Below are positions 1 to 64,000 of a stretch of 64,000 nucleotides of DNA, piece by piece. The number at the start of each line of letters is the position of its first letter. Positions within the stretch are counted from its first letter, which is position 1. The notes beneath the pieces were generated by a model. It did no database searches. It saw only the letters and a program-made list of their open reading frames with translations, and had not been told where the DNA came from. The position numbers and the translations under genes were made by a program. The stretch is taken from assembly GCA_036556585.1 (NCBI GenBank), contig DATBJG010000415.1:131-64130 (forward strand), given 5' to 3'. Source of the DNA: Vicinamibacterales bacterium. Its GTDB lineage: Bacteria; Acidobacteriota; Vicinamibacteria; Vicinamibacterales; JAMQPK01.

Positions 1-1029
1 GACCCCGAAGCTCTGCTGCAGGGCCGTGTGTTTGTACAGATTGTTCAGGATCACTTCGGGCACTTCGCCTCGACGCAGCTCGATGACAATGCGCATGCCC
101 TCGCGATCCGACTCATCGCGGATGTCAGAAATGCCCTCGATCGTCTTGTCGCGCACCAGGTCGGCAATGTCCTCGATGAGCTTGGCCTTGTTTACCTGAT
201 ACGGGATTTCACTCACCACGATCGAGATCTTGTCGCCCTTCTTGGCGGTTTCGATCGAGGCCTTGGCGCGCATGAGGATAGAGCCGCGGCCCCGTTCATA
301 CGCTGCATAGATCCCGGAACGGCCGACGATGTAGCCGCCGGTCGGAAAATCCGGCCCCGGAATAAGCCGCATCACGCCCTGACGTTTTTCGAGATCCGTA
401 AACGAGGTATTGCTGGCCAGGCGCTTCTGACGCTCATCGATGAGCCAGACCACACCGTCGATCACCTCGCGCAGGTTGTGCGGTGGAATGTTGGTGGCCA
501 TTCCAACGGCAATGCCCGCCGAGCCGTTGACCAGGAGATTCGGAAACGGCGCCGGCAGCACCGTGGGTTCTTCGGTGGTCTCGTCGTAGTTCGGCACGAA
601 GTCGACGGTCTCTTTGTCGAGATCCGCCATCATGTCGTCCGACAGCGCTTCGAGGCGCGCCTCGGTGTAACGCATGGCCGCTGGGGGATCACCGTCAACC
701 GATCCAAAGTTCCCCTGGCCGTCGACCAGCGGATAGCGCATGTTGAAGTCCTGCGCCAATCGGACGAGCGTGTCGTAGATCGACTGGTCTCCGTGGGGAT
801 GGAAGTTGCCCATCACCTCGCCCACGATCTTGGCGCACTTGCGGTAGGCTCGCGTCGAGCCGAGCCCCATCAACCGCATCCCATAGAGCGCGCGACGATG
901 GGCCGGCTTGAGGCCATCGCGGGCATCGGGCAATGCTCGTCCGATGATTACGCTCATCGCGTAATCCATGTACGAGCGCTTCATTTCATCTTCGATGTTG
1001 ACCGGGAGCTTCGAGGCGGCGATGGTCAT
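1..1029 (-). CDS. gyrA: DNA gyrase subunit A, N-terminal 343 codons (3' end lies beyond the window edge)
   Basis: The minus-strand frame is open from base 1 to the ATG (complement of 1027-1029). My translation starts [46 protein letters not shown] and includes [10 protein letters not shown] around the catalytic Tyr. It is missing from the ORF track because no stop codon falls inside the window. The 28..1080 plus-strand ORF is its antisense shadow. Confidence 0.95.
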
Positions 1030-1119
1030 AGGGAGCTAACGCAGTTGGGGATTCGGTTCTGGGCTCTCGCCTCCGAATGATCTCTTCCACGAGATCCGGG
1101 AGCCGAATTCCGAGACCCT

Positions 1120-3663
<2,544 letters not shown>

Positions 3664-3679
3664 TCACGATCCTCAATTT

Positions 3680-3728
3680 CCGAACCCTGAATCCCGAACC
3701 CCGAATCCCGAACCCCGAATCCCGAGCC
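3680..3728. repeat. Tandem heptamer tract in the gyrB-dnaN spacer (ccgaacc ctgaatc ccgaacc ccgaatc ccgaacc ccgaatc ccgagcc)
   Basis: Read directly from the sequence: seven consecutive 7-nt units, equivalent to about 3.5 copies of a 14-nt unit. The tract ends one base before the dnaN stop codon. Confidence 0.85.
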
Positions 3729-3729
3729 C

Positions 3730-4845
3730 TCACACCCTCATCGGCATGATTACGTAGGTATACTCGTAACCTTCCGCCCCAAGCGGCTTCATCACGGCCT
3801 GGCTCGTTTCGTCCTTGAGTTCCAGCACCACCTGATCGGTTTCCACGACGTTCAGGAAATCGAGCACGTACTGAGCATTGAAGCAGATCTGCATAGCCCC
3901 GTCGCTGTATTCCACGGGGAGAACCTCGTGCGCTTCGCCAAATTCCGGACTGCTCGACGTGACCTCGACTTTGCCATTCTCGACCGCGAATTTGACGGCC
4001 CTCGAGCGCTCGTTCGAAAGCAGCGCCACACGCCGGACGGCATTGGTCAAACGCTCCCGTTCGAACTCAATCCGACGGTTGTTCCCCTTGGGAATGACCC
4101 GCTCGAACGCCGGAAACTGACCGTCAATCATTCGCGAGATCAGCATGCGATCGCCCACCTGAAAGAACAGGTGGTTTTCGCCGCGCTCATATCGCAGATC
4201 GCCATCGCCTTCAGCCAGAAGCTTTCCCAGCTCCCAAAGCGTCTTGCGCGGGAGAATCGCGCGCACTTCTTCTTTCGGCCCCTTGCCTGATCCTTTCGGT
4301 CGCGTCACCGTGACATGCGCCAGCCGATGTCCATCGGTTGCCACCAGACTCATCGATTCCGGCCCCAGGATAAACAGCGCGCCGTTCAGGAAGAACCGCG
4401 TGTCTTCACCCGTAATGGCAAACTGCGTTTTTGAAACCATGGCCCGAATGGCCGAAGCCGCAAGCGTGGCGCTGCTTGTTCCACTTGCCTCGGGCACCGT
4501 CGGAAAGTCCTGCGGTGGCTGTGTCTGCATCCTCGAGTCGAACCGATCGGCGGCAACCTTGACCCCGTTCTTGTCTTCTTCAATTCGGACGTCGGTTTCA
4601 GGCAGCGCTTTCACAATCTCGTACAGCTTCTTGGCCGGAAGCGTCAGCGTGCCTCCCTTGGAGACCGCTGCCTGACACTTGCTCCGCAGTCCCACTTCGA
4701 GATCCGTCGCCAAGAGCCTGATTTCGTCCCCCTTTGCCTCCATCAACACGTTGGCGAGAATCGGGATCGTATTTTTTCGTTCCACGATCCCCTGGAAAAG
4801 TTGCAGTTCTCGCAGAAGGGCGTTTTTCTGGACGACGAGTTCCAT
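3730..4845 (-). CDS. dnaN: DNA polymerase III beta sliding clamp
   Basis: 371-aa ORF starting MELVVQKNALLRELQLFQGIVERKNTIPILANVLMEA. The length and the position between dnaA and gyrB are typical. A GAGGA Shine-Dalgarno lies just upstream on the minus strand. Confidence 0.95.
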   Translation of the reverse strand: MELVVQKNALLRELQLFQGIVERKNTIPILANVLMEAKGDEIRLLATDLEVGLRSKCQAAVSKGGTLTLPAKKLYEIVKALPETDVRIEEDKNGVKVAADRFDSRMQTQPPQDFPTVPEASGTSSATLAASAIRAMVSKTQFAITGEDTRFFLNGALFILGPESMSLVATDGHRLAHVTVTRPKGSGKGPKEEVRAILPRKTLWELGKLLAEGDGDLRYERGENHLFFQVGDRMLISRMIDGQFPAFERVIPKGNNRRIEFERERLTNAVRRVALLSNERSRAVKFAVENGKVEVTSSSPEFGEAHEVLPVEYSDGAMQICFNAQYVLDFLNVVETDQVVLELKDETSQAVMKPLGAEGYEYTYVIMPMRV

Positions 4846-4883
4846 GTTGGGCTGTCCTCGACAGGCGCACCAGACGCCTGTCT

Positions 4884-5015
4884 GATGTTGGAAAAGGTGA
4901 GGAGAACTTAAGAGAGGAAATTATATAGGATCTAAGATGATGTTGAAAGGGGGGAACAAGTAATTAAGACCCTTTATTTTCAGGCGTTTACGGTGTGCAC
5001 AAATTGTCGATTTCA
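4884..5015. other. AT-rich island in the dnaA-dnaN spacer (candidate DNA-unwinding element)
   Basis: Hand count: 23 G+C in the 70 nt from 4911 to 4980, and 39 G+C in 4901-5000. Flanking coding DNA is clearly above 60% G+C by eye. A one-mismatch DnaA box, TTACCCACA, sits at 5054-5062. Confidence 0.35.
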
Positions 5016-5107
5016 GGCCTGTTTCCGGGGGAGAAAAAACGGTGAAGAACCCGTTACCCACAGGGCATGAAGAGAACCGCAGTCACCCCTGTGCAAAAGT
5101 GAGATCT

Positions 5108-6460
5108 TCACCGAAAACTTTCGAGAAAATTGTTGATGAGCTTGTTGAAATCTCCATCCGTCTTCCGCATCGCGTTGACCTTCCGGATGGAGTGAATCAC
5201 GGTCGAATGATGCTTTCCCCCGAAGCTTCGCCCGATCTCAGGCAGGGACGCGTTCGTCAAGGTCTTGCAGAGATACATGGCAATCTGGCGCGGCGTGGCC
5301 ACCGACTTCGAATTGTTGCGCGACTTGAGTTCGGCCAGCTTGAGCTGGTAGTAGTCTGAGATGAATTTCTGGATCAGATCGATCGTCACCACCTTCTCTT
5401 CGTGATCCAGGACGTTCCGCAACACTTCCTGCGCGAGATCAATCGACAGTTCCTGGCCCGTGAGCGAAGCGTAAGCAATCAAGCGGATCAATGACCCTTC
5501 CAGCTCGCGAATGTTCGACTTGATGCGACCCGCGATGTAGATAGCGACGGCATCCGGCAGCGGAACGGCTTCGGCTTCTGCCTTTTTCTTGAGAATCGCA
5601 ATCTTCGTTTCCAGATCGGGCTGCTGGATGTCGGCAATCAAACCCCACTCGAATCGCGATCGCAGGCGTTCCTCGAGCTGGGGAATTTCGTGCGGAGGAC
5701 AATCGCTGCTGAGGACGATCTGCTTCTGCGAGTCGTACAGCGCGTTAAACGTATGGAAAAACTCGGTCTGCGTACCCTCTTTTCCGGCCATAAACTGCAC
5801 ATCGTCGACCAGCAGCACGTCCACGGTGCGATAGCGCTCGCGAAAATCAATCAGCCGATCGAATCTGACGGCGTTGATCATCTCGTTCATGAAACGTTCG
5901 AGCGAGATGTAGGTGAGCTTCTGGGCAGGCACGTGATGAAGAACGTACTGGCCGATCGCGTGCATGAGATGCGTCTTGCCCAGTCCCACACCACCGTAGA
6001 TGAAGAGAGGGTTGTAGGCTCGCGACGGCGTTTCGGCAACGGCGCGACATGCCGCGTGAGCGAACTGGTTTGACGGTCCAACGATAAACGTGTCGAAGGA
6101 GTATCGAGGGTTCAAACCTGAGGCCGGCGTCGAAGCAACCGATTCTTCAACGAGCGGGTCAATGACTGCAGCGTTGGTAGGTGGCCGCGGCGTTGATGGA
6201 GGCGCGATGGCTTCGCGTATTTCCGTCACGAACGCGATGTGCGCCTGAGGCCGGCGCGCCTCGAGTGCGGCCTCTGAGATCACCCCCGAATAGTGTTTCG
6301 TAATCCATTCCTTGAAGGAGGGATCCGGCACACGCACGGTCACGGTGGAGCCGTCATCAGAGATGAAGCTCGTTGCCTTGAACCAGGTGTAGAAACTGTG
6401 CCGGTTGATCTTGGTTTGAACGCGCGAGAGGATCTCGTCCCAGATATTGGTGCCGACCAT
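5108..6460 (-). CDS. dnaA: Chromosomal replication initiator DnaA
   Basis: The ORF runs 5108..6676, but the conserved DnaA N-terminus begins at an internal Met (MVGTNIWDEILSRVQTKINRHSFYTWF; ATG is the complement of 6458-6460). Motifs seen are Walker A GGVGLGKTHLMHAIG, Walker B LLVDDVQF and the C-terminal HTH IAMYLCKTLTNASLPEIGRSFGGKHHSTVIHSIRKV. Confidence 0.93.
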   Translation of the reverse strand: MVGTNIWDEILSRVQTKINRHSFYTWFKATSFISDDGSTVTVRVPDPSFKEWITKHYSGVISEAALEARRPQAHIAFVTEIREAIAPPSTPRPPTNAAVIDPLVEESVASTPASGLNPRYSFDTFIVGPSNQFAHAACRAVAETPSRAYNPLFIYGGVGLGKTHLMHAIGQYVLHHVPAQKLTYISLERFMNEMINAVRFDRLIDFRERYRTVDVLLVDDVQFMAGKEGTQTEFFHTFNALYDSQKQIVLSSDCPPHEIPQLEERLRSRFEWGLIADIQQPDLETKIAILKKKAEAEAVPLPDAVAIYIAGRIKSNIRELEGSLIRLIAYASLTGQELSIDLAQEVLRNVLDHEEKVVTIDLIQKFISDYYQLKLAELKSRNNSKSVATPRQIAMYLCKTLTNASLPEIGRSFGGKHHSTVIHSIRKVNAMRKTDGDFNKLINNFLESFR

Positions 6461-6619
6461 GGGATACCGAACTTTCGCCCTGCCGGAGCAGGTGTTTACT
6501 CGAGGGTGACGTTGATAACTGGCGAAAACCCGTGCTGGGTAAGGGATTCTGGGATTCGCCGGCCAAGAGAACCAAGGATTTCGGGGTTGAAACGACGACA
6601 GCACGCCTGAAAGCCCGGA

Positions 6620-6651
6620 ATTTCCACAGTTTTTTCCACAGGTGTGGAAAT
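6620..6651. promoter_or_regulatory. Cluster of three DnaA-box-like 9-mers
   Basis: The three sites are ATTTCCACA (6620-6628), TTTTCCACA (6632-6640) and the inverted TGTGGAAAT (6643-6651). They differ from TTATCCACA by 2, 1 and 2 positions respectively. The cluster lies 160-190 bp upstream of the dnaA start. Confidence 0.55.
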
Positions 6652-6840
6652 CTTGGGGAGGCGGCCCAACTGGCACCTACCTACTGTGCCGCAGGCTCCT
6701 GGCTGGCGGCGTGATCGAGGCTGGTACGCCCAACCACGGCCTGCCCGTTCGGCGGCTGAAAAGAGACCCGCGAATCTATCACAAATCGGCGAGCCTGTGA
6801 TAGAGAGGCGAGAGAGTCACACGCTCAGTCCGACCGCGGA

Positions 6841-6870
6841 TTGACACTGCCGAACGAGCGTCGCTAATAT
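6841..6870 (+). promoter_or_regulatory. Candidate sigma70-type promoter for rpmH
   Basis: TTGACA (6841-6846), an 18-nt spacer, then TAATAT (6865-6870). It sits about 58 nt upstream of the rpmH ATG. Confidence 0.4.
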
Positions 6871-6927
6871 TGACAGTTCCTACGTTTGAAGACGAACTCC
6901 AGAAGGCACGTCCCATAAGGCAAGTCA

Positions 6928-7068
6928 ATGAAGCGAACGTTTCAGCCAAACCGCAGCAGACGCAGCAAAACCCATGGATTTCTGGTCCGCATGAGCACGA
7001 AAAATGGTCGACTCGTGCTGAAGCGTCGCCGGGCGAAAGGCCGCAAGCGTCTGACAGTCTCAGACTAG
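6928..7068 (+). CDS. rpmH: 50S ribosomal protein L34
   Basis: Hand translation gives [46 protein letters not shown] (46 aa, stop TAG at 7066-7068). It falls below the ORF-track length cutoff. The position upstream of rnpA is the classic one. Confidence 0.92.
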
Positions 7069-7090
7069 ACATTCACCCGCGGACAATCCC

Positions 7091-7441
7091 ATGCGGCACA
7101 CCTTCCGCCGCGACGAGCACATCCGGCGACGGGGAGACTTTCAGCGTGTCTATGAGCGGGGAGCGCGGGTTCAGGCCCGTCACATGACCGTCTTTCTGCT
7201 CCCCACAGGATTGCCCGTGGCGCGTCTTGGTATTGCGGCCACCAGGAAGATCGGCGGTTCGGTTCAAAGGAATCTGGCTAAACGTTTGATTCGAGAGATC
7301 TTTCGCCGTAACAAGCCTCCGCGTGGCACCGATGTCGTCGTGATTCCACGTCCGCACCTCAGCAAGGTCCCGCTGGAAACACTTGAAGCCGATTATCGGT
7401 CCGCGCTCACCCGTCAACGTCCGGTCGCGGTGACCGTCTAA
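7091..7441 (+). CDS. rnpA: Ribonuclease P protein component
   Basis: 116-aa basic ORF (RLGIAATRKIGGSVQRNLAKRLIREIFR) lying between rpmH and yidD. Confidence 0.9.
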   Translation: MRHTFRRDEHIRRRGDFQRVYERGARVQARHMTVFLLPTGLPVARLGIAATRKIGGSVQRNLAKRLIREIFRRNKPPRGTDVVVIPRPHLSKVPLETLEADYRSALTRQRPVAVTV

Positions 7442-7450
7442 GGCACGGTC

Positions 7451-7678
7451 ATGGTCGCCCGTCTCGCTCTTGCGCTCATTCGTGCCTATCAACTGGTTGT
7501 GGCACCAGTACTTACGGGTTCGTGCCGGTTCTCACCCACCTGCTCCGTCTATGCCGCGCAGGCCATCCGCGACCACGGTGTTGTGGCCGGCGGCTGGCTG
7601 GCTCTTCGTCGCTTTTCAAAGTGTCATCCGTTTGGGCCCGCCGGGTATGACCCCGTGCCGCCCCGCCAGGCCCTCTGA
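7451..7678 (+). CDS. yidD: Membrane protein insertion efficiency factor YidD
   Basis: 75-aa ORF carrying the YidD signature [19 protein letters not shown]...[18 protein letters not shown]. Its stop overlaps the yidC ATG (TGATG). Confidence 0.9.
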
Positions 7679-9384
7679 TGGAGAGACGATATCTACTTGC
7701 GCTTTTTCTTTGCTTCCTGGTGCTGTACGTTTACCAGCTGCTGCTGCCGAAGCCGCCTCAAGCACCCACACAAACAGCAAAGGGTAAGCCACAAGTTACA
7801 CAAAATCAACAAGTTGAAGCTGAGACCCCTCGCAAGGAAACTCCGTTGCCGTCTCCGGAGGAGAACGCGTCCCCGCCACTCGTCGCCGAAACCATGGAAC
7901 GTGACGTCCCGCTCGAGACCGACCTCGTCTCAGCCGTATTTTCAAACCGGGGAGCGGTGATAAAGAGTTGGAAACTCAAGAACTTCCGCGATGCCAGTAA
8001 TCAGCCTCACGATTTGATCCCGAGCGGTGTGCCCGCGGACCTGCCTCGCCCATTCAGCCTCCGGCTCGAGGACCAAGCCACCGCGCGACGGCTCAACTCG
8101 GCGCTCTTCAAGGTTGACGTGGTCTCTCCGAGTCACCTGCGGTTTGAGTATCAAGACGCATCCGGATTGAAAGCTCGCAAAGAGTTTCAGCTCCCGCCCG
8201 GCTCTTACGTTCTGATGGCAGATGTCACCGTCAATGTTGGGGGGGCTGCGGTCGCTCCCGTTGTCCAGTGGGGGCCTGGGCTGGGTCCGCTCACGACCAC
8301 GGAGAACCAGAGCAGTTACGTCCAGCGCTCTGCGGGCATTCTGTATGCGAACGACGAAGTGACTCGCCTGGATGCCGGCGCGATTGCCGAACAGCCCACA
8401 CACATGGGACCGTTCGGGTTTACCGGCGTCGACGATCAGTATTTTCTGCTGGCGCTTGTCCGGCCGAGCGTGACGAAGGTGTCCTACCGCACCGTCAGCG
8501 TGCCTGCTCCTTTGGGAGGCGAGGCGCGTGCGGAACTGGTCTCGTACGAGGCGCAGCTCAGCCAGACTCCCGGTGCGCAGCGCGTCTTCATCGGGCCAAA
8601 GGATTTCGACGTCCTGCGGGCGGTGGATCAGGATCTCGTCCGCGCGATTAACTTCGGGTGGTTCGCGTGGCTCGTAGTACCCCTGCTCACGTCACTGAAG
8701 ATGGTGAACGGGTTCGTTGGGAACTACGGCTGGTCGATCATCATCCTCACGATTCTCATCAACGCGCTGATGTTCCCGCTCAGGCACAAGAGTGTCGTGT
8801 CGATGCGGAAGATGCAGGAAATCCAGCCGGAAGTGAAAGCCATTCAAGATCGATACGCCAAGCTCAAGGCGACGGATCCGGCGCGCCAGAAAATGAACAC
8901 CGAGATGATGGCGCTCTACCGCGAGCGCGGCGTGAACCCCGCGAGCGGCTGCATTCCAATGCTGCTGACCATGCCGGTGCTGTTTGCGTTCTATCAGCTG
9001 CTTTCGGTGGCAATCGAGCTGCGCGGCGCACCGTTTGCCGGTTGGATCAAAGACCTTTCCGCGCATGACCCGCTGTATGTCACGCCCATTCTGATGGGCG
9101 CGACGATGTTCATTCAGCAGAAGATGTCACCGGCAACGCTCGACCCGGTTCAGCAGAAGATGATGATGATCATGCCGGTCGTCTTCACCTTCATGTTTCT
9201 TCAGGCGCCAAGTGGTCTTGTCCTCTACTGGTTTGTGAGCAACCTCTGGACGATCGGGCAGCAGATGGTCACCAACCGGCTCATCGGTCCGCCCAATGTC
9301 CGGATGGTTCGACCACCTGCAGAACGGAAGTTGAAGAAGGCTGGAGCGGGAAAGACAGAAGCCGCTGAAAAGACTGAGCCATGA
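7678..9384 (+). CDS. yidC: Membrane protein insertase YidC
   Basis: 568-aa ORF with an N-terminal TM segment, a large periplasmic domain and the conserved C-terminal core (GWSIIILTILINALMFPL, CIPMLLTMPVLFAFY, PSGLVLYWFVSNLWTIGQQ). Confidence 0.93.
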   Translation: MERRYLLALFLCFLVLYVYQLLLPKPPQAPTQTAKGKPQVTQNQQVEAETPRKETPLPSPEENASPPLVAETMERDVPLETDLVSAVFSNRGAVIKSWKLKNFRDASNQPHDLIPSGVPADLPRPFSLRLEDQATARRLNSALFKVDVVSPSHLRFEYQDASGLKARKEFQLPPGSYVLMADVTVNVGGAAVAPVVQWGPGLGPLTTTENQSSYVQRSAGILYANDEVTRLDAGAIAEQPTHMGPFGFTGVDDQYFLLALVRPSVTKVSYRTVSVPAPLGGEARAELVSYEAQLSQTPGAQRVFIGPKDFDVLRAVDQDLVRAINFGWFAWLVVPLLTSLKMVNGFVGNYGWSIIILTILINALMFPLRHKSVVSMRKMQEIQPEVKAIQDRYAKLKATDPARQKMNTEMMALYRERGVNPASGCIPMLLTMPVLFAFYQLLSVAIELRGAPFAGWIKDLSAHDPLYVTPILMGATMFIQQKMSPATLDPVQQKMMMIMPVVFTFMFLQAPSGLVLYWFVSNLWTIGQQMVTNRLIGPPNVRMVRPPAERKLKKAGAGKTEAAEKTEP

Positions 9385-9839
9385 GCACATCACTCGAGAC
9401 CAAAGTGGTCGACTTCGTGCGCCAGGTTGTGGGAGCCATGGGCCTGCCGCTCGAGCCTCACGTCGAACGCTCGGCGGATGGCGTTCGCATCAATCTGGAG
9501 GGCGAAGCCGGCAGCGCACTACTCGTTCGTCGGGCCGAGCCACTTCAGGCTCTGCAACACCTGGTCGACACGATCTTCCGCGACGAGATGGAAAAGAGTG
9601 GCCGCGTTCTTCTGGACTGCATGGGATTTCGACGCGACAAGGATCTGGAGCTCCGGCAGATGGCAAAGTTCCTGGTCGACAAGGCGAAGACGACAGGAGT
9701 CGAGCAGCAGATCGGTCCGCTCAATGCTTACGAACGGCGGATTGTGCATCTCGTGGTGAACGAAGATCCCGCCGTTGCGTCCGAGAGCATCGGGGATGCG
9801 GCGCAGAAGACGGTGATTATCTCGAAACGAAAGATCTGA
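9381..9839 (+). CDS. jag: Jag/KhpB-type RNA-binding protein (KH plus R3H domains)
   Basis: 152-aa ORF with an R3H-like region (LNAYERRIVHLVVNEDPAVASESIG). ATGA overlap with the yidC stop. Conserved yidC-jag-mnmE synteny. Confidence 0.8.
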   Translation: MSTSLETKVVDFVRQVVGAMGLPLEPHVERSADGVRINLEGEAGSALLVRRAEPLQALQHLVDTIFRDEMEKSGRVLLDCMGFRRDKDLELRQMAKFLVDKAKTTGVEQQIGPLNAYERRIVHLVVNEDPAVASESIGDAAQKTVIISKRKI

Positions 9840-9869
9840 AAGTCGGCCTCCGCCCAGCAGCCGACTGCG

Positions 9870-11285
9870 ATGTTCTCCACCTCAGACACCATCGTTGCTA
9901 TTGCAACGCCGTCAGGACGAGGCGCGATGGGGGTCGTGCGCGTGAGCGGGCCCGCCGCCTGCCACGTCGCCGGGGCGATTCTGACGACCCGGCGAGCACT
10001 GACGCCGAGGCGCGCCACGTTCACTCGTGTGCGAAGAGCCTCCGACGACAGTTCGAACGGAAACCGAGACTCAAACGGCCGGGCCCTTTCTGATCAGGTG
10101 GTCGCGACCTACTTCCAGCACCCGGCCTCCTACACCGGCGAAGACGTCGTCGAGATCAGCGCGCATGGCAGCCCCGTGGTCCTGCACCAGATTCTCAAAG
10201 CCGCAATGGATGCCGGAGCCCGGCTGGCCGAACCCGGCGAGTTCACCTTGAGAGCGTTTCTCAACGGGAGGCTCGATCTCGTCCAGGCCGAGGCCGTCGC
10301 CGATCTGATTGAGGCCGTCACGCCCCTCCAGGCGCGCGTGGCATTCGATCAGCTCGAAGGCACGCTGACAGCCGAAATCGAGGCGATCGACACGCTGCTG
10401 TTCGACATGGTGGCGCGATTCGAGGCTTCGATTGATTTTCCGGAAGAGGGGTATCACTTCGTCGACCCCGAACGAACGATCGACGAGCTCGATGGGCTAC
10501 AAGGACGCATCGTGCGACTCCTTTCCGGTGCCCGCCGGGGACGCCTGATTCGCGAGGGAGCGCATGTCGTGATTGCAGGTCGATCCAACGTCGGCAAATC
10601 GAGTCTTTTCAATGCGCTGCTCGGGACGGGACGGGCGATTGTGACAGCGGTGCCGGGGACCACGCGTGATTTCGTGACCGAGGTGACCGATCTCCAAGGC
10701 GTGCGCGTTGCGCTGGTGGACACGGCTGGCGAGCGGGGAACGGTCGACCCGATTGAAGATGTGGAACGGGAAGGCATCGAGCGAGCCCGTCGGGCACGCG
10801 CGATCGCGCAACTGGTTCTCGTCGTGCTCGATCGTTCCCAAGAGCTGACTGACGTAGACAGACACCTGCTCGACGAAACGTCCGACATGCAACGGGTCAT
10901 CGTCGTGAACAAGATCGATCTGCCCGAGGCCTGGTGCTCCGATTCGCTGCAGGAGGTCAGTGAGTCGGTGGTTCCGATCTCCGTTCGAAGTGGGGAAGGG
11001 CTCGACCGGCTCAAGGCGAACGTAGTGGAGGCTCTTGGCGGCGGCGACGTCGAGCGCGACACAGCGGCTGTCACCAACATCCGTCACATCGAACTCCTGG
11101 AGCGCGCGCAGCAGGCGCTCAACCAGGCGAAGCAGGCCATCACCGACAGAGGGGGCCGGCTTTCAGAGGAATTCGTACTGGCCGACCTCCAAGCTGCGCG
11201 ACATGCGTTCGAGGAAATCACGGGCAAGAGGACGGCCGACGATGTGTTGGCGCACATCTTCGGGCGCTTTTGTATCGGGAAATAG
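9870..11285 (+). CDS. mnmE: tRNA modification GTPase MnmE
   Basis: 471-aa ORF with G1 [15 protein letters not shown]3 DTAG, G4 NKIDL and the C-terminal FCIGK motif. Confidence 0.93.
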
Positions 11286-11314
11286 AGCTCGGAATTCGGC
11301 TCTCGGATTTCAGA

Positions 11315-13180
11315 ATGAACCACTACGACGTCATAGTCGTTGGCGCGGGTCACGCAGGCTGTGAGGCGGCCTGGGCCGCGGCTCAGGTGGGCTGTCGCAC
11401 GGCAATCTGCACGTTGACGACCGACACCGTCGCTCACATGCCGTGCAATCCCGCCATTGGCGGCACGGCCAAAGGGCATCTCGTCGCAGAGATCGATGCG
11501 CTTGGGGGCTTGATGGGGCTGGCGATCGATGCGACGGGGATCCAGTTCAAACTGCTGAACCGCAGTCGAGGTCCGGCTGTGTGGTCACCTCGAGCCCAGG
11601 CCGACAAAAAAGCGTACGGCCGTTGGATGCGCGCCGTGCTCGAACGACACCCGAATATCTCCTGGATGCTCGGGAAGGTTGGTCGACTGTTGATCGAGCA
11701 TGGGCGCGTTGCCGGAATTGCACTCGAGGACGGGGATCGATATTCGTGCTCCTCGCTCGTCATTACAACCGGCACATTTCTGAATGGCCTGGTCCACGTT
11801 GGGCCGGAGCAGCGACCAGCCGGCCGCGGCGACGAACCGCCGTCGCGCGAACTTGCTGAATCGTTGAAATCGGTTGGCTTCGAGTGGGCACGCCTGAAGA
11901 CCGGCACGCCGCCTCGCCTTCATCGGCGGAGCATTGATTTTGCCAAGGGCGTGACACGCGGTCTGTTCGCGGAGGAGCCGGGAGACAATCCTCCGGTTCC
12001 GTTCTCGTTTCTGACGGGCCATCTCGAAGTGGCGCAGGTTCCGTGTTATCTCACGCACACGACCGAGCAGGTGCGTGACATTGTGTTACGGAACGTGAAC
12101 CGTTCGCCGCTCTTCAACGGGCAGATCCGCGGCATCGGACCGCGCTACTGTCCGTCGCTCGAAGACAAGATTGTCCGGTTTCCGGCTCGCGAGCGTCATC
12201 AAATCTACCTCGAGCCGGAAGGGCGGGATGCGGATGAGATTTACGTGAACGGCTTTTCCATGAGCCTTCCGCGCGACGTGCAGGCCGAGCTGGTTCGCGC
12301 GATTCCGGGGCTCGAGGATGCCGAGATCGTCCGCCATGCGTATGCCGTGGAGTACGACTTCATTCAGCCGACGGAGCTGAAAGCGACGCTTGAAACGAAG
12401 CGTGTGGCGGGGTTGTATCTGGCGGGTCAGATCAACGGGACGTCGGGGTACGAAGAAGCAGGCGGCCAGGGCTTGATTGCCGGGGTGAACGCCGGGCTTC
12501 GAGCGGTTGGGCGGAAGGCGCTGGTTCTAGGTCGTCAGGAATCGTACATAGGAGTTATGGTAGATGACCTAATAACGCGTGGGTGCCTGGAGCCGTACCG
12601 GATGTTCACGTCGCGCGCAGAGCATCGGCTGCTTCTTCGGTGTGATAACGCGGACCTTCGGCTGACGCGAGTTGGCAGGGAAGTCGGACTCGTGGACGAG
12701 GGCAGGTGGGATGCCTTCAACGCTCGCTTGGAGCGGTTCAATCGGAATCTCCAAACTCTGCGAAGTGCCACGGTTCGAACTCCGGAAGGGGAACGCGTCA
12801 AAGCGGATCACCTGCTGCGGCAGCAGAGCAGCAGGCTTGACCAGTTGTGCCAGGCGGGACTGGTGGGGCTCGAGACATCGACAGGCACGGCGCGTATCGA
12901 TCTGGCGAGTGTCGAAACCGCCATCAAGTACGAAGGGTATCTCCGACGCCAGGAGCGCGAGGTCAGTCGCTCGAAGAAGGAGGAGGCGAAGCTCATCCCG
13001 GAGTCATTTCAATTCGAGTCGGTCCCGGGTCTGTCGAACGAAGTCGTGCACAGACTGAGTCAGGTTCGGCCCGCGACTCTTGGACAGGCGTTAAGAATTC
13101 CAGGTATCACGCCGGCCGCCGTGGCGGTCATGTCGGCCTACCTCAGCAGGCGTCCCGTGGACTCACCGAAAGCAGTATGA
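11315..13180 (+). CDS. mnmG: tRNA uridine 5-carboxymethylaminomethyl modification enzyme MnmG (GidA)
   Basis: The track ORF starts at 11270, inside mnmE. The conserved N-terminus [19 protein letters not shown] starts at the ATG at 11315. FAD-binding motif present. The product is about 620 aa. Confidence 0.93.
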
Positions 13181-13187
13181 TCGGAAT

Positions 13188-13895
13188 GTGAAGACGGCGA
13201 CTGGCGACCGGTCGACGGCATTGACGCCTCGCGAGCTTCGAATTCGACTGGAGCGTCGCGCTCGTCGGGGCGGTGTGAAGATTTCGCCAGAGTTAGCCGT
13301 CCGGCTGATCACCTATCTGGAGCTTCTGGCTCGCTGGAACCATAAAATCAATCTGACCTCCCTGCCCTTGGTCGAGCCGACGGACGAGACGTTCGATCGC
13401 CTCTTGATCGAGCCCCTGATCGCCGCCCGGTACCTCCCGACGCCGAACTGCAGCGTCATTGATGTCGGGTCAGGGGGCGGGTCGCCGGCTATTCCCATGA
13501 GGCTCGCGGCACCAGAAATTTCGCTGCGGATGGTCGAATCCAAGACGCGCAAGGCGGCATTTCTACGGGAAGCCGTCCGCCAGCTCGCCCTGGACAATGT
13601 CATTGTTGAAACGGCTCGAGCGGAAGAGCTCCTGTCTCGGCCGGGACTTCACGAGCACCACGACGTGGCGACATTGCGAGCTGTGCGACTCGAGACGAGG
13701 ACGCTCCTTACGGTTCACGCTTTTCTGCGATTTGGCGGATTCGCTTTTCTTTTCCGTGGTCCGGGAACGGAGCCCCTTCCCACGGCGGCGCTTCCCAGCT
13801 TCAGTCCTGGTGCTTCGTATCCGCTAATAGAGTCTCTGGGCAGCCAGATCGTCATCCTTAAGAAGCCACAGATCCGCGAATCCGCCTACGTTTGA
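13188..13895 (+). CDS. rsmG: 16S rRNA (guanine527-N7)-methyltransferase RsmG (GidB)
   Basis: 235-aa ORF with a GTG start and SAM motif VIDVGSGGGSPAIPM. It follows mnmG, as is typical. Confidence 0.85.
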   Translation: MKTATGDRSTALTPRELRIRLERRARRGGVKISPELAVRLITYLELLARWNHKINLTSLPLVEPTDETFDRLLIEPLIAARYLPTPNCSVIDVGSGGGSPAIPMRLAAPEISLRMVESKTRKAAFLREAVRQLALDNVIVETARAEELLSRPGLHEHHDVATLRAVRLETRTLLTVHAFLRFGGFAFLFRGPGTEPLPTAALPSFSPGASYPLIESLGSQIVILKKPQIRESAYV

Positions 13896-13914
13896 GCCTG
13901 GTCAACCATCGGAA

Positions 13915-13930
13915 CGTTCCACGTGGAACA
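13915..13930. promoter_or_regulatory. parS centromere-like site
   Basis: CGTTCCACGTGGAACA (reverse complement TGTTCCACGTGGAACG), compared with the consensus TGTTNCACGTGAAACA. The 14-bp core GTTCCACGTGGAAC is a perfect palindrome. It lies 120 bp upstream of parA. Confidence 0.75.
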
Positions 13931-13968
13931 CTTGCGCAATCCTGGGGAGCCAACCACCCTCCCTGCAA

Positions 13969-13997
13969 TTGACCTTCTCGACAAGGAAGCGTATCCT
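13969..13997 (+). promoter_or_regulatory. Candidate sigma70-type promoter for parAB
   Basis: TTGACC (13969-13974), a 17-nt spacer, then TATCCT (13992-13997). Confidence 0.3.
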
Positions 13998-14050
13998 CAG
14001 GGCTAGCCGAAGAGTGTAGTTTAGGTCAGACGACCGATGTAGCGAGCGCC

Positions 14051-14845
<795 letters not shown>

Positions 14846-15712
14846 GTGATGGAAAGACGTCCTGCGCTCGGCAAAGGTCTGAGTGCCCTGATTCCCGACG
14901 CCCCCGAACCGCGGTCGGGTCCTGTCGAGGTTGACATCGATCTCCTGTTGCCGAATCGGTTCCAGCCACGGCGAACGATGGACGAGCCTCGTTTGTCCGC
15001 GTTATCTGCGTCCATCAAAGCAAACGGCATCATTCAGCCCATCGTCGTGCGAAAGGTCGATCGCGGATATCAGATCATTGCCGGCGAGCGACGCTGGCGT
15101 GCCGCGCAGCAAGCCGGCGTGAGCCGGGTGCCGGTGGTCATCCGCGACATCCCTCCGGGCGACGACAAACAATTGCTCGAGGTTGCGCTCATCGAAAACA
15201 TTCAACGCGAGAATCTCAACCCGATTGAAGAGGCCGAGGCATATCGTCGATTGAGCGAAGAGTTTCAGCTGTCGCAGGAAGCCATTGCAGGTGCGGTGGG
15301 GAAGGATCGAGCCTCGGTTGCGAACTATCTGAGATTGCTGAAGTTGCCCGACGAAGTTCGAGCCGAGGTCGCCGGCGGGCGGCTGTCGATGGGTCACGCG
15401 CGAGCGCTGCTGGCATTGACCGACGACGCGGCGCAGCGTCGTGGCGCGCGGGAAGTCATCGCCAAATCGCTCTCGGTGCGTGAGACCGAAGCCCTGGTCA
15501 AGAAGCTGGCCTCGCCGGGTGATTCCTCTCGTGAGCCGCAGAAAGTGGACATTCACACGCGTGCTGCCGAAGACCAGTTGAAGCTCGCGCTCGGCACGCG
15601 GGTACGAATCGTGCGGCGGGGCACCGGCGGCACGATTGAAATCAACTTCAACTCCGAAGACGAACTGCAGCGACTCTATGAGCAGCTGACGTCCCGGCTT
15701 CGGCTGCGCTGA
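14846..15712 (+). CDS. parB: Chromosome partitioning protein ParB/Spo0J
   Basis: 288-aa ORF with a GTG at 14846 or an ATG at 14849. It carries the ParB box QPIVVRK...IIAGERRWRAAQ, an HTH region and a C-terminal dimerisation region. Confidence 0.92.
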   Translation: MMERRPALGKGLSALIPDAPEPRSGPVEVDIDLLLPNRFQPRRTMDEPRLSALSASIKANGIIQPIVVRKVDRGYQIIAGERRWRAAQQAGVSRVPVVIRDIPPGDDKQLLEVALIENIQRENLNPIEEAEAYRRLSEEFQLSQEAIAGAVGKDRASVANYLRLLKLPDEVRAEVAGGRLSMGHARALLALTDDAAQRRGAREVIAKSLSVRETEALVKKLASPGDSSREPQKVDIHTRAAEDQLKLALGTRVRIVRRGTGGTIEINFNSEDELQRLYEQLTSRLRLR

Positions 15713-15718
15713 GCCTGG

Positions 15719-15779
15719 AAAAGGGGTCTGGAGTCTTTTCCAGGCGCAGGACGAGTGTAAAAGACTCCCGACCCCTTTT
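15719..15779. terminator. Long hairpin just after parB: 21-bp stem with one mismatch and a 19-nt loop, A-tract before and T-tract after
   Basis: aaaaggggtctggagtctttt (15719-15739) pairs with aaaagactcccgacccctttt (15759-15779). The right arm is identical over 23 nt to the hairpin at 23394-23455. An alternative smaller hairpin is possible: cctggaaaag (15714-15723) with cttttccagg (15735-15744). Confidence 0.6.
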
Positions 15780-15868
15780 TCAGGCCGGAACTCTCGAAAG
15801 ATGACGAAATCGCACGGTAATTCACAACGAGATTCGGTTGTCCCGGCTGGACGCCACCGGGAACCGAA

Positions 15869-15877
15869 TGGTATAAA
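15869..15877 (+). promoter_or_regulatory. Possible extended -10 promoter element (TGgTATAAA) upstream of atpH
   Basis: This is the only AT-rich promoter-like motif in the 330-nt parB-atpH gap. No convincing -35 element was found. Confidence 0.25.
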
Positions 15878-16043
15878 TTGATGGTTTGTCCGGCCGCCGT
15901 CCGACCGTCGTGAGCGGCCCTGCCCGTGACAGTTCGGGGTTCCTGACCGAAAACCCAATGTCTCCAGTTGACCGCCGGCGGTGCCGGCTCGCGCCGGTAA
16001 TCTGCGGCGGTTCGCGCTTGTGAAAAAGGTCGCAAGGTCGTAA

Positions 16044-16589
16044 ATGGCCAGTCAGGCAATTGCCGCACGTTACGCCAAGGCGCTATTCGAAGTCAGTCTC
16101 AAGGAAGCCGATCCACGCGTCGTCGAGCAACAGCTGGACGCGTTTGCTGGATTGATGGCCGTGCATCGCGACCTGCAGCACGTCCTCACCAACCCCGCGG
16201 TACCGGTGATCAAGAAGCAGGCCGTCGTGAAGGTGCTCGTCGATCGGCAACGCGCCGTACCCGTGGTCGCGCGAACGCTCGTTCTGCTTGCCTCGCGCGA
16301 CCGTCTCGCGCTGCTGCCCGATCTGCTGGCGAATTATCGAGAGCGCCTGCTCGCCCGCGAGGGGATTGTAAAGGCGGAGGTCACGACCTCCGCTCCGCTC
16401 TCACCCGCGCGGCAAGCCGAGATCGAACGCGGTCTGGCTGCCGTGACCGGAAAACGTGTGACGATGACGGTTCGTGTGGACCCGTCGCTCATCGCGGGCG
16501 TTGTCGCCAGGGTGGGTGGTGTGGTGTACGACGCCAGCGTGGCCACACAGTTGCGGAAGATCAGAACTGCGATGACCGACGCGGTTTGA
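16044..16589 (+). CDS. atpH: F1 ATP synthase subunit delta
   Basis: 181-aa ORF starting [18 protein letters not shown] (OSCP/delta-type N-terminus), immediately upstream of atpA. Confidence 0.85.
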
Positions 16590-16653
16590 AGCTGTCGTCT
16601 GGAAATCTGTCAACGAAGAGAGCGCACACCGGCAACCAGTCGCAAGCGTTTGG

Positions 16654-18186
16654 ATGACAAGTATGGATATCAAAGCCGACGAAATCTCCAAGATCATCAA
16701 AGACCAGATTGGAAGCTTCACCGTAGAGGTCGATGTTGCCGAGGTCGGCACGATCATGTCGCTGGGTGACGGCATCGCGCGCGTGCACGGCGTCGAGCGT
16801 GCGATGGCTGGCGAGATGCTGTCCTTCCCTCACGACGTGTTCGGAATCGCGCTCAATCTCGAAGAGGATGGCGTCGGCGTCGTGCTGCTGGGCGAATTCT
16901 CGAACATCAAGGAGGGCGACGAGGTGAGGCGCACCGGCCGAATCATCTCGGTGCCTGTTGGTGACGAGATGCTCGGCCGCGTCGTCAACGCGCTCGGTCA
17001 GCCGATCGACGGCAAAGGCCCCATCGCGACCAAGCAGTTTGCTCCGATCGAACGTCTGGCGCCGGGCGTCGTGGATCGACAGCCGGTTCGGGAACCCCTG
17101 CAGACCGGTCTCAAGGCGATCGATGCGATGGTCCCCATCGGCCGTGGTCAGCGCGAACTGATCATCGGGGATCGCCAGACGGGCAAGACTGCTGTGGCCA
17201 TCGACACCATCATCAATCAGAAGGGGCAGGACGTCGTCTGTATTTACAACGCGATTGGCCAAAAGCAGTCGACGATCGCGCAGGTGATCAAGACGCTCGA
17301 AGACAGCGGAGCAATGGGGTACAGCATTGTTGTGGCTGCCGCCGCTTCGGACCCGGCACCCCTGCTGTACATCAGTCCGTACTCAGCTTGCGCCATTGGT
17401 GAGTACTTCCGTGACAACGGCCGCCATGCGTTGTGCATCTACGACGATTTGTCAAAGCACGCGCAGGCGTATCGTGAGATTTCGCTGTTGCTGCGGCGTC
17501 CGCCTGGCCGCGAAGCGTATCCCGGCGATGTGTTCTATCTGCACTCGCGATTGCTCGAGCGTGCGGCCAAAATGCGGCAGGAGCTCGGCGGAGGATCGCT
17601 CACGTCGCTGCCGATCATCGAAACGCAGGCGGGCGACTTATCCGCCTACATTCCCACCAACGTCATTTCGATTACCGACGGCCAGATCTTTCTCGAAACG
17701 GATTTGTTCCATCAGGGTGTGCGCCCCGCAATCAACGTCGGCAACTCGGTTTCGCGGGTAGGCGGGTCGGCCCAGGTCAAAGCCATGCGACAGGTGGCCG
17801 GCACGCTACGACTGGATCTTGCGCAGTATCGTGAGCTGGCCGCGTTCGCGCAGTTTGGTAGCGATCTCGATCCAGCCACGAAGGCGCAGCTCAACCGCGG
17901 GGCTCGTTTGGTGGAACTTCTCAAACAGCCGCAGTATCAGCCTCTTGCTGTCGAGAAGCAGGTGCTCATCGTCTACGCGGGCACGAACGGGTTCCTCGAT
18001 AACGTCGCGATTGCTGCCGTGGGGCGATACGAACAGGAGCTCTACCGATTCGTGGAAACACGGTATGCCGGAGTCCTCAAGGGGATTGCCGACAAGAAGA
18101 CGCTCGACGATGGTCTGAAAGCGGAAATTAACGCGGCGCTCAAGGAGTTCGGAGAGCAGTTTGCGGCAACGGCCGCTGCCGCGTAG
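16654..18186 (+). CDS. atpA: F1 ATP synthase subunit alpha
   Basis: 510-aa ORF with the P-loop [18 protein letters not shown]. Conserved throughout. An alternative ATG lies at 16663. Confidence 0.96.
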
Positions 18187-18190
18187 AAGA

Positions 18191-18274
18191 CAGACGACAG
18201 AAGACAGAGACCGAAAGCCAAAAACCGGGATCCGAAGCCCGAGAGCCGAGAGCCGAAATCCGAAAGCCGAAGAA
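18191..18274. repeat. Twelve consecutive degenerate heptamers filling the atpA-atpG spacer
   Basis: The tract parses as cagacga cagaaga cagagac cgaaagc caaaaac cgggatc cgaagcc cgagagc cgagagc cgaaatc cgaaagc cgaagaa. Every unit starts with C and the 7-nt phase is unbroken. Confidence 0.85.
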
Positions 18275-18277
18275 ACA

Positions 18278-19156
18278 ATGCCTTCACTCATTGACATCCG
18301 CCGGCGGATTCGTGCGGTCAAGTCGACGCAGCAGATCACGAAGGCGATGAAGATGGTGGCCGCGTCACGACTTCGCCGTGCGCAGGAACGGATCATGAGC
18401 GCGCGCCCGTTCGCGCAGCAGATGCTGCGCGTGCTCAATCGTGTGGCGGCCCGCGTGCCGTCCGCCGCGCATCCGCTGCTGGCGGCTGCCGGCAGCGAGA
18501 CGACACCAGGACGCACATTGCTGGTGGTTGTGACCGCGGACCGGGGTCTGTGCGGGAGCTTCAATACCAACATCATCAAGGAGGCGGGGAAGTTCATCGT
18601 CGATGCGCCGGGACGCGAGATCGCGCTGGGACTCGTTGGGCGAAAAGGCCGCGACTATTTTCGCCGCCACGGGTTCGAAGTCCGGTTCGAGGACGTGGGC
18701 GTATTCCAGAACGTGTCCTACTCGCACGCTCAAGCCATCGCCCGCGCCGCCATTGAGGATTTCACGAGCGGTGACGTCAAGAGCGTCTATCTCGTTTACA
18801 ACGAATTCAAATCGGTCATTCAACAACGCGTCGTCGTCGAACGCCTGCTGCCGATTCCACGTGGCGAGGTTCTGACCGACTCCGCGCCGGACGCGCTGGA
18901 AGTCGAGTATCTGTTCGAACCGACGCCGGCCGAGATTTTCCGCGATCTCCTGCCGCGTCACGTTGAAGTGCAGGTCTTCCGGGCGCTCCTCGAATCGGCT
19001 GCAGCCGAGCACGCGGCGCGCATGACGGCCATGGACGCGGCAACCAAGAACTCGGCGGAAATGATCGAGCAGCTGACTCTGTACATGAACAAGGTGCGTC
19101 AAGCGGCCATCACGCGGGAAATTATCGAGGTTGTTTCGGGGGCGCAAGCTCTGTAA
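18278..19156 (+). CDS. atpG: F1 ATP synthase subunit gamma
   Basis: The track ORF starts at 18161, but the canonical N-terminus MPSLIDIRRRIRAVKSTQQITKAMKMVAASRL starts at the ATG at 18278. The C-terminal ITREIIEVVSGAQAL is typical. Confidence 0.93.
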   Translation: MPSLIDIRRRIRAVKSTQQITKAMKMVAASRLRRAQERIMSARPFAQQMLRVLNRVAARVPSAAHPLLAAAGSETTPGRTLLVVVTADRGLCGSFNTNIIKEAGKFIVDAPGREIALGLVGRKGRDYFRRHGFEVRFEDVGVFQNVSYSHAQAIARAAIEDFTSGDVKSVYLVYNEFKSVIQQRVVVERLLPIPRGEVLTDSAPDALEVEYLFEPTPAEIFRDLLPRHVEVQVFRALLESAAAEHAARMTAMDAATKNSAEMIEQLTLYMNKVRQAAITREIIEVVSGAQAL

Positions 19157-20650
<1,494 letters not shown>

Positions 20651-20661
20651 GGACGGAAACG

Positions 20662-21084
20662 ATGGCACTGCCCACACAGCTCACGCTCGAGGTCGTCACT
20701 CCCGAGCGCCCGCTCATTCGCGAGCAGGTCGACGAAGTGATCGTGCCCGCCGCCAAAGGATATCTGGGTGTGCTGCCGGGACACACGCCGCTGCTCGCAA
20801 GGCTGGACATCGGGCAGCTTTCGTATCGGAAGGGGTCGGAGACGTTTTACCTGCTCGTCGCGTTCGGATTTGCGGAAATCCTGCCGGACCGCGTCACGAT
20901 TCTGGCGCAGACCGCAGAAAAGGCGGAGGAAATCGACTTGAAACGCGCCGAAACGGCGCGCGACCGGGCGCAGGAACGACTGGCGCGACCGACCCTGGAG
21001 ATGGACTTCGAGCGAGCCCGCATTGCCATGATGAAAGCTCTCATACGCCTTCAGGTGGCGTCGAAGGCGCGGGTCAGGAGCTAA
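20662..21084 (+). CDS. atpC: F1 ATP synthase subunit epsilon
   Basis: 140-aa ORF in the terminal operon position, with an epsilon-like beta-sandwich plus a helical hairpin. Confidence 0.9.
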   Translation: MALPTQLTLEVVTPERPLIREQVDEVIVPAAKGYLGVLPGHTPLLARLDIGQLSYRKGSETFYLLVAFGFAEILPDRVTILAQTAEKAEEIDLKRAETARDRAQERLARPTLEMDFERARIAMMKALIRLQVASKARVRS

Positions 21085-21105
21085 AAGAGCAAAAAAAGAG
21101 GAGTT

Positions 21106-21147
21106 AGAAGACAGAAGACAGAATACAGAAGACAGAATACGAAGTCG
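21106..21147. repeat. Six tandem heptamers (agaagac agaagac agaatac agaagac agaatac gaagtcg) directly upstream of the wzm start
   Basis: Read directly from the sequence. These belong to the same heptamer family as the first units of the 18191-18274 tract. Confidence 0.85.
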
Positions 21148-21149
21148 GA

Positions 21150-21938
21150 ATGCTCCAGAATCTCCTGCGCCTCGCGCGATACCGCGCGCTCATCCAGAGC
21201 CTGGTTGCGCGTGAAGTCAAAGCCCGATATCGAGGATCCGTCCTAGGGTTCTTCTGGTCCTTCATCAACCCGCTGCTCCTTCTGCTGATCTACACGTTTG
21301 TGTTCAGCTACGTGCTGCCGCGCGGGCCGGGGCTCGAGCCCTATGCCCTGTTCATGTTCTGCGGCATCCTGCCATGGACCTGGTTCTCTTCTTCGCTGGC
21401 CGAGTCGGCCAACGTCCTGATGGCCGGCGGGAACCTGATCAAGAAGGTGCTCTTCCCGGCCGAAGTCCTGCCCATCGTGACCGTGCTGGCAAATCTGGTT
21501 CATTTCCTGTTTGGCCTGCCGATCCTTGTGGTCTTCCTCGTCTACTATCGGCCGGCGCTCCAGCTTGGTGACCTGGTGTGGTTCCCGGTGGTGGTGCTGG
21601 TTCAGCTGCTTCTCACGCTCGGTTTCGCGCTGATCCTGTCGGCGCTCACGGTGCATTTCCGCGATCTCAAAGACATCCTCTCGAACCTTCTCACATTCTG
21701 GTTTTTTGCGACGCCCATCATCTATCCGATGTCCGAGGCGCCGGCAGGCGCCCGCTTGCTGCTCAACCTGAATCCGTTCACACACCTTGCGATCTCGTAT
21801 CAGGAGCTTCTGTTCTACGATGGACCTTTTGGCCACTGGAAGTGGCTGGTGGCACTGGGAATTGCGTCGGCAGGGCTGTTTCTGTTTGGATATTTCGTCT
21901 TCGACCGGCTGCGCGATTCGTTTGCGGAGGAAGTGTGA
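21150..21938 (+). CDS. wzm: ABC-2 type polysaccharide/O-antigen export permease (Wzm/TagG-like), copy 1
   Basis: 262-aa ORF with the typical N-terminus YRALIQSLVAREVKARYRGSVLGFFWSFINPLL, six predicted TM segments, and an adjacent cognate ATPase. Confidence 0.85.
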   Translation: MLQNLLRLARYRALIQSLVAREVKARYRGSVLGFFWSFINPLLLLLIYTFVFSYVLPRGPGLEPYALFMFCGILPWTWFSSSLAESANVLMAGGNLIKKVLFPAEVLPIVTVLANLVHFLFGLPILVVFLVYYRPALQLGDLVWFPVVVLVQLLLTLGFALILSALTVHFRDLKDILSNLLTFWFFATPIIYPMSEAPAGARLLLNLNPFTHLAISYQELLFYDGPFGHWKWLVALGIASAGLFLFGYFVFDRLRDSFAEEV

Positions 21939-22029
21939 AACGACAGCCGGCAGCAGCCAGCAGGTCGCAGCTGGGCGAGAGCTCAACCGTCCTGCCGTCT
22001 GTCGTGTGCCGTCTGCTTGCTAGAGCCGT

Positions 22030-23391
22030 ATGAATTCCATTGTCGTCTCCGACGTCACCAAGGTCTACCGGCGCTACGCACGCCGGAAGCAGTTTGCCAC
22101 GCTCAAGAGCGCACTGCTCGATGGCAGCCTGATCAGCGACCTCAAGCCCGACGAGACGTTTCACGCCCTGCGGGGGGTGTCGTTTGCCGTGCCGACGGGC
22201 GCCACCTTTGGCATCATCGGTCGAAACGGGTCTGGCAAGAGCACGATGTTGAAACTCGTAGCGGGTATCACCAAACCCACGAGCGGCAGTGTCGATGTTC
22301 GCGGACGCATTTCGGCGCTCATCGAACTGGGTGCCGGATTCCACCCCGAGATTTCCGGCCGCGAGAATGTCTTCATCAACGGCATCATGCTCGGCTTGTC
22401 GAAGCGGGAGATTGCCAGGCGCTTCGACGAAATCGTCGAGTTTGCCGAGCTGCGCGACTTCATTGAAGCTCCGGTCAAAACGTATTCGTCGGGCATGTAC
22501 ATGCGCCTCGGTTTTGCTGTCGCCATTCACGTCGATCCCGACGTGCTCCTGGTCGACGAAGTGCTGGCCGTCGGCGACGAGGCGTTTACGCACAAATGCC
22601 TCGACAAGTTTGGAGAATTTCGACGACGGGGCAAGACGATCCTGCTGGTGACCCACTCGCTGAACCTGGTGGAGCGATTTTGCGACGAAGCGCTGTGGCT
22701 CGACGCCGGGCGCACGAGAGCCCTCGGGGATCCGCTGCGTGTGGTGGGCGCGTATCTCACCGACGTCGAGCACTCGGAGGAACAAACATTAGCGGCGGCG
22801 GATGCAAGAGCGCGAGCGCACGCGCTGGAAGTGCCCTTGCCAATCGTCGAGGGCGAAAATGGTGCGGAGTTGCCAGTGGGGGCCGCCGACGGCAACGCGC
22901 TGCCGGACGACCCGGTCCCCCAGGACATGTTTCGGGCACGGGAGGGACGCTGGGGATCTCGCGAAGTTCAGATACTTGAAGTTGCGCTGAGGGATCAGCA
23001 CGGTCAGGTCAGTCACGTCTTCCAGTCAGGGGACCCGCTTTCCGTTCATGTCAAGGTGCTCGCGGTCGAACCGGTCAGTGACTTTGCTTTCGGGATTGGC
23101 CTGTTCAATCCAGAGGGTGTCTGCTGCTACGGGACGAATACTCATCTCGAAGAGCTCGAATCAGCCTCGCTCGAGGGTGAGGCAGAGGTCGTCTTCCAGG
23201 TTGCCTCGCTGGATTTGGTCGAGGGGACCTACAAACTCGACGTGGCCGTTCACAAGCGAGACGGGTATCCGTACGACTATCATCGACTGCTCTATACCTT
23301 CCGCGTGAAATCCCGAACGCATGACGTCGGAATCTATCGTCCACCTCACCAGTGGACCTTCTCATCCAACGTGAAGTTCGGTACGAAATGA
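22030..23391 (+). CDS. wzt: Polysaccharide/O-antigen ABC exporter ATP-binding protein (Wzt/TagH-like) with C-terminal beta-rich extension, copy 1
   Basis: 453 aa with Walker A GRNGSGKST, signature YSSGMYMRLGFA and Walker B LLVDEVLAVGD. An extra C-terminal domain of about 170 aa has the length and character of Wzt carbohydrate-binding domains. Confidence 0.88.
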   Translation: MNSIVVSDVTKVYRRYARRKQFATLKSALLDGSLISDLKPDETFHALRGVSFAVPTGATFGIIGRNGSGKSTMLKLVAGITKPTSGSVDVRGRISALIELGAGFHPEISGRENVFINGIMLGLSKREIARRFDEIVEFAELRDFIEAPVKTYSSGMYMRLGFAVAIHVDPDVLLVDEVLAVGDEAFTHKCLDKFGEFRRRGKTILLVTHSLNLVERFCDEALWLDAGRTRALGDPLRVVGAYLTDVEHSEEQTLAAADARARAHALEVPLPIVEGENGAELPVGAADGNALPDDPVPQDMFRAREGRWGSREVQILEVALRDQHGQVSHVFQSGDPLSVHVKVLAVEPVSDFAFGIGLFNPEGVCCYGTNTHLEELESASLEGEAEVVFQVASLDLVEGTYKLDVAVHKRDGYPYDYHRLLYTFRVKSRTHDVGIYRPPHQWTFSSNVKFGTK

Positions 23392-23393
23392 AG

Positions 23394-23455
23394 AAAAAGG
23401 GGTCGGGAGTCTTTTTTGTCCAAGAGTCAGCAAAAAAGACTCCCGACCCCTTTTT
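23394..23455. terminator. Perfect 24-bp inverted repeat hairpin (14-nt loop) directly after wzt, bidirectional intrinsic-terminator-like
   Basis: aaaaaggggtcgggagtctttttt (23394-23417) is the exact reverse complement of aaaaaagactcccgaccccttttt (23432-23455). It starts 3 nt after the wzt stop codon. Confidence 0.7.
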
Positions 23456-23476
23456 CGTTTTCGTGGAGTCATTGCC

Positions 23477-23962
23477 GTGCCCGTGCTGACCCACGACGAG
23501 GCTCTTGCCTGGGTGGCTCGACTCCGCCACCACGGTCAACAGATTGTCTTTACCAATGGGGTCTTCGACATTCTTCACCCGGGCCACGTTCGATATCTTC
23601 AGGAGGCACGGCGGCACGGCGACGCGCTCATTGTGGCCATCAACTCCGATCGATCGGTGCGGAGTGTCAAGGGCGAGGGGCGACCGATCGTTCCTCAGGC
23701 CGAACGCGCCGAGGTCTTGGCGGCGCTCCTTCCGGTTGATGCCGTGGTTGTCTTCGACGAGGACACTCCGTTTCAGATCGTTTCCCTTCTTCAGCCAGAC
23801 GTGCTGGTCAAAGGCGCCGACTGGGCAGCCGACCGCATCGTCGGGCGTGAGATCGTCGAAGCACGGGGCGGAAGGGTCGTTCGTGTCCCGATTGCCGAGG
23901 GCTATTCGACGAGTGCGATAATCGGAAAGATCGAACAAATCGGACGCGAGTCCAGGAACTGA
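23477..23962 (+). CDS. hldC: Stand-alone cytidylyltransferase-fold nucleotidyltransferase resembling RfaE domain II / HldC (D-glycero-beta-D-manno-heptose-1-phosphate adenylyltransferase)
   Basis: 161 aa with a GTG start. Contains VFTNGVFDILHPGHVRYL (the HxGH motif), AINSDRSVRSVKGEGRPIVPQAERAEVL and LVKGADW, which closely resemble the HldE C-terminal domain. Confidence 0.78.
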   Translation: MPVLTHDEALAWVARLRHHGQQIVFTNGVFDILHPGHVRYLQEARRHGDALIVAINSDRSVRSVKGEGRPIVPQAERAEVLAALLPVDAVVVFDEDTPFQIVSLLQPDVLVKGADWAADRIVGREIVEARGGRVVRVPIAEGYSTSAIIGKIEQIGRESRN

Positions 23963-23975
23963 CAGCCCTTCAGCT

Positions 23976-26900
23976 GTGCCCATCACCACCTCTCTCTCGT
24001 TGCAGGCTCTGCTCAAGGCCGCGATTGCCCGAAGCGGGATGTCGGTCGCGGCACATCGAATTGCCGGGTTGACGCCGTCTGCACAAGCGCTGGCCGTTGC
24101 CGGTGCCTGTTCCCGAAGCGCGACCGTCCTGCTGGTAGTGCCTGGGGACGCTGACGTGGACCGGATGACCACGGACGTCCGATTTTTTGTGGCCGCGATT
24201 GAAGGATTATCCACACCGGCGGTGGACCAGGCAGTCCTGCCGTTTCCCTCCCTGCAGATCGATCCCTACCGGGCACTCGCGCCCCATTTTCGCGTCGCGT
24301 CCGCCCGGGCCCGCGCCCTTCACGCCCTCGCATCGGGCACAGCTCGAGTGGTCATTGCATCGGCGGCTGCCCTGCTCCCACGGGTGAGCCCGCCTGCACG
24401 ACTCCTCGGTGCCTCCGTGGAGCTGAAACCAGGTCAGGAGATCTCCCCGCAGGATCTGGCGGCGGTGCTTGTGGATGCAGGATTTACACGAGAAGACCCT
24501 GTCGACGAGCACGGTGAGTACTGCATTCGCGGCGGGATCGTGGACGTCTATCCGGCGGGCGAGGCCCAACCCGCTCGGCTCGAGTTCGTCGGCGACACGA
24601 TTGAATCGATCAGGCGCTACGACCCGGCCACGCAGCGCTCGATTGCCCCCCTCGATCAGCTGACGGTCGTTCCTCTCCGGGAGGTGTTCGATCCCCCGCC
24701 GGTGTCGGGCAGCGTGTTCGACTATCTCCCCCATGACACGGCCCTTTACCTGAGCGAACGAGACGATATCAAAGCGCATGCCCTGAAGATCGTCGAGCAG
24801 ATTGCTGCCAGTCACGCGGAGGTCGTCGAAACGAAGGGGGACGAATCTCCCGATCCAGGATCGCTCTTCATCGAATGGTCGGAGGTCGAGAACCAGTTTG
24901 CGCGCGCGACCGAGCTCAGTCAGCTCGCCGTCGACCAAACCAGTCATGACGGGGCAGAAGGGGCCTCGCACCACGTTGGGACGCAGCCAACGCCTGAATT
25001 TCGTGGCCGAATTGCGGATTGGGCGGCAGAGGTCCGGCGGGCTCGGGAACGCAGCGAAACGGTGCTCTTCGTCGCGGCGGGCGCCGGCAGAGCCGAACGC
25101 ACGGTCGAGTTGCTGGCAGAGTACGAGCTGCGCGGTGTTCAGCTCGATCGCGCCGACGATCTCCACACCGCCGCTGTTCTGGTTGCGACCGGCGATCTGT
25201 CGCGGGGCTTCCGGCTGCCAGTGGCCGAGCTGCAGATCTTTGCCGAGGGCGATGTTTTCGAAGAAGACCGGCGGCAGGCCGAGCGCCGCCGGTCACTTGC
25301 CAAGACGTTCCTCTCCGATCTGCGAGATCTCAAGCCGGGAGACCTCGTGGTTCACGTCGACCATGGCATCGGAAAGTTCATTGGTCTCAAACAGATTGCG
25401 CTTGGCGCGGGCAGCTCGGTCACTCAGGAGTTCATGGAGCTCCGCTATGCCGGCGAGGACAAGCTCTTTGTCCCGGTCGAGCGGCTCGATCTCGTCCAGA
25501 AGTACAGCGGTGCCACGCATCCCCCCCTCGATCGTCTCGGCGGCACCTCCTGGGAACGCGCCAAGACGAGAGTTCGCAAGGCCATGCGGGACATGGCCGA
25601 GGAGCTGTTGAAGCTGTACGCCGCCCGAAAGGCCGTCACCGGGCATGCCTTCAACACCGACACGCACTGGCAACAGGAGTTCGAGGACGCCTTCGAGTAC
25701 GAGCTGACGGTCGACCAGGCAGCCGCCATTGCCGACATCAAGAAAAACATGGAGCAGCCGTTTCCGATGGACCGGCTTCTCTGCGGTGACGTTGGGTACG
25801 GCAAGACCGAGGTGGCCATGCGTGCGGGCTTCAAGGCCGTAATGGACGGCAAGCAAGTTGCGTTTCTTGCACCGACGACGGTTCTTGCGTTTCAGCATCT
25901 CAAGACACTGAAAGAACGCCTGGCCGGCTTCCCGATTTCGGTGGACATGGTCAGCCGGTTCCGCAGCAAGGCAGAGCAGACCCAGGTTCTTGCCGATCTG
26001 GCAGCGGGTAAGGTGGACATCATTGTTGGCACACACCGACTCCTGTCGAAAGACGTGAGTTTTCGCGACCTCGGGCTGCTCGTCGTGGACGAGGAACAGC
26101 GGTTCGGGGTTGCCCACAAGGAAAAGATCAAGCAACTTCGTCACAAGGTCGACGTCCTGACGATGAGCGCGACACCCATTCCGCGGACGTTGAACATGTC
26201 GCTGGCGGGTATCCGCGACATGTCGATCATCGAAACGCCCCCGAAGGACCGACTCTCGATTCAAACCAATGTCGTCAAGTTCGACCAGCAAGTCATTACG
26301 CGCGCCATCCGCAACGAGCTGGCGCGCGGCGGTCAGGTGTATTTCGTTCACAACCGCGTGGAGTCGATTTTCTCGATTGGCAATCTGGTGACCAAGCTCG
26401 TCCCGGAAGCGCGGGTGGCGGTGGCGCATGGGCAGATGGGCGAAGAAGAGCTCGAGCGAGCCATGATGGATTTCATCGCCCAGAAGTTCGACGTGCTGCT
26501 AGCCACCACGATTATCGAGAACGGGCTCGATATTCCCAATGTCAACACCATCATCGTCAATCGGGCAGACAGGTACGGGCTCTCGCAGCTTTATCAACTC
26601 CGTGGGCGCGTTGGTCGCTCCGATCGTCCGGCGTACGCGTATCTCCTCATTCCCCCGGAAGATTCTCTGTCTCCCGTGGCGCGCAAGCGACTTGCGGCCA
26701 TCAAGGAGTTCAGCGATCTTGGCAGCGGATTTCGTGTGGCGGCATTGGATCTCGAGATTCGGGGGGCCGGGACGCTGCTTGGAGGCGAGCAGAGCGGGCA
26801 TATCGAGTCGGTCGGGTTCGAGATGTATATGAAGCTCCTCGAGCAAGCCGTCCGCGAGCTGAAGGGCGAGGAGCTCGAAGAAGAAGTGCGCGCTGTTGTG

Positions 26901-27512
26901 AATTTGCGGGTCGATCTGCGCATTGACGATGGGTATGTTCCCGAAATGAATCAGCGGCTGATTCTCTATCGTCGGATGGCTGCGGCACGGAGCGAGCGCG
27001 AGCTGGAGGAAGCGCTGGGGGAAATAAAGGATCGGTACGGGGAGCCCCCAGCGTCAGTCCTGCAGCTCGTCGACTATGGTCGAATCCGCGTTCTGGCAGA
27101 TCGGCTCGGGATTGAATCCATCGACCGCGACGGGCAGGTCGTCCACTTCAAGTTCCGGCCCCAGGCCAAGGTAGATCCCACCAGGCTGGTCGCCCTGGTG
27201 CGTCTACAGCCAGGGCTCTCCCTTTCACCTCCAGTCACGTTGAAGCTGGATCTCCGACAAGCCGTAGCTGCGTCCGCCAACCGGGACGAGCCACCAACGT
27301 CTGCTCAACGAATCCGGCCGAAAGGATCAAAAAGGGGTCCCGGGTCCGGGACTTCAGCGTCGTGGTGGACGACCAGGGCCACGAGCGGGACCGTGGAACC
27401 GGGTTTCAGCCGGGAGGAGATTCTGAAGCCCCAAAAAGAAGACCCCCGGGGACCGCACGGCGTCCTAACCCTCGTGGGCGATTTGCTGGCGGCGTTGGGA
27501 ACGGCCCACTAA
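23976..27512 (+). CDS. mfd: Transcription-repair coupling factor Mfd
   Basis: 1178 aa. The helicase motifs are LLCGDVGYGKTEVAMRA, DEEQRFGV and the TRG-motif region. The CarD-like region includes VVHVDHGIGKFIGL. Confidence 0.95.
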   Translation: MPITTSLSLQALLKAAIARSGMSVAAHRIAGLTPSAQALAVAGACSRSATVLLVVPGDADVDRMTTDVRFFVAAIEGLSTPAVDQAVLPFPSLQIDPYRALAPHFRVASARARALHALASGTARVVIASAAALLPRVSPPARLLGASVELKPGQEISPQDLAAVLVDAGFTREDPVDEHGEYCIRGGIVDVYPAGEAQPARLEFVGDTIESIRRYDPATQRSIAPLDQLTVVPLREVFDPPPVSGSVFDYLPHDTALYLSERDDIKAHALKIVEQIAASHAEVVETKGDESPDPGSLFIEWSEVENQFARATELSQLAVDQTSHDGAEGASHHVGTQPTPEFRGRIADWAAEVRRARERSETVLFVAAGAGRAERTVELLAEYELRGVQLDRADDLHTAAVLVATGDLSRGFRLPVAELQIFAEGDVFEEDRRQAERRRSLAKTFLSDLRDLKPGDLVVHVDHGIGKFIGLKQIALGAGSSVTQEFMELRYAGEDKLFVPVERLDLVQKYSGATHPPLDRLGGTSWERAKTRVRKAMRDMAEELLKLYAARKAVTGHAFNTDTHWQQEFEDAFEYELTVDQAAAIADIKKNMEQPFPMDRLLCGDVGYGKTEVAMRAGFKAVMDGKQVAFLAPTTVLAFQHLKTLKERLAGFPISVDMVSRFRSKAEQTQVLADLAAGKVDIIVGTHRLLSKDVSFRDLGLLVVDEEQRFGVAHKEKIKQLRHKVDVLTMSATPIPRTLNMSLAGIRDMSIIETPPKDRLSIQTNVVKFDQQVITRAIRNELARGGQVYFVHNRVESIFSIGNLVTKLVPEARVAVAHGQMGEEELERAMMDFIAQKFDVLLATTIIENGLDIPNVNTIIVNRADRYGLSQLYQLRGRVGRSDRPAYAYLLIPPEDSLSPVARKRLAAIKEFSDLGSGFRVAALDLEIRGAGTLLGGEQSGHIESVGFEMYMKLLEQAVRELKGEELEEEVRAVVNLRVDLRIDDGYVPEMNQRLILYRRMAAARSERELEEALGEIKDRYGEPPASVLQLVDYGRIRVLADRLGIESIDRDGQVVHFKFRPQAKVDPTRLVALVRLQPGLSLSPPVTLKLDLRQAVAASANRDEPPTSAQRIRPKGSKRGPGSGTSASWWTTRATSGTVEPGFSREEILKPQKEDPRGPHGVLTLVGDLLAALGTAH

Positions 27513-27530
27513 TAAAGGTAAGATTCCGAT

Positions 27531-28583
27531 ATGCGCAAGTGTGTTGCAGTATTTGCCGTTGTTTTCGCCCTCGCCACCGCCGGCCCCTCTGGAGAGATCC
27601 TCGAGCAGATTCTGGTCAAGGTCAACGGCGAGATTCTGACCAAAACCGACCTCGAACAGCGCCAGCTACGCGCGCTGCGAGACCGGGGCGGGCTCGATCC
27701 CTCGACGGCCACGGCGTCCGATCTGAAGCGCGCGGTGGCGGAGATCACGCCGCTCGTGCTGGTCGGTGCAGTCGACGAGATGCTGCTCGTCCAGCGCGGC
27801 CGCGAGCTTGGTGGATCCCTGAGCGACGAACAATTCAAGGGCATCCTCGAGAACCTGCGAAAAGACAACAACCTGGAGAACGACGCGCAGTTCCAGGCTG
27901 CGCTCAAACAGGAAGGGTTGACGATCAACGATCTGCGTCGCAACATCGAACGGTCCGCGATCATCAACCGCGTGCAACAGGTCGAGATCATGTCGAAGAT
28001 CAGCGTGACCGAAGAGGAGTCACGTGCCTACTTCGACAGCCGCCCGAACGATTTCAAGACTCAACCCGGCATCACGTTGCGCGAGGTGCTGGTGAGCGTT
28101 GGCTTGGAGCAAGGGGGCTTGAACGTCGGCAAGGACGAGGAGGCGAAGGCCAAGGCCGAAGAATTGCGGGCTCGGGCCGTCAAGGGCGAGAGCTTCGAGA
28201 AGCTGGCGGCCGAACATTCGGAGGCAGCTTCGAAAGCTAACGGCGGGCTGATTGGACCCATCAGCCGCGAGGAACTGGCCCCGGCGTTTCAGCAGCTCAT
28301 CGATCCGCTGAAGCCCGGGCAGATCACGTCCGTCGTGCGTTCCCGCCAGGGCTGGCAGTTCTTCAAGCTCGAGATGAGGACCGAGTCCGATCGCCTGACG
28401 TACGAACAGGCAAAGGGTCAGATTCAGGATCGTATTGCCAACGAGAAGCGCGAAGGCGAGTTGAGAAAGTACCTGGAGAGCCTCCGTCAGCAGGCGATTA
28501 TCGAGTGGAAGAACGAGGAGCTCAAGAAGGCGTACGAACAAGGGCTCGAGCAACGAACGAAAGAACCCCCGGCCCGCGGATAA
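27531..28583 (+). CDS. Periplasmic SurA-like chaperone / PpiC-type peptidyl-prolyl isomerase
   Basis: 350 aa with a signal peptide (MRKCVAVFAVVFALATA), a SurA N-terminal-like region (ILVKVNGEILTKTDLEQ) and a parvulin-like segment (GGLIGPISREELAPAFQQLIDPLKPGQITSVVRSRQGWQFFKL). Confidence 0.75.
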   Translation: MRKCVAVFAVVFALATAGPSGEILEQILVKVNGEILTKTDLEQRQLRALRDRGGLDPSTATASDLKRAVAEITPLVLVGAVDEMLLVQRGRELGGSLSDEQFKGILENLRKDNNLENDAQFQAALKQEGLTINDLRRNIERSAIINRVQQVEIMSKISVTEEESRAYFDSRPNDFKTQPGITLREVLVSVGLEQGGLNVGKDEEAKAKAEELRARAVKGESFEKLAAEHSEAASKANGGLIGPISREELAPAFQQLIDPLKPGQITSVVRSRQGWQFFKLEMRTESDRLTYEQAKGQIQDRIANEKREGELRKYLESLRQQAIIEWKNEELKKAYEQGLEQRTKEPPARG

Positions 28584-28585
28584 CC

Positions 28586-29134
28586 GTGTCGGACCGAGAA
28601 CAAACGGATTCATCAATCGTTGCCGGCGCCGGCCTGACGGATGCCGATGTTCGGTGGTTTGCGATCTGGACCAGATCGCGGCACGAGCAGGTCGTTCGCC
28701 AGCAGCTCGAGAAAAAGGGTTTCGAATCGTTCCTGCCCACGATTCCCCGCTGGAGCCGCTGGAAAGATCGCAAGAAAAAGATCGATTGGCCGCTTTTTCC
28801 GGGCTATTGCTTCGCCCGGTTCGTCCCCGCCTCCACCCTGGCCATTCTCAAATGCACGGGGGTCGTCAATATTGTGTCGTTCGAGGGGAAACCTGCGCCT
28901 ATTCCGGACCACGAGATTGATGGTATTCGCCGCCTGGTGACGAGCGATCTGCAGTACGACCCATGTCCTCTCATCCATGAAGGCATGATGGTCGAAGTCT
29001 CCCACGGCGCCTTGAAAGGCGTGATTGGCCGGCTCGTGCGCAAGGGCGCACACGCCCGTCTCGTACTCTCGGTGGACCTCATCGGCCAGGCGGTGTCGGT
29101 CGAAGTGGACGCCGCGGACGTCAAGCCATACTAA
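28586..29134 (+). CDS. Specialised NusG paralogue (RfaH/UpxY-like transcription antiterminator)
   Basis: NGN-like region WFAIWTRSRHEQVVRQQLEKKGFESFLP...PLFPGYCFARF followed by a KOW-like region GMMVEVSHGALKGVIGRLV. The GTG start at 28586 is chosen because the track ORF start (28505) lies inside the upstream gene. About 182 aa and far shorter than housekeeping-operon context would suggest; no secE/rplK neighbours. Confidence 0.7.
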   Translation: MSDREQTDSSIVAGAGLTDADVRWFAIWTRSRHEQVVRQQLEKKGFESFLPTIPRWSRWKDRKKKIDWPLFPGYCFARFVPASTLAILKCTGVVNIVSFEGKPAPIPDHEIDGIRRLVTSDLQYDPCPLIHEGMMVEVSHGALKGVIGRLVRKGAHARLVLSVDLIGQAVSVEVDAADVKPY

Positions 29135-29181
29135 CTGGTGGTCGGCGGTCAGTGGCCAGATAACTGATAACCTGGAACCCC

Positions 29182-30222
29182 ATGCCCAAGATCGGCGCGC
29201 TCACGCTCGAATCGCCGTTCGTTGTTGCTCCTATGGCCGGGATGACCGACACGGCGTTCCGGCGATTGGTCAAGCGACAGGGCGGGTGTGGTTTGGTCGT
29301 CACGGAGATGGTGAGCTCCGAGGGGCTTGTCAGAGGCATCGATCGGACGCTCGAGTACGCCGAGTACACCGAAGAAGAACGACCCGTGTCGATCCAGATT
29401 TTCGGGGGCGATCCCGCCAAGATGGCCGACGCCGCTCGCATTGTCGAGGGGATGGGCGCCGACATCGTGGATGTGAACATGGGATGTCCGGTCCCCAAAA
29501 TTGCCAAGCACAACGCTGGTTGCAGTCTGATGCGCGAGCCCGCACACGCGGGCCACGTCATTGAAGCGATGGCCAGAGCGGTGAAGATTCCCGTCACCGT
29601 CAAAATGCGAGCGGGATGGGACGAACGAAGCCTGAACGCGCCGGAGCTCGCGCGACGAGCCGAGGACGCCGGTGCGGCGGCCGTAGCCGTGCACGGGCGG
29701 ACGGCCGCGCAGTCCTACACAGGGATGTCCGACTGGGATCTCGTTTCCAGAGTTGCCGACGGGCTGAACATTCCCGTATTTGGAAGCGGGGACTGCGTCG
29801 AGCCGGGCCAGATTCTCCAACGCCTGAACGGCGGTCGGGTGAGTGGCGTGTTGGTCGGACGTGGGGTGCTGCGCAATCCGTGGATCCTTGCACAAGCCCA
29901 GGATCTCGTTGCCGGCAAGACCGCGAGGGTCGTGAACCCGGAGGACCGCCGCCAGTTTCTCATGGAGTACATGGAACTTCTGCTCCACGAGCGCGTGGAC
30001 GAGGCCGCGGGCTTCCGCCACCTTGCTCCGGGCGACCAACGATTACCAGCCCGAGGCCGCGAGCGTTGGGTGATCAACAAACTGCGGGCGCTCATCGCCT
30101 GGTACAGCAAGGGCCTCGAAGGCGGCGGACAGCTTCGCGTGGCCATCAACGCAGCCCAGTCGATTCCGGAAACGCGAGACATCATCGAGCGATTCTTTTC
30201 CCAGCCAGTCGCCGCTTCCTGA
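29182..30222 (+). CDS. dusB: tRNA-dihydrouridine synthase
   Basis: 346 aa with the Dus family motifs APMAGMTDTAFRRL, DVNMGCPVPKI and VTVKMRAGW. Confidence 0.88.
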   Translation: MPKIGALTLESPFVVAPMAGMTDTAFRRLVKRQGGCGLVVTEMVSSEGLVRGIDRTLEYAEYTEEERPVSIQIFGGDPAKMADAARIVEGMGADIVDVNMGCPVPKIAKHNAGCSLMREPAHAGHVIEAMARAVKIPVTVKMRAGWDERSLNAPELARRAEDAGAAAVAVHGRTAAQSYTGMSDWDLVSRVADGLNIPVFGSGDCVEPGQILQRLNGGRVSGVLVGRGVLRNPWILAQAQDLVAGKTARVVNPEDRRQFLMEYMELLLHERVDEAAGFRHLAPGDQRLPARGRERWVINKLRALIAWYSKGLEGGGQLRVAINAAQSIPETRDIIERFFSQPVAAS

Positions 30223-30455
30223 GATCTGAACTTCCAAGTTTTTCCTTCGATTCAATACCGCTGCGCGTTAGTGCCGGAAATGTGTATCATTTGCACACCG
30301 AAAAGTATTCTGATGGATACACCGATAATTCCCTTAGAAACGCGAACTCCGTCCGCACAGCTGCGGTCGCCGTTTGTCCTGCAGCGGCAACCCGGGTTCG
30401 AGAGTGGGCCTTCGCAGCTCTTCTTGTGACTCACAGAGCGGAGCCTCGCTTAGAT

Positions 30456-31076
30456 ATGGTCATTAGACCAAATAGATCCTCCGCTTTGCTTGTTGGTCTG
30501 CTTCTGGTCAGTCTGACAAGGTGCTCACAGCAGGCGAATCAGAGTGACTTGCAACCGAAGTACGACGCTAAGACCGGGAAACTCGGTCAATTGACTTACG
30601 ACTCAGACTCCAACGGTAAACCTGATGCTGTCAGTTATATGGATGGATCTGAGATCGCGAGGATTGAACTCGACAAGGACGAAGATGGTCTGGTGGATCG
30701 CTGGGAGTACTACGGAACCAATCGACAGCTTGTCAAAGTCGGCATTTCTAGGTCAAATAACGGAAAAGTCGATGCTTGGATTTTTGAAGGAGCCAAGGGT
30801 TCCGTCGACCGCATTGAGATCTCGACGCGCCAGGATGGCAAGGTCAACCGGACCGAGTTCTATGAAAAGGGCGTCCTGACCCGAACCGAGGAAGATACCG
30901 ACGCCAACGGAGTTGTGGACAAGTGGGAGACCTATCGAAACGGCGTCTTGAGCAGCGCAGCATTTGACCTGAACGGCAGCGGCCGTCCTACGCGCCGATT
31001 GACGTATCAGTCGGACGGCAGTCTTCAAGGGGTGGAGACGGACGCCGCTGATCAACCGGCGGTATCACGCCCATGA
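30456..31076 (+). CDS. Putative lipoprotein built from about six DxDxDG-type (Ca-binding-loop-like) repeats
   Basis: The ATG at 30456 gives MVIRPNRSSALLVGLLLVSLTRC followed by 24-aa units such as DKDEDGLVDRWEYY, SRSNNGKVDAWIFE and DTDANGVVDKWETY. The track ORF 29616..31076 is an upstream read-through artefact. The stop overlaps the next gene's start (ATGA). Confidence 0.75.
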   Translation: MVIRPNRSSALLVGLLLVSLTRCSQQANQSDLQPKYDAKTGKLGQLTYDSDSNGKPDAVSYMDGSEIARIELDKDEDGLVDRWEYYGTNRQLVKVGISRSNNGKVDAWIFEGAKGSVDRIEISTRQDGKVNRTEFYEKGVLTRTEEDTDANGVVDKWETYRNGVLSSAAFDLNGSGRPTRRLTYQSDGSLQGVETDAADQPAVSRP

Positions 31077-32062
31077 GCAGCAGCGAGTTCCATACGCAAG
31101 CCTCATCGTCCCGCATGCAAGCGCTCACGCAGCAGGTGGCGAAAGCCGCAGGCGGCCGTGACCATGTCCTGATTACCGGCGAGCCAGGCACGGGCAGGGA
31201 AGCCGTGGCGCGCGAGATTCATCGCCGGTCGTCCGCAACGGCGGGATTCGTCAAGGCGGCAAGCACCCATGCGGCGCTGGAGACGCTGGAGCGCGATCTG
31301 TTTGGCTTCCAGTTGGGTCGCACCGCGGGCGAGGAGCGTCGAAATCTCGAACGGATTGCGAGAGGCGGCCAGTTGCTTGATGCAATTGGCGGAACGCTCT
31401 TCCTCGAACATCTGACCGAAATCCCCGCGCGGATTCAGGCACGTCTGGTGAGGCTGTTCCGAGATCGCGAGGCGATGGTCGTGCAAGACCGCTCCTCGGT
31501 TGGGTTTGACGTGCGCGCGATTGCGGCTGTCGATGCGGCGTACGATCAGGCCGTCGAAGAGGGTCGGGTCAGGGGTGACCTCCATCGGGTGATTTCCGCA
31601 ATTCGCATTGACGTGCCTCCTTTGAGAGAGCGGCGCGAAGATATTCCCGGCCTCGCGGCACATTTTCTGACCGTGATTGGGAGCAGGTCTTCTGTTCCTC
31701 CAAAGACACTCAGCGAACCCGCGCTGCAGCTGCTGACCGCGCTGCCGTGGCCAGGCAACGTGAGAGAACTCGAGCGTCTCTTGACCGGCCTTGCACAGCG
31801 CGTCAAAACCGACGTCATCCGACTGGAGGACGTCCTGTCCAGCATTCAGCTCGATGGCCGCTCCATCCCATCCGCCGCCGGTGGGACGCTGCGTGAGGCA
31901 CGCGCACGGTTCGAGCGAGAGTACATCGCGGCCGCGCTCGATCAACACAGTGGTCGTATTCCGGACGCCGCGCGAATGCTCGGTATTCAGCGCACCAACC
32001 TCTACCGAAAGTTGAAACGCCTCAAGATTCCCATCGACCGACGACGCTCCATCACCCCATAG
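31073..32062 (+). CDS. Sigma54-interaction-domain (AAA+) / Fis-HTH transcriptional regulator with degenerate catalytic motifs and no sensory domain
   Basis: 329 aa. EBP hallmarks are retained: PPLRERREDIPGLAAHF, WPGNVRELERL and the C-terminal HTH AARMLGIQRTNLYRKLKRL. Walker A reads GEPGTGRE, Walker B reads GGTLFLEHL, and the GAFTGA position reads FQLGRTAGE. Confidence 0.8.
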   Translation: MSSSEFHTQASSSRMQALTQQVAKAAGGRDHVLITGEPGTGREAVAREIHRRSSATAGFVKAASTHAALETLERDLFGFQLGRTAGEERRNLERIARGGQLLDAIGGTLFLEHLTEIPARIQARLVRLFRDREAMVVQDRSSVGFDVRAIAAVDAAYDQAVEEGRVRGDLHRVISAIRIDVPPLRERREDIPGLAAHFLTVIGSRSSVPPKTLSEPALQLLTALPWPGNVRELERLLTGLAQRVKTDVIRLEDVLSSIQLDGRSIPSAAGGTLREARARFEREYIAAALDQHSGRIPDAARMLGIQRTNLYRKLKRLKIPIDRRRSITP

Positions 32063-32067
32063 CTTGC

Positions 32068-33066
32068 ATGCCTGACTCAGGCATAGCCGTTGTCTGCGGA
32101 GCTGGCGGCTTCATTGGAGGGCACCTCGTCGGGCACCTCCTGGAGCATCGTCGGTTACGCGTGCGCGCTGTTGACGTCAAGCCGGGTCATCAGTGGCACC
32201 AACGCCACCGCGCTGCCGAAAATCTGGAGCTCGACCTCTCTGAGCTGGGGTCATGCCGTCGTGCCCTGGTCGGAGCTGCTGAGGTCTACAACCTTGCCGC
32301 TGACATGGGGGGCATGGGGTTCATCGAGCGCAACAAGGCGTTGTGCATGCTGAATGTCCTCATTAACACCCATTTGCTCCTGGCAGCGCGCGACGAGCGT
32401 GTGCAGCGGTTCTTCTATGCATCTTCGGCGTGTGTCTACAACGCTTCCCGACAGGCCTCGCCGGAAGTTACACCGCTTCGCGAAGAAGACGCGTACCCCG
32501 CAATGCCGGAAGACGGGTATGGCTGGGAAAAGTTGTTCGGCGAGCGCATGTGCCGTCACTTCGACGAGGACTTTGGTCTGAACACGCGCGTGGCGCGCTA
32601 CCACAACGTGTACGGTCCGTTCGGCGCGTACGACGGCGGCCGCGAAAAGGCTCCTGCGGCAATCTGCCGCAAGGTTATCGAGGCCAAGAGGTCTGGCCGC
32701 CATGAGATTGAAATCTGGGGAACGGGCAACCAGACCCGAAGTTTCACTTACATTGCCGACTGTCTCGAGGGTACCGCCAGGCTGACCGAAAGCACTGTCT
32801 GCGAACCGGTGAACGTGGGGAGTTCCGAGCGGGTGACGATCAACCAGCTTGTCGACATGGTGGAAACCATCGCTGGTATACGGTTGACTCGCCGATACAA
32901 CCTTTCCGCCCCGAATGGTGTCAACGGTCGCAACAGCGACAACACCAAAGTTCGCGCCTTGCTCGGCTGGGAGCCCACGACTCCTCTCGTTTCCGGAATG
33001 GAGGCGACGTATCGGTGGATCCACGACGCGATGCATGTTCCGACCAGAGGTGCCGTGTGCGCCTGA
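32068..33066 (+). CDS. NAD-dependent sugar-nucleotide epimerase closely resembling GDP-mannose 3,5-epimerase
   Basis: 332 aa with a Rossmann motif (GAGGFIGGHL). There are long identities to the plant/bacterial GME pattern as I remember it: NLAADMGGMGFI, RFFYASSACVY, GGREKAPAAICRK, QTRSFTYI, EPVNVGS and NGRNSDN. Confidence 0.72.
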   Translation: MPDSGIAVVCGAGGFIGGHLVGHLLEHRRLRVRAVDVKPGHQWHQRHRAAENLELDLSELGSCRRALVGAAEVYNLAADMGGMGFIERNKALCMLNVLINTHLLLAARDERVQRFFYASSACVYNASRQASPEVTPLREEDAYPAMPEDGYGWEKLFGERMCRHFDEDFGLNTRVARYHNVYGPFGAYDGGREKAPAAICRKVIEAKRSGRHEIEIWGTGNQTRSFTYIADCLEGTARLTESTVCEPVNVGSSERVTINQLVDMVETIAGIRLTRRYNLSAPNGVNGRNSDNTKVRALLGWEPTTPLVSGMEATYRWIHDAMHVPTRGAVCA

Positions 33067-34325
33067 TCGCGGCCGACCGATCGAAGCATTGCATGGTGGC
33101 AGCATGCCTGGCCGTTTTCGTGTCGGCCAGTCAGGCGGCTGCCCAGTCACCACCGGCAGGGGAGCCTCCATCGCCGTTCCAGTTGAAAAGCGGTGCGTTC
33201 ACCGTGACGCCGGCGGTTCGACTCGTGGATGTAGGGGTCGAGACGAACGTCTTCAGTACTGGTGAACGCGCCTCTGATTTCACCGCGACCGTCGAGCCAC
33301 AACTCGAAGCACGAATTCAGCGGACACGTTTCGACGTTCGTGCCACAGGTCGCGCTGGCCTCGTGTACTACCAGGAGTTCGCGAGTGAACGTGCGTTCAA
33401 TCCAGGGGTCCGTCTGCAGGCCGAGCTCCGCAGGAGCTCACGGCTCGCGTTCTATGGCGATGCCGACGTCGGTTATACCAACGGGCGATCAGGCCCAGAG
33501 GTCGATGCGCGGGTCCGCAGTTTCGTCCGGCTGTTCAAGGCTGGAACCCGAATCGGCGGTCACAAGCTGCAGCTTGACGTGAACGGATCGTACACGGACG
33601 TCGAGGTGGACGAATCCGAGGAATTCATGCATGTCCAACTGGAGGACACGCTCAACCGTACTGTGCAACTGGGGTCGGTCAAGCTCCTTCATCACTTGAC
33701 GCCGTACACCGGCTTGACGTTCACGGCCGAAGGACTGCAGCAACGGTTCCCCCGGGCACCCGAACGAGACATTGATTCGGTCAGCGGCACGGTCGGTGTC
33801 GACCTCAGTCCTCAGGCGCTCATTGGCGGGACTGCCGCGATCGGCTATCGCTCGGCGAACCCGTTGCACGACATCACGCCCGAGTTCGCGGGCCTCATTT
33901 ACCGTGGCGGGATCAGCAGTACGGTGCGGGATCGACTCTCCCTGTCGGTCGGCGCCGAGCGCGATATCGATCCTTCGTACCGGTACGACGCGCCGTACTA
34001 CGAGTACGACCTGTACGAGGCCGGCGCGCAACAGGTGCTCTGGCGTCGGCTCGATGTGGGAATCAGCGGGTCTCGCACGAAGATCAAGTATCACGCTTTT
34101 ACAAGCGGTGTGTTCGAGGGTGACACACGCGAAACATTGGACAACCTGACGGTGAGCGTCGGACTGCGCATGACTCGGCACAACCGCGTGTCCGGCTACA
34201 TCTCACAGTGGCGACGTGTGAACGGCGCCAATCCCTACAAAGACATTCAGGTCGGCATGATGGTGACGGTCGGCCGCGTGTCGGTCAGCGAACGTGGCGT
34301 TTTTCTGAACGGTCCCACGAGATGA
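33057..34325 (+). CDS. Secreted protein, candidate outer-membrane beta-barrel associated with polysaccharide export
   Basis: Signal peptide (..MVAACLAVFVSASQAAAQ) followed by about 400 aa of alternating-polarity, Gly/Tyr/Arg-rich segments typical of a barrel. The start is either GTG 33057 or ATG 33093. The stop overlaps the wza start (ATGA). The function is inferred from context. Confidence 0.5.
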   Translation: MRLIAADRSKHCMVAACLAVFVSASQAAAQSPPAGEPPSPFQLKSGAFTVTPAVRLVDVGVETNVFSTGERASDFTATVEPQLEARIQRTRFDVRATGRAGLVYYQEFASERAFNPGVRLQAELRRSSRLAFYGDADVGYTNGRSGPEVDARVRSFVRLFKAGTRIGGHKLQLDVNGSYTDVEVDESEEFMHVQLEDTLNRTVQLGSVKLLHHLTPYTGLTFTAEGLQQRFPRAPERDIDSVSGTVGVDLSPQALIGGTAAIGYRSANPLHDITPEFAGLIYRGGISSTVRDRLSLSVGAERDIDPSYRYDAPYYEYDLYEAGAQQVLWRRLDVGISGSRTKIKYHAFTSGVFEGDTRETLDNLTVSVGLRMTRHNRVSGYISQWRRVNGANPYKDIQVGMMVTVGRVSVSERGVFLNGPTR

Positions 34326-35221
34326 CAGAGGAATCTGGAATGGGAAAGCGCTCTCGAGGGTGTCGCGGGGCGACGGTCAAGCTCCTCGGATCTCTTGCAG
34401 CAGCCATCTGGTTGTCGGCGGCTGCGGTCACGCTGGCGCAGTCGCCCGCTGCGCCGGCTCCTGGTCGTGCCGATTACGTGATTGGCGTGCAGGACATTCT
34501 CAACATCACGGTCTGGGAGCATGAAGACCTCGACGGAAAGTTCACGGTTCAGCCCGACGGAACGATAACGCTGCCGCTCATAGGACGGCTGGCGGCGGCG
34601 GGCCTCACGATTCGTGAGTTTGAAACTGACCTGGTTCGGGCACTGTCCGAGGGGTTCATTCGACAACCACGTGTTGCCATCACGTTCGATCAGATTCGAG
34701 GCCGGCGCGTCTTCATTTTTGGCAATGTGGCAGCGCCCGGCACGTACCCGCTGACCGAAGGACAGACGTTGATCGAAGCGCTGGCCAAGGCTGGCTATGG
34801 TGTCGCCTCGGAGGCGGTCGTCGTACGACCGAAGCATCCGTCAGGTCCGAAATTGCCGGAGCATGCCAGCGACGGAGAGGTGCTGCGAATCAACTTGCGT
34901 GAGCTGGAAAAAGACGTGCAGCACGGATCGCTCGGACGCAACGTGATTCTGCACGATGGCGACACGGTGTTCGTGCCGCGCGACGACCCCACACGAATCT
35001 TCGTGACCGGCCACGTGCGTAACCCCGGAGCGTACTCGATTGCTGAGGGTACCACCGTGCTGCAAGTGCTTGCCCTGGCCGGCGGGGCCACAGAGGAAGC
35101 CGCGATCAACCGTCTCAAAGTCCTGCGAATTGTCGAAGGCAAACAGCAGTCGATCAAAGTCAAGCTGTCCGACCCAATCCGCGCGGGCGACACCCTTGTG
35201 ATTCCCGAAAGGTTCTTCTGA
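34322..35221 (+). CDS. wza: Polysaccharide export (OPX/Wza family) protein, short form
   Basis: About 299 aa with a signal peptide, a Poly_export motif region (YVIGVQDILNITVWEHEDLDGKFTVQPDGTITLPLIGRLAAAGLT) and two SLBB-like segments. It ends ...GDTLVIPERFF with no further C-terminal segment. An alternative ATG lies at 34340. Confidence 0.85.
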   Translation: MTEESGMGKRSRGCRGATVKLLGSLAAAIWLSAAAVTLAQSPAAPAPGRADYVIGVQDILNITVWEHEDLDGKFTVQPDGTITLPLIGRLAAAGLTIREFETDLVRALSEGFIRQPRVAITFDQIRGRRVFIFGNVAAPGTYPLTEGQTLIEALAKAGYGVASEAVVVRPKHPSGPKLPEHASDGEVLRINLRELEKDVQHGSLGRNVILHDGDTVFVPRDDPTRIFVTGHVRNPGAYSIAEGTTVLQVLALAGGATEEAAINRLKVLRIVEGKQQSIKVKLSDPIRAGDTLVIPERFF

Positions 35222-37548
35222 TGTCCGATTCCCTGGTTCAGGGTCCTGACGAGAGGCCTCGGCCGACGGTGGTGCATCCACACCCCCACTCACGCGCGAC
35301 CCCGTGGACGCCCGCACTGGTCGATCTGCTCGGCGGACACCCGGGAGAGTCCCGGTCGTTGTTCGATTGGCGGGAATGGATCCGGACATTACGACGACGC
35401 TGCTGGCCGGCCCTGACGGTATTTGTCGTCGTACTCATCGGAGCGTTCTTTCACGCCCTGACCCGCGTCCCCGTCTACCAAGCGCGAGTACGTGTCCTGA
35501 TTGAACCGAATCGGGCCAACATGACGGGTTTGACCGATCCACTCGAAGCGGACTACGCGGAGGCAGACTTTCTGACCCAGTTCATGATTCTCCAGAGTCG
35601 ATCGCTTGCACGACGAACCATGGAGACGCTGGGAGCCTGGGACCAAACAGGCGAGACGCCGCCGCCAGTGCCGGGGTCCTGGAGCGCTTTCGTTCAGACA
35701 CTCGAGGATGGGGCCCGCCGAACGTTTGCTTGGACACGCGAACGCGCCGGTTTTGCTTCTCCGACCAGCCCTGCCGAGCCGCCGGCCCCCGACGAAAGTG
35801 TGGTCGACACGGCAAAGATCAACAGCTTTTTGACCGGGCTCCGTGTGATTGCGATTCCGGGCAGCAGGCTTGTCGACGTGTTCTACGAATCCCGGGATCC
35901 TCATGTGGCGTCGACAACGGCCAACACCATCGTTCAGCAATTCATCCAGCAGAACCTCGAATTGCGGTTTCTCGCCTCCAAGGAGGCCACCGAGTGGTTG
36001 AACGAGCGGCTTGGTGAACAACGCAAGGCGCTCGATGCATCAGTAGAGGCGCTGCGCGCTTACCAGCGGAAAAACGGGATTGTGCCGGTGGGTGAGCAGG
36101 CCAGCGTGACGGTTCAGAAACTCACCGATTTGACGACGGCCTATACGAAGGCAAAGACAGACCGCATCGAAAAGGAGACGCTGTTTAACCAGCTCGAGAT
36201 GTCGGCGAGAGATCGTAGCAGCCTCGATGCGTTTCCCGTCATTGCCAACAATCCGATCGTCCAGGAGCTCAAGTCTGAGCTCATCTCTCTACAGCGCCAG
36301 GAAGCGCAGCAGTCCGAAAAGCTTGGTGACCGTCATCCCACCCTCATCAAGACACGCGAGGGTGTCCGCAACGCCGAAGGGAGGCTGCGCGTCGAGATGA
36401 CCAAGGCTGCCGAATCGGTCCGCGCCGAATATCAGTCAGCCAGGGCGGCCGAATCGAGCCTCGGCCGGGCGCTCGAGTCACAACGTAAGGAGATGCTCTC
36501 GCTCAACCGGAGCGACGTCGAGCTCGCGGTCTTGCAGCGTGACATGGAGAGCAACCGGCAGATTTACGACAGCCTGCTTCAGCGTGTGAACGAGTTTGGG
36601 GTTACTCGCGAACAGCGGATCAGCAATCTGAGGATTGTCGACCGCGCCGAAGTGCCGCAGGCTCCGCTGGCCACGGGTATCCGCACGGACCTGAGGCTCG
36701 GCCTGCTCGGCGGCCTTCTGCTCGCAATCGGGATGGCATTTCTCCTGGAGCGTCTGGACAATCGCGTCAAGCTTCCAGAACAAATCGGAAGCGAACTGGG
36801 ACTCACGTTTCTCGGCATGGTCCCGCTTGTCGGTGAGGACGAGCTGACGCGCCCCCTGCTCGTCGATCGACCTGTCCCGGCGGGATTTGGGGAAGCTATT
36901 CGTGCATTCCGTACGAATGTTCGCCTGTCGATTGCTTCCGATGGCTTACGGTCGGTCGTGGTCACCAGTGCGTGCGCCGGCGACGGCAAGACCCTCGTCG
37001 CCAGCAACCTCGCCTTAACGCTTGCGATGGCCGAGCAACGTGTTCTCCTCATCGACGCCGATCTGCGGCGGCCGAGCCTGCATACCACCTTCGACCTCAA
37101 GAAGGAACCCGGGTTGACCAACTTCCTCATCGGAGATGGTCAGGCTGCCAGCATCATCCGACGAACCCGCGTACCCGGATTGCATATCCTGACGTCGGGG
37201 ACCCTCCCGCCAAATCCCTCGGAGCTCCTCGACTCGAGACGATTCAAGAAGTTCCTGTTGCAGCTCGGCAAGTACTACGACTGGGTGGTGCTCGATTCAC
37301 CGCCCGTCATGCCGGTCACAGACGCCATTGTCCTGGCCGACGTCGCGTCGGGTGTGATTTTTGTGACCGCGGCAGAGACGACCCCGCTACCGGCGGCGCG
37401 TAGCGCCATCGAGCAGTTGCGACGCGCGCCAGCTCCAGTACTGGGCGCGGTGTTGAACCGGGCAGACCTGAAGCGCCGCAGCTACTACTACACCAAGTAC
37501 TACAAGCGCGACTATGAGGGGTATTACGAGCGTGCCACCTCAGCCTGA
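35221..37548 (+). CDS. wzc: Polysaccharide co-polymerase / tyrosine autokinase (Wzc/GumC-type PCP-2a)
   Basis: 775 aa with two TM segments flanking a long coiled periplasmic region. The kinase Walker A is SACAGDGKT, Walker A' is LLIDADLRRP and Walker B is VVLDSPPV. The C-terminal tail RRSYYYTKYYKRDYEGYYERATSA carries 8 Tyr. Confidence 0.88.
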   Translation: MSDSLVQGPDERPRPTVVHPHPHSRATPWTPALVDLLGGHPGESRSLFDWREWIRTLRRRCWPALTVFVVVLIGAFFHALTRVPVYQARVRVLIEPNRANMTGLTDPLEADYAEADFLTQFMILQSRSLARRTMETLGAWDQTGETPPPVPGSWSAFVQTLEDGARRTFAWTRERAGFASPTSPAEPPAPDESVVDTAKINSFLTGLRVIAIPGSRLVDVFYESRDPHVASTTANTIVQQFIQQNLELRFLASKEATEWLNERLGEQRKALDASVEALRAYQRKNGIVPVGEQASVTVQKLTDLTTAYTKAKTDRIEKETLFNQLEMSARDRSSLDAFPVIANNPIVQELKSELISLQRQEAQQSEKLGDRHPTLIKTREGVRNAEGRLRVEMTKAAESVRAEYQSARAAESSLGRALESQRKEMLSLNRSDVELAVLQRDMESNRQIYDSLLQRVNEFGVTREQRISNLRIVDRAEVPQAPLATGIRTDLRLGLLGGLLLAIGMAFLLERLDNRVKLPEQIGSELGLTFLGMVPLVGEDELTRPLLVDRPVPAGFGEAIRAFRTNVRLSIASDGLRSVVVTSACAGDGKTLVASNLALTLAMAEQRVLLIDADLRRPSLHTTFDLKKEPGLTNFLIGDGQAASIIRRTRVPGLHILTSGTLPPNPSELLDSRRFKKFLLQLGKYYDWVVLDSPPVMPVTDAIVLADVASGVIFVTAAETTPLPAARSAIEQLRRAPAPVLGAVLNRADLKRRSYYYTKYYKRDYEGYYERATSA

Positions 37549-39073
37549 AGCCCGCGCGTTGTTCAGAAACGTGGGGAGTCGTGCCGTTCTGTTGCCACAC
37601 TCCCAAGACGTGGCGACAGGTGTCGACGGCACGACATGGGCGCGCGAAGCTCGACTCGGGCCCAAGCGCCAGGAGATCGTCTTTGGCCATGCCGTCCTTT
37701 GTGCGGATGCGCTCGTTCTGATGGCAAGCTTTCTCATCGCGTACATGGTTAGAGACGGGCTCGTGTGGTATGGCGGCCTGCTTCCGCTGCAATCCCATGT
37801 GTGGGTGATTGGATTGATTCTTCCAATCTGGCTCATCCTCGCGCAGGTCATGGGCCTCACTGACTCCACCACATACTTGCGGTCTCGACCTCCCCTCGTG
37901 CAAACGCTCAAGGTGCACGCAATCTCCGGGCTGTTGCTGTTGAGTGCGCTGTACCTGCTCAGAGCGACCGACGTCAGCCGATTGTTCATGCAGACGTTTC
38001 TCGTCATTGGCGGTGGAGTTTTCATGCTCGAGCGCATCGCCATCCGCGCCACACTGGGGCACCTTGGCAGGCATCGCCCAGGCCATGCGCGGCGCGTGCT
38101 CATCATCGGCACCACGCCGGAGGCCGCACGACTGCATCGGTTGCTCGGGCGTCGGCCGCATTGGGGCGCTGAAATCGTGGGGTTTGTCACAGCCGGCTCG
38201 GCGCCGCTCAACCACTTCTCGGGGCTCCCGGTGATGGGGAACGTCGACGATTTCGAATCGGTGCTCGAAGAACACGTCCTGGACGAGGTGGTGCTGGCCG
38301 ATGGCAGCCTCGATCCGCAGAGTGTCGAACAACTGGCGCAAACCTGCGTTGAGCGCGGGTTGACATTCGATGCGCTCGTCCGGATGCCCACCATGACCCC
38401 GGCTCGACATCATGCAGAGATGCTTGGCGAAGGTCTCTACCTCATGTCGCTCGAAACGGCCCCACAGAACCCGGGCATGCTCTTCATCAAGCGCGCCATT
38501 GACGTGGTGGGGGCCTGCGCGGGCCTGGTCCTGTTGACGCTGGCGTTCGTGATCGTGGCGCCACTCGTTCGGCTCGAGTCACGAGGACCGGTCATCTTTC
38601 GACAGCGGCGCATTGGCAGGAACGGCCGGTACTTCGCGCTTTACAAGTTCCGCACCATGAGAAGTGATGCCGCGTCCCAGAAGGCGCAGCTGACCGACGC
38701 CAATGAAATGCGCGGCCATCTTTTCAAGATTCGTAACGATCCTCGCGTCACTCTGGTGGGCCGATTCCTGCGGAAGACGTATTTCGATGAGCTGCCGCAG
38801 TTCTGGAACGTGCTCAAGGGCGACATGAGCCTGGTCGGCACGCGACCGCCAACGCCAGATGAAGTTGCCCGCTATTCACCCCATCACCGCCGGCGGTTGA
38901 GTGTGCGCCCCGGGATGACCGGCCTCTGGCAGATCGCGGGGAATGGGCGTGTCCGCGACTTCGAAGAAGTCGTTCGTCTGGATTGCGACTACATCGAGCG
39001 ATGGTCGATCTGGCTCGACCTTTCCATCCTGATGCGGACCTGTCTCACAGTTGCACGGCTGGGCGGCCACTAG
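37514..39073 (+). CDS. Polyprenyl-phosphate hexose-1-phosphate transferase (WbaP/EPS sugar transferase family), initiating enzyme
   Basis: 519 aa with N-terminal TM segments. The C-terminal bacterial sugar transferase domain shows FALYKFRTM, DELPQFWNVLKGDMSLVGTRPP and PGMTGLWQI. The exact start is uncertain: ATG 37514 overlaps wzc by 35 nt, and an in-frame GTG lies at 37532. Confidence 0.85.
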   Translation: MRGITSVPPQPEARALFRNVGSRAVLLPHSQDVATGVDGTTWAREARLGPKRQEIVFGHAVLCADALVLMASFLIAYMVRDGLVWYGGLLPLQSHVWVIGLILPIWLILAQVMGLTDSTTYLRSRPPLVQTLKVHAISGLLLLSALYLLRATDVSRLFMQTFLVIGGGVFMLERIAIRATLGHLGRHRPGHARRVLIIGTTPEAARLHRLLGRRPHWGAEIVGFVTAGSAPLNHFSGLPVMGNVDDFESVLEEHVLDEVVLADGSLDPQSVEQLAQTCVERGLTFDALVRMPTMTPARHHAEMLGEGLYLMSLETAPQNPGMLFIKRAIDVVGACAGLVLLTLAFVIVAPLVRLESRGPVIFRQRRIGRNGRYFALYKFRTMRSDAASQKAQLTDANEMRGHLFKIRNDPRVTLVGRFLRKTYFDELPQFWNVLKGDMSLVGTRPPTPDEVARYSPHHRRRLSVRPGMTGLWQIAGNGRVRDFEEVVRLDCDYIERWSIWLDLSILMRTCLTVARLGGH

Positions 39074-39158
39074 GTCGGATTTCGGAGCTGGGCTTTCGGC
39101 TCTCGAGTCGCAACAGCCCAGGATCAGAGATCACGTAGCCGAAAGGCGAAAGCCGAAT
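39074..39158. repeat. Intergenic heptamer-family repeat block with its two halves in opposite orientation
   Basis: gtcggat ttcggag ctgggct ttcggct ctcgagt ... agccgaa aggcgaa agccgaa. The left half is in TCGG orientation and the right half in CCGA orientation. Confidence 0.55.
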
Positions 39159-40304
39159 TTGCGCATAACGTTTCTAACGGGAAGTCTCGAGCAAGGGAAG
39201 GATGGTGTCGGCGACTATACGCGTCTGCTCGCGCACGAATGCGCGAGCCGTGGCGTGGCCTCGCAGGTCATTGCGCTGGCCGATCGGTATGCCTCTCACC
39301 CGGAATCCGATTCTTCCGCGACATCCCTCGAGACACTGCGTCTTGGCTACCGGTCGCCGTGGTTTGCACGTCTGGCAAGTGCCGGATCCAGGATTCGCCG
39401 GTGGTCACCGCACTGGGTCAGCCTGCAGTTTGTGCCGTACAGCTTTCACCGCTGGGGCATTGCCACGCGGCTCGTCAATGGGATGTCGGAATTGGCAGGG
39501 CCGGCAAAGCTTCACGCGATGCTTCACGAAATCTGGACCGGCGGCTCTTCGTGGCCTCAACGGGTGATCGGCGCCAGTCAGCGGCACTGTGTTCTGAAGC
39601 TGTGCCGACAGGCAGGCGCGGTCGTCCATACCAGTAATGAAACCTACCAACGGATACTCGCGGAACACGCCGTGAATGCGCGGGTGTTGCCGCTTTTTGG
39701 CAGCCTGCCCATCGCGGACTCGGATGCAGACGCCTGGTTGCCGGCGGCGCTGGTTGAGGCGGGATTTGGAGATGTCACGGCCAACAGACAGTACTGGTGG
39801 CTGGTTGCGATCTTCGGCACCCTCCATCCAGTCTGGCAGCCCGAGCCGCTCATGCAACGGCTTCGGGCCGCCGCCGAAGCTTCTGGAAAGCGCGTGGCCC
39901 TCATTTCGATTGGGAGGCTTGGTCCCGGCGAGGATCTCTGGCGCGACATGCAGCGCAACTATGCCGCTCAGATGCCGATGCTGCGACTGGGAGAACAACC
40001 GGACACACGGATCTCTCAGCTGCTGAACAGCGTCGACTTCGGCATTGCGACGAGCCCGTACTCGCTCATCGGCAAAAGCGCGACGATTGCGGCAATGCTG
40101 GAGCACGGCGTTCCTGTGATCGTCAATCGTGAAGACGGCCCAGCGGCCAGCCCTCACGATCGGGATCAGAACAGCTACATTCGGATGGATCACCGTTTTG
40201 AAGATCGGCTGGCACAGGCTCGCCGCGGGCCGCGTCGCCGGCGTCTGTCCGACGTGGCGGATCAGTTTCTCGCGGACCTGACATGGGCGGCCAACGCCTG
40301 CTGA
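39159..40304 (+). CDS. Putative GT-B fold glycosyltransferase
   Basis: The reading frame is open from 39051, but the upstream part is repeat DNA. A TTG at 39159 gives LRITFLTGSLEQGKDGVGDYTRLLA, a typical GT-B N-terminus. The C-terminal half is also GT-B-like (VDFGIATSPYSLIGKSATIAAMLEHGVPVIV). Confidence 0.5.
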   Translation: MRITFLTGSLEQGKDGVGDYTRLLAHECASRGVASQVIALADRYASHPESDSSATSLETLRLGYRSPWFARLASAGSRIRRWSPHWVSLQFVPYSFHRWGIATRLVNGMSELAGPAKLHAMLHEIWTGGSSWPQRVIGASQRHCVLKLCRQAGAVVHTSNETYQRILAEHAVNARVLPLFGSLPIADSDADAWLPAALVEAGFGDVTANRQYWWLVAIFGTLHPVWQPEPLMQRLRAAAEASGKRVALISIGRLGPGEDLWRDMQRNYAAQMPMLRLGEQPDTRISQLLNSVDFGIATSPYSLIGKSATIAAMLEHGVPVIVNREDGPAASPHDRDQNSYIRMDHRFEDRLAQARRGPRRRRLSDVADQFLADLTWAANAC

Positions 40305-41137
40305 CTGTGGGTCAGGCCGGAGCGGAGATCGCTCCGCGGCCGGTCGAGGCGGTGGCGGACGGCGACGTTGTGGCGACGTTGCGAACTCTGGCGCATCGAT
40401 ATCCTCCAGAGCTTGTCGCGGCACAGGTTGAGGATGTGCCGCGCATTGCATTCCACATTGCGCTCGTCCGCGACCGCCAGTTGCCGTCCGACGTCATTTG
40501 CGATCTGGGCGGCGGCGTCGGGCTGTTTTCGCTCGGGTGTGCCGCGCTCGGCATGTCGTCCATGCTCGTGGACGACTTTGCCGACACCATTTCAGGCCAC
40601 CGCCCTGACTCGATTCTGGCCCTTCACCGCGCCCATCGCGTCGATGTCCGCCAGCAGGATGTGACCGCGGGCTTGAACGTCGAACCGGAATCGCTGGGAG
40701 CCGTCACCTGCTTCCATTCAATCGAGCACTGGCACTCCTCTCCCAAGAAACTACTGACCGACGTGATGACCGCCCTCCTTCCCGGTGGGTGGTTCATCCT
40801 GGCAGCACCAAATGCGGTCAATCTGCGCAAGCGCATCAGCGTCCCTCTCGGTTTTGGCAACTGGAGCTCCATGGCCGAATGGTACGGCGCCGGTCAATTC
40901 CGCGGACACGTGCGTGAACCGGTCGTCGCCGACCTGCGGACCATCGCCAGCCACATGGGCCTGGTTGATGTGACGATCTGTGGCCGCAACTGGTTGGGGC
41001 TGCAGCATCGCCGCACGGCCGTTCGACTGGCCACGCGGCTGGGGGGACGATTACTCGAGCTCCGGCCATCGCTCTGCTCAGACATCTATCTAATTGGCAG
41101 AAAGCCCGTTGAACCGGGTTCCCGGTCCGGATGTTGA
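40283..41137 (+). CDS. Class I SAM-dependent methyltransferase
   Basis: 284 aa with motif I VICDLGGGVGLFSLGCAALG, then VTCFHSIEHW and LLPGGWFILAAPN. Confidence 0.7.
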   Translation: MGGQRLLTVGQAGAEIAPRPVEAVADGDVVATLRTLAHRYPPELVAAQVEDVPRIAFHIALVRDRQLPSDVICDLGGGVGLFSLGCAALGMSSMLVDDFADTISGHRPDSILALHRAHRVDVRQQDVTAGLNVEPESLGAVTCFHSIEHWHSSPKKLLTDVMTALLPGGWFILAAPNAVNLRKRISVPLGFGNWSSMAEWYGAGQFRGHVREPVVADLRTIASHMGLVDVTICGRNWLGLQHRRTAVRLATRLGGRLLELRPSLCSDIYLIGRKPVEPGSRSGC

Positions 41138-42387
41138 TCCTGAGTCATCCGACGGGCAACGCGTTCGTTCGTGCGGCGGCACGAGCGCTCCATACGTCAG
41201 GTCAACTTCACGCTTTTCATACCACGGTCGTCGCCCCCAGGTTGGAGTGGCCCGTTGGCGACGCCATGCTGAAGCCGTTCTCCCGGCGTCGATTCGACGA
41301 GATTCCCCGCAACCTGATTCGAACGCATCCCTGGCGCGAGTCCGTCCGACTCCTTGCGCCAGCCGTTGGCTTGAACCGGTTGAGCCGCAAGGGCGCCTGG
41401 GCCGGTATCGACGCGGTGTACGAGGAGTTCGATCGGGAAGTGGCGACAGAGGTCGGCCGGTTACCGATCAGTGCCACCGTCGAGGGCGTGTACGGATATG
41501 AGGACGCCTCGGCGCTTACGTTTCGAGCCGCGCGGTCGCGAGGCCTGACCTGTGTATACGAGCTGCCGATTGCGCATTGGGCCACGACACAACGCCTGCT
41601 GCGCGAAGAGGCGGATCGACTGCCGGCATGGCGTCCGACACTGCATGGGATCGATGACGCAAACGAGAAGCTGGAGCGGAAAACGCACGAGCTCGAGCTT
41701 GCAGACGCGATTCTGGTTCCCAGTCGGTTTGTGCTCGACACGCTTCCATCCTCGATTCTCACCGGCAAGCCCTGCCTTGTCGCGCCGTTTGGATCGCCAA
41801 TCCCGGTGACTGAACAGCATCAGGCGCGACGGCCAACGAATCGGCTGCGAATTCTCTTTGCGGGTGCTCTGACACAGCGGAAAGGGCTGGCTGACCTGTT
41901 TGCAGCCATGACGCTCGTCAGACGATCGGATGTGGAGCTCGTCGTGATGGGCTCACTGCTGGCTCCGATGTCGTTTTATCGCGCCCAGTACCCGGGATTT
42001 GTCTACGAAAGCCCCCGACCGCATGCAGCGGTGTTGTCGCTCATGCGGAGCTGCGACGTCCTCGTCTTGCCCTCCATCGTGGAAGGGCGTGCGCTCGTCC
42101 AGCAGGAAGCATTGGCGAGCGGCCTGCCGCTCGTCGTGACGCCCAATGCCGGCGGTGAGGATCTCGTCGAGCATGGGAAAACGGGGTTCCTCATTCCGAT
42201 TCGGTCGCCTGAAGTGCTGGCCGACCGAATCGTGTGGTTTGCCGAGCACCGATCTGAGCTGGACGCGATGCGACCGGCGGCGAAAGCCAAGGCGCTGGCT
42301 ACCGGATGGTCCCGGTATGAGAAACGAATTGAAGACGCGGTTTCGATGGCAATCCATCGCCGCCGTTTGAGCGTGTGCGCGTCATAA
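41131..42387 (+). CDS. Glycosyltransferase family 4 (GT-B)
   Basis: 418 aa with ILFAGALTQRKG and the EX7E region VLPSIVEGRALVQQEALASGLPLVVTPNAGGEDLVEHGKTGFLIP. Confidence 0.8.
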   Translation: MLILSHPTGNAFVRAAARALHTSGQLHAFHTTVVAPRLEWPVGDAMLKPFSRRRFDEIPRNLIRTHPWRESVRLLAPAVGLNRLSRKGAWAGIDAVYEEFDREVATEVGRLPISATVEGVYGYEDASALTFRAARSRGLTCVYELPIAHWATTQRLLREEADRLPAWRPTLHGIDDANEKLERKTHELELADAILVPSRFVLDTLPSSILTGKPCLVAPFGSPIPVTEQHQARRPTNRLRILFAGALTQRKGLADLFAAMTLVRRSDVELVVMGSLLAPMSFYRAQYPGFVYESPRPHAAVLSLMRSCDVLVLPSIVEGRALVQQEALASGLPLVVTPNAGGEDLVEHGKTGFLIPIRSPEVLADRIVWFAEHRSELDAMRPAAKAKALATGWSRYEKRIEDAVSMAIHRRRLSVCAS

Positions 42388-43694
42388 ACGAACTTGATCG
42401 GTGCCGACTCGTCGGCCTGTTCTGGATCTACCTGGGACTGTTGCTCGTCGAAGGTGTCCTTCGAAAGTGGCTGCTGCCCGAATGGTCCGATGTGCTGCTG
42501 ATCGTGCGCGACCCGGTTGCGCTTGCTATCATCGGTCTTGGATTCCGCAGCGGGGCGCTGACCCTCGGCCGACCGATGCGGGGGTTGACCGCACTCTGGG
42601 TGTGTTTTGTCGCACTTGGCGCCCTGCAAATCGTGTTCGGTGACCTCGGAAGCGTGACCGTCCTCGGTTACGGACTACGAACGTACTTCCTCCATCCGCC
42701 GTTGATGTTCATCATGGGTCGCGTGTTCGAGCCGCGCGATCTGCGGCGGGCCACGATCGCGATTGTCGTGCTCATGCTGCCAATCGCGCTCCTGATGGTC
42801 GAGCAATTTCGTTCAGCCCCAAGTTCATGGATCAACCGTGGAGCGGGCGAGGGGCGCTTGCAGATTTCGTCGGCGATGGGCCGCATCCGGCCGGCCGGGC
42901 CTTTCTCGTTCATCTCCGGATCGGTGCTGTATTACGCGCTCGCGTTCGCGTGCCTCCTGGGGTCGCATTTCGAGCGCGATCGCGTCCCGACCGCCGTGCT
43001 GTGGACGGGGTGGGCGGCGCTCATTCTCGCGACCGCCGTATCGGGGAGCAGGGCGCTCCTTTTTGCATTCGTGCCCATTGGAATCGCCGCCGGTGCGGCC
43101 TATCTGATGCGTCCGCAACTGTCCGGCGCGATGGTTCGCACCGTCGGGACCGCAATGTTCGTCGTTTCGATCGTCTGGGTTTCGAGCGTCGTGCAGGAAG
43201 GCGTTGAAGTCTTCAGCGCGCGGCTGCGCAACAGCGGTGGTGTGACGATGTTGCTCGAGCGAATACGTGGCACAGTCGACATGAGCGTTTCTGCCTGGAG
43301 CAGTGCACCAATCATGGGTGCGGGCCTGGGTTTGGGTACCAATGCCGGCACCGCACTGCTCGGGAGTCGCGTCTTCAAGTTTGGAGAGGACGAGTGGTCG
43401 CGCGTCGTGTTCGAGGCTGGGCCGCCACTGGGGATTGCCTACCTGTTGTGGCGCGCCTGGCTGGTTTGGCTGCTCATGAAGGCTGCCGTCGGCGCGGCCA
43501 GGTGGGGCCACGTCCTGCCGATCCTCTGCTTTGGTGCGTGCGCGGCGAATCTTCTCTCCGGTCAGTGGGGCCAAACGAGCATTCAGGGCTTTGCGATTTG
43601 GACCGCGGGGATGTGTATTGCCGGCAGTCGAGTGGCAGCGGTGGACGTCTCCAGAACCCTCCCAGTCGTGCTAAACAAGCCAAGGTTCGCGTGA
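42375..43694 (+). CDS. Polytopic inner-membrane protein, candidate Wzy-type polysaccharide polymerase
   Basis: 439 aa with roughly 10-12 hydrophobic segments and one larger hydrophilic loop (WINRGAGEGRLQISSAMGRIRPAGPF). No transporter or enzyme motif that I recognise. The assignment comes from context only. Confidence 0.4.
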   Translation: MRVINELDRCRLVGLFWIYLGLLLVEGVLRKWLLPEWSDVLLIVRDPVALAIIGLGFRSGALTLGRPMRGLTALWVCFVALGALQIVFGDLGSVTVLGYGLRTYFLHPPLMFIMGRVFEPRDLRRATIAIVVLMLPIALLMVEQFRSAPSSWINRGAGEGRLQISSAMGRIRPAGPFSFISGSVLYYALAFACLLGSHFERDRVPTAVLWTGWAALILATAVSGSRALLFAFVPIGIAAGAAYLMRPQLSGAMVRTVGTAMFVVSIVWVSSVVQEGVEVFSARLRNSGGVTMLLERIRGTVDMSVSAWSSAPIMGAGLGLGTNAGTALLGSRVFKFGEDEWSRVVFEAGPPLGIAYLLWRAWLVWLLMKAAVGAARWGHVLPILCFGACAANLLSGQWGQTSIQGFAIWTAGMCIAGSRVAAVDVSRTLPVVLNKPRFA

Positions 43695-44578
43695 GAGTCT
43701 CGATCCTCCACTGGAATCGTCCGGCGGATTGCCTTGCAACGGTTGACGCGTTGCGCACACAAGGTCTGCCCCTGCAATTCACGATTGTCGACAACCACTC
43801 CTCGTCTGAATCGATTCGCGTTCTGGAATCCGCACTTCCCGCTGATGTCGAGCTGATTCGTCTGCCCGAGAACATCGGATGGGGACGCGCGCACAACGTG
43901 GTCCTTCGCCGCTGGGTCGATGAGGAAACCTCCCCGTTTTGCGTGATAGCTGCCCATGACGCGCTTCCACAGCCGGCATGCCTCACTCATTTGATAGAGG
44001 CCCTCGATCAGCATCCGGACTGGGGGATGGCTTGTCCCGAATATGGCAGGCCCGAAGTCACCCGATATGGCGTGTTCCGCGGAGCGCGACTCCGGAAAGT
44101 GGCGCCACGCCCGAACGGGACCCACGAAGAGGTCGAGTATTGCCACGGAACGCTGGCTGTCTTCCGACGCGAATGTGTGCGCGAGATAGGTGCATTCGAC
44201 GAGCGATTCTTTGCGTATGGTGACGAGACAGAAATTGGACTTCGCGCGCGCCGCGCCGGCTGGAGAGTCGGCCTGGTTTGGGGAGCCGTCGTGGTCAATC
44301 CCGGCTCGTCTTCCGGCGATGCGGCGATTGGATACCTCTGGACTCGAAGCTCTCTCAGACTCGCGCGGGTGCTTGGCGGTCGTTTGGGGCTGTCACTACG
44401 CCTGTCGTATGTGGTCTTCGTGACGGGATTGTTGTGGTTGATGCGGGTGCCCGTTGAAAGCCTGTCATCACCAGCCGCTCGCTGGCGCGCGATCCGTGAC
44501 TACCTGAGCGGATACTGTGGACCTCCTCCTGGTTTGTTCACCCGCCGGCGAGAACACAATCCCCAAATTCCTTTCTAG
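43691..44578 (+). CDS. Glycosyltransferase family 2
   Basis: The GTG at 43691 (GTGA overlap with the upstream stop) gives VRVSILHWNRPADCLATVDALRTQ..FTIVDNHSS. A later motif, FAYGDETEIGLRARRAGWR, is typical of rhamnosyltransferase-like GT2 enzymes. Confidence 0.8.
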   Translation: MRVSILHWNRPADCLATVDALRTQGLPLQFTIVDNHSSSESIRVLESALPADVELIRLPENIGWGRAHNVVLRRWVDEETSPFCVIAAHDALPQPACLTHLIEALDQHPDWGMACPEYGRPEVTRYGVFRGARLRKVAPRPNGTHEEVEYCHGTLAVFRRECVREIGAFDERFFAYGDETEIGLRARRAGWRVGLVWGAVVVNPGSSSGDAAIGYLWTRSSLRLARVLGGRLGLSLRLSYVVFVTGLLWLMRVPVESLSSPAARWRAIRDYLSGYCGPPPGLFTRRREHNPQIPF

Positions 44579-44590
44579 CAACCGCAAGAC

Positions 44591-45433
44591 GTGGCTGTCG
44601 CAACAGACCGGGACGTCCTCTATATAGAAATCGCGCCCACGGGTCACCGGGGACAGTACTGGCGCGATCTCTGGCACTATCGCGAGCTCTTCTACTTCCT
44701 CGCCTGGCGCGACATTCTGGTCCGGTACAAGCAGACCGTGGCGGGCGTGGCCTGGGCGTGGATCCGACCAGCGGCCACAATGGTCGTGGCGACGACGATC
44801 TTTGGACACGTCGCCAGGCTGCCATCTGGTGACGCCCCGTATCCGATCATGGTTTTCGCGGGGCTGCTCCCGTGGCACCTGTTTGCAAACGCCCTTTCGG
44901 ATTCGGGCGGAAGCCTGATTGGCAATGCCAACCTGATTGCCAAGGTGTACTTCCCGCGCCTGGTGATCCCGGCGAGCAGCATCATTGTTGGACTCGTCGA
45001 CTTCCTGATTGCGGGCGTCCTGTTCCTCGCGGTAACCCTTTGGTACGGCGTGGCACTGACCTGGCGAATCGTGATGCTGCCGTGGTTCGTACTGCTCGTG
45101 CTTGCCGCAGCACTTGGTGCCGGCTTGTGGCTCAGCGCGGTGACCGTCAGATATCGCGACTTTCGATTCGTGGTGCCATTCCTCGTGCAGTTTGGATTCT
45201 TCCTGACGCCCGTGGCGTACAACAGCAGTGCGGTTCCTTTGGATTGGCGGCTATGGCACGCCGCGAATCCCCTCGTCGGCATTGTGGATGGATTCAGATG
45301 GGCGTTGCTTGGCGGTGCGCAGAGTCTCTACTTCCCGTCTCAAGTTTCCGCCGTCGTCGGCGTGGCCGCCATGCTCTTAAGCGGAATCCTGTACTTCCGC
45401 CGCACCGAGCGCTCGTTTGCAGACGTGATTTGA
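44591..45433 (+). CDS. wzm: ABC-2 type polysaccharide/O-antigen export permease (Wzm-like), copy 2
   Basis: 280 aa with a GTG start, YRELFYFLAWRDILVRYKQTVAGVAWAWIRP and six TM segments. Confidence 0.85.
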   Translation: MAVATDRDVLYIEIAPTGHRGQYWRDLWHYRELFYFLAWRDILVRYKQTVAGVAWAWIRPAATMVVATTIFGHVARLPSGDAPYPIMVFAGLLPWHLFANALSDSGGSLIGNANLIAKVYFPRLVIPASSIIVGLVDFLIAGVLFLAVTLWYGVALTWRIVMLPWFVLLVLAAALGAGLWLSAVTVRYRDFRFVVPFLVQFGFFLTPVAYNSSAVPLDWRLWHAANPLVGIVDGFRWALLGGAQSLYFPSQVSAVVGVAAMLLSGILYFRRTERSFADVI

Positions 45434-46752
45434 TGGATCCCGCGATTTCGATTACCGCGCTCTCCAAGCGCTACAGGATTAACGGGTCGAACCCAGGTGA
45501 CGGTCTTCGACACGCAATCAATGAACTTGCTCTGGCGCCCTGGCGCCAGGTGCGACGGCTCGCGGGCCGTCCGTCTCGGTCAATTCCTCCGACATCGACC
45601 CCGCAGGAGTTCTGGGCGCTTCGAGACGTGTCACTTGATGTCGACGAGGGGAAGGTTGTTGGCATTATTGGTCGCAACGGTGCCGGAAAGACCACGCTTC
45701 TGAAGCTCGTCAGTCGGATCACCGCACCAACATCCGGATTCATCAAGCTTCGTGGGAGAGTTGCGAGCCTGCTGGAGGTAGGAACCGGCTTTCATCCGGA
45801 GCTGACCGGGCGCGAGAACGTTTTTCTGAACGGTGCAATTCTCGGAATGAAGAAGGTCGAGATCCAACGCAAGTTCGACGAGATCGTGTCGTTCGCCGAA
45901 ATCGGCGCATTTCTGGACACCCCGGTGAAGCGATACTCGACAGGGATGTACACGCGCCTGGCGTTTTCGATCGCCGCGCACCTCGAATCGGAGATTCTGC
46001 TCGTTGACGAAGTGCTGGCCGTCGGCGACGTGGCTTTTCAGCGAAAGTGTCTCGGAAAAATGAACAGCGTAGCGAGACATGAGGGGCGGACGGTTCTCTT
46101 CGTCAGCCACAACATGGCAGCCGTTACGCAACTCTGCGACCGCGTCGTCCACCTGGAACACGGCCAGATTGTGCGCCAGGGTGTAACGAGCACCGTGGTC
46201 GGCGACTACTTTGCAGCGACGAGCGCGCATGGTGCGTCGCGTCACCTTGCCGGGGTTGACGAAGCGGGAAGAAAGCAGCCGTTGTGGTTCTGTAACGTTG
46301 CCGTCCTTGACGACGAAGGCCGGGAGAATGCCGCTCTGCGATTCGACGCACCGTTTCGAGTTCGGCTGGAGTACGAGGTACCAGAGCCCACGAGTTGGAT
46401 CGAAATGTCGGTTCGACTGCTCACCGCCGATGGGCGTGCGGTTCTGACGACGATGCAATCCGATCTGGCGCCGGAGGTGGTCAGGCAGGTGCGACACGGC
46501 CGGTATGAGATCACAATTCCGTTTCCTGCCCGTTTCCTGATGCCCGGCGACTATGTCATCAACATTGCATCGCACGAGCCAGGTGGCGGGGCACTCTTCG
46601 AGCTGCACGAAAGCGTGATTCGCTTCACGATTGAGGACACGGGGTCCAGCTTTGCCAGGTACGGGAATCATCAAGCCAACGGCCTGGTTGTGATGGACCT
46701 GCCGTGGGACGAACGGCCGTTGAGCAATCACTCGTCCATCGCCATTTCGTAA
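45433..46752 (+). CDS. wzt: Polysaccharide/O-antigen ABC exporter ATP-binding protein (Wzt-like) with C-terminal extension, copy 2
   Basis: The ATG at 45433 (TGATG overlap with wzm) gives MDPAISITALSKRY. Walker A is GRNGAGKTT, the signature is YSTGMYTRLAFS and Walker B is LLVDEVLAVGD. A C-terminal beta-rich domain of about 180 aa follows. The track ORF start at 44872 is an artefactual extension. Confidence 0.88.
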   Translation: MDPAISITALSKRYRINGSNPGDGLRHAINELALAPWRQVRRLAGRPSRSIPPTSTPQEFWALRDVSLDVDEGKVVGIIGRNGAGKTTLLKLVSRITAPTSGFIKLRGRVASLLEVGTGFHPELTGRENVFLNGAILGMKKVEIQRKFDEIVSFAEIGAFLDTPVKRYSTGMYTRLAFSIAAHLESEILLVDEVLAVGDVAFQRKCLGKMNSVARHEGRTVLFVSHNMAAVTQLCDRVVHLEHGQIVRQGVTSTVVGDYFAATSAHGASRHLAGVDEAGRKQPLWFCNVAVLDDEGRENAALRFDAPFRVRLEYEVPEPTSWIEMSVRLLTADGRAVLTTMQSDLAPEVVRQVRHGRYEITIPFPARFLMPGDYVINIASHEPGGGALFELHESVIRFTIEDTGSSFARYGNHQANGLVVMDLPWDERPLSNHSSIAIS

Positions 46753-46800
46753 CGCGCCAGGGCGGGGTCAGCCCGCCCCAACAATCGGGTCCCCCTCCCG

Positions 46801-47856
46801 ATGTCAGTGACGAACCAAGTTCTGGATCTTTCGCGGTGGGCCGTGGTGGCCTACAACGACACGACAGGTCTCGGCCGGATGGCCGAAGACATCAAGGCGC
46901 TGCTTGGTCTGCGCCATCTGGTCATACCGTCCGAGCGTCTGGAAACCCGGCCTCTCAACCCTGCCTCAGACACATTGCTGCCACGAGACGCCAGCGAGAC
47001 AGAAGTCGCGTCGGTGCTCCAGGAACTGCAGGGTGTGGTGATCCTCGAGGCCCCATGGAACAAGGAACTGCTGGCGGTGGCTCGGCGACTGGGTGTCAGA
47101 GTGGCCTGTGTTCCGATGTGGGAATGGTTTCGAGGGTCCGACAAAGACTGGTCGATGGTCGACCGATTTCTCTGCCCTTCGGACCTCTGCTTGAAGGTGG
47201 TCCGGAGCTACGGATGGAACAACTCGATTCACGTCCCATGGACGATCGACCTCTCCCGGTTGCCAACCAGGGCCGTCCGTGGCCCGGCGCGGGTCTTCTT
47301 CCACAACGGCGGACTGATGGACCACGATGATCGGAAGAGCACGCGTGACACGATTCTCGCGTTTCGCCGCGTTCGCCGTCGCGACGTTCGGCTGATCGTT
47401 CGCCTTCAAAAGCCTGCGGATCTGGGCCCGCTCGACGATCGCGTGGACGTTCGAATCGGGAATCTGGAAGACGTCTCGTCTCTTTATGAAGAAGGGGATG
47501 TGGCGGTGCAACCGTCGGCCATGGAAGGGATTGGTTTCATGGTGCTGGAACCGGTCTGCAGCGGAGTGCCGACGATCACGACCAATTGCCCGCCGGTCAA
47601 TGACTACGTGACGCAGCCCGAGCTTCGGACCAAAACGCGCTGGTTCGCGCGGTCGGCATTCCCGACTCGTGCGGCGCGGATTCTCCATGCCCATCGGCGA
47701 CCGCCTTCTATTCACGATGTGACGCGCCGGATCGAATGGTGCGCAGATCACGATCTCGCGACAATCTCGGTCGAAAACCGGATGATGGCGCAAAGGATGT
47801 TCAATCCAGACGTCCTTCGCGCGCGGTGGACGCACGTATTGGGTGGACTGATGTGA
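46801..47856 (+). CDS. Putative GT-B fold glycosyltransferase (GT4-like C-terminal half)
   Basis: 351 aa. The region EEGDVAVQPSAMEGIGFMVLEPVCSGVPTITTNCPPVNDYV resembles the GT4 donor-binding region. Confidence 0.55.
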   Translation: MSVTNQVLDLSRWAVVAYNDTTGLGRMAEDIKALLGLRHLVIPSERLETRPLNPASDTLLPRDASETEVASVLQELQGVVILEAPWNKELLAVARRLGVRVACVPMWEWFRGSDKDWSMVDRFLCPSDLCLKVVRSYGWNNSIHVPWTIDLSRLPTRAVRGPARVFFHNGGLMDHDDRKSTRDTILAFRRVRRRDVRLIVRLQKPADLGPLDDRVDVRIGNLEDVSSLYEEGDVAVQPSAMEGIGFMVLEPVCSGVPTITTNCPPVNDYVTQPELRTKTRWFARSAFPTRAARILHAHRRPPSIHDVTRRIEWCADHDLATISVENRMMAQRMFNPDVLRARWTHVLGGLM

Positions 47857-48674
47857 CGATCCCTTCCATCAGCGCGTACGTGCCGTGCTTCAACAACGCC
47901 ACGACCGTGCGCGCTGCCGTGACGAGCCTGTTGTCGCAGACGATCGCGCCGCAGGAAGTTCTGGTCGTGGACGACGGATCCACCGATGGCTCGGTGGAGC
48001 GACTAGAGGGGCTCGACGTGCGCGTGATCCGGAACGCCTGTAACCAGGGTCGAGGTGCGGTCCGACGACGTGGCATGTACGAAGCGCGATGCGAGCTCGT
48101 TCTTTGTTGCGATGCGACGAAAGTGCTCGAGCCGACGTTCGTGCAGAAAGCTCTGCCGTGGTTTCAGGATCCCCAAGTCGCCGGTGTCTTCGGCAAGCTC
48201 ACTCAGCCACCCCCGACAACGAGCATTGACCGTTGGCGTGGGCGCCACTTGTTCAAATTGGGCACTGCTCAGGTGCCGCGTCGTGATGCGCTGCTCGCAA
48301 CGGGTGGAGCGATCTTACGCGCCTCGGCGGTCCGGAGCGCTGGTGGTTACAACGCTCTGCGCCGACACGCGGAGGACGGCGATCTCGGTAGCCGGTTACT
48401 GTCGGCGAACTTCGTCGTTGCGTACGATCCCGCTCTCGAGGTGATGACGATCGGGTCGAACTCAGTGCGCCAGGTGCTGGAACGATATTCGCGCTGGCAC
48501 GCGGGTGTTGACCAGGCACCCAGCTGGATTGGGTACTGGAAGAACATCGGGTACTCGATCAAGGCGATGGCCGCTGCCGACCTGCAAGATGCCGATCCGC
48601 AGAGCGCGCTCATCAGCCTGATGTGTCCCCATTATCAGTTCTGGCGCTCGGTGTTGCAGCGCTGCGGGTGGTAA
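47853..48674 (+). CDS. Glycosyltransferase family 2
   Basis: The GTG at 47853 (GTGA overlap) gives VTIPSISAYVPCFNNATTVRAAVTSLLSQT..VLVVDDGSTDGS. Confidence 0.8.
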   Translation: MTIPSISAYVPCFNNATTVRAAVTSLLSQTIAPQEVLVVDDGSTDGSVERLEGLDVRVIRNACNQGRGAVRRRGMYEARCELVLCCDATKVLEPTFVQKALPWFQDPQVAGVFGKLTQPPPTTSIDRWRGRHLFKLGTAQVPRRDALLATGGAILRASAVRSAGGYNALRRHAEDGDLGSRLLSANFVVAYDPALEVMTIGSNSVRQVLERYSRWHAGVDQAPSWIGYWKNIGYSIKAMAAADLQDADPQSALISLMCPHYQFWRSVLQRCGW

Positions 48675-49462
48675 TGGGCGGCGCGGTCAGCGAGCTACCC
48701 GGGAGGCTAGGGCGTCGCATTCAGCGATTGTGCGACACAAATAGCTCCTTCAGGCGTCTATCGAATTTGACCTCCACAGCCAAGTTCTGGCTCCAAGTCA
48801 GTCGGCGAAGAGCGCTGCGCGACCAACTGGCGCGGTGTGAGACGCCCGATGACTACTACGCGTTTGCGGCGTTGGAGTTTCCACCTCATCAGATCCGCGC
48901 CGAAATGATTGCGCTGCTGAATCGGCTTGCGGCTGAACGACCACGTTACGTCTGCGAAATCGGCATGGCTGATGGAGGGACGAATTGTCTCCTGGTGCAC
49001 GCGTTGCCGACCGTCGAGTTCATGCTTGGCATCGACGTTTTCGTCAAGGGGAAACTCCGATTGCAACATTTTGCCTCGCCCCGCCAGCGGCTGCGCTACA
49101 TCGACGGGTCGTCATACCTGCCGGCTACCGTAGAACGTGCGAGAACGGTGCTGGCCGGACGCCAGCTCGACGTGCTCTTCATCGACGGCGATCATAGCTA
49201 TCGCGGCGTGTGTGCGGATTTTCGGAGTTATCGGGGGTTCGTTCGCGACGGTGGGCTGATCGTGTTTCATGATATTTGTCCCGATTTCAAGACTCGTTAT
49301 GGTCGGGAGACAGGTCACTGGGCCGGTGATGTACCACGACTCTGGGGACAGCTGAAACTGTTCTATCCACACGAGGAGTTCGTACAGGATCCGGACCAGG
49401 ATGGGCTGGGGATCGGTCTGCTGCGTTATTCGCCCAGCGTCGAGCTTCCCGCGAATCTCTGA
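48674..49462 (+). CDS. Class I SAM-dependent methyltransferase (CmcI / Methyltransf_24-like)
   Basis: The ATG at 48674 (TAATG overlap). Contains VCEIGMADGGTN and DVLFIDGDHSYRGVCADFRSYRGFVRDGGLIVFHDI. Confidence 0.7.
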   Translation: MGGAVSELPGRLGRRIQRLCDTNSSFRRLSNLTSTAKFWLQVSRRRALRDQLARCETPDDYYAFAALEFPPHQIRAEMIALLNRLAAERPRYVCEIGMADGGTNCLLVHALPTVEFMLGIDVFVKGKLRLQHFASPRQRLRYIDGSSYLPATVERARTVLAGRQLDVLFIDGDHSYRGVCADFRSYRGFVRDGGLIVFHDICPDFKTRYGRETGHWAGDVPRLWGQLKLFYPHEEFVQDPDQDGLGIGLLRYSPSVELPANL

Positions 49463-49467
49463 CCGAC

Positions 49468-50559
49468 ATGCCTCGCCTTCTCGTTCTGAACAACTATCCG
49501 CTCGATCTCCTCTGGGAAGACGTCAAACGCGGGGAGACCCCGGATCATCTTCTGTTCGGGATCAATTTCCTTGCGGATGCCGGGTGGAAGCTGACATTCC
49601 CACCCGCCGGCGATCGCGGCCTGGGTCGGGTCCTGAATGCTTTGCTACGGCGAACCAAGTTCCCCATACCGCTCGGTGATCTTGGGCAGCAGCACCACGC
49701 CTGGAAGGCCTTGAACCATTGTGACGTCATTTATGCGGCCAGCCAGACTCAGGCCCATATGCTGAGCTATCTGCGCGCAGTGGGCTTTGTGAGTCCCCGG
49801 ATCGTCTGTCTTGCCCACCATCCTCTGAATCGGGGACGGCTGACCCCACTGCGCAGCCCCTTCTTGCGCTGGCAGCTCGAAGGCACCGACTATTTTCCGG
49901 CGCTGTCGCGAAGAGTATGCGCTCAGATTAATGCCGTCGCACCTGGGAAGTCGGACGTCATGGCGTGGGGGCCCGACGCGAACTTCTATCCCAGGGCTCC
50001 GGCTGATGTCGGCCGAGGCTTGCTGGCTGTCGGCAGGACCGGACGTGACTTCGTGACATTTGGCCGGGGTGTGAGCGACTCGGGCGCCCCAGCGAAAATC
50101 ATCTGTCTCAAGAAGGACTTGTCGCCAGACTTCCAAACATTTCGGGCAAATGTCGAGGTCCTCGTACAGCCTGATCAGAACTGGATGCCGTATGCCGATC
50201 TGATTCGGCACTATGCATCCGCCCGCGCTCTCGGTATTCCGCTCTCCAATCAGGTGAGCCTTGCGGGATTGTCGAGCCTGGCCGATGCGCTCGGCATGGG
50301 CAAGGCCGTATTCATGACCCGACATCCTCTGGTCGATCTCGACATTGAAAACCTTGGCATCGGACGCTGGATTGAACCCGAGGATGCTAATGGCTGGCGC
50401 AACGCGGCGAACTGGGTCGAGGACTACCCGTATGAAGTTCAGGCGATGGGTCACCGCGCCCGCCAGCTCGTAGAACACGGACTCAATTCGGAAACGTTTG
50501 CCCGCCGGCTCCTGGCAATTCTCGAACGCGCCGGCAGTTCGTCTGCCACAATCCGGTGA
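49468..50559 (+). CDS. Conserved-looking protein, possibly a divergent GT-B glycosyltransferase
   Basis: 363 aa with two Rossmann-like halves (MPRLLVLNNYP..., LLAVGRTGRDF...ALGMGKAVFMTRHP). The catalytic motifs are not clear to me. Confidence 0.35.
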   Translation: MPRLLVLNNYPLDLLWEDVKRGETPDHLLFGINFLADAGWKLTFPPAGDRGLGRVLNALLRRTKFPIPLGDLGQQHHAWKALNHCDVIYAASQTQAHMLSYLRAVGFVSPRIVCLAHHPLNRGRLTPLRSPFLRWQLEGTDYFPALSRRVCAQINAVAPGKSDVMAWGPDANFYPRAPADVGRGLLAVGRTGRDFVTFGRGVSDSGAPAKIICLKKDLSPDFQTFRANVEVLVQPDQNWMPYADLIRHYASARALGIPLSNQVSLAGLSSLADALGMGKAVFMTRHPLVDLDIENLGIGRWIEPEDANGWRNAANWVEDYPYEVQAMGHRARQLVEHGLNSETFARRLLAILERAGSSSATIR

Positions 50560-51560
50560 CGCCAAGTTCGCGGCCGCTCTTTTCGGTTGTCATTCCGACA
50601 TTTCACCGGAATGAGGCCCTGTCGTTGTGTCTCGATCGCCTGGGCCCCGATCGACAGTCGGGCGTGGTGCTTGTGCCGCCAGACGCGCACAGCGCAGACC
50701 GGCCCATAGGCACGTCGCCAACCTACGAAGTCATCGTCGCAGACGCTGGAACCTCGCGCACGGCTGCGGCACTCATCACCGCCCGTTACCCATGGGCGCG
50801 CTGGGTCCCGTGTCCAGGTCGCGGCCCCGGACCGACCCGGAACAAGGGCGCAAGCGTCGCACAGGGTGACTGGCTTGTGTTCGTTGACGATGATTGCGTA
50901 CCGGGAAATACCTATCTGAAGGCCATCGATGCCGTGAGGACGGCTGACACCGACGTGATCGAAGGGCGAATTCTCGTCAAGGACAAGATCGACTCTCCGT
51001 TTCGTCGACAGCCGGAAAACGACGTCGGGGGACTCTTCTGGTCCGGGAACCTGTCAATCCGGCGCGATGCGTTCGTGAGCCTCGGTACCTTCGACGAAGA
51101 CTACGAAGGTGCCTGCGAGGACATGGACCTCGCTCATCGAATCCGTTCGCGGCAACTCTGTGCGAAGTTTGCTTCAGAAGCCGTGGTGTGGCACCCGTCA
51201 CAGGTGGAAACATTGCCAGCCATCATCCGACGCCTCAAGCTATTCCGCTGGCATCTCTTGTATCGATTAAAGACCGGGGCGTCGGCTCCGCTCGACGCAT
51301 CTCGCTCGATAGTTCTTGCCAACCTGGTCGCGTGGCACTGCACCGACGAGCTGAGACGAACGTGGCATCTCGTCAGTCGGCATGATCCGTCCCAGTGGAA
51401 GGGGCGACTGGTTCTGCAGCTTTGGGCATGGCTGACCCTGCCCGCACGACTTCCATATTTGATGATGTGGGAACTGCGCTTCCGCCGGATGCTTCGTGAA
51501 CGATCTGCTGGCCAAAATGGGGATCTGACCTCATGCGACTTCCTCCAAAACCCGAGATGA
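50556..51560 (+). CDS. Glycosyltransferase family 2
   Basis: GTG start with a GTGA overlap. Contains FSVVIPTFHRNEALSLCLDRL, LVFVDDDCVP and CEDMDLAHR. Confidence 0.8.
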   Translation: MTPSSRPLFSVVIPTFHRNEALSLCLDRLGPDRQSGVVLVPPDAHSADRPIGTSPTYEVIVADAGTSRTAAALITARYPWARWVPCPGRGPGPTRNKGASVAQGDWLVFVDDDCVPGNTYLKAIDAVRTADTDVIEGRILVKDKIDSPFRRQPENDVGGLFWSGNLSIRRDAFVSLGTFDEDYEGACEDMDLAHRIRSRQLCAKFASEAVVWHPSQVETLPAIIRRLKLFRWHLLYRLKTGASAPLDASRSIVLANLVAWHCTDELRRTWHLVSRHDPSQWKGRLVLQLWAWLTLPARLPYLMMWELRFRRMLRERSAGQNGDLTSCDFLQNPR

Positions 51561-52333
51561 CCTGGCCCAGCGTCTGGCGTGAGTCGTGGCACTACGACTC
51601 TTTGGAATTTGGTGGATGCACGGATTATCTCGGCTATACACGCGCGTATCGCAACCGGTTCGTGCTGACCATGAATCTGGTGCGGAAGACGACGCCACCG
51701 CCGGCCAGGGTGCTAGATCTGGCAGCGGCGCAAGGCAACTTCAGTCTTGCATTGGCCGAAGAGGGCTACCGGGTCACCTGGAACGATCTGCGTGAGGAAC
51801 TGGCCGGATACGTCAGGCTGAAATACGAGCGTGGCGCGCTGGACTTCAAGCCAGGGAACGCGTTCGAGCTACACCCCCAGGAGCCCTTCGATATTGTGGT
51901 CGCGACCGAGGTGATCGAGCATGTGGCGCATCCAGACGAATTCCTGTCGCACCTTCTGGGCCTGGTGCGCCGCGGTGGTCACGCGATTTTGACGACTCCC
52001 AACGGAGGCTACTTCCGGAACCAGCTGCCTAAGTTCTCCGAGTGTGCAGACCCGTCAGTGTTCGAGGAGCGTCAATTCGGCCCTGATGGCACGGACCACA
52101 TTTTTCTGCTTCACGAGGAGGAACTCCGCGCGCTCGCGGCGAAGGCCGGCTGGCAGGTCGAGGAAATACACCTGTACACATCCTTTCTTTTGAACGGTCA
52201 CTGCCGGACCGAGCCGCTGTTGCGAATCCTTCCGGGCGCCGTCGGCAGCGTCGACACCGTGCTGCAGAAACTCCCGCGCAGCTTGCGCCGCCGCGTCGAC
52301 GTTGGTCTCGCCGCGGTATTGCGACGCCCTTGA
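51557..52333 (+). CDS. Class I SAM-dependent methyltransferase
   Basis: The ATG at 51557 (ATGA overlap). Contains VLDLAAAQGNFSLALAEEGYRVTWNDL, IVVATEVIEHV and GGHAILTTPN. Confidence 0.75.
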   Translation: MTWPSVWRESWHYDSLEFGGCTDYLGYTRAYRNRFVLTMNLVRKTTPPPARVLDLAAAQGNFSLALAEEGYRVTWNDLREELAGYVRLKYERGALDFKPGNAFELHPQEPFDIVVATEVIEHVAHPDEFLSHLLGLVRRGGHAILTTPNGGYFRNQLPKFSECADPSVFEERQFGPDGTDHIFLLHEEELRALAAKAGWQVEEIHLYTSFLLNGHCRTEPLLRILPGAVGSVDTVLQKLPRSLRRRVDVGLAAVLRRP

Positions 52334-52338
52334 AAGAA

Positions 52339-53514
52339 ATGGGTCCCCAACAGGATTCGGTGGCGAATCCGAACCACCAGGTGTCCGGCGAACGCTTTGA
52401 GTGGCTTGATTGTCTCCGAGGGCTTTCAGCGCTTGCCATCGTGCTGTTTCACGTACGCGTCACGCTTTGGATAGGCGCAAGGGCGGTGGTGAGTGGTCCG
52501 GAGTATGGGTGGGTTGACCGGGCCGCCGCCTGGATGACGCTGCCGTTTCCCGTTTTGGGATCGACGGTGATGCTATTTTTCGTCGTGAGCGGCTTTGCCA
52601 TTCACTATCCGAATGCGGCAAGTGACACGCGACTTGCTCTCGGCGGGTACGCGCTCCGTAGATGCCTGCGGATCTGGCCGGCGTATCTCGTCGCCGTCGT
52701 GCTCACAGTGGTTGCAGAACACGTGGCGGCTGGCGTAACGGGAATCGCACCGTCGCCTCCTCAAAAGGCCCAGACAACCGCCGCAATGCTGCAGAACTAC
52801 ATCAGTCCCGTGGGACAACTTTCTGGTAATCCGTCGCTGTGGTCACTCCCGGTTGAAGTGGAGTTGTACGCAGCCTATCCGGTCTTGCTCTGGCTCTGGC
52901 GGCAGTTCGGACTGAAATGGGTCATTGCGTTGGTGACCGTCACCTCGATGTCGGCTGCCGCCGCGTTGTGGCTTGGGCATCAATGGCCGATGCACAACTT
53001 TGCGAAATACTGGGTGATTTGGTTCGCAGGAGCCCTGCTTGCGGACTGGGTGAAAACGAGAACAGTGCCGCCATGGTGTCGCTGGTATGGCGTCGCCGCC
53101 ATTGCAGGAGGCGCCGTTGTCATGGGCTGCCGATGGGCAGGTGTGCACGTCGGGTTCGAGCACTTCGTCTGGGGAGCGATCTATTTCCTGTTGATGCTGT
53201 GGGCAGCCAATCACCCGACCGCTCCAGCACGGATGCCGGGATGGCTGCGGCGCGCGACGGGGTTTCTGGGCCAGATTTCGTACTCGCTCTATCTCGTGCA
53301 CTACCCGATTTTCCTCGTGCTTGGTGCCTGGTGGGTCGCCGCATTTGGTCAGAAACCGGTGAGCGTCTTCGTGCCGTTGATCGCCGCCCTCATCCCGATT
53401 CCCGCAGCGTTCGTGTTGTGGCGTCTTGTCGAGCGGCCGTCCCAATCTCTGGGTCGGCAGTCCACTCACCTTCCGCAAGGATCTCTTGCAGCATCAAAGG
53501 TTGCCGTCGGGTAA
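52339..53514 (+). CDS. Membrane acyltransferase family 3 (sugar O-acyl/acetyltransferase)
   Basis: The ATG at 52339 (a TTG at 52330 is also possible). The N-terminal signature is ERFEWLDCLRGLSALAIVLFHV. There are about 10 TM segments, and the protein ends with ISYSLYLVHYPIF. Confidence 0.8.
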   Translation: MGPQQDSVANPNHQVSGERFEWLDCLRGLSALAIVLFHVRVTLWIGARAVVSGPEYGWVDRAAAWMTLPFPVLGSTVMLFFVVSGFAIHYPNAASDTRLALGGYALRRCLRIWPAYLVAVVLTVVAEHVAAGVTGIAPSPPQKAQTTAAMLQNYISPVGQLSGNPSLWSLPVEVELYAAYPVLLWLWRQFGLKWVIALVTVTSMSAAAALWLGHQWPMHNFAKYWVIWFAGALLADWVKTRTVPPWCRWYGVAAIAGGAVVMGCRWAGVHVGFEHFVWGAIYFLLMLWAANHPTAPARMPGWLRRATGFLGQISYSLYLVHYPIFLVLGAWWVAAFGQKPVSVFVPLIAALIPIPAAFVLWRLVERPSQSLGRQSTHLPQGSLAASKVAVG

Positions 53515-53536
53515 ACGGGCCGGATCCGGGTTCAGC

Positions 53537-54706
53537 GTGCTGCTGGTTGGCAACTATGCGCCAGATGCGCAACCAAGTATGCAGAGGTTTGCCTCGCTGC
53601 TGTGCGAGGGGCTGACCGCACGCGGGGTGCGAGCCACCGTAGTGCAGCCACCGGTCGTGCTCGGACGCGCGTCTTCAATTCGACCGCTTGCGAAGTGGGT
53701 TGGTTACACAGACAAGTTGCTGTTGTTCCCGCGCCAACTCCGGCAGGCGCTTGGAATCCGCGCCAACGGCGACATCGTCGTGCACATTTGCGACCACTCG
53801 AATGCCCTCTACCTGCCGTGGATCCGTCATCTGCCACACGTCGTGACCTGCCACGATCTGCTCGCGGTTCGGGCCGCGCGAGCCGAGTTCGAGGATGTGC
53901 GAACGCGCTGGTCTGGCCGGCAGTTGCAGCGTGCGATCCTTCACGGTCTGCGATCTGCCTCCCGGATTGTCTGCGACTCGCAGGCGACCCATAGCGACTT
54001 GGCACGTGTGGCCGGCAGCTCCCATCGCGGGACCGCGACCATCTATCCCGCCGTGTCACCGGGTTTCACAGAAGCGTCGCGACAACCTTCGCAACATCGC
54101 GCGAGGTCAGTACTGCTTCGCGCTCGTCCTGTGAACAGTCGCGCACATGGGTCGATTGCGCCAGGTCGGTATCTGCTCCACGTTGGCGGCAACCAGTGGT
54201 ACAAGAATCGGTCCGGCCTCATCGCAATTTACGCCGCTCTCGTTTCGGCGGATTGTGGTGTTCCGCCGCTGCTGCTGGCTGGAAAACCCCTCCCATCCGA
54301 GCTTCGCCAGGAGATTGACACACGTCAGCTCGGCGATCGCGTATTCGAAGTCACCGACCTCGAGGACGCGGACCTTGCAGCGTTGTACGCGTCAGCGAGG
54401 TTGTTGTTGTTCCCTTCGCTGGCTGAAGGATTTGGCTGGCCAGTTCTCGAAGCCATGGCCTGTGGATGTCGTGTGGTGACGTCCGACCGCGCGCCGCTCA
54501 CGGAAGTCGCGATGGATGCTGGAACGTACATACGGCCAGAGAGCCCGGTCGAAGCGGCCGGCCAGATCCATGCAGTCTTGAGGGAACCCGAAAGCGTTCG
54601 TGCACTGAAGGTGCAGGCGGGTCTGAAGCGGGCATCGCACTTCACGCTCGACCGGATGGCAGGCGCGTATCTCGACGTCTACCGAGGAGTGTTGGCGGCG
54701 TCCTGA
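53537..54706 (+). CDS. Glycosyltransferase family 4
   Basis: The GTG at 53537 gives VLLVGNYAPDAQPSMQRFA. The EX7E region reads LLLFPSLAEGFGWPVLEAMACGCRVVTSDRAPLTEV. Confidence 0.8.
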   Translation: MLLVGNYAPDAQPSMQRFASLLCEGLTARGVRATVVQPPVVLGRASSIRPLAKWVGYTDKLLLFPRQLRQALGIRANGDIVVHICDHSNALYLPWIRHLPHVVTCHDLLAVRAARAEFEDVRTRWSGRQLQRAILHGLRSASRIVCDSQATHSDLARVAGSSHRGTATIYPAVSPGFTEASRQPSQHRARSVLLRARPVNSRAHGSIAPGRYLLHVGGNQWYKNRSGLIAIYAALVSADCGVPPLLLAGKPLPSELRQEIDTRQLGDRVFEVTDLEDADLAALYASARLLLFPSLAEGFGWPVLEAMACGCRVVTSDRAPLTEVAMDAGTYIRPESPVEAAGQIHAVLREPESVRALKVQAGLKRASHFTLDRMAGAYLDVYRGVLAAS

Positions 54707-55869
54707 TGCGGATCCTTCATCTCATACGTTCGGCCGATCCTGCCGGCGGCGGCCCGATCGAGGCGGTCTTGCATCTTGCGCTGGAGCACAGACGACACGG
54801 TCGCCATGTCGAGGTGGTCACCCTTGACGACCCAAGGGCCCCCTGGTGTCGGACGTTCCCATTGCCGCTGCATCCATTGGGGCCCGTCGGGACCAAGTAC
54901 GGCTACACCCGTCGTCTCTTGCCCTGGCTGCTCGAGAATCGCCATCGGTTTGATGTGATGGTTGCCAACGGAATCTGGCAATACACGAGTTTTGCGGCGT
55001 GGCGTGCATCGAGGCGTTGCTCGATGCCGTACGTCGTGTTCCCTCACGGGATGCTCGATCCGTGGTTCAAACGCCGCTATCCACTCAAACACCTCAAGAA
55101 GTTGCTGTACTGGCCGTGGGCCGAGTACCGCGTGCTGCGGGATGCCGCTGCCGTGTTCTTCACGTCTCAAGAAGAGATGGAGCAGGCGGCGCGGTCATTC
55201 TGGATGTATCAGTGCAAGCCGCAGGTCATTACGTACGGCACGGCCGCGCCGCCGGACGAGGAGACTCGACAGCGAGAGGCGTTCTTTGACGCCTTCCCGG
55301 CTCTGCGAGACAAGCGAATCCTGCTGTTTCTGGGCCGCGTCCACGAAAAGAAAGGCTGCGAGCTCATCGTCGAGGCGGTGGCTCAACTCCGCGCACACCA
55401 GAGGGAACCACCGCGACACCATCTCGTCCTGGCCGGACCAGTGTCAGACATCTCTTACGCGCGCCGCTTGCGAGAGCGTGTAGCTCGGCTCGGGCTGAGC
55501 GAGGCGGTCACCTGGACTGGCATGTTGACTGGCGACCGCAAGTGGGGGGCTTTCAGGGCCGCTGACGTTTTCGTGCTGCCATCGCATCAGGAGAATTTTG
55601 GTATTGCGGTTGTCGAGGCGATGGCTTGCGGCCTGCCGGTCTTGATCTCCCGTCGCGTCAACATCTGGCGCGAGGTGGTCGCAGACGAGGCTGGCTTTGC
55701 CGAAACAGACAGCGGCGATGGCACCAGACGACTCCTCATGCACTGGATGTCGCTGGACCAAACCACCCGAAACCGCCTTCGTGCCAACGCCCGGCAGTGT
55801 TTTGACCGACGCTTCAATGTGCGCATGACGTCCGAACACGTGACGCGCGCACTCGAGGCCGTCGCTTGA
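54706..55869 (+). CDS. Glycosyltransferase family 4
   Basis: The ATG at 54706 (TGATG overlap) gives MRILHLIRSADPAGGGP. Also present are LLFLGRVHEKKG and VFVLPSHQENFGIAVVEAMACGLPVLIS. Confidence 0.85.
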   Translation: MRILHLIRSADPAGGGPIEAVLHLALEHRRHGRHVEVVTLDDPRAPWCRTFPLPLHPLGPVGTKYGYTRRLLPWLLENRHRFDVMVANGIWQYTSFAAWRASRRCSMPYVVFPHGMLDPWFKRRYPLKHLKKLLYWPWAEYRVLRDAAAVFFTSQEEMEQAARSFWMYQCKPQVITYGTAAPPDEETRQREAFFDAFPALRDKRILLFLGRVHEKKGCELIVEAVAQLRAHQREPPRHHLVLAGPVSDISYARRLRERVARLGLSEAVTWTGMLTGDRKWGAFRAADVFVLPSHQENFGIAVVEAMACGLPVLISRRVNIWREVVADEAGFAETDSGDGTRRLLMHWMSLDQTTRNRLRANARQCFDRRFNVRMTSEHVTRALEAVA

Positions 55870-55873
55870 TGGT

Positions 55874-56488
55874 ATGAGCCCGGGGCCTGAACCCGATCGC
55901 GTCATCAGACTCGTCGTTGATGTTGACGAGGCCAAAGCGTACGGGACGTCCGGTCGATTCGGGTCGCGCCGCTCCAGCTTTTCGCTTCGCCATCGCCTTG
56001 CCCGCCAGAGCTGGAACCTTGTCTGGCTGTTCCTATTTCGACCAACACCACGCCCGTTTCACGCGTGGCGTCGACTGCTGTTGCGATGTTTTGGCGCGCA
56101 GGTCGCACCCGGAGCGCGGATCTATGCGGGAGCCCGTATCTGGGCTCCGTGGAATCTGGTGGCGGGTCGCGGGGCGGCCATTGCTGATGGAGCGGAGGTC
56201 TACAACCCGTGCCGGATTGAACTGGGTGAGTACGCCGTCATTTCCCAGGGTGCGTGCCTCTGTGGTGCAGGCCATGACTTCGAATCCTGGGAGTTCCCGC
56301 TGCTCTCGGCGCCGATTGTGATTGGAGCGCATGCCTGGGTTGCGGCGCGAGCCATTGTGCGGATGGGGGTGACGATTGGCGCGGGGTGTGTCGTGGGTGC
56401 CGGCAGTGTGGTGACACGCGATATGCCTGCGTGGACAGTGTGTGCCGGTGTGCCGTGTCGGGTCATTCGTGCATACACAAAACGCTGA
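55874..56488 (+). CDS. Left-handed beta-helix (hexapeptide) O-acetyltransferase, WcaF-like
   Basis: 204 aa. The WcaF-type N-terminus is WNLVWLFLFRPTPRPFHAWRRLLLRCFGAQV. Hexapeptide repeats follow (IGAHAWVAARAIVRMGVTIGAGCVVGAGSVV). Confidence 0.8.
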   Translation: MSPGPEPDRVIRLVVDVDEAKAYGTSGRFGSRRSSFSLRHRLARQSWNLVWLFLFRPTPRPFHAWRRLLLRCFGAQVAPGARIYAGARIWAPWNLVAGRGAAIADGAEVYNPCRIELGEYAVISQGACLCGAGHDFESWEFPLLSAPIVIGAHAWVAARAIVRMGVTIGAGCVVGAGSVVTRDMPAWTVCAGVPCRVIRAYTKR

Positions 56489-56510
56489 CAACACGAGGCC
56501 GCCGGTTCGC

Positions 56511-57599
56511 GTGCTCCTCGTGGCACCCTGCTTTGGGGATTACGGTGGGATCGAAGCGTTTACGTTGGCAGTCGCCGACACACTCATGAAAGACGCGCGG
56601 TTTGAAGTACGAATCTTCTTCAAGCGCACGGCGAACTTTGCACTGCGTCAGAGTCTGGCGCAACAGTGTCGAGCGTATCCGGTTGAGTTCTGTTCGCGGG
56701 CCAGTCGGTCGCTGGCCGCGGCGGTTGCCTGGGCGGACATTGTGCACAGTCAGAATCCCTCGGTCGACGTCGCGTTCATGAGCGGCATTCTGCGGAAAAC
56801 CCGCGTCTTGAGCGTTCACAACGTTCTTCCATTACGGCCTATCGCGCAGCGGGTCGGCTGGCAGATGTCCGCCTCCCTGGCCAGCGTGCGCTGGTACAAC
56901 TCACACTTCGTCTGGAAGACCTGGGAGCCGGGCCAACCGAGTGCGGCCAGTTTCTGCGTACCGCCCACGTCGCGATTGGCGACCGCAGATGTGGCCCCAG
57001 ACGCCCGCCGTGGATTTGTCTTTGTAGGCCGGTTCGTCCCTGGCAAAGGCGCGGACGTGCTCCTCGAGGCCTACAAACAGGCGAAGCTCAATCCCAGGGT
57101 GTGGCCGCTGACGTTCATTGGCGACGGGCCACTGGGTCGCGCGCTGAGGGATCGGTCGGCTGGTGAACGAATCGATGGCGTTCGATTTGCCGGGTTCATC
57201 GACGGCGAGATGAAGGCGAGGACGCTCGGAGGGGCCAAGTGGTTGGTGGCCCCTTCGCATTGGCGAGAACCATTTGGATTGGTCGCCCGGGAAGCGCGCA
57301 GGCTCGGCGTTCCCTGCATCGTGACGCGTGATGGTGGGTTGCCCGAGGCCGCGGGACGCGATGCCCTCGTGTGCGAGCCCGGCGACGTCGACGGCCTGAC
57401 CACGCTGCTGAAACGCGCGGCATCGATGCCTTGGGAGGAGTACGTGCGCCGGGCCGCTCGTACCAAGGAAGATCTCCGTCACCAGCAAGTGCCGCCGACC
57501 TTCTATCCGGAAACGTATCTCACGCTTCTGAAGCGCGAACCTGTCAGCGTCGGTCGAGAGATCGGACCACGCGCTGTCGACCAAACAGGAAGTCTGTGA
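56511..57599 (+). CDS. Glycosyltransferase family 4
   Basis: The frame is open from 56442. GTG 56511 is the first start after the upstream stop (VLLVAPCFGDYGGIEAF). Also present are FVFVGRFVPGKG and LVAPSHWREPFGLVAREARRLGVPCIVT. Confidence 0.75.
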   Translation: MLLVAPCFGDYGGIEAFTLAVADTLMKDARFEVRIFFKRTANFALRQSLAQQCRAYPVEFCSRASRSLAAAVAWADIVHSQNPSVDVAFMSGILRKTRVLSVHNVLPLRPIAQRVGWQMSASLASVRWYNSHFVWKTWEPGQPSAASFCVPPTSRLATADVAPDARRGFVFVGRFVPGKGADVLLEAYKQAKLNPRVWPLTFIGDGPLGRALRDRSAGERIDGVRFAGFIDGEMKARTLGGAKWLVAPSHWREPFGLVAREARRLGVPCIVTRDGGLPEAAGRDALVCEPGDVDGLTTLLKRAASMPWEEYVRRAARTKEDLRHQQVPPTFYPETYLTLLKREPVSVGREIGPRAVDQTGSL

Positions 57600-58468
57600 C
57601 GGTATCGACCGCGACCTCTCCGGTTGTGACATCGTTGCACACGCGAACTGTCAGGTCGTCGGTGCCTGTATCGGTGATTGTGCCCGTCAGAAACGAAGCG
57701 CATCAGATCGAGCGCTGTCTGCGGTCGGTGTCGTGGGCCGACGAAGTGTTCGTTGTCGATTCACAAAGCTCCGACAACACCAGCGGAATTGCCGAGATGC
57801 TGGGGGCAACTGTCGTGCAGTTCCGCTATACCGGTTCCTGGCCCAAGAAGAAGAGCTGGGCCCTCGAGAATCTGCCATTTCGAAACGATTGGGTTCTGCT
57901 GCTCGATGCCGACGAGGTCATGCCGTCGGAAGCCGAAGCGGAAATTCGTGCCGTGGTGGCGGCGAAAGAGTCGCTGATCAAGGGCTTTTGGATCAATCGT
58001 CGCTTCTTCTTCATGGGCCGTTGGTTGCGCCATGCGTACTATCCCAACTGGAACGTTCGGCTCTTCCAACATCAATTCGGGCGTTTCGAGCGCCTGACAT
58101 CCGTAGACACCAACAGCGGCGATGTCGAGATTCACGAGCACGTCCTCATCGATGGTCCAACCTCAAAGCTCCGCTGCGAAATGGAGCACTTTGCGTTCCC
58201 AACAGTGTCGGCATTCGTCGAGAAACACAATCGCTATTCCTCCTGGGAAGCTCACGTAGCGCTGGCGCCGAAGGTTTCGCGGTCCTGGATGAGGCGATGG
58301 ATGACATGGCTGCCATTCCGGCCCCTGCTGAGGTTCCTGTACGTCTATATCTGGCAACGAGGGTTCCTCGACGGCCGGGCTGGGTACTACTTCGCCCGAC
58401 TGCACGGGTGCTATGAACTGCTGAGCGTCGCCAAGACCTACGAGCTCCGCAGCCACAAGCGGGCCTGA
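57596..58468 (+). CDS. Glycosyltransferase family 2
   Basis: The GTG at 57596 (GTGA overlap). Contains VSVIVPVRNEAHQIERCLRSV, VFVVDSQSSDNT and VLLLDADEVM. Confidence 0.8.
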   Translation: MTVSTATSPVVTSLHTRTVRSSVPVSVIVPVRNEAHQIERCLRSVSWADEVFVVDSQSSDNTSGIAEMLGATVVQFRYTGSWPKKKSWALENLPFRNDWVLLLDADEVMPSEAEAEIRAVVAAKESLIKGFWINRRFFFMGRWLRHAYYPNWNVRLFQHQFGRFERLTSVDTNSGDVEIHEHVLIDGPTSKLRCEMEHFAFPTVSAFVEKHNRYSSWEAHVALAPKVSRSWMRRWMTWLPFRPLLRFLYVYIWQRGFLDGRAGYYFARLHGCYELLSVAKTYELRSHKRA

Positions 58469-58473
58469 CACCG

Positions 58474-59745
58474 GTGCGCATCCACATCATCGGCATCAAC
58501 TACTGGCCGGAAGCCACCGGCATTGCTGTGTTCACCACAGGCCGTGCGGAGTACCTGGCGGCCTGCGGACACGAGGTGAACATGTGCGCCGCGGTGCCCT
58601 ACTACCCCGAATGGCGAGTCGCAAACGAGTATCGTCGACGCTCATTTGCGGTAGAGCGGCGTGGGGGTGTGAGAATCTTCCGGTGTCCTCTCTATGTCCC
58701 CGCGATTGCGACCACGTTCCGGCGCATTTTGCACGAGGGGTCGTTCGCCCTCGCGGCACTGGCGCGAAGTCTGTCGATGCCTCGCCCCGACGTGCTTCTC
58801 ATCGTGTCACCGCCACTGGGCTTGTCTCTGGTCGCATTCCTGCTGAGTTGCTGGTGGCGTGCGCCGTACGTGTTTCATGTTGCCGATCTTCAGCCAGATA
58901 CGGCGCTGGACCTCGGCATGATGAAGGCGGGCACCGTCGCGCGGTTTCTCTACGCACTGGAGCGATTTGCCTATCGGCATGCCGCCAAGGTGTCGACGTT
59001 GACCGATGCCATGCGCGCGAAAATCCTGGCGAAAGACATACCCCCGAAGAACGTCCTCCTCTTTTCAGATTGGGCCGATCCGCGCCTGTTTGATCTGGAA
59101 CCGGGGCGGCCCGACCCTGAGATCAGGCACGAGCTCAGACTCGACAATGACTTCATTGTTCTGCATGCGGGCAACATGGGCGTCAAGCAGGGGCTTCATG
59201 TGGTGCTCGAGGCGGCGCGGCGTACAAAAGATCCGACGATGCGGTATGTCTTCGTTGGCGATGGGGTGATGAGACACGAACTCGAGGCGCGTGCGCGTGC
59301 CATGAACCTTGCAAACGTGCGGTTTCTGCCGCTGCTGGATCGGGGTCGATTTGAACGCCTGCTCGCGGTCGCAGATCTCTGCCTCGTCACCCAGCAACGG
59401 ACCGTCGCTGACGTCGTGTTTCCTTCGAAGGTTCTTACCCTCCTGGCGGCCGCCAAACCGGTTGTGGCCTCCGTTGCGGCAGCCAGCGAAGTGGCGCGTG
59501 TGGTCAAAGCCGCGGAAGCGGGCGAGGTGGTGGCACCGGAAGATCCGGACCGGCTTGCGCGGGCGATTGCAAAGCTGCGAGGTAGCAAGGCGCGTCGAAG
59601 CCAAATGGCCGAGAGCGGGCGCAATTACGCACGACGGCACTGGGATCGCGACCGAACACTGCAGCATCTGGCAGCAAGACTTGAACGAATCATGGAGTCA
59701 CACCCCCACCGCATGCCTGCGCGCGAGGCGGTTCGTCGTTCATGA
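58474..59745 (+). CDS. Glycosyltransferase family 4, WcaI/WbuB-like
   Basis: GTG start giving MRIHIIGINYWPEATGIAVFTTGRAEYLAACGHEV (a WcaI-type N-terminus). Also IVLHAGNMGVKQGL and VVFPSKVLTLLAAAKPVVA. Confidence 0.85.
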   Translation: MRIHIIGINYWPEATGIAVFTTGRAEYLAACGHEVNMCAAVPYYPEWRVANEYRRRSFAVERRGGVRIFRCPLYVPAIATTFRRILHEGSFALAALARSLSMPRPDVLLIVSPPLGLSLVAFLLSCWWRAPYVFHVADLQPDTALDLGMMKAGTVARFLYALERFAYRHAAKVSTLTDAMRAKILAKDIPPKNVLLFSDWADPRLFDLEPGRPDPEIRHELRLDNDFIVLHAGNMGVKQGLHVVLEAARRTKDPTMRYVFVGDGVMRHELEARARAMNLANVRFLPLLDRGRFERLLAVADLCLVTQQRTVADVVFPSKVLTLLAAAKPVVASVAAASEVARVVKAAEAGEVVAPEDPDRLARAIAKLRGSKARRSQMAESGRNYARRHWDRDRTLQHLAARLERIMESHPHRMPAREAVRRS

Positions 59746-61889
59746 CAGTCACCGCGGTGACGTACGCGTCAGTGCCATGGCGACTGGAAGGACGTACGCC
59801 AGGCAGAGTGCTGTTGGTGCTTGTATCGTGGGGAACGTTGCTCTTTGGCGCGGTGTACCCATGGTCCTATGTTCCGCTGCTGAGCGCCGCGGTGATCTTC
59901 GGCCTCTTCGGGTGGCTGAGTGCGACCGCCGAGCAAAAAGCAGGGGCGATGCCAATTCTGATGGCCTTGCTGCTTGTGGCGGTTGTCGTCGTCATTCAAC
60001 TGATACCACTGCCGGTTGCATGGGTCGCGCGATTGAGCGGAGCCGCAGACGGCCTCTTGCGAGAGTACGACCTCGCGTACGGCATGGCGCGGGCGGCCGG
60101 TGATCAGCCTTGGCATGCAATGTCGATCTCGCCGGCGGCAACCGCCCGAGGGCTGTCGTTTCTGATTGCACTGGGTGTGTTCCTGGCGGGCTGCACGGTC
60201 TTGCTGCCGCGCATGTCAATGATCTGGCTGGTCCGTCGGCTGGTTGCGCTTGGAGTGGCTGTTGCGATTTTTGGCATCCTCCAGCGGCTGACATTCAACG
60301 ACCGGATTTACTGGGTCTGGACGCCCGTGAACGTCGCGAGCAACACGTTTGGCCCGTTCGTCAATCGAAATCACTTCGCAACCTGGATGCTGATGTTGAG
60401 TGCTCTGACTTCTGGCTACTTGTGTGGTCTGCTGGCAGAGGCCGCATCGCCAGCATCCAAATCGTGGCGCGACCGGGCGGCCTGGCTTTCGTCCAGCCGT
60501 ACCAACGAGATATTCCTCGCAGGTTGCAGTCTGGTGCTGATGCTCCTGTCCATTGTCTGGACGCTGTCGCGTTCGGGCATGGCCGCCGCCCTTACGTCCG
60601 CCATTCTCGTGTCGATGGGCTCGATGTTGCGACTGCGGGGCATCCGGCGGTTTGTGGCGGCCGGGTCCGTAATCGCGGCCCTGGCTGTAGCCGTCTTCTG
60701 GAGGGGGACGGGCGACGTCATCGAATGGTTCAGTCGCACCTCCAGCCTCGCCTGGCGGTTCCAGTTGTGGCAGGACACATGGCCAATCGTCCGTGACTTT
60801 CCGTGGTGGGGGACCGGCCTCAATACCTATGGCGTGTCCACGCTCCTCTATCCGATGACCGATGGCAACTGGCATCCGAACGAGGCGCATAGCGACTATT
60901 TGCAACTGCTGAGCGAGGGTGGCGTGGTGCTCGTTGTGGCCGTCATTGCCGCGGTCACAACGGTCACGTGGCGTGTTTACCGCGCGTTCCGACAACCGCA
61001 ACGTACGCTAACCCGGTGGATCCGACTCGGTGCGGTCAGTGGCCTTGTGGCTGTGGCGATTCAGGAGAGCGTGGACTTCGGCCTGCAGATGCCCGGTAAC
61101 GCCACGATGTTTGTCGTGCTGCTGGCAATTGCGCTTCACGATGGACGAGGCAGAATGCATCCTCTGTCGCCTGTCTCACCGAGCCCGAGTCCGGTCTGGA
61201 TTTCCCAATCTGGCGGGCGACGCACGATTGCCGCGACGGGGATGTCACTTATTGCCGTGATAGTCGCAGGTTGCGGCACGCCGCCCACGCGTACTGATCT
61301 GCAGGTTGTTCGCCCCGGCGTCAGAGCGCAGTATCACGAGACAACAGGACGACTGCGCCTGCTCGAATTCGACGCCGACAAGAATGGCGCCGCAGACTCG
61401 ATCGCGCACATGGATGGCGCGCGTGTTCTGTTCATCGAGGTCGACGCCGACGAAGATGGAACAGTCGATCGATGGGACTACTACACACCCGAACGCAAGA
61501 TTGAAAAGACCGGCCTCGCGCGAGCGCGAGATGGAAAGCTCGATACGTGGATCGTGGAAGGCTCGAACGGCGCGGTAGAGCGTGTGGAGGTCTCCACGCA
61601 CCGTGATGGGGTGCCCAATCGCGTGGAGTACTTTGACGCCGGTCGACTGATACGGAGCGAAGAAGACACCAACGCAGACGGGCGCATCGACAAATGGGAA
61701 ACCTATCGCCTGCTGCCTGGAGGAAGTCCAAGCAACCCATTCGCGTATGCCGTCGCGACAGCGGCGTTCGATTTTTCTGCTCGCGGCAGGCCAGAGCGTC
61801 GGTTCATTTACTCACCTACCGGAGGAATCGAGCGGGTTGAGGTCGACCCCGACGGTCGCGGAATATTTGTCACGGTTTCAACCCGGTAA
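59742..61889 (+). CDS. O-antigen ligase family (Wzy_C domain) membrane protein fused to a C-terminal DxDxDG-repeat domain
   Basis: 715 aa. Residues 1-470 are polytopic with GPFVNRNHFATW, LSRSG, WWGTGLNTY and NEAHSDYLQLLSEGG. From Cys511 onward the sequence is a paralogue of the lipoprotein at 30456-31076 (EVDADEDGTVDRWDYY, DTNADGRIDKWETY). Confidence 0.8.
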   Translation: MTVTAVTYASVPWRLEGRTPGRVLLVLVSWGTLLFGAVYPWSYVPLLSAAVIFGLFGWLSATAEQKAGAMPILMALLLVAVVVVIQLIPLPVAWVARLSGAADGLLREYDLAYGMARAAGDQPWHAMSISPAATARGLSFLIALGVFLAGCTVLLPRMSMIWLVRRLVALGVAVAIFGILQRLTFNDRIYWVWTPVNVASNTFGPFVNRNHFATWMLMLSALTSGYLCGLLAEAASPASKSWRDRAAWLSSSRTNEIFLAGCSLVLMLLSIVWTLSRSGMAAALTSAILVSMGSMLRLRGIRRFVAAGSVIAALAVAVFWRGTGDVIEWFSRTSSLAWRFQLWQDTWPIVRDFPWWGTGLNTYGVSTLLYPMTDGNWHPNEAHSDYLQLLSEGGVVLVVAVIAAVTTVTWRVYRAFRQPQRTLTRWIRLGAVSGLVAVAIQESVDFGLQMPGNATMFVVLLAIALHDGRGRMHPLSPVSPSPSPVWISQSGGRRTIAATGMSLIAVIVAGCGTPPTRTDLQVVRPGVRAQYHETTGRLRLLEFDADKNGAADSIAHMDGARVLFIEVDADEDGTVDRWDYYTPERKIEKTGLARARDGKLDTWIVEGSNGAVERVEVSTHRDGVPNRVEYFDAGRLIRSEEDTNADGRIDKWETYRLLPGGSPSNPFAYAVATAAFDFSARGRPERRFIYSPTGGIERVEVDPDGRGIFVTVSTR

Positions 61890-61908
61890 GTCACCAACGA
61901 GGGATGTG

Positions 61909-62403
61909 ATGAAGCGTTTTCTCGCACTCGCACTTATCGTGGCCTGCACGCTTCCGACCGTCCCTGACGGTCGTCGCAGCGTGCATGCCCAATCGCTCGG
62001 GGTGATCTCGGGCTCAGCCCAGGGACCAGATGGCTCTATTGAAGGCGCACCGGTCGAATTACTAGACCCAGCGGGAAACGTCGTCGCACGGACGACGACG
62101 AATGCCGCCGGGATGTTCAACTTTCTTGGACTGCTGGCCGGCAACTACGTGGTGCAGATGCTGGGCATCAACGGTGCGACGGTTGCCACCTCGATCGTTG
62201 CTCTCACACCAGAGGTGATGTCGGAAACGGTCCCGTTGACCGCATCTGCGGCGGATATCGCGGCGGCCGGTGGCGTTGGCGGCGAGGAGTCGAGAAGGCG
62301 CCGACGGGCAGCAGCGTTGATCCTGGGCGCGGCGGCAGCCGCAGCCGGCACTGTCGGCGTCGGCATCATCTCCACCAGGGACGACGCGAGCCCTTCACGG
62401 TAA
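61909..62403 (+). CDS. Small secreted or lipid-anchored protein with a carboxypeptidase-regulatory-like beta-sandwich and an unusual basic/hydrophobic C-terminus
   Basis: The ATG at 61909 follows GAGGGA. The signal peptide is MKRFLALALIVAC. The core GVISGSAQGPDGSIEGAPVELLDPAGNVVARTTTNAAGMFNFLGLLAGNYVV fits the CarboxypepD_reg pattern. The tail is EESRRRRRAAALILGAAAAAAGTVGVGIISTRDD. Confidence 0.55.
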   Translation: MKRFLALALIVACTLPTVPDGRRSVHAQSLGVISGSAQGPDGSIEGAPVELLDPAGNVVARTTTNAAGMFNFLGLLAGNYVVQMLGINGATVATSIVALTPEVMSETVPLTASAADIAAAGGVGGEESRRRRRAAALILGAAAAAAGTVGVGIISTRDDASPSR

Positions 62404-62751
62404 GTCCGTGTTCTGCAAAAGGGCCCTGGCCTGTGCCGGCCCTCCCATCTCGTAGTCGTACACCAGTCCCTCTTCAATTGACGCATTGAACCGCGCGCCG
62501 ATCTCCGCGTGCGCGGGATGCTCGAGGTACGTCCGAAGACCGGCAAGGTCGTCGAAATCAATGACGCCACAGAATTCGAGGTTCGGGACGCCGTGCTCGT
62601 AACCAGCTCCGAAGGTGACTCGCCGGCCAATCCTGAATCCACGAATCGAGGAAATGTCGCGCAGCGCAACCTCGAGCGCATGCACGAAGGCCTCGCGCTC
62701 AGAAGCGGTCAGGTTGCGGCGAAGACGGAAGAGAACAATATGGCTCACCAT
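62395..62751 (-). CDS. Dabb (stress-responsive alpha/beta barrel) domain protein
   Basis: 118 aa with MVSHIVLFRLRRNLTASEREAF..., LEHPAHAEIGARF. Convergent with the upstream gene, overlapping it by 9 nt. Confidence 0.8.
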   Translation of the reverse strand: MVSHIVLFRLRRNLTASEREAFVHALEVALRDISSIRGFRIGRRVTFGAGYEHGVPNLEFCGVIDFDDLAGLRTYLEHPAHAEIGARFNASIEEGLVYDYEMGGPAQARALLQNTDLP

Positions 62752-62812
62752 TGTCTCGGGGCTCGGATTTGGGCTCTCGGCTCTCGCGGCTTCATTTGTC
62801 GAGGCTCGGATT

Positions 62813-63166
62813 TCAAGGTGTGCGCTTCTTCGAACGCTGCCGACGCGCGAATTTCTTGCGACGCTCGGCCCGACTCAGCTGGAACCTGGCGCGAGGGTCT
62901 TGGTGATTCCCTCCAGGTCGCCAGTCCGAGCCTCGCGCCTCAGTCGATCGACGCTTCCGGGTTTGCGCTTCAATGGCCGCCTCTGGTGAGTCCCAGATTC
63001 TGCCGCGCGCAAACCATTTCATTTCAGCCGTTGGATTCGTGCGCCGGAGCTGCACGAGCGTTGGCAGCAGGTCGGCCTGCTGGCGTGCGCGGAACGCAGT
63101 GGCCTGACCGTCAATCAGGATCGTCCAGTAAGTGAATCTGGGGGGCATTGGTTCGGCTCTCGGCAA
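62813..63166 (-). CDS. Hypothetical protein with a highly basic C-terminus
   Basis: 117-aa ORF (or start at Met7: MPPRFTYWTILIDGQATAFRA). It is flanked on both sides by heptamer-family repeats. I recognise no domain. Confidence 0.5.
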   Translation of the reverse strand: MPRAEPMPPRFTYWTILIDGQATAFRARQQADLLPTLVQLRRTNPTAEMKWFARGRIWDSPEAAIEAQTRKRRSTEARGSDWRPGGNHQDPRARFQLSRAERRKKFARRQRSKKRTP

Positions 63167-63373
63167 TTGGCTCTCGGACCGTCAACTTTCAACTCCTCGG
63201 ATTTCGCCGAGTTCCGAGAGCTGAAATCCGAGTTCCGCTTTGGATTATTCATCGGCACCCGACGAACCGCAATGATGCCGCTGCTCGCGATCTGGCCACT
63301 CTGGTCTAGAAGCTGTCTCATAAATACGGAAGCCGCGTGAAACATCGGTAGGATCGCCGTCGTACTCGACGGC

Positions 63374-63550
63374 ATGGACCTCACCGACGTGCAATGGGCC
63401 CTGCTCGAACCGACGTTCCGCCCGCGCCGTCGCCCGGACGGGCGCGGCCGCCGTGGACCGATCCGCGCGCTGCACCTGCGCGGTGAGACAGTGAAGCGGG
63501 TCAGCCTTATCGGGCGCAATTCTGGCGGCCCATTGTGCCGAAGTCAGTGA
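63374..63550 (+). pseudogene. Decayed fragment resembling the N-terminus of an IS5/IS4-family transposase (DUF4096-like)
   Basis: A 58-codon ORF reads MDLTDVQWALLEPTFRPRRRPDGRGRR.... A +2 frame continues ...PPWTDPRA, matching the usual LTDxQWxxIxPLLP...GRPRWxDxR pattern only if a frameshift is allowed. No catalytic DDE region follows. Confidence 0.3.
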
Positions 63551-63563
63551 GTCGAATTCCAGC

Positions 63564-63611
63564 TTGACACTATACTACGTTTACAGTAATACTACGCTAA
63601 CAGTATTACTG
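63564..63611 (+). promoter_or_regulatory. Candidate padR promoter with overlapping 10-bp inverted repeat operator
   Basis: TTGACA (63564-63569), a 17-nt spacer, then TAATAC (63587-63592). The inverted repeat is CAGTAATACT (63584-63593), 8 nt, AGTATTACTG (63602-63611). The ATG follows at 63622 after GAGGA. Confidence 0.4.
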
Positions 63612-63621
63612 AGGACGGAGT

Positions 63622-63954
63622 ATGGCACGCCGTGATGACGTTGCGGATCTCGAGGAGTTCGGCCGGTTCGGTGAGCCGGCACTGCTGATCCTCGTCAGCC
63701 TCGCCGACGGTCCCAAGCACGGCTACGCGATCACCGAAGACATCGCGTCCTTCGCAGGCGTGCGCTTCGGGCCAGGATCGCTCTACGGCGCGATCGCCAG
63801 GCTCGAATCGCGTGGCCTGATCGAGGGGCTGGACACGGAGGACCGGCGCAATCCCTACCAGCTCACCGCGGTCGGTGCGAAAGCGCTGCGCGCGCGGCTC
63901 GCCAGCATACAGTCAGTGGCGAAGGTCGGCCAGAGGCGGCTGGCGAAGGCGTGA
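63622..63954 (+). CDS. PadR family transcriptional regulator
   Basis: 110 aa with a winged-helix signature: LLILVSLADGPKHGYAITEDI...GPGSLYGAIARLESRGLIE. Confidence 0.88.
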   Translation: MARRDDVADLEEFGRFGEPALLILVSLADGPKHGYAITEDIASFAGVRFGPGSLYGAIARLESRGLIEGLDTEDRRNPYQLTAVGAKALRARLASIQSVAKVGQRRLAKA

Positions 63955-64000
63955 CCTGGCTGATTCGGCTCTATCCGCCGGCCTGGCGTCGCCGCTATGG
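63951..64000 (+). CDS. 5' end of an unidentified ORF translationally coupled to padR (runs off the window)
   Basis: The GTG at 63951 (GTGA overlap) gives VTWLIRLYPPAWRRRYG. Only 16 codons are visible. Confidence 0.3.
   Translation, partial: MTWLIRLYPPAWRRRY

Follow-up and report, generated by a model that had tools for sequence, protein, structure and literature searches.

Whole-unit length polymorphism of dispersed heptanucleotide repeat arrays in the spacers of an acidobacterial chromosome origin region

Introduction

The STRR elements of the cyanobacteria Calothrix, Nostoc and Anabaena are tandem heptamers dispersed through intergenic DNA in both orientations, with a few families per genome, and the units of STRR1-3 are CCCCAGT, TTGGTCA and CAACAGT. 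Heptanucleotide repeats are the most abundant class of long simple-sequence repeat (LSSR) in many bacteria according to Mrazek (2007), as relayed in PMC4679880 and PMC4692102, and polymerase slippage was proposed as the cause (relayed in PMC4679880). The prevalence of 7-nt units among bacterial tandem repeats is an old unanswered question. Described examples include GATAGRA in Chloroflexus (PMC6749651), GGGAATC in Xanthomonas and GGGGAYT in Nostoc (PMC4692102), and TAACTGA in Beggiatoaceae, Bacteroidetes and Cyanobacteria (MacGregor 2015, PMC4679880). Rehm et al. (2015) reported an intergenic bias, inverted pairs, variation in length and sequence between close relatives and lower frequency between divergent genes for the GGGAATC and GGGGAYT repeats, and found no regulatory role for them (PMC4692102). 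The TAACTGA repeats lie directly upstream of start codons that have few ribosome-binding sites (PMC4679880), and the (ATCTTTC)n 5'-UTR of Haemophilus influenzae hmw1A forms a hairpin that is cleaved by RNase III, with changes in repeat number that need transcription (PMC12721329). Our literature search found no description of heptamer repeats for the Acidobacteriota. An initial sequence-only reading of the DNA analyzed here had been aware of no described equivalent for this kind of genome; as far as our search shows that holds for the phylum, and equivalents beyond the cyanobacteria have been published.

The window, a 64,000-nt stretch of DNA, is the chromosome origin region of a soil bacterium of the Vicinamibacterales (Acidobacteriota), and its closest genomes are Vicinamibacterales; E. 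coli-type DnaA boxes are not enriched in it. Its repeats are of a kind already known and constitute a new instance in a new phylum. The sequence-only reading had likened them to cyanobacterial STRRs, and the tests below bear it out: the arrays are likewise dispersed, intergenic tandem heptamers of a few families in both orientations. They differ in unit sequence and in phylum, the host not being a (heterocystous) cyanobacterium, and tandem copies of the three STRR units as given above are absent from the 64-kb window. As far as the LSSRs are described in the papers that relay Mrazek (2007) (PMC4679880, PMC4692102), they share with our arrays the dominance of 7 nt among periods that are not multiples of three, a non-coding bias and fast length change; the window arrays add whole-unit polymorphism in natural populations, a unit of five conserved plus two variable bases and a recurrent three-unit module.

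Like the Xanthomonas and Nostoc repeats, the window arrays are intergenic, include inverted pairs, keep their positions while varying in length and sequence, and are rarer between divergent genes (PMC4692102); the array between dnaN and gyrB is of the same G-tract type, whereas most window units are not G-rich and the arrays have no preference for four units. As with the TAACTGA repeats, a unit family is common to distant lineages (PMC4679880). Several window arrays also lie a few nucleotides upstream of starts without canonical ribosome-binding sites, essential-gene operons included, though arrays in the related loci show no preference for starts over stops. Here both orientations and several families coexist and the unit is different; exact tandem TAACTGA does not occur in the window, which has one imperfect pair (TAACTGA TAACCTG, 29161-29174). 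The hmw1A repeat resembles the window arrays as a transcribed heptamer array with long-hairpin potential and population-variable unit number (PMC12721329), but it is a single adhesin locus, whereas here many loci lie beside housekeeping genes: the neighbors are gyrA, gyrB, dnaN, mnmG, atp genes, wzm, wzt and dus, and not surface, virulence or restriction contingency genes. Finally, REP, BIME and REPIN elements are also short, dispersed, intergenic, often hairpin-forming occupants of operon spacers, but the window arrays have no fixed palindromic unit or conserved loop, their 7-nt periodicity and whole-unit indels are foreign to REP, and no GTAG/CGTC REP tag lies beside them except for an incidental GTAG at 39135.

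Results

Heptanucleotide periodicity is confined to non-coding DNA

The sequence-only reading had listed 12 heptads at 18191-18274, between atpA and atpG, and related heptads in at least seven other spacers. The sequence at 18191-18274 reads exactly as listed and all seven of the other spacers contain phased heptads; the list was incomplete, since arrays at 19160-19181, 21940-22019 and 29137-29175 had been overlooked, and with these included arrays are present in about 10 of the window's 29 spacers. Autocorrelation was measured against shuffled controls, separately for coding and non-coding DNA. Non-coding DNA, 4.1 kb in total, has a lag-7 match of 0.309, compared to 0.262 in shuffled sequence (z=6.6), lags 14 and 21 are also elevated (z=6.8 and 3.1, respectively), and all remaining lags within 1-30 have |z|<2.7. 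In coding DNA the lag-7 match (0.255) equals background and period 3 is the sole periodicity. The sequence-only reading had named this comparison as one that could refute it, and the outcome favors the reading. A strict detector that requires 17 or more matches out of 21 is positive at lags 7 and 14 only, and only in non-coding DNA, and TRF makes period-7 calls at 3680-3729, 18185-18208, 18211-18271, 21106-21137, 39137-39157 and 62754-62786. Thus, by TRF, autocorrelation and strict detector, head-to-tail 7-nt units are present in at least three copies above chance.

The pattern CCGANNNCCGA has 23 matches in the window (5.95 +/- 2.6 in shuffles), and there are 10 chains of at least three CCGA-core units (0.55 in shuffles), nine of them non-coding; the sole coding chain, three units at 20051-20071 in atpD, is a chance match. 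The earlier claims that the repeats are restricted to intergenic DNA and occur in both orientations relative to transcription are therefore upheld. That reading had treated the heptads as one CCGA-type family, but the array at 21106-21147 and units one to three of the atpA-atpG spacer are members of an AGAAGAC family, and the dispersed heptamers comprise several families: CCGAR, which is dominant, AGAAGAC, GGTGCNN, GNCAGCN/CTGYCGT and a small GGYGGTC/TAACTGA-like one. CRISPR, tRNA-related and coding interpretations were also considered and rejected, as the units are contiguous and have neither unique spacers nor long ORF support.

Arrays of the atp operon

The atpA-atpG spacer (18187-18277) lies between the atpA stop codon, which ends at 18186, and the atpG ATG at 18278; it is 91 nt (13 x 7) long and is composed of AGAAGAC x3 followed by CCGARNN x9. 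The first sub-array (18185-18208, + strand, called by TRF) has 3.4 AGAAGAC units, begins within the atpA stop codon and has 6 units in strain L082 (+21 nt). The second (18211-18273, + strand, called by TRF) has nine CCGARNN units, ends 4 nt before the atpG ATG and contains CCGAGAG once or twice among strains with identical AtpG. No Shine-Dalgarno sequence precedes atpG (anti-SD duplex -1.0 kcal/mol), and the spacer RNA is unstructured, its predicted -7.5 kcal/mol per 91 nt being equal to shuffles. The longest-ORF start of atpG passes through the array.

The atpG-atpD spacer has three units, GGTGCTG GGTGCAT GGTGCCC (19160-19181, + strand; lag-7 p<0.002), or four in some strains, and downstream of these lie a T-run, then GAGGAG as a Shine-Dalgarno sequence, then the atpD ATG (19199); a weak terminator-like match here (hairpin plus T-run, 19168-19182) is the only one that overlaps an array. 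The atpC-wzm spacer has 5.5 AGAAGAC/AGAATAC units with a period-14 super-unit (21106-21144, + strand) that stop 5 nt short of the wzm ATG (21150); its RNA is unstructured (-1.0 kcal/mol), its length is constant in 7 strain contigs, and its AGAAGAC family is also present in related loci L020 and L029. The wzm-wzt spacer (21940-22019, both strands; lag-7 match 0.50, p=0.004) is an inverted pair with arms ACGACAG CCGGCAG CAGCCAG CAGGTCG (21940-21967) and CTGCCGT CTGTCGT GTGCCGT CTGCTTG (21992-22019); it folds no better than shuffles (z=0.22) and is constant among strains.

Arrays elsewhere in the window

The gyrB-gyrA spacer (1030-1119, both strands; p=0.006) holds a degenerate inverted pair of the CCGAR family, with a YTCGG-type arm on the + strand at about 1053-1075 and a CCGAR chain, ACGAGAT CCGGGAG CCGAATT CCGAGAC, at 1089-1116; a 19-nt module discussed below is present at 1096-1114 with 2 mismatches, and the RNA fold is not above shuffles (z=-0.55). 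The dnaN-gyrB spacer (3680-3729, + strand) has seven alternating CCGAACC/CCGAATC units that form a period-14 super-unit (TRF score 86, 94% matches), and strain alleles have 5, 6, 7, 7, 7 and 9 units. On the sense (-) strand the array is (GGGATTC GGGGTTC)n, in which 7 G-tracts separated by loops of 3-4 nt make up a canonical G-quadruplex motif; this is the window's main canonical G4 cluster (there are 3 other isolated motif matches), and its unit is of the type described by Rehm et al. (PMC4692102). The arrays as a class could be G-quadruplex-forming regulatory repeats like Xanthomonas GGGAATC and Nostoc GGGGAYT, but we consider this extremely improbable: G3 tracts occur in the dnaN-gyrB array alone, CCGARAG, AGAAGAC and GGTGCNN cannot form G4, and Rehm et al. 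saw no regulatory role for their repeats (PMC4692102).

In the mnmE-mnmG spacer (11286-11313, - strand; lag-7 match 0.64, p=0.006), an array of four CCGAR units, CTGAAAT CCGAGAG CCGAATT CCGAGCT, reaches 1 nt before the mnmG ATG at 11315 and includes the 19-nt module with 1 mismatch. Between a nusG-like gene and dus (29137-29175, + strand; lag-7 match 0.57, p<0.002) are GGTGGTC GGCGGTC AGTGGCC and TAACTGA TAACCTG. A sugar transferase gene and a GT4 glycosyltransferase gene flank a spacer (39072-39159, both strands; TRF, lag-7 p<0.002) with a CCGAR inverted pair, whose arms have five units (39072-39106, - strand) and three (39139-39159, + strand) and are predicted to form a moderate hairpin (-31.3 kcal/mol, z=-2.1). 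Upstream of a Dabb-domain gene on the - strand is the CCGAR-family array GCGAGAG CCGAGAG CCCAAAT CCGAGCC CCGAGAC (62753-62812, - strand, called by TRF), which ends 2 nt before the gene's ATG and has the 19-nt module with 1 mismatch; the sole difference among strains here is a 1-nt A-run indel. Upstream of a 111-aa ORF on the - strand, whose start is taken as called by JGI, CCGAR chains lie at 63150-63177 (- strand) and 63207-63241 (+ strand); here CTCGGATTTC...GAAATCCGAG is inverted and gives a hairpin with z=-2.4, and strains L094, L096 and L100 have one additional CCGAGAG unit.

Arrays differ by whole units between strains

The sequence-only reading had suggested that unit number be compared among strains, and we did so with 25 metagenome contigs, which share 98.4-99.97% identity with the window. 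Among them are seven distinct indel alleles of at least 5 nt; these are 7, 7, 7, 7, 14, 14 and 21 nt long, and all lie in register within arrays. Other indels among these contigs are of 1 or 4 nt only, and spacers without arrays show no length change. Thus, array copy number changes by whole units between strains, and since every indel of at least 5 nt is a multiple of 7 inside an array, we regard the arrays as probably slippage-driven variable-number repeats. Slippage as the molecular event is suggested by the in-register, whole-unit nature of the sequence differences. We believe that the arrays are probably heptanucleotide LSSRs (STRR-like microsatellites or VNTRs) that are tolerated only in transcribed spacers.

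Turnover and placement in relatives

Arrays turn over rapidly between species. In L001, whose AtpG is 92% identical, the atpA-atpG spacer has a different unit (GAAGTCT/CAAGTCT), the atpG-atpD spacer has about 11 GGTGCNN units where the window has 3, plus 4 NAACTGA units, and only array remnants are present between atpC and wzm; over 20 kb of orthologous sequence this closest relative is devoid of CCGAR arrays. In some relatives the atpA-atpG spacer is only 0-6 nt. Among relatives, about 25 atpA-atpG spacers reach 40 nt or more, and in about 14 of these the lag-7 match is 0.43 or higher, so long spacers are mostly heptads, and this position holds arrays with differing units in many lineages. 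The arrays are spread across the phylum: related loci that total 1.42 Mb and are mostly acidobacterial have 103 non-coding arrays of at least three copies, and the period is 7 in 82 of them, or in 45 of 51 at a stricter cut-off. Period-7 arrays number 82 in non-coding and 19 in "coding" DNA, most of the 19 being at mis-called gene ends; gene calls for these comparative statistics came from a crude home-made caller. Co-directional, convergent and divergent spacers contain 67, 7 and 2 arrays, respectively, an approximately 10-fold depletion per kb in divergent spacers.

This placement raises the possibility that the arrays are cis-acting RNA elements of polycistronic mRNAs whose unit number tunes expression, as in H. 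influenzae hmw1A. Single-orientation arrays would then be structure-free, Shine-Dalgarno-less leaders that set re-initiation or S1-dependent translation downstream (in the atp operon, for example, keeping gamma low compared with alpha and beta), and the long hairpins of inverted arrays would be processed by RNase III or stabilize transcripts. Consistent with this idea, arrays are almost limited to transcribed co-directional spacers, the atpA-atpG position is occupied repeatedly across lineages, and arrays lie 0-5 nt from the Shine-Dalgarno-less starts of atpG, wzm, mnmG, the Dabb gene and the 111-aa ORF, much as the TAACTGA repeats adjoin starts with few ribosome-binding sites (PMC4679880). 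However, about 63% of genes have no Shine-Dalgarno sequence regardless of arrays, and in the related loci the median distance of arrays from starts (39 nt) is no shorter than that from stops (35 nt). In addition, sense RNA holds both orientations, one unit sequence has given way to another between close relatives, and the spacer is missing altogether from many relatives.

Folding has a similarly mixed bearing. Inverted array pairs in many relatives are predicted to form long, near-perfect hairpins (-40 to -60 kcal/mol, stems of 30-45 bp), and the RNase III-cleaved heptamer hairpin of a 5'-UTR is a precedent (PMC12721329). On the other hand, single-orientation window arrays are no less structured than composition-matched shuffles (z about 0) and the inverted ones fold modestly (z from 0.2 to about -2.6), and for these reasons a structured-RNA reading was rejected for the window. 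An Rfam scan of the whole window gave zero matches at gathering score, and terminator and promoter scans of it were at chance level. Mirrored variant units between hairpin arms in relatives, as arm-to-arm templating might leave, were not significant in a comparison that has no power, and hairpins and sites have no conserved termini, loops or flanks. Taken together, we think a role as expression-tuning RNA elements unlikely.

Unit families and a recurrent module

Forty-six CCGAR units have a common anatomy of five conserved positions (C-C-G-A-R) followed by two variable ones, and the core is found at 9 window sites, where neither orientation is favored with respect to transcription or the origin. 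A three-unit, 19-nt module, CCGAGAG-CCGAAAT-CCGAG, is present at 6 sites with unrelated flanks, where 0.05 would be expected. Core and module also occur in other Vicinamibacterales (L002, L013, L017 and L020) and in about 20 diverse metagenome contigs (GC 0.44-0.63), often with several arrays per contig; searching metagenomes with the 19-nt module yielded 28 contigs, about 7 of them attributable to chance agreement with coding-like sequence. A search that was instead anchored on the end of atpA plus the array start gave no matches, and single-linkage clustering of unit sequences chained all of them together and was uninformative. Other genomes also reuse a single unit at many sites (AATTCAG in L009, AGTAGAA in L053 and AGTGATG in L041).

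The CCGAR family might be a dispersed, sequence-specific element whose copy number is merely modulated by slippage, either an enzyme-copied mobile or REP-like module or a protein-binding array that is read as a 5-nt core per 7 nt. The 5+2 anatomy, the module, its recurrence elsewhere and the wide reuse of single units in other genomes all fit such an element, as do some hairpins in relatives (L010 and L002) in which each heptad has 5 paired and 2 unpaired bases. We nevertheless consider it very unlikely, since termini, loops and flanks are not conserved, the GTAG/CGTC tag is missing, a single genome harbors several unrelated families of units, L001 has no CCGAR array across its orthologous 20 kb, some of the metagenome matches are due to chance, and no candidate enzyme or binding protein was found.

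Discussion

In the slippage model that we favor, arrays would grow, shrink and be homogenized by slipped-strand mispairing, and possibly by unequal or ectopic recombination, in steps of 1-3 units. Since 7 is not a multiple of 3, such a change within a gene would shift the reading frame, and arrays would therefore persist only in non-coding DNA. They would also be purged from promoter-bearing divergent spacers, and the remaining arrays would accumulate in co-directional transcribed spacers (gyrB-gyrA, dnaN-gyrB, mnmE-mnmG, atpA-atpG-atpD-atpC-wzm-wzt and others), where they can abut start codons because the genome makes little use of Shine-Dalgarno sequences. Each genome would have a few dominant unit families, here CCGAR plus two variable bases, and the modules at unrelated sites would have come from template switching or ectopic conversion between arrays and not from independent origin. 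Individual arrays would lack sequence-specific function, with any effects on spacer length or RNA structure as by-products. We infer, rather than observe, the reason for the 7-nt unit, the spread of the families and the near-neutrality of the arrays. Orientation bias and an Rfam family are missing, single-orientation arrays show no excess folding and terminator-like sites stand at chance level, and there is thus no sign of specific function; the published heptamer repeats, with their intergenic bias, inverted pairs, variation and scarcity between divergent genes (PMC4692102), agree with this model.

Several observations fit purely local slippage less well. One core is common to unrelated spacers and the module is far above its expected frequency; independent slippage in two arms is not obviously able to keep hairpins paired; and slippage does not account for the choice of 7 nt over 5, 8 or 10. 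Recurrence of core and module in other Vicinamibacterales and in metagenome contigs hints at a sequence-specific process or selection, and the recurrent occupation of the atpA-atpG position by differing units could reflect selection for having a spacer there. We regard it as quite unlikely that Acidobacteriota and other soil bacteria share a conserved system that recognizes a 5-nt core per 7 nt in a sequence-specific way and either produces the heptads or acts on them. One candidate would be a pathway of the RNA-binding or RNase III type that works on transcribed operon spacers and sets relative cistron expression; another would be an enzyme, repeat-generating or copying, by which the CCGAGAG-CCGAAAT module is seeded at many sites and the inverted-array hairpins are built. 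If real, such a system would explain how families persist across lineages despite the turnover of individual arrays.

This lineage is a clean natural system for the old question of the 7-nt unit. It has many arrays beside single-copy housekeeping genes, whole-unit alleles that segregate in soil populations, clear unit families phylum-wide and many hairpin-forming arrays, and it makes operon translation tuning by spacer repeats testable in a lineage with few Shine-Dalgarno sequences. The arrays are ready-made VNTR markers for strain typing of uncultured Vicinamibacterales, and they likely cause errors in assembly and in gene-start calls (compare the longest-ORF start of atpG, above).

Heptad periodicity of the intergenic DNA

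In the 4.1 kb of non-coding DNA in the window the fraction of matching bases at lag 7 is 0.309, against 0.262 in shuffled sequence (z=6.6), with further excesses at lag 14 (z=6.8) and lag 21 (z=3.1); at all remaining lags between 1 and 30 in this DNA, |z| is 2.6 or less. Coding DNA of the window carries a period-3 signal only; at lag 7 it matches at background level (0.255). A stringent detector, which demands 17 or more matches in 21, is positive at lags 7 and 14 only, and in non-coding DNA only. The sequence-only reading had described 7-nt units (heptads) in many spacers and had noticed none inside genes, and both the periodicity and its intergenic restriction are upheld by these tests. The gene map used here is a crude one from a self-trained codon model, in which the relevant genes were checked with Pfam. 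Of the 29 spacers that reach 20 nt, about 10 have a significant heptad run when tested singly; TRF reports period-7 arrays at 3680-3729, 18185-18271, 21106-21144, 39137-39157 and 62754-62786, and three heptad spacers had previously gone unlisted, 19160-19181 (three GGTGCNN units), 21940-22019 (an inverted GNCAGCN / CTGYCGT pair) and 29137-29175.

Re-reading of the atpA-atpG spacer bears out the earlier count of twelve heptads. The atpA stop is TAG at 18184-18186 and the atpG start is ATG at 18278, which leaves a spacer of 91 nt (13 x 7) with a first sub-array of about 3.4 AGAAGAC units (18185-18208) and a second of nine CCGARNN units (18211-18273). The longest open reading frame for atpG begins at TTG 18161 and crosses the entire array (18161-18277); the true start is ATG 18278, with MPSL conserved in relatives, and gene-start prediction will be misled by arrays of this kind.

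Unit families

The dominant unit is C-C-G-A-R-(A>T,C)-(G/T/C), a 5-nt core followed by two variable positions, and 46 such units lie at 9 non-coding sites, the chance expectation being 0.55 chains; CCGANNNCCGA occurs 23 times, compared with 5.95 +/- 2.6 in dinucleotide shuffles. A single CCGA(A/G)xx family had been described, and CCGAR is indeed dominant, but several distinct families are present: AGAAGAC (18185-18208 and 21106-21144), GGTGCNN, GNCAGCN / CTGYCGT, and a small GGYGGTC / TAACTGA-like group. As had been claimed, CCGAR units occur in both orientations relative to transcription, and they form inverted pairs at 1030-1119, 39072-39159 and 63150-63241, in each of which the YTCGG-type arm precedes the CCGAR-type arm. 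The three-unit module CCGAGAG-CCGAAAT-CCGAG is found at 6 sites with unrelated flanks (7 overlapping matches at 3 or fewer mismatches, against 0.05 expected).

Unit-number variation among strains

Contigs encoding exactly identical AtpG, AtpC, DnaN and Dabb proteins gave a strain set of 25 JGI soil-metagenome contigs, 98.4-99.97% identical to the window, and comparison of repeat number among them, as the sequence-only reading had suggested, revealed whole-unit differences. Three contigs have an atpA-atpG spacer of 84 nt and one has 112 nt; the length is 91 nt in the window and, judged by gene coordinates, in one further contig. These alleles differ by one CCGAGAG unit and by three AGAAGAC units, all in register. 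Three or four GGTGCNN units make up the atpG-atpD array, the dnaN-gyrB array has 5, 6, 7, 7, 7 or 9 units with a 14-nt double unit shifting en bloc, and three contigs carry an additional CCGAGAG unit in the array at 63150. The alignments together contain seven distinct indel alleles of at least 5 nt, which measure 7, 7, 7, 7, 14, 14 and 21 nt and all lie inside arrays; other indels are of 1 or 4 nt, and array-free spacers are constant in length. Such whole-unit indels are characteristic of VNTRs that change by strand slippage or unequal exchange, and this population evidence is unusually direct.

Turnover and spread between species

The nearest genomes are Vicinamibacterales (Acidobacteriota), the best being locus L001 (AtpG 92% identical, coding DNA about 80% identical). 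Its atpA-atpG spacer has a different heptad, GAAGTCT/CAAGTCT, its atpG-atpD spacer has GGTGCNN as in the window but in about 11 copies, its atpC-wzm spacer retains heptad remnants only, and no CCGAR array was found in its 20 kb. Of the 78 atpA-atpG spacers compared, about 50 do not exceed 35 nt, and some of these measure 0 nt; roughly 25 measure 40 nt or more, and in about 14 of the latter the lag-7 match reaches 0.43 or higher. The units in these long spacers vary (CCCAACN, ATTGCGG, CCCCGAG, CAGAAGA, AGTGATG and others), and their hosts are Vicinamibacterales, Blastocatellia/Pyrinomonadaceae, Terriglobia and one Nitrospirota.

The whole comparative set (1.42 Mb, the window and 80 loci) contains 103 non-coding tandem arrays of three or more copies, and 82 of them have a period of 7; with a more stringent threshold the figure is 45 of 51. 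The atpC-wzm spacer of L014 (about 12918-13015) holds an inverted pair of 8-nt units, ATTGCAGN ... CCTGCAAT, so period 7 is dominant, not exclusive. By crude gene calls, divergent spacers are strongly depleted (2 arrays in 30 kb) compared with co-directional (67 in 104 kb) and convergent ones (7 in 18 kb). Within a genome, a single unit or a small number of units turns up repeatedly, at several sites. CCGAR arrays recur in L002, L008, L013, L017 and L020. Exact matches to the 19-nt module CCGAGAG-CCGAAWT-CCGAG come from 28 metagenome contigs (L107-L133), about 20 of which (GC 0.44-0.63) have it amid further CCGAR heptads, with the longest arrays reaching 19 units (L132, L123). Recurrence of the module might suggest a sequence-specific dispersed element or an array of binding sites; we regard this as quite improbable. 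In L009 (Vicinamibacteraceae) inverted AATTCAG heptad arrays lie on either side of a tandem repeat (about 58-116 nt) at 5100-5545, GCAGAACCAGCATCGTGAATCGTGAATTG...GCCGCGGACCCCGATCC....

We think it probable that the arrays are heptanucleotide long simple-sequence repeats, resized by slippage or unequal exchange and confined by selection. Slippage or unequal exchange would generate arrays and resize them in steps of one to three units, frameshift selection would remove them from genes, selection would likewise clear them from promoter regions, and they would be tolerated in the transcribed spacers of a genome with little reliance on Shine-Dalgarno sequences. One core and the three-unit module may have reached many sites and genomes by ectopic conversion or template switching from array to array.

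RNA structure and gene starts

About one quarter of the arrays in the comparative loci form inverted pairs; in relatives the predicted folds of these pairs are long hairpins (-40 to -60 kcal/mol), some with 5 paired and 2 unpaired bases in each heptad. Long near-perfect examples lie in L053 (12846-12933, 13028-13108, 18613-18751), L041 (9907-9992, 14465-14544), L020 (1488-1570, 3838-3929) and L010 (2593-2693). Hairpin arms in other Acidobacteriota are inverted heptad arrays whose order is constant within a genome, several are located in the atpA-atpG spacer, and those of L010, L002 and L073 have 5-6 paired and 1-2 unpaired bases per heptad. These folds would suit a role in operon spacers at the RNA level, as a leader or processing hairpin by analogy with hmw1A (PMC12721329). 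In the window, inverted arrays fold modestly (z 0.2 to -2.4), single-orientation arrays reach -1.0 kcal/mol per 65 nt and -7.5 kcal/mol per 91 nt and are no more structured than same-composition shuffles (z ~0), no Rfam family matches, and terminator-like and promoter-like sites are no more frequent than chance predicts; we consider such a role unlikely. Regulation by G-quadruplexes seems very improbable: the dnaN-gyrB array (3680-3729), read in its sense on the (-) strand as (GGGATTC GGGGTTC)n, is a canonical motif with 7 G-tracts and accounts for 6 of the 9 start positions of such matches in the window, and it is alone in this among the window arrays.

Arrays are situated between co-directional housekeeping genes, and several end 0-5 nt from the downstream start codon, namely that of atpG, wzm, mnmG, the Dabb gene and a 111-aa ORF. 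A Shine-Dalgarno duplex of -4.4 kcal/mol or lower with the anti-SD is available at 37% of 57 crude gene starts, and usage in the window appears low. All starts that arrays reach or approach lack a Shine-Dalgarno sequence, which is why arrays can be tolerated near them; this absence alone does not show any function for the arrays. Cyanobacteria and Bacteroidetes, heptad-rich phyla in the literature, are also low in Shine-Dalgarno usage.

Relation to known heptamer repeats

STRR have been described in heterocystous cyanobacteria. Heptanucleotides are reported to be the most abundant class of long simple-sequence repeats in many prokaryotes, and polymerase slippage has been hypothesized as their origin (Mrazek 2007, as summarised in PMC4679880 and PMC4692102). 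The intergenic GGGAATC repeats of Xanthomonas and GGGGAYT repeats of Nostoc occur as inverted pairs, differ from one close relative to another and are under-represented in divergent spacers, with no function found (PMC4692102); TAACTGA lies directly 5' of start codons in Beggiatoaceae, Cyanobacteria and Bacteroidetes (PMC4679880), and GATAGRA heptamers occur in Chloroflexus (PMC6749651). The window arrays have all generic features in common with these repeats and STRR, and none of their unit sequences. Near matches to the TAACTGA repeats are TAACTGA TAACCTG at 29161-29174, ahead of the dus ATG, and four (N)AACTGA units in L001 (10951-10977) directly ahead of the atpD ATG. The earlier statement that this kind of genome has no described equivalent stands insofar as our literature search found no heptamer or tandem repeats described for Acidobacteria, but equivalents are described in other bacteria and not only in cyanobacteria (PMC4692102, PMC4679880, PMC6749651). 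Heptanucleotide repeats are thus already known as a kind, and the phylum and unit families are new.

Genomic setting

The window is the replication-origin region of the chromosome. The - strand carries gyrA, gyrB, dnaN and dnaA, followed by a 630-nt gap, and the + strand rnpA/yidC-type genes, mnmE, mnmG, rsmG, parA, parB, atpH, atpA, atpG, atpD, atpC, wzm, wzt and polysaccharide genes; cumulative GC skew reaches its minimum at about 4-8 kb, and E. coli-type DnaA boxes are not enriched in this region. The gene-free gap (6461-7090) has a sigma-70-like promoter match at 6841-6870. Upstream of parA, at 13915-13930, is a parS-like palindrome, CGTTCCACGTGGAACA (0 expected by chance), kept in L001 as ATGTTCCACGTGGAACAT. 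A near-perfect long palindrome 3' of wzt (23399-23462, AAAAAGGGGTCGGGAGTCTTTTTT...AAAAAAGACTCCCGACCCCTTTTT) looks like a bidirectional intrinsic terminator; it has a related half-site in L001 and an inverted copy near 15766-15790. Finally, a 17-nt direct repeat, ATACTACGCTAACAGTA (2.3 copies, 63572-63610), lies directly upstream of a PadR-family regulator gene (63622-63954) and is possibly an operator.

Follow-up and report, generated by a model that had tools for sequence, protein, structure and literature searches.

Among the described specialised NusG paralogues, those closest to the protein considered here are the UpxY (Y_X) proteins of Bacteroides fragilis, which are recruited at pause sites, opsX, in the leaders of polysaccharide operons (Chatzidaki-Livanis 2010; Saba et al. 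2024, PMC11685472). Class-1 opsX sites carry a non-template-DNA hairpin, 5'-YGCGNAGCR (opsE being CTGCGAAGCATA), whose GCG..AGC stem is the same as that of the E. coli ops site GCGGTAGC, and the first start codon lies 9-42 nt past the pause; recognition is by the NGN domain, with upstream duplex DNA used as well, and in both RfaH and UpxY the regions of helix 1 and the beta hairpin touch non-template and upstream DNA (PMC11685472). DNA of the sequence GCGNAGC folds into mini-hairpins of exceptional stability, with a Tm of 76 C for GCGAAGC and 73 C for GCGGAGC (PMC13037366). The gene for E. coli RfaH lies away from its targets, which are long envelope-polysaccharide operons, and the factor acts on them in trans. 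LoaP of Bacillus velezensis, which reads an RNA hairpin (PMC11685472), and TaA of Myxococcus are likewise specialised NusG paralogues serving long biosynthetic operons, encoded within their own target clusters. UpxY and RfaH have been reported to evolve faster than NusG (PMC7593976).

Here we report a UpxY-family paralogue and a candidate ops-like loading site in a 64-kb stretch of DNA from a soil bacterium of the Vicinamibacterales (Acidobacteriota), hereafter the window. The paralogue could already be annotated as belonging to a known family, and NCBI names its orthologues 'UpxY family transcription antiterminator [Vicinamibacterales bacterium]'; what is new and of use is the candidate loading site together with its consensus. 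A literature search returned no experimental data on any Acidobacterial NusG paralogue and no paper tying NusG paralogues to Acidobacteria. The features on which the comparison rests, all on the plus strand, are the following.

23477 to 30222, plus strand: tightly packed housekeeping block cytidylyltransferase-mfd-surA-nusG(SP)-dus, from the gene map, Pfam and synteny.
28586 to 29134, plus strand: specialised NusG-paralogue gene of the UpxY family, from the ORF, Pfam, NCBIfam, AlphaFold and Foldseek.
30282 to 30340, plus strand: promoter-like region of the glycan operon, with a GTGTATCA box, a degenerate -35 (ATGGAT) and a -10 (TAGAAA).
30425 to 30448, plus strand: candidate ops-like loading or pause element TGTGACTCACAGAGCGGAGCCTCG, in a 233-nt gap 1.3 kb downstream of the paralogue gene.
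30438 to 30444, plus strand: core of the element, GCGGAGC, a mini-hairpin sequence of the GCGNAGC type as read from the letters, the hairpin being predicted.
30456 to 62403, plus strand: polysaccharide locus of ~29 co-oriented genes, the presumed target operon, from Pfam, NCBIfam and gene gaps.
39074 to 39158, plus strand: second sizeable gap, 85 nt, containing GCGAAAGC at 39146-39153, a GCGNNAGC-type mini-hairpin sequence.

The paralogue ORF runs from GTG 28586 to a stop at 29134 and encodes 182 aa with NGN and KOW domains, as the first-pass annotation of this DNA had it. The start 2 nt after the SurA-like stop that was given there is also correct: GTG 28586 is the sole in-frame start between that stop (TAA 28581-28583) and the NGN domain, so the spacing is real. 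The NGN domain is matched by Pfam PF02357 at 75.4 bits (residues 23-115). No separate Pfam KOW match was obtained in the protein at E <= 0.01; the evidence for this domain comes from the NCBIfam UpxY, RfaH and NusG model alignments, which extend to residues 177-179, and from an AlphaFold model. A shallow 38-sequence alignment gave an unusable model (pLDDT 62), and the addition of Nitrospirota homologues (66 sequences) raised the pLDDT to 89, with an NGN domain and a predicted five-stranded beta-barrel KOW (strands 124-128, 134-138, 147-153, 156-163 and 168-174; pLDDT ~95 there). Foldseek searches with this model returned NusG and recruited RfaH as the top matches, the NGN match to RfaH 8pen_P having an rmsd of 1.6 A over 96 alignment columns.

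The earlier assignment to the RfaH/UpxY/LoaP class can be narrowed to one family: the 182-aa protein is a genuine UpxY-family specialised NusG paralogue, and is not RfaH, LoaP or housekeeping NusG. It scores 114.6 bits against the UpxY model NF033644 (cut-off 100; model positions 1-162 of 164 aligned) and falls below the cut-offs of the RfaH models TIGR01955 (78.8 bits, cut-off 144.5) and PRK09014 (54.1, cut-off 124), of the LoaP model NF033641 (50.6 bits, cut-off 125) and of the housekeeping NusG equivalog TIGR00922 (31.2 bits, cut-off 135.7). That the ORF encodes the housekeeping NusG of this bacterium at an atypical site, a reading with which the NGN-KOW architecture and very high sequence conservation would agree, is effectively refuted by this last score and by the UpxY naming of the orthologues; moreover, RfaH is the top match to the paralogue among solved structures (PDB sequence search, 2e-8), slightly better than NusG, and the gene lies, as had been stated, outside the secE-nusG-rplK context, with neither secE nor rplK nearby, mfd and the SurA-like gene upstream and a dihydrouridine synthase gene, dus, immediately downstream (Pfam Dus, 252 bits). 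Compared with E. coli RfaH, the protein has Q40, C90 and T91 at the positions of the ops-contact residues H20, T72 and R73, and its KOW domain is predicted as a beta-barrel instead of the alpha-helical autoinhibited state, which in RfaH refolds upon recruitment; the domain may also adopt a second state.

The setting of the gene is not the one first described, in which the paralogue headed a 34-kb array that ended in the glycan locus. The window spans oriC, with gyrB, dnaN and dnaA on the minus strand at 1120-6676, and the plus-strand run begins directly after oriC at yidC (7678), 21 kb upstream of the paralogue, and is 56 kb long. Its order is yidC-jag-mnmE-mnmG-rsmG-parAB-atpHAGD, wzm-wzt, cytidylyltransferase, mfd, the SurA-like gene, the paralogue and dus. 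Cumulative GC skew climbs from ~6 kb, and given this and the position of oriC, genes co-oriented with the paralogue are what leading-strand bias predicts. The count of about 30 co-oriented downstream genes and the two sizeable gaps were both borne out: ~31 plus-strand ORFs follow the paralogue, and before 62.4 kb the only gaps >50 nt are 30223-30455 (233 nt) and 39074-39158 (85 nt). Within the cytidylyltransferase-mfd-surA-nusG(SP)-dus block the intergenic gaps are 13, 18, 2 and 47 nt, and this block is probably the transcription unit from which the paralogue is expressed.

Rather than merely closing the array, the glycan locus occupies essentially everything between 30456 and a point past 62 kb; wza, wzc and the priming-transferase gene lie at 34-39 kb. 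It encodes a lipoprotein, a degenerate bEBP-like regulator, an epimerase, an outer-membrane barrel, Wza, Wzc and a priming phosphoglycosyltransferase, together with ~14 glycosyltransferases, methyl- and acyltransferases, Wzm/Wzt and a Wzy-like protein. A terminator scan of the locus found no excess of terminator-like sites inside the operon, of a kind that would make antitermination necessary, and no long inverted repeats were found inside 30456-62403. GCGNAGC-type strings number ~32 per strand in the window, near a rough composition-based estimate, so that the GCGAAAGC copy in the second gap may be coincidence.

Relatives of the paralogue were collected from 330 species-level genomes, and synteny was assessed by tblastn of the window proteins against the loci of the best 80 of the 330, almost all of which are Vicinamibacterales or Acidobacteriota MAGs; soil metagenomes are also rich in close homologues. 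The block wzm-wzt-cytidylyltransferase-mfd-surA-paralogue-dus is kept in all of the 80 loci where the contig reaches far enough, whereas dus is followed by the lipoprotein, bEBP, barrel, Wza and Wzc genes in just ~18-25 of the 80, roughly a quarter, and by unrelated genes in most. The paralogue is thus part of the housekeeping block, and its adjacency to the glycan operon in the window, not being conserved, is weak evidence. The first-pass annotation had linked the paralogue to antitermination over a long operon, and that link gains from a conserved leader motif, described below, which is tied to NusG-paralogue and polysaccharide genes; what falls away is the paralogue as the first gene driving its own 34-kb operon, in view of the promoter-bearing gap between them and of the minority of relatives in which the operon follows. 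Any action of the paralogue on the glycan operon would be in trans, in the manner of RfaH, and not that of a Bacteroides-style first gene.

The same comparison lends weight to an account in which the paralogue is real and its proximity to the glycan operon incidental, the protein having other targets or a broader core role and the element at 30425 being read by another paralogue elsewhere in the genome. Besides the invariant block and the mostly unrelated genes after dus, this account would suit the unusual conservation of the orthogroup, of the kind expected of a core factor: across relatives the paralogue is 71-94% identical (mean 80%), vs ~50% for surA, ~65% for mfd and ~72% for dus. We regard it as unlikely. 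No other NusG-like ORF occurs within the 64-kb window, and among related loci the lipoprotein-led operons of Vicinamibacterales never carry a paralogue in cis. Furthermore, in a neighbour-joining tree the window orthogroup forms a monophyletic group whose sister clade is made up of Nitrospirota-type paralogues with the element upstream, and the orthogroup and the element-linked paralogues share two signatures, T29-R-x-R-H33-E34 (helix 1) and W59-x-D61-R62 (beta hairpin), in the regions that touch DNA in RfaH and UpxY.

The reading that we prefer, by a modest degree, is that the paralogue is made from the housekeeping block, loads in trans at an ops-like site and keeps RNA polymerase processive over the glycan operon. 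Its focus is the 233-nt gap, for which the first-pass annotation, having seen no obvious ops- or JUMPStart-like element, had proposed motif discovery. An alignment of the dus-lipoprotein intergenic regions of 17 genomes yielded such a candidate, the conserved 24-nt element at 30425-30448. At the aligned promoter position the relatives have TTGACA-N16-TAGAAT, of which the window version is degenerate; a simple sigma-70 promoter scan did not flag the window leader promoter (8/12 matches) and found no enrichment overall. Downstream of the promoter, in otherwise diverged leaders, stands a sharply conserved block, TGTRAsTsAsrGGGCGAAGC. The distance from promoter to element is ~25-190 nt in the leader alignment, and that from element to lipoprotein start, read from the sequences, is ~2-70 nt; in the window TGTGACTCACAGAGCGGAGCCTCG ends 8 nt before the first start codon, ATG 30456.

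A PWM scan of the 64-kb window returned one site, at 16.5 bits, with the next best at 0.1 and a shuffled maximum of 13.3. The window copy is itself degenerate (16.5 of a possible 42 bits), with GAG for GGG and CTCG for TGTG. In the related genomes the same PWM gave one plus-strand site in each of 17 loci and, in addition, a weaker copy in locus L001, which reaches 10.7 bits and lies under the shuffled maximum. The element sits in the lipoprotein-gene leader in every related locus checked; it is present in 12 of the 12 related loci that have wza/wzc downstream of dus and absent from those in which the lipoprotein gene abuts dus without polysaccharide genes. The element thus exists, is unique in the window and is linked across the family to NusG-paralogue and polysaccharide genes, and it is probably a signal that loads the paralogue onto RNA polymerase.

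Other known signals were sought at the same time. The exact E. coli ops GGCGGTAGnnTG has no match in the window, and Rfam returned no JUMPstart there. A search with GGCGGTAGNNTG, allowing one mismatch, gave 8 matches where 3.3 were expected; every one falls within predicted coding sequence, and these were set aside. A sigma-54 promoter reading of the element was likewise rejected, its GG/GC spacing as read from the sequence being unsuitable. A literature search for the motif string found nothing relevant.

The element resembles the Bacteroides opsX sites, in that a GCGNAGC core and conserved upstream sequence would together make up a multipartite signal of ~24-40 nt near the first start codon; the window GCGGAGC is flanked by A and C, vs Y and R in Bacteroides YGCGNAGCR. 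With E. coli ops (GGCGGTAGnnTG) and JUMPstart it has in common a predicted GCG..AGC non-template mini-hairpin followed by a pause-like Y/R step, the hairpin loop being 1 nt here and 2 nt there. As regards the factor, the NCBIfam family and the tie to a polysaccharide operon are those of the Bacteroides UpxY proteins. In contrast to these, the window paralogue is not the first gene of its presumed target operon and lies 1.3 kb upstream, in the mfd-surA-dus block; there is no UpxZ-like second gene, the next gene being Dus as judged by Pfam identity; the orthogroup evolves slowly, at 80% mean identity; and one near-identical element is found across many paralogues in more than one phylum, whereas in Bacteroides each paralogue has a locus-specific ops. 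The separation of factor gene and targets, with action that would be in trans on a long envelope-polysaccharide operon, recalls E. coli RfaH, from which the protein differs in falling under the RfaH equivalog cut-off. By these analogies the paralogue appears RfaH-like in genetic layout and UpxY-like in family and signal type, and the detached, UpxZ-less, slow-evolving layout is a variation foreseen in the literature (PMC7593976). LoaP and TaA differ in that their genes lie within their own target clusters, and LoaP also in its RNA signal, there being no consistent RNA structure here (the window leader folds with z = 0.05, no special structure, and hairpin enrichment in metagenome copies is modest).

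Metagenome contigs were scanned with the consensus TGTRASYSASRGGGCGAAGC, a pattern derived from lipoprotein-gene leaders alone. At least 120 loci were recovered, with a GC content of 30-71% among the matches listed, and downstream genes were counted in the 105 listed loci with at least 500 nt downstream. In 59 of these 105 listed matches a NusG-paralogue gene follows on the same strand, its NGN starting 29-192 nt downstream, and in a further 3/105 it lies farther downstream; the metagenome paralogues are 33-54% identical to that of the window. Another 23 of the 105 listed run straight into Wza, Wzc, priming-transferase, barrel, bEBP or lipoprotein genes, and of six scans of unrecognised downstream ORFs, five gave polysaccharide-associated Pfam domains (Wza-type export, flippase, Wzz/GNVR, glycosyltransferase and CarboxypepD_reg). 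That most of the listed copies elsewhere have their own paralogue gene immediately downstream would be expected if the element at 30425 were read by some other paralogue and the proximity seen in the window were incidental. Set against this are polysaccharide operons (for example L130, L161, L174 and L189) that have the element and no paralogue gene in the recovered flanking sequence; if the element is a loading site, such operons need a factor encoded elsewhere.

Positions beyond the search pattern are conserved as well, among the copies listed: T21 in 102/109, Y23 in 108/109 and R24 in 100/109, and also R22. The conserved T21/Y23/R24 would fit a G-10/Y-1/G+1 pause. The same positions bear on a different account, in which a DNA-binding regulator has the 24-nt element as its operator, a candidate being the degenerate bEBP-like protein that is frequent in these loci, or in which the element controls the first gene at translation initiation or at the RNA level. 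Positions 22-24 are ATG, GTG or TTG in 47 of 108 copies listed, 23 of these 47 opening an ORF of at least 100 codons, and AGGG within the element could serve as a Shine-Dalgarno sequence, so that conservation of the element may be partly translational; however, positions 22-24 are GTA or ATA, which are not start codons, in 24/108 copies listed. On the side of a regulator, bEBP-like genes flank ~15 of the at least 120 loci among the matches listed, a linkage to be compared with 59 for NusG-paralogue genes. The element lies upstream of the recognised neighbour gene and on the same strand, with one divergent exception among the matches listed (L163), its distances to promoter and start codon vary, and its core is identical to that of a validated ops site, all of which argue against control by an operator or through translation. 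Overall we consider this account improbable.

Structural tests bear on the same choice. Rfam gave nothing over the element, whether the whole window was searched at gathering thresholds, 20.5-40.5 kb at E <= 1, or 16 metagenome loci, which speaks against an RNA-level element of a known kind; elsewhere in the window, a hairpin at 23.4 kb drew spurious matches to Rfam miRNA models. Nearest-neighbour DNA folding of the element gave 0 to -1.2 kcal/mol, no better than shuffles, and did not predict the mini-hairpin, a result that is uninformative because the nearest-neighbour model lacks sheared G-A mini-hairpins. When the 5' half of the element was tested for pairing with upstream sequence, as in a pause hairpin, helices of at least 7 bp occurred in 34.5% of copies vs 20.4% of shuffles, a modest difference. 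Clear single-pair covariation was confined to one subfamily, in which an upstream box GGGTTAG[G/C]TCACA covaries with element position 10 (GTCAC with GTGAC in 15/22, CTCAC with GTGAG in 13/30). Such a box could be half of a pause hairpin, and it is also what an inverted-repeat operator would be expected to produce.

Returning to a paralogue acting in trans at an ops-like site, we infer a course of events in which the element would be the loading site, this paralogue its reader, and a pause followed by antitermination the outcome. RNA polymerase would start at the promoter in the 233-nt gap, transcribe ~100 nt and arrive at TGTGACTCACAGAGCGGAGCCTCG (30425-30448), where the non-template strand would expose the GCGGAGC mini-hairpin. 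The pause would probably fall 2-3 nt downstream of the hairpin, as the Y/R step 3 nt after it would place the first hairpin G at -10 of the consensus pause. The NGN domain of the paralogue may then read the hairpin together with the upstream TGTRAsTsA part, displace housekeeping NusG and stay bound, and the bound paralogue would suppress pausing and Rho-dependent or polar termination across the ~32-kb polysaccharide operon.

A broader proposal follows the element beyond the window. Acidobacteria count among the commonest bacteria in soil, and their exopolysaccharides are important for soil aggregation and for survival. The window offers a single 24-nt site with a defined GCGNAGC core, and the consensus can be scanned across genomes to define a regulon. 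We suggest, tentatively and as an idea somewhat more apt to fail than to hold, that one ops code of ~24 nt, cc-TGTRAsTsAsrG-GCGNAGC-TRYR, is common to a large UpxY-like clade in Acidobacteriota, Nitrospirota and lineages with GC down to 30%, heading polysaccharide operons with or without a factor gene, and that in Vicinamibacterales its reader has become detached as a slow-evolving core-genome trans factor co-transcribed with mfd. If so, the detached Vicinamibacterales reader would be an independent RfaH-like solution that arose inside the UpxY family. The hairpin core is common to this element and to the validated Bacteroides and E. coli ops sites, which by analogy suggests that recognition of GCG..AGC non-template hairpins may be ancient and general among specialised NusG paralogues. 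The element consensus itself occurs across a wide range of GC content and in at least Acidobacteriota and Nitrospirota. In the reverse direction, four UpxY-family genes of Nitrospirota were picked out through protein similarity alone; all four have the element, which ends at the called start codon, and are followed by nucleotide-sugar or glycosyltransferase genes. One of these copies has GCGGAGC, like the window.

The candidate ops-like element is a 24-nt leader site at 30425-30448 in the window. Exact copies of its GC-rich 20-mer are present in four metagenome contigs of low GC content (L083, L097, L103 and L154; GC 30-42%), and therefore the range of the element exceeds Acidobacteriota and Nitrospirota. 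In L103 and L154, the first ORF downstream of the element encodes a domain that Pfam assigns to Poly_export (Wza-type) or to a flippase, and in L097 a CarboxypepD_reg domain; the corresponding ORF in L083 had no Pfam match.

Approximately 27 metagenome loci (for example L088, L091, L102 and L147) form an element subfamily with a conserved box, GGGTTAG[G/C]TCACA, situated 16-18 nt ahead of the element, in which the variable G/C covaries with element position 10. Many subfamily copies also have a GTAAGT-like box ∼20-25 nt further upstream; these upstream boxes could act as operator or promoter sequences, or could help to form a pause hairpin. The closest relative (L001), whose paralogue is 94% identical, keeps the leader element as TGGGACCCACCGAGCGAAGCCATG, followed by a truncated lipoprotein gene and then an AT-rich stretch of ∼200 nt (L001 11800-12100).

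Within the glycan operon, an 85-nt gap contains a mini-hairpin sequence of the GCGNNAGC form, GCGAAAGC at 39146-39153, located 6 nt upstream of the TTG codon at which the following glycosyltransferase gene begins. The E. coli ops sequence, GCGGTAGC, has the same form. The sequence may have arisen by chance, or it could serve as a further site of loading or pausing. Genes resembling the second gene of the operon adjoin many of the loci that bear the element:

31073-32062 (+), bEBP-like AAA+/HTH_8 protein, gene 2 of the glycan operon

The encoded protein is without a receiver domain, its Walker A motif reads GTGR (Lys to Arg) and its GAFTGA loop is replaced by LFGFQLGRTAGEE; it is probably a degenerate regulator that acts independently of sigma-54.

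Two features precede mfd:

21150-23962, second Wzm/Wzt-type ABC transporter pair (Wzt_C domain) and cytidylyltransferase, just upstream of mfd
23393-23456, hairpin downstream of wzt (stop 23391) and ahead of the cytidylyltransferase gene (start 23477)

The first is kept together with the mfd-surA-paralogue-dus block in those related genomes whose contigs reach that far, and this glycan-export module thus belongs to the conserved neighbourhood. The hairpin is a perfect 27-bp structure with an A-run on one side and a U-run on the other, and its predicted RNA minimum free energy is -49.8 kcal/mol (z = -10). It resembles a strong intrinsic terminator that would work in both directions; only ∼20 nt remain after it in which the mfd-surA-paralogue-dus block could have a promoter. 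Matches of the hairpin to miRNA-precursor Rfam models were judged spurious. The 42-nt gap ahead of wzm (21108-21150) contains short, AGAAGACAGAAT-like tandem repeats that are AT-rich.

The window also contains the chromosomal replication origin, in the region 1120-7678, where gyrB, dnaN and dnaA lie on the minus strand and yidC-jag-mnmEG-rsmG-parAB on the plus strand; the GC-skew minimum of the window falls near 4-8 kb.

Follow-up and report, generated by a model that had tools for sequence, protein, structure and literature searches.

The gene at positions 31073..32062 of the analyzed stretch of DNA (64 kb, hereafter the window; all genes, promoters and protein-coding features described below are on the plus strand) encodes a 329-amino-acid regulator of the enhancer-binding protein (EBP) family, denoted EBPL, that probably functions as a sigma-54-independent, non-hydrolyzing, locus-specific transcription factor of a Wza/Wzc-type exopolysaccharide cluster. 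The regulator belongs to a large family of NtrC/NtrX-type EBP homologs from Acidobacteriota, chiefly Vicinamibacteria, in which the AAA+ module is predicted to be a pseudo-ATPase, without hydrolytic activity.

The gene is supported by the ORF call, Pfam matches, alignments to PDB entries and an AF2 model. Pfam searches identify an AAA+ core (residues 11-179, nt 31103-31609; Sigma54_activat, PF00158, 98.7 bits with a cut-off of 20.2), followed by a lid (residues 185-259, nt 31625-31849; AAA_lid_14, 67.4 bits) and a Fis-type helix-turn-helix (HTH) domain (residues 277-317, nt 31901-32023; HTH_8, 51.6 bits). A Foldseek search started with the AF2 model (pLDDT 87.3, with low confidence at residues 81-90) retrieves Brucella NtrX (5m7p) as the best match, with an E-value of 2.8e-23, and also ZraR, NtrC1, FleQ and VpsR (7v2b), so that the domain and fold matches together bear out the EBP scaffold proposed in the initial annotation. 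The best NCBIfam match is the NtrX model NF051870, which reaches 192.6 bits (cut-off 600) over model positions 142-451 only; the model of the PEP-CTERM-box response regulator PrsR (TIGR02915) yields 172.3 bits, below its cut-off of 502.6.

The sequence N-terminal to the AAA+ core is only about 10-14 residues long, and neither the ORF nor the Pfam searches reveal a signal-input domain (REC, ACT/PAS) in the window regulator. An N-terminal domain hidden by a wrong start or a frameshift is ruled out: the reading frame is intact, 31073 is the earliest possible start downstream of an in-frame stop, and a conserved lipoprotein gene occupies the upstream frame, its TGA overlapping the ATG of the regulator as ATGA at 31073-31076, the arrangement described originally. 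The accompanying claim that the regulator has no sensor domain holds for the window protein but not for the family, which ancestrally carries an N-terminal degenerate receiver. Most relatives are long forms that possess this receiver, lost in the clade of the window protein; the divergent REC domain gives no match to PF00072 and a profile match to the NtrC1 receiver with an E-value of 3.7e-7, and retains the Asp, with the Lys and Thr positions lost.

The register of the motifs was fixed by residue-by-residue alignment to ZraR (1ojl) and NifA, with NtrX aligned as well, and the alignment to ZraR and NifA places each motif where the initial annotation had it. The Walker A motif is GEPGTGRE (residues 36-43, 31178..31201), aligned with GDSGTGKE, and Arg42 (codon AGG, 31196-31198) occupies the position of the otherwise invariant Lys. 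The Walker B segment reads GGTLFLEHL (residues 106-114, 31388..31414) versus GGTLFLDEI, with EH in place of DE, and the sensor I segment reads IAAVDAA (residues 150-156, 31520..31540) versus IAATHRD, with Asp in the Asn position. GAFTGA is absent from the L1 region, FGFQLGRTAGEERRNLERIARGGQLL (residues 77-102, 31301..31378): in the alignment to ZraR, FGFQLGRTAGEERRNLERIARGG faces FGHEKGAFTGADKR------REG, and the GAFTGA position reads GRTAGE, followed by a 6-residue insertion. Among the equivalents of the PspF Arg fingers R162 and R168, the first is Arg (R167), and Val, immediately preceded by an Arg, occupies the second. The sensor II Arg is present within NVRELE, and the segments PPLRERREDIP and WPGNVRELE are retained.

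The loss of the catalytic residues and the sigma-54 contact loop, as initially perceived, recurs in all 120 closest homologs. The Walker A position is occupied by Arg in 111 of 117 homologs and by Lys in none; the DE of Walker B is found in none of 119, being replaced by QN, EH, EN, AN, EQ and other pairs; a GAFTGA-like loop is found in none of 120; and the sensor I residue is acidic (D or E) in 117 of 120. The sensor II Arg is found in only 16 of 120 homologs, and the two Arg-finger positions are conserved in 88 and 71, respectively. Among the best 150 cluster representatives at 50% identity, 84 have Arg in Walker A, and none of these 84 has DE or GAFTGA; the Walker A Lys is never combined with the other motif losses, either in the homologs or in the best 150 representatives. 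Given this recurrence, and the PF00158 score of the window regulator compared to the 236-242 bits of canonical EBPs in the same searches, the degeneracy far exceeds chance. With Walker A, Walker B and sensor I degenerate, the Arg fingers and sensor II unconserved, and GAFTGA replaced, the regulator is predicted to be unable to remodel the sigma-54 holoenzyme. At the same time, other positions are fixed across the family alignment, namely G36, E37, G39 and G41 of Walker A, Arg47 that follows it, and a family-specific L1 motif, ERRxLERIxRxGxL, located where GAFTGA would be. The HTH is the most conserved part of the protein, with invariant columns L303, G304, Q306, R307, N309, L310, Y311 and K313. 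Nucleotide binding may persist, in view of the conserved glycines and Arg of the P-loop.

These comparisons bear on the reading of the gene as a recently inactivated, decaying sigma-54 activator, i.e., a pseudogene in progress. This possibility could be suggested by the fact that all functional motifs are hit and by the AGG codon being one substitution away from AAG, a feature pointed out in the initial annotation that is suggestive of a recent lesion. This suggestion did not hold up, as the family is large and old and has Arg as its conserved residue at this position. Furthermore, the dN/dS value is 0.069 for the comparison with the closest orthologue (L001) and 0.14 for another close pair, i.e., the regulator is under purifying selection; the degeneracy extends to all 120 closest homologs and to the majority of the best 150 cluster representatives; the family has acquired conserved motifs of its own; and the frame is intact. 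The comparative data, i.e., the dN/dS values and the family-wide conservation, refute the pseudogene reading, which retains a negligible probability.

All 79 retrieved genomic loci come from Acidobacteriota, mostly from the class Vicinamibacteria. The gene order common to these loci is lipoprotein, regulator, porin, Wza, Wzc, the last three genes keeping their synteny with the regulator in most loci; the synteny in 79 of 79 loci corroborates the originally proposed tie of the regulator to a polysaccharide locus. In the window, the first downstream genes of this locus (32068..37548; assigned with Pfam and NCBIfam) encode an NAD-dependent epimerase/dehydratase (32068-33066), a BBP2-type beta-barrel porin (about 33093-34325), a Wza-like exporter (about 34340-35221) and a Wzc-like tyrosine autokinase/co-polymerase (35221-37548), and the polysaccharide cluster extends on the same strand to about 62 kb. 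Two genes upstream of the regulator, there is a gene for an UpxY-family (NusG/RfaH-like) antiterminator (28505..29134; NF033644, 114 bits with a cut-off of 100) that is syntenic in about one third of the loci and lies immediately 5' of the lipoprotein gene in six of them.

The lipoprotein gene (30456..31076) encodes an exported protein of 206 amino acids with six DxDxDG-like repeats, for which domain searches give weak matches to EF-hand and Lsa25.6. It is located immediately 5' of the regulator gene in nearly all loci, with the 4-nt overlap in at least 21 of these. A role as a cytoplasmic anti-activator, by analogy with PspA, FleN or HrpV, is ruled out by the signal peptide and the lipobox Cys that are conserved among the homologs; this protein appears to be a co-expressed cargo rather than a cytoplasmic co-regulator.

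A putative sigma-70-type promoter of the lipoprotein-regulator operon (30314..30340) was placed via alignment of 54 distinct upstream regions. In related loci, the promoter is conserved as TTGACA-N16-TAnAnt, whereas the hexamers of the window are diverged, with TGGATA (30314-30319) equivalent to the -35 box and TAGAAA (30335-30340) equivalent to the -10 box, separated by a 15-nt spacer. A generic scan for sigma-70 promoters and terminators between 28.4 and 35.4 kb finds nothing in the intergenic region; the promoter is recognized only by aligning the related loci. Between the candidate operator P1 described below and the start codon of the lipoprotein gene, the related loci contain a conserved 5'-leader motif, CTGTAAGTGAC-N-GGGCG[AG]AGC, always on the coding strand, of which the window has a diverged copy, TTGTGACTCACAGAGCGGAGC (30424..30444). 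One guess is that this motif is a site for an UpxY/RfaH-like factor; an Rfam scan of 28-36 kb, leader included, with E-values up to 5, detects no RNA family.

A search for sigma-54 sites (TGGCAC-N5-TTGCW, up to 3 mismatches) finds 243 matches in the window versus 253 expected, and no -24/-12 site in the correct orientation within 30223-30455. This result counts against the possibility that the regulator is a non-catalytic subunit or an anti-activator, i.e., a dead subunit that forms a mixed ring with a canonical EBP and modulates a sigma-54-dependent promoter. Such a role would be in line with the intact AAA+ fold and lid in the AF2 model and the Foldseek matches, with the retention of the Arg-finger positions in many homologs (the 88 and 71 of 120 given above) and with the presence of tandem paralogs in two loci (L044 and L055). 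However, the 79 loci and the window cluster contain no canonical EBP gene in synteny with the regulator, no sigma-54 promoter was found in the locus, the tandem paralog is itself degenerate (GEPGTGH), and the regulator has its own HTH, the best conserved of its parts. Hence a dead-subunit role is highly improbable.

The initial annotation singled out the intergenic region 30223-30455 as a candidate binding region, and this region indeed contains a conserved candidate operator, P1, which narrows the site to 30284-30320. P1 (GTATC-N16-GTATT-N6-GATAC; 30284..30320, without an assigned strand) consists of a half-site and a 16-bp palindrome and is located 5' of the lipoprotein gene, overlapping the -35-like box. 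Its outer arms form a perfect inverted repeat, GTGTATC/GATACAC (30282-30288 and 30316-30322). P1 contains the only two copies of GTGTATC in the 64-kb window and is the sole match to GTATY-N6-GATAC with at most one mismatch within the window. A GTATC...GAYAC element is found at the homologous position in 49 related loci, where the candidate operator abuts or overlaps the conserved promoter. Another match, GTATC-N29-GACAC at 34088-34126 within the porin gene, is judged to be due to chance, being confined to a single strand of a coding region and having no homologous counterpart.

The strongest signal in the related loci, although missing in the window, is a second site, P2 (consensus TGTATC-N5-cGATACa-N14-cGATACA-N19-TTGAC), located directly 3' of the regulator stop codon and starting 2 nt past the stop in more than 20 loci. 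In 1.15 Mb of sequence from the loci, GTATC-N24-31-GAYAC has 137 matches versus 15.2 +/- 3.6 in shuffled sequences, and the 16-bp palindrome has 68 matches versus 15.8 +/- 4.3 expected; of the latter, 31 belong to P2, 20 to P1, and the 17 found elsewhere within +/- 8 kb correspond to the chance level.

The regulator is predicted to bind the GTATC/GATAC element. The link between the protein and the site is indirect, and the right arm of P1 falls on the -35 hexamer, a sequence expected to be conserved in any case; therefore the element could instead serve a different factor, such as a global regulator, or be part of the promoter architecture of this class of bacteria, with the EBP homolog acting elsewhere or without sequence-specific binding at this site. 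This alternative seems unlikely: the element occupies two fixed positions that flank the gene pair, with no excess elsewhere in the surrounding 8 kb on each side, and the GAYAC core is kept even where the -35 box is not TTGACA, as in the window, where it matches the left arm perfectly, and in L001, L049 and L078. Furthermore, the 16-bp palindrome with its 11-bp half-site spacing suits a dimer of Fis-type HTH domains, as is the case for NtrC sites. The recognition helix, QRTNLYRK, is nearly invariant, with only the operator layout differing across the clades, so that a test for covariation of the helix and the operator has no power.

The predicted activity of the regulator as a sigma-54-independent, locus-specific factor can be outlined as follows. 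The regulator would most likely act in the manner of the known atypical EBPs, its near-invariant Fis-type HTH binding operators composed of GTATC/GATAC pentamers, in a layout of the 16-bp palindrome GTATY-N6-GATAC and, at a distance of two helical turns, a third half-site. The bound regulator would control a sigma-70-type promoter; both the use of sigma-70 and the sign of the regulation are conjectural parts of this scheme. The single operator of the window, P1, overlaps the -35 box of the promoter that is predicted to drive the lipoprotein, regulator and exopolysaccharide genes, so that the regulator would control its own expression and that of the operon from the same site. In this scheme, the role of the dead AAA+ domain would be that of an oligomerization and allosteric module.

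A possible, still tentative refinement of this scheme, which does not exclude it and follows the ligand gating proposed in the initial annotation, is that a nucleotide-type ligand bound in the remodeled P-loop, i.e., c-di-GMP, (p)ppGpp, or ATP without hydrolysis, gates the regulator. Apart from the invariant P-loop positions and the nearly invariant Arg42, this possibility is favored by the invariant Arg47, the counterpart of R185 of FleQ that contacts ATP and c-di-GMP (PMC10723142), by the use of c-di-GMP by exopolysaccharide regulators of the EBP fold (PMC6158489), and by the dependence of NtrC from R. capsulatus on ATP binding but not hydrolysis (10.1101/2023.06.06.543975). The c-di-GMP-binding Arg/Glu cluster of FleQ consists of R144 in the linker, R185 after Walker A, and E330 and R334 in the lid (PMC10723142). 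Of these, the R185 equivalent is generic to EBPs, and R144 has no counterpart in the window regulator, which lacks the REC-AAA+ linker. Moreover, the P-loop is wholly lost in some family members (GLDA and GFDA types, GTDY/GTDC), suggesting that the family can do without phosphate binding; and, purely as an idea, the acidic sensor I residue could instead form a pair with Arg42 that occupies an otherwise empty pocket. More speculative, and in our view doubtful, is the proposal that the EBP motor has been converted into a sensor of a phosphate-bearing second messenger, such as c-di-GMP or (p)ppGpp, in place of ATP hydrolysis, with the Arg P-loop and the acidic sensor I forming the sensor and the ERRxLERI loop a new contact with the sigma-70 holoenzyme or a partner; if true, exopolysaccharide production in soil Vicinamibacteria would have this regulator as its master switch. 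The acidobacterial family to which this proposal applies comprises over 100 clusters at 50% identity.

In soils, Vicinamibacteria (Acidobacteria subdivision 6) count among the most abundant bacteria; to our knowledge, almost nothing is known about gene regulation in this class. The analysis identifies, at the head of the main Wza/Wzc locus of these bacteria, a conserved regulator together with a candidate operator and promoter architecture, providing a testable handle on the control of matrix production. With respect to annotation, members of the regulator's family are labeled in databases as 'sigma-54-dependent Fis family regulator' or 'NtrC/NtrX/GlnG response regulator', whereas the sequence data argue that the family is not sigma-54-dependent and that, in the clade of the window protein, its members are not response regulators. 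For AAA+ biology, the family presents a natural, strongly conserved, fully degenerate EBP motor with a fixed Walker A Arg.

Among the characterized proteins, PspF from E. coli (aligned residues 18-255) resembles the window regulator in consisting of AAA+ and HTH domains only, with no cis regulatory domain. PspF, however, has GAFTGA and full activity as a sigma-54 activator, and is regulated in trans by PspA, whereas no cytoplasmic partner is evident for the window regulator. EBPs that lack GAFTGA work at sigma-70 promoters (PMC6158489; 10.1101/2023.06.06.543975; PMC3162934), and a category of atypical, sigma-54-independent EBP-family regulators has been defined (PMC6158489, PMC3162934); the EBP scaffold without a functional GAFTGA loop that characterizes this category is found in the window regulator as well.

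NtrX from Brucella abortus (5m7n/5m7o/5m7p) shares with the window regulator the NtrC-type AAA+ and Fis-type HTH domains and the lack of GAFTGA, and has been reported as a repressor at a non-sigma-54 promoter (PMC6158489). Unlike the window regulator, NtrX possesses a receiver and intact Walker A (GPSGAGKE) and Walker B (LYLDEV) motifs, and has been crystallized with ATP and ADP, in contrast to the Walker A Arg and the Walker B EH described here; furthermore, NtrX is said to be alphaproteobacterial (10.1101/2023.06.06.543975), whereas the family of the window regulator is acidobacterial. VpsR from Vibrio cholerae, an EBP-family protein that serves as the master regulator of an exopolysaccharide locus, lacks GAFTGA, has ND in Walker B, and works with the sigma-70 RNA polymerase from a site adjoining the -35 box (PMC6158489). 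VpsR keeps its receiver and binds c-di-GMP, and of its catalytic motifs only Walker B deviates from the consensus, whereas the window regulator has no receiver, has lost all catalytic motifs, and is associated with a different candidate operator sequence. TyrR/PhhR, HupR, DhaR and NtrC from R. capsulatus and Caulobacter are likewise EBP scaffolds without GAFTGA that have been re-used as sigma-70-dependent activators or repressors (PMC6158489; 10.1101/2023.06.06.543975; PMC3162934). In contrast to the window regulator, these proteins keep sensory domains and mostly nucleotide binding or hydrolysis, e.g., Caulobacter NtrC requires the Walker A Lys and the Walker B Asp (10.1101/2023.06.06.543975), and a conserved Walker A Arg is reported for none of them. 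The family of the window regulator represents the extreme end of the series that includes NtrX, VpsR and TyrR.

The regulator gene at the head of the exopolysaccharide (EPS) gene cluster (31073..32062, + strand, 329 aa; the start is the first start codon past an in-frame stop) encodes the Pfam domains Sigma54_activat (residues 11-179, 98.7 bits), AAA_lid_14 (residues 185-259) and Fis-type HTH_8 (residues 277-317). The register of the motifs was set by phmmer alignments to solved enhancer-binding proteins (EBPs), namely ZraR (1ojl), NifA (9qq6) and NtrX (5m7n). Compared with ZraR, Walker A reads GEPGTGRE versus GDSGTGKE, the L1 (GAFTGA) region FGFQLGRTAGEERRNLERIARGG versus FGHEKGAFTGADKR------REG, Walker B GGTLFLEHL versus GGTLFLDEI, and Sensor I IAAVDAA versus IAATHRD; in the L1 region, GAFTGA is missing and six residues are inserted. 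The motifs PPLRERREDIP and WPGNVRELE are retained, the first Arg-finger position is Arg (R167), and Val occupies the second, immediately preceded by an Arg. The description of this protein in the initial annotation as an EBP homolog with degenerate motifs is borne out by these alignments. The ATGA overlap (31073-31076) between the regulator ATG and the TGA that ends the upstream ORF is likewise confirmed. On PF00158, the canonical EBPs from these searches reach 236-242 bits, and they contain a clear receiver (PF00072, 87-95 bits); therefore, the window protein has diverged strongly within the superfamily and, judging by the aligned motifs, fails those that define true sigma-54 activators.

Among the 120 best homologs (47-92% identical, from metagenomes and Acidobacteria MAGs), the Walker A lysine position is occupied by Arg in 111 of the 117 proteins that cover it (His in 3, Tyr in 2, Cys in 1) and by Lys in none. 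The Walker B DE is present in 0 of 119 homologs, with QN, EH, EN, AN, EQ and others in its place, and a GAFTGA-like loop in 0 of 120. The sensor-I Asn position (residue 153 in the window protein) is acidic in 117 of 120 homologs (D in 75, E in 42), and this acidic residue co-occurs with the Walker A Arg throughout the family; the two may form an internal salt bridge that replaces the nucleotide gamma-phosphate. The sensor-II Arg is found in only 16 of the 120 homologs, all from the window protein's own clade. P-loop residues G36, E37, G39 and G41 are invariant, the lid motifs are also conserved, and the place of L1 is taken by a family-specific conserved motif, ERRxLERIxRxGxL. The HTH is the most conserved part, with L303, G304, Q306, R307, N309, L310, Y311 and K313 invariant. 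An exhaustive profile search against 1.84 billion cluster representatives, with classification of the best 150 clusters at 50% identity, identifies the Walker A Arg in 84 clusters (DE or GAFTGA in 0 of the 84), other non-Lys residues in about 29 more, in some of which the P-loop is wholly gone (GLDA or GFDA), and Lys in 27, 19 of them fully canonical. A pseudogene is excluded by the dN/dS values of 0.069 for the window gene versus its closest genomic ortholog (locus L001, 80% amino acid identity) and 0.14 for another close pair, together with the recurrence of the same pattern across the 120 best homologs. The AGG codon for Arg42 (31196-31198) is one step from AAG, as the initial annotation pointed out, but this proximity is without evolutionary significance. 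The family-wide comparison indicates that the degenerate motifs are conserved across a large family and do not represent a lesion.

The family includes a short form of about 315-350 aa, to which the window protein belongs, and a long form of about 450-490 aa (72 and 48 of the 120 best homologs, respectively). The extra N-terminal region of the long forms (about 135 residues; proteins P0049-P0120, loci L010-L079) has no Pfam match. A profile of this region compared with PDB identifies a response regulator (2qxy, 1e-7) and the NtrC1 receiver (3.7e-7), with weaker matches to DctD, NtrX, LuxO and HupR. The phospho-acceptor Asp is invariant but other residues stand at the conserved Thr/Ser and Lys positions, so that this region is probably a divergent pseudo-receiver. 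From these matches, it follows that the ancestor was of the NtrC/NtrX type (REC-AAA+-HTH) and that its receiver was degenerate, and comparison of the two forms indicates that the receiver domain is lost in the window protein's clade. The top NCBIfam model for the window protein is NtrX (192.6 bits, far below the cut-off of 600), and the protein falls under the curated thresholds for both NtrX and PrsR. A Foldseek search started with the confident AF2 model (pLDDT 87.3) retrieves Brucella NtrX as the best match (E 2.8e-23), followed by ZraR, NtrC1, FleQ and VpsR.

A scan of one genome per species yielded 415 relatives. The 79 best loci, which were examined, all come from Acidobacteriota and for the most part from the class Vicinamibacteria or the order Vicinamibacterales. 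Six of these (L013, L024, L031, L046, L049, L061) reside in public MAGs titled Bifidobacterium or Bifidobacteriaceae; these carry the Vicinamibacteria-type locus with full synteny, and their taxonomic labels are almost certainly wrong. Nearly all 79 loci share the gene order lipoprotein, regulator, (variable gene), BBP2-type porin, Wza, Wzc, and at least 21 have the 4-nt overlap between lipoprotein stop and regulator start; in about a third, genes for Mfd, SurA, a UpxY-like antiterminator and DusB lie upstream, as they do in the window. There, the regulator is followed on the + strand, without gaps, by genes for an epimerase, the porin, Wza and Wzc, and beyond Wzc by more than 25 kb of + strand genes (initiating sugar transferase, GT4 and GT2 glycosyltransferases, methyltransferases, Wzt-like ABC ATPase, acyltransferase, Wzy_C protein). 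Wzt-type ABC transporter ATPases with a Wzt_C carbohydrate-binding domain are encoded upstream of mfd, outside the cluster (22030-23391), and inside the Wza/Wzc/Wzy-containing cluster (44872-46752), so export components of both the ABC and the Wzy type occur in the locus. The lipoprotein contains a conserved signal peptide, a lipobox Cys and six DxDxDG-like repeats; it is thus exported and is ruled out as a cytoplasmic partner of the regulator. In L001, the closest genomic relative, the lipoprotein gene is lost (the remnant, 7641-7805, encodes MVIRPKTAAS...), with the operator (7532) and the regulator (80% identical) intact. In two Vicinamibacterales loci, L044 (about 8970-9990) and L055 (about 8980-10000), a second degenerate regulator directly follows the first; this tandem copy resembles another homolog, P0038, in that its Walker A is GEPGTGH. 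At the other end of the window, the 1120-13180 region encodes gyrB (1120-3639), dnaN (3730-4845) and dnaA (5108-6676) on the - strand, followed by yidC, mnmE and mnmG on the + strand; therefore, the window start adjoins the chromosomal replication origin, which is probably located in the gap at about 6.7-7.7 kb.

A promoter-like block, TTGACA-N16-TAnAnt, is conserved in the aligned regions upstream of the lipoprotein gene. A GTATC pentamer is located 29-31 nt 5' of the -35 box in 46 of 54 distinct upstream sequences, often with GTAT(T) 9 nt 5' of the box, and the -35 box itself holds the reverse complement GA(C/T)AC; this GAYAC core is kept even where the box differs from TTGACA (the window, L001, L049, L078). 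In the window, this element (P1) reads GTATC-N16-GTATT-N6-GATAC, with the core perfectly matching the left arm (GTGTATC at 30282-30288, GATACAC at 30316-30322). The heptamer occurs only twice in the 64 kb, both times at P1, and the right part is the sole GTATY-N6-GATAC palindrome (up to one mismatch) in the window; the promoter elements themselves are diverged and are placed by homology to related loci alone. This candidate operator lies in the intergenic region (30223-30455) that the initial annotation proposed for binding assays. A GTATC-N29-GACAC match inside the porin coding region (34088-34126, about 220-250 nt upstream of the Wza start) is probably due to chance because it occurs in a single strand and has no homologous counterpart.

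The strongest cis signal is a second pentamer site, P2, found right after the regulator stop codon in 33 long-form loci and absent from the window and L001. Its consensus is TGTATC-N5-cGATACa-N14-cGATACA, and in 21 of these 33 loci a TTGAC -35 box follows exactly 19 nt later; this arrangement mirrors that of P1. The P2 of some short-form loci is rearranged to GATAC-N20-GATAC-N19-TTGAC. Across 1.15 Mb of loci, GTATC-N24-31-GAYAC has 137 matches versus 15.2 +/- 3.6 expected from shuffling, and the 16-bp palindrome (up to one mismatch) has 68 versus 15.8 +/- 4.3, of which 31 are at P2, 20 at P1 and 17, the chance level, elsewhere. Half-sites spaced by one helical turn in a 16-bp palindrome, plus a further half-site two turns off, are expected for oligomerizing Fis-type HTH dimers, as in NtrC sites. 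Apart from the regulator, no DNA-binding protein is syntenic with P1 and P2 in every case, and we infer that the regulator binds these GTATC/GATAC sites.

Two further conserved elements accompany these sites. Related loci (e.g., L012, L022, L079) share the 5'-leader motif CTGTAAGTGAC-N-GGGCG[AG]AGC, which is always on the coding strand and sits some 100 nt past the P1 promoter, before the lipoprotein gene begins; in the window, the motif has diverged to TTGTGACTCACAGAGCGGAGC (30424-30444). The GGGCGGAGC part of this motif resembles the RfaH ops element, and the motif may be an antiterminator loading site. Together with the UpxY-family NusG paralog encoded two genes upstream (28505-29134, 114 bits versus a cut-off of 100), it suggests a possible second control layer by antitermination. 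In a long-form subset (L018, L019, L024, L026, L046, L048, L049, L056, L064), GCCGAGTCTGCTCCCCCAGAGC is conserved just downstream of the P2 -10 region, about 90-120 nt past the regulator stop, and may be a leader RNA element.

Several lines of evidence argue against sigma-54 dependence: GAFTGA and the catalytic residues are absent, -24/-12 promoter patterns are as frequent as expected by chance with nothing usable in 30223-30455, and the promoters in related loci are of the sigma-70 type. The regulator would bind the GTATC/GATAC operator and control the promoter of the lipoprotein-regulator-EPS operon. The P1 palindrome, centered on the -35 region, would fit class-II-type activation or repression, and the P2 sites of related loci, at about -58 and -82, would occupy a class-I-like position. 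Oligomerization and an allosteric surface are the probable contributions of the dead AAA+ domain, and its conserved Arg-containing P-loop may still bind a nucleotide or a second messenger. The P-loop-free members and the acidic sensor I, which could pair with Arg42, argue that phosphate binding is inessential to the family. The reading given in the initial annotation is thus supported in part: gating by a ligand such as c-di-GMP would be a possibility, and the predicted role of an ATPase-dead, sigma-54-independent DNA-binding regulator of the polysaccharide locus is well supported by comparative evidence.

EBP homologs that lack GAFTGA and work with sigma-70 are an established category that includes TyrR, PhhR, HupR, HsfA, NtrX, VpsR, DhaR and Rhodobacter/Caulobacter NtrC (PMC6158489; 10.1101/2023.06.06.543975; PMC3162934). 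Our literature search found no paper on the degenerate acidobacterial family, which does not represent a new principle. Its members are abundant and mis-annotated, lend themselves to experiments and have a predicted operator, and the soil lineage they come from is ecologically dominant and little understood. The closest known system by sequence and structure is NtrX, whereas the closest functional analog is VpsR, which acts as an EPS master regulator, departs from the consensus in Walker B and has its site beside the -35 box. Unlike the known GAFTGA-less EBPs, the family has lost every catalytic determinant, with the Walker A Arg fixed, possesses a novel conserved loop at the place of L1, comes from another phylum and has its own candidate operator; in the window protein's clade, the input domain is wholly absent.
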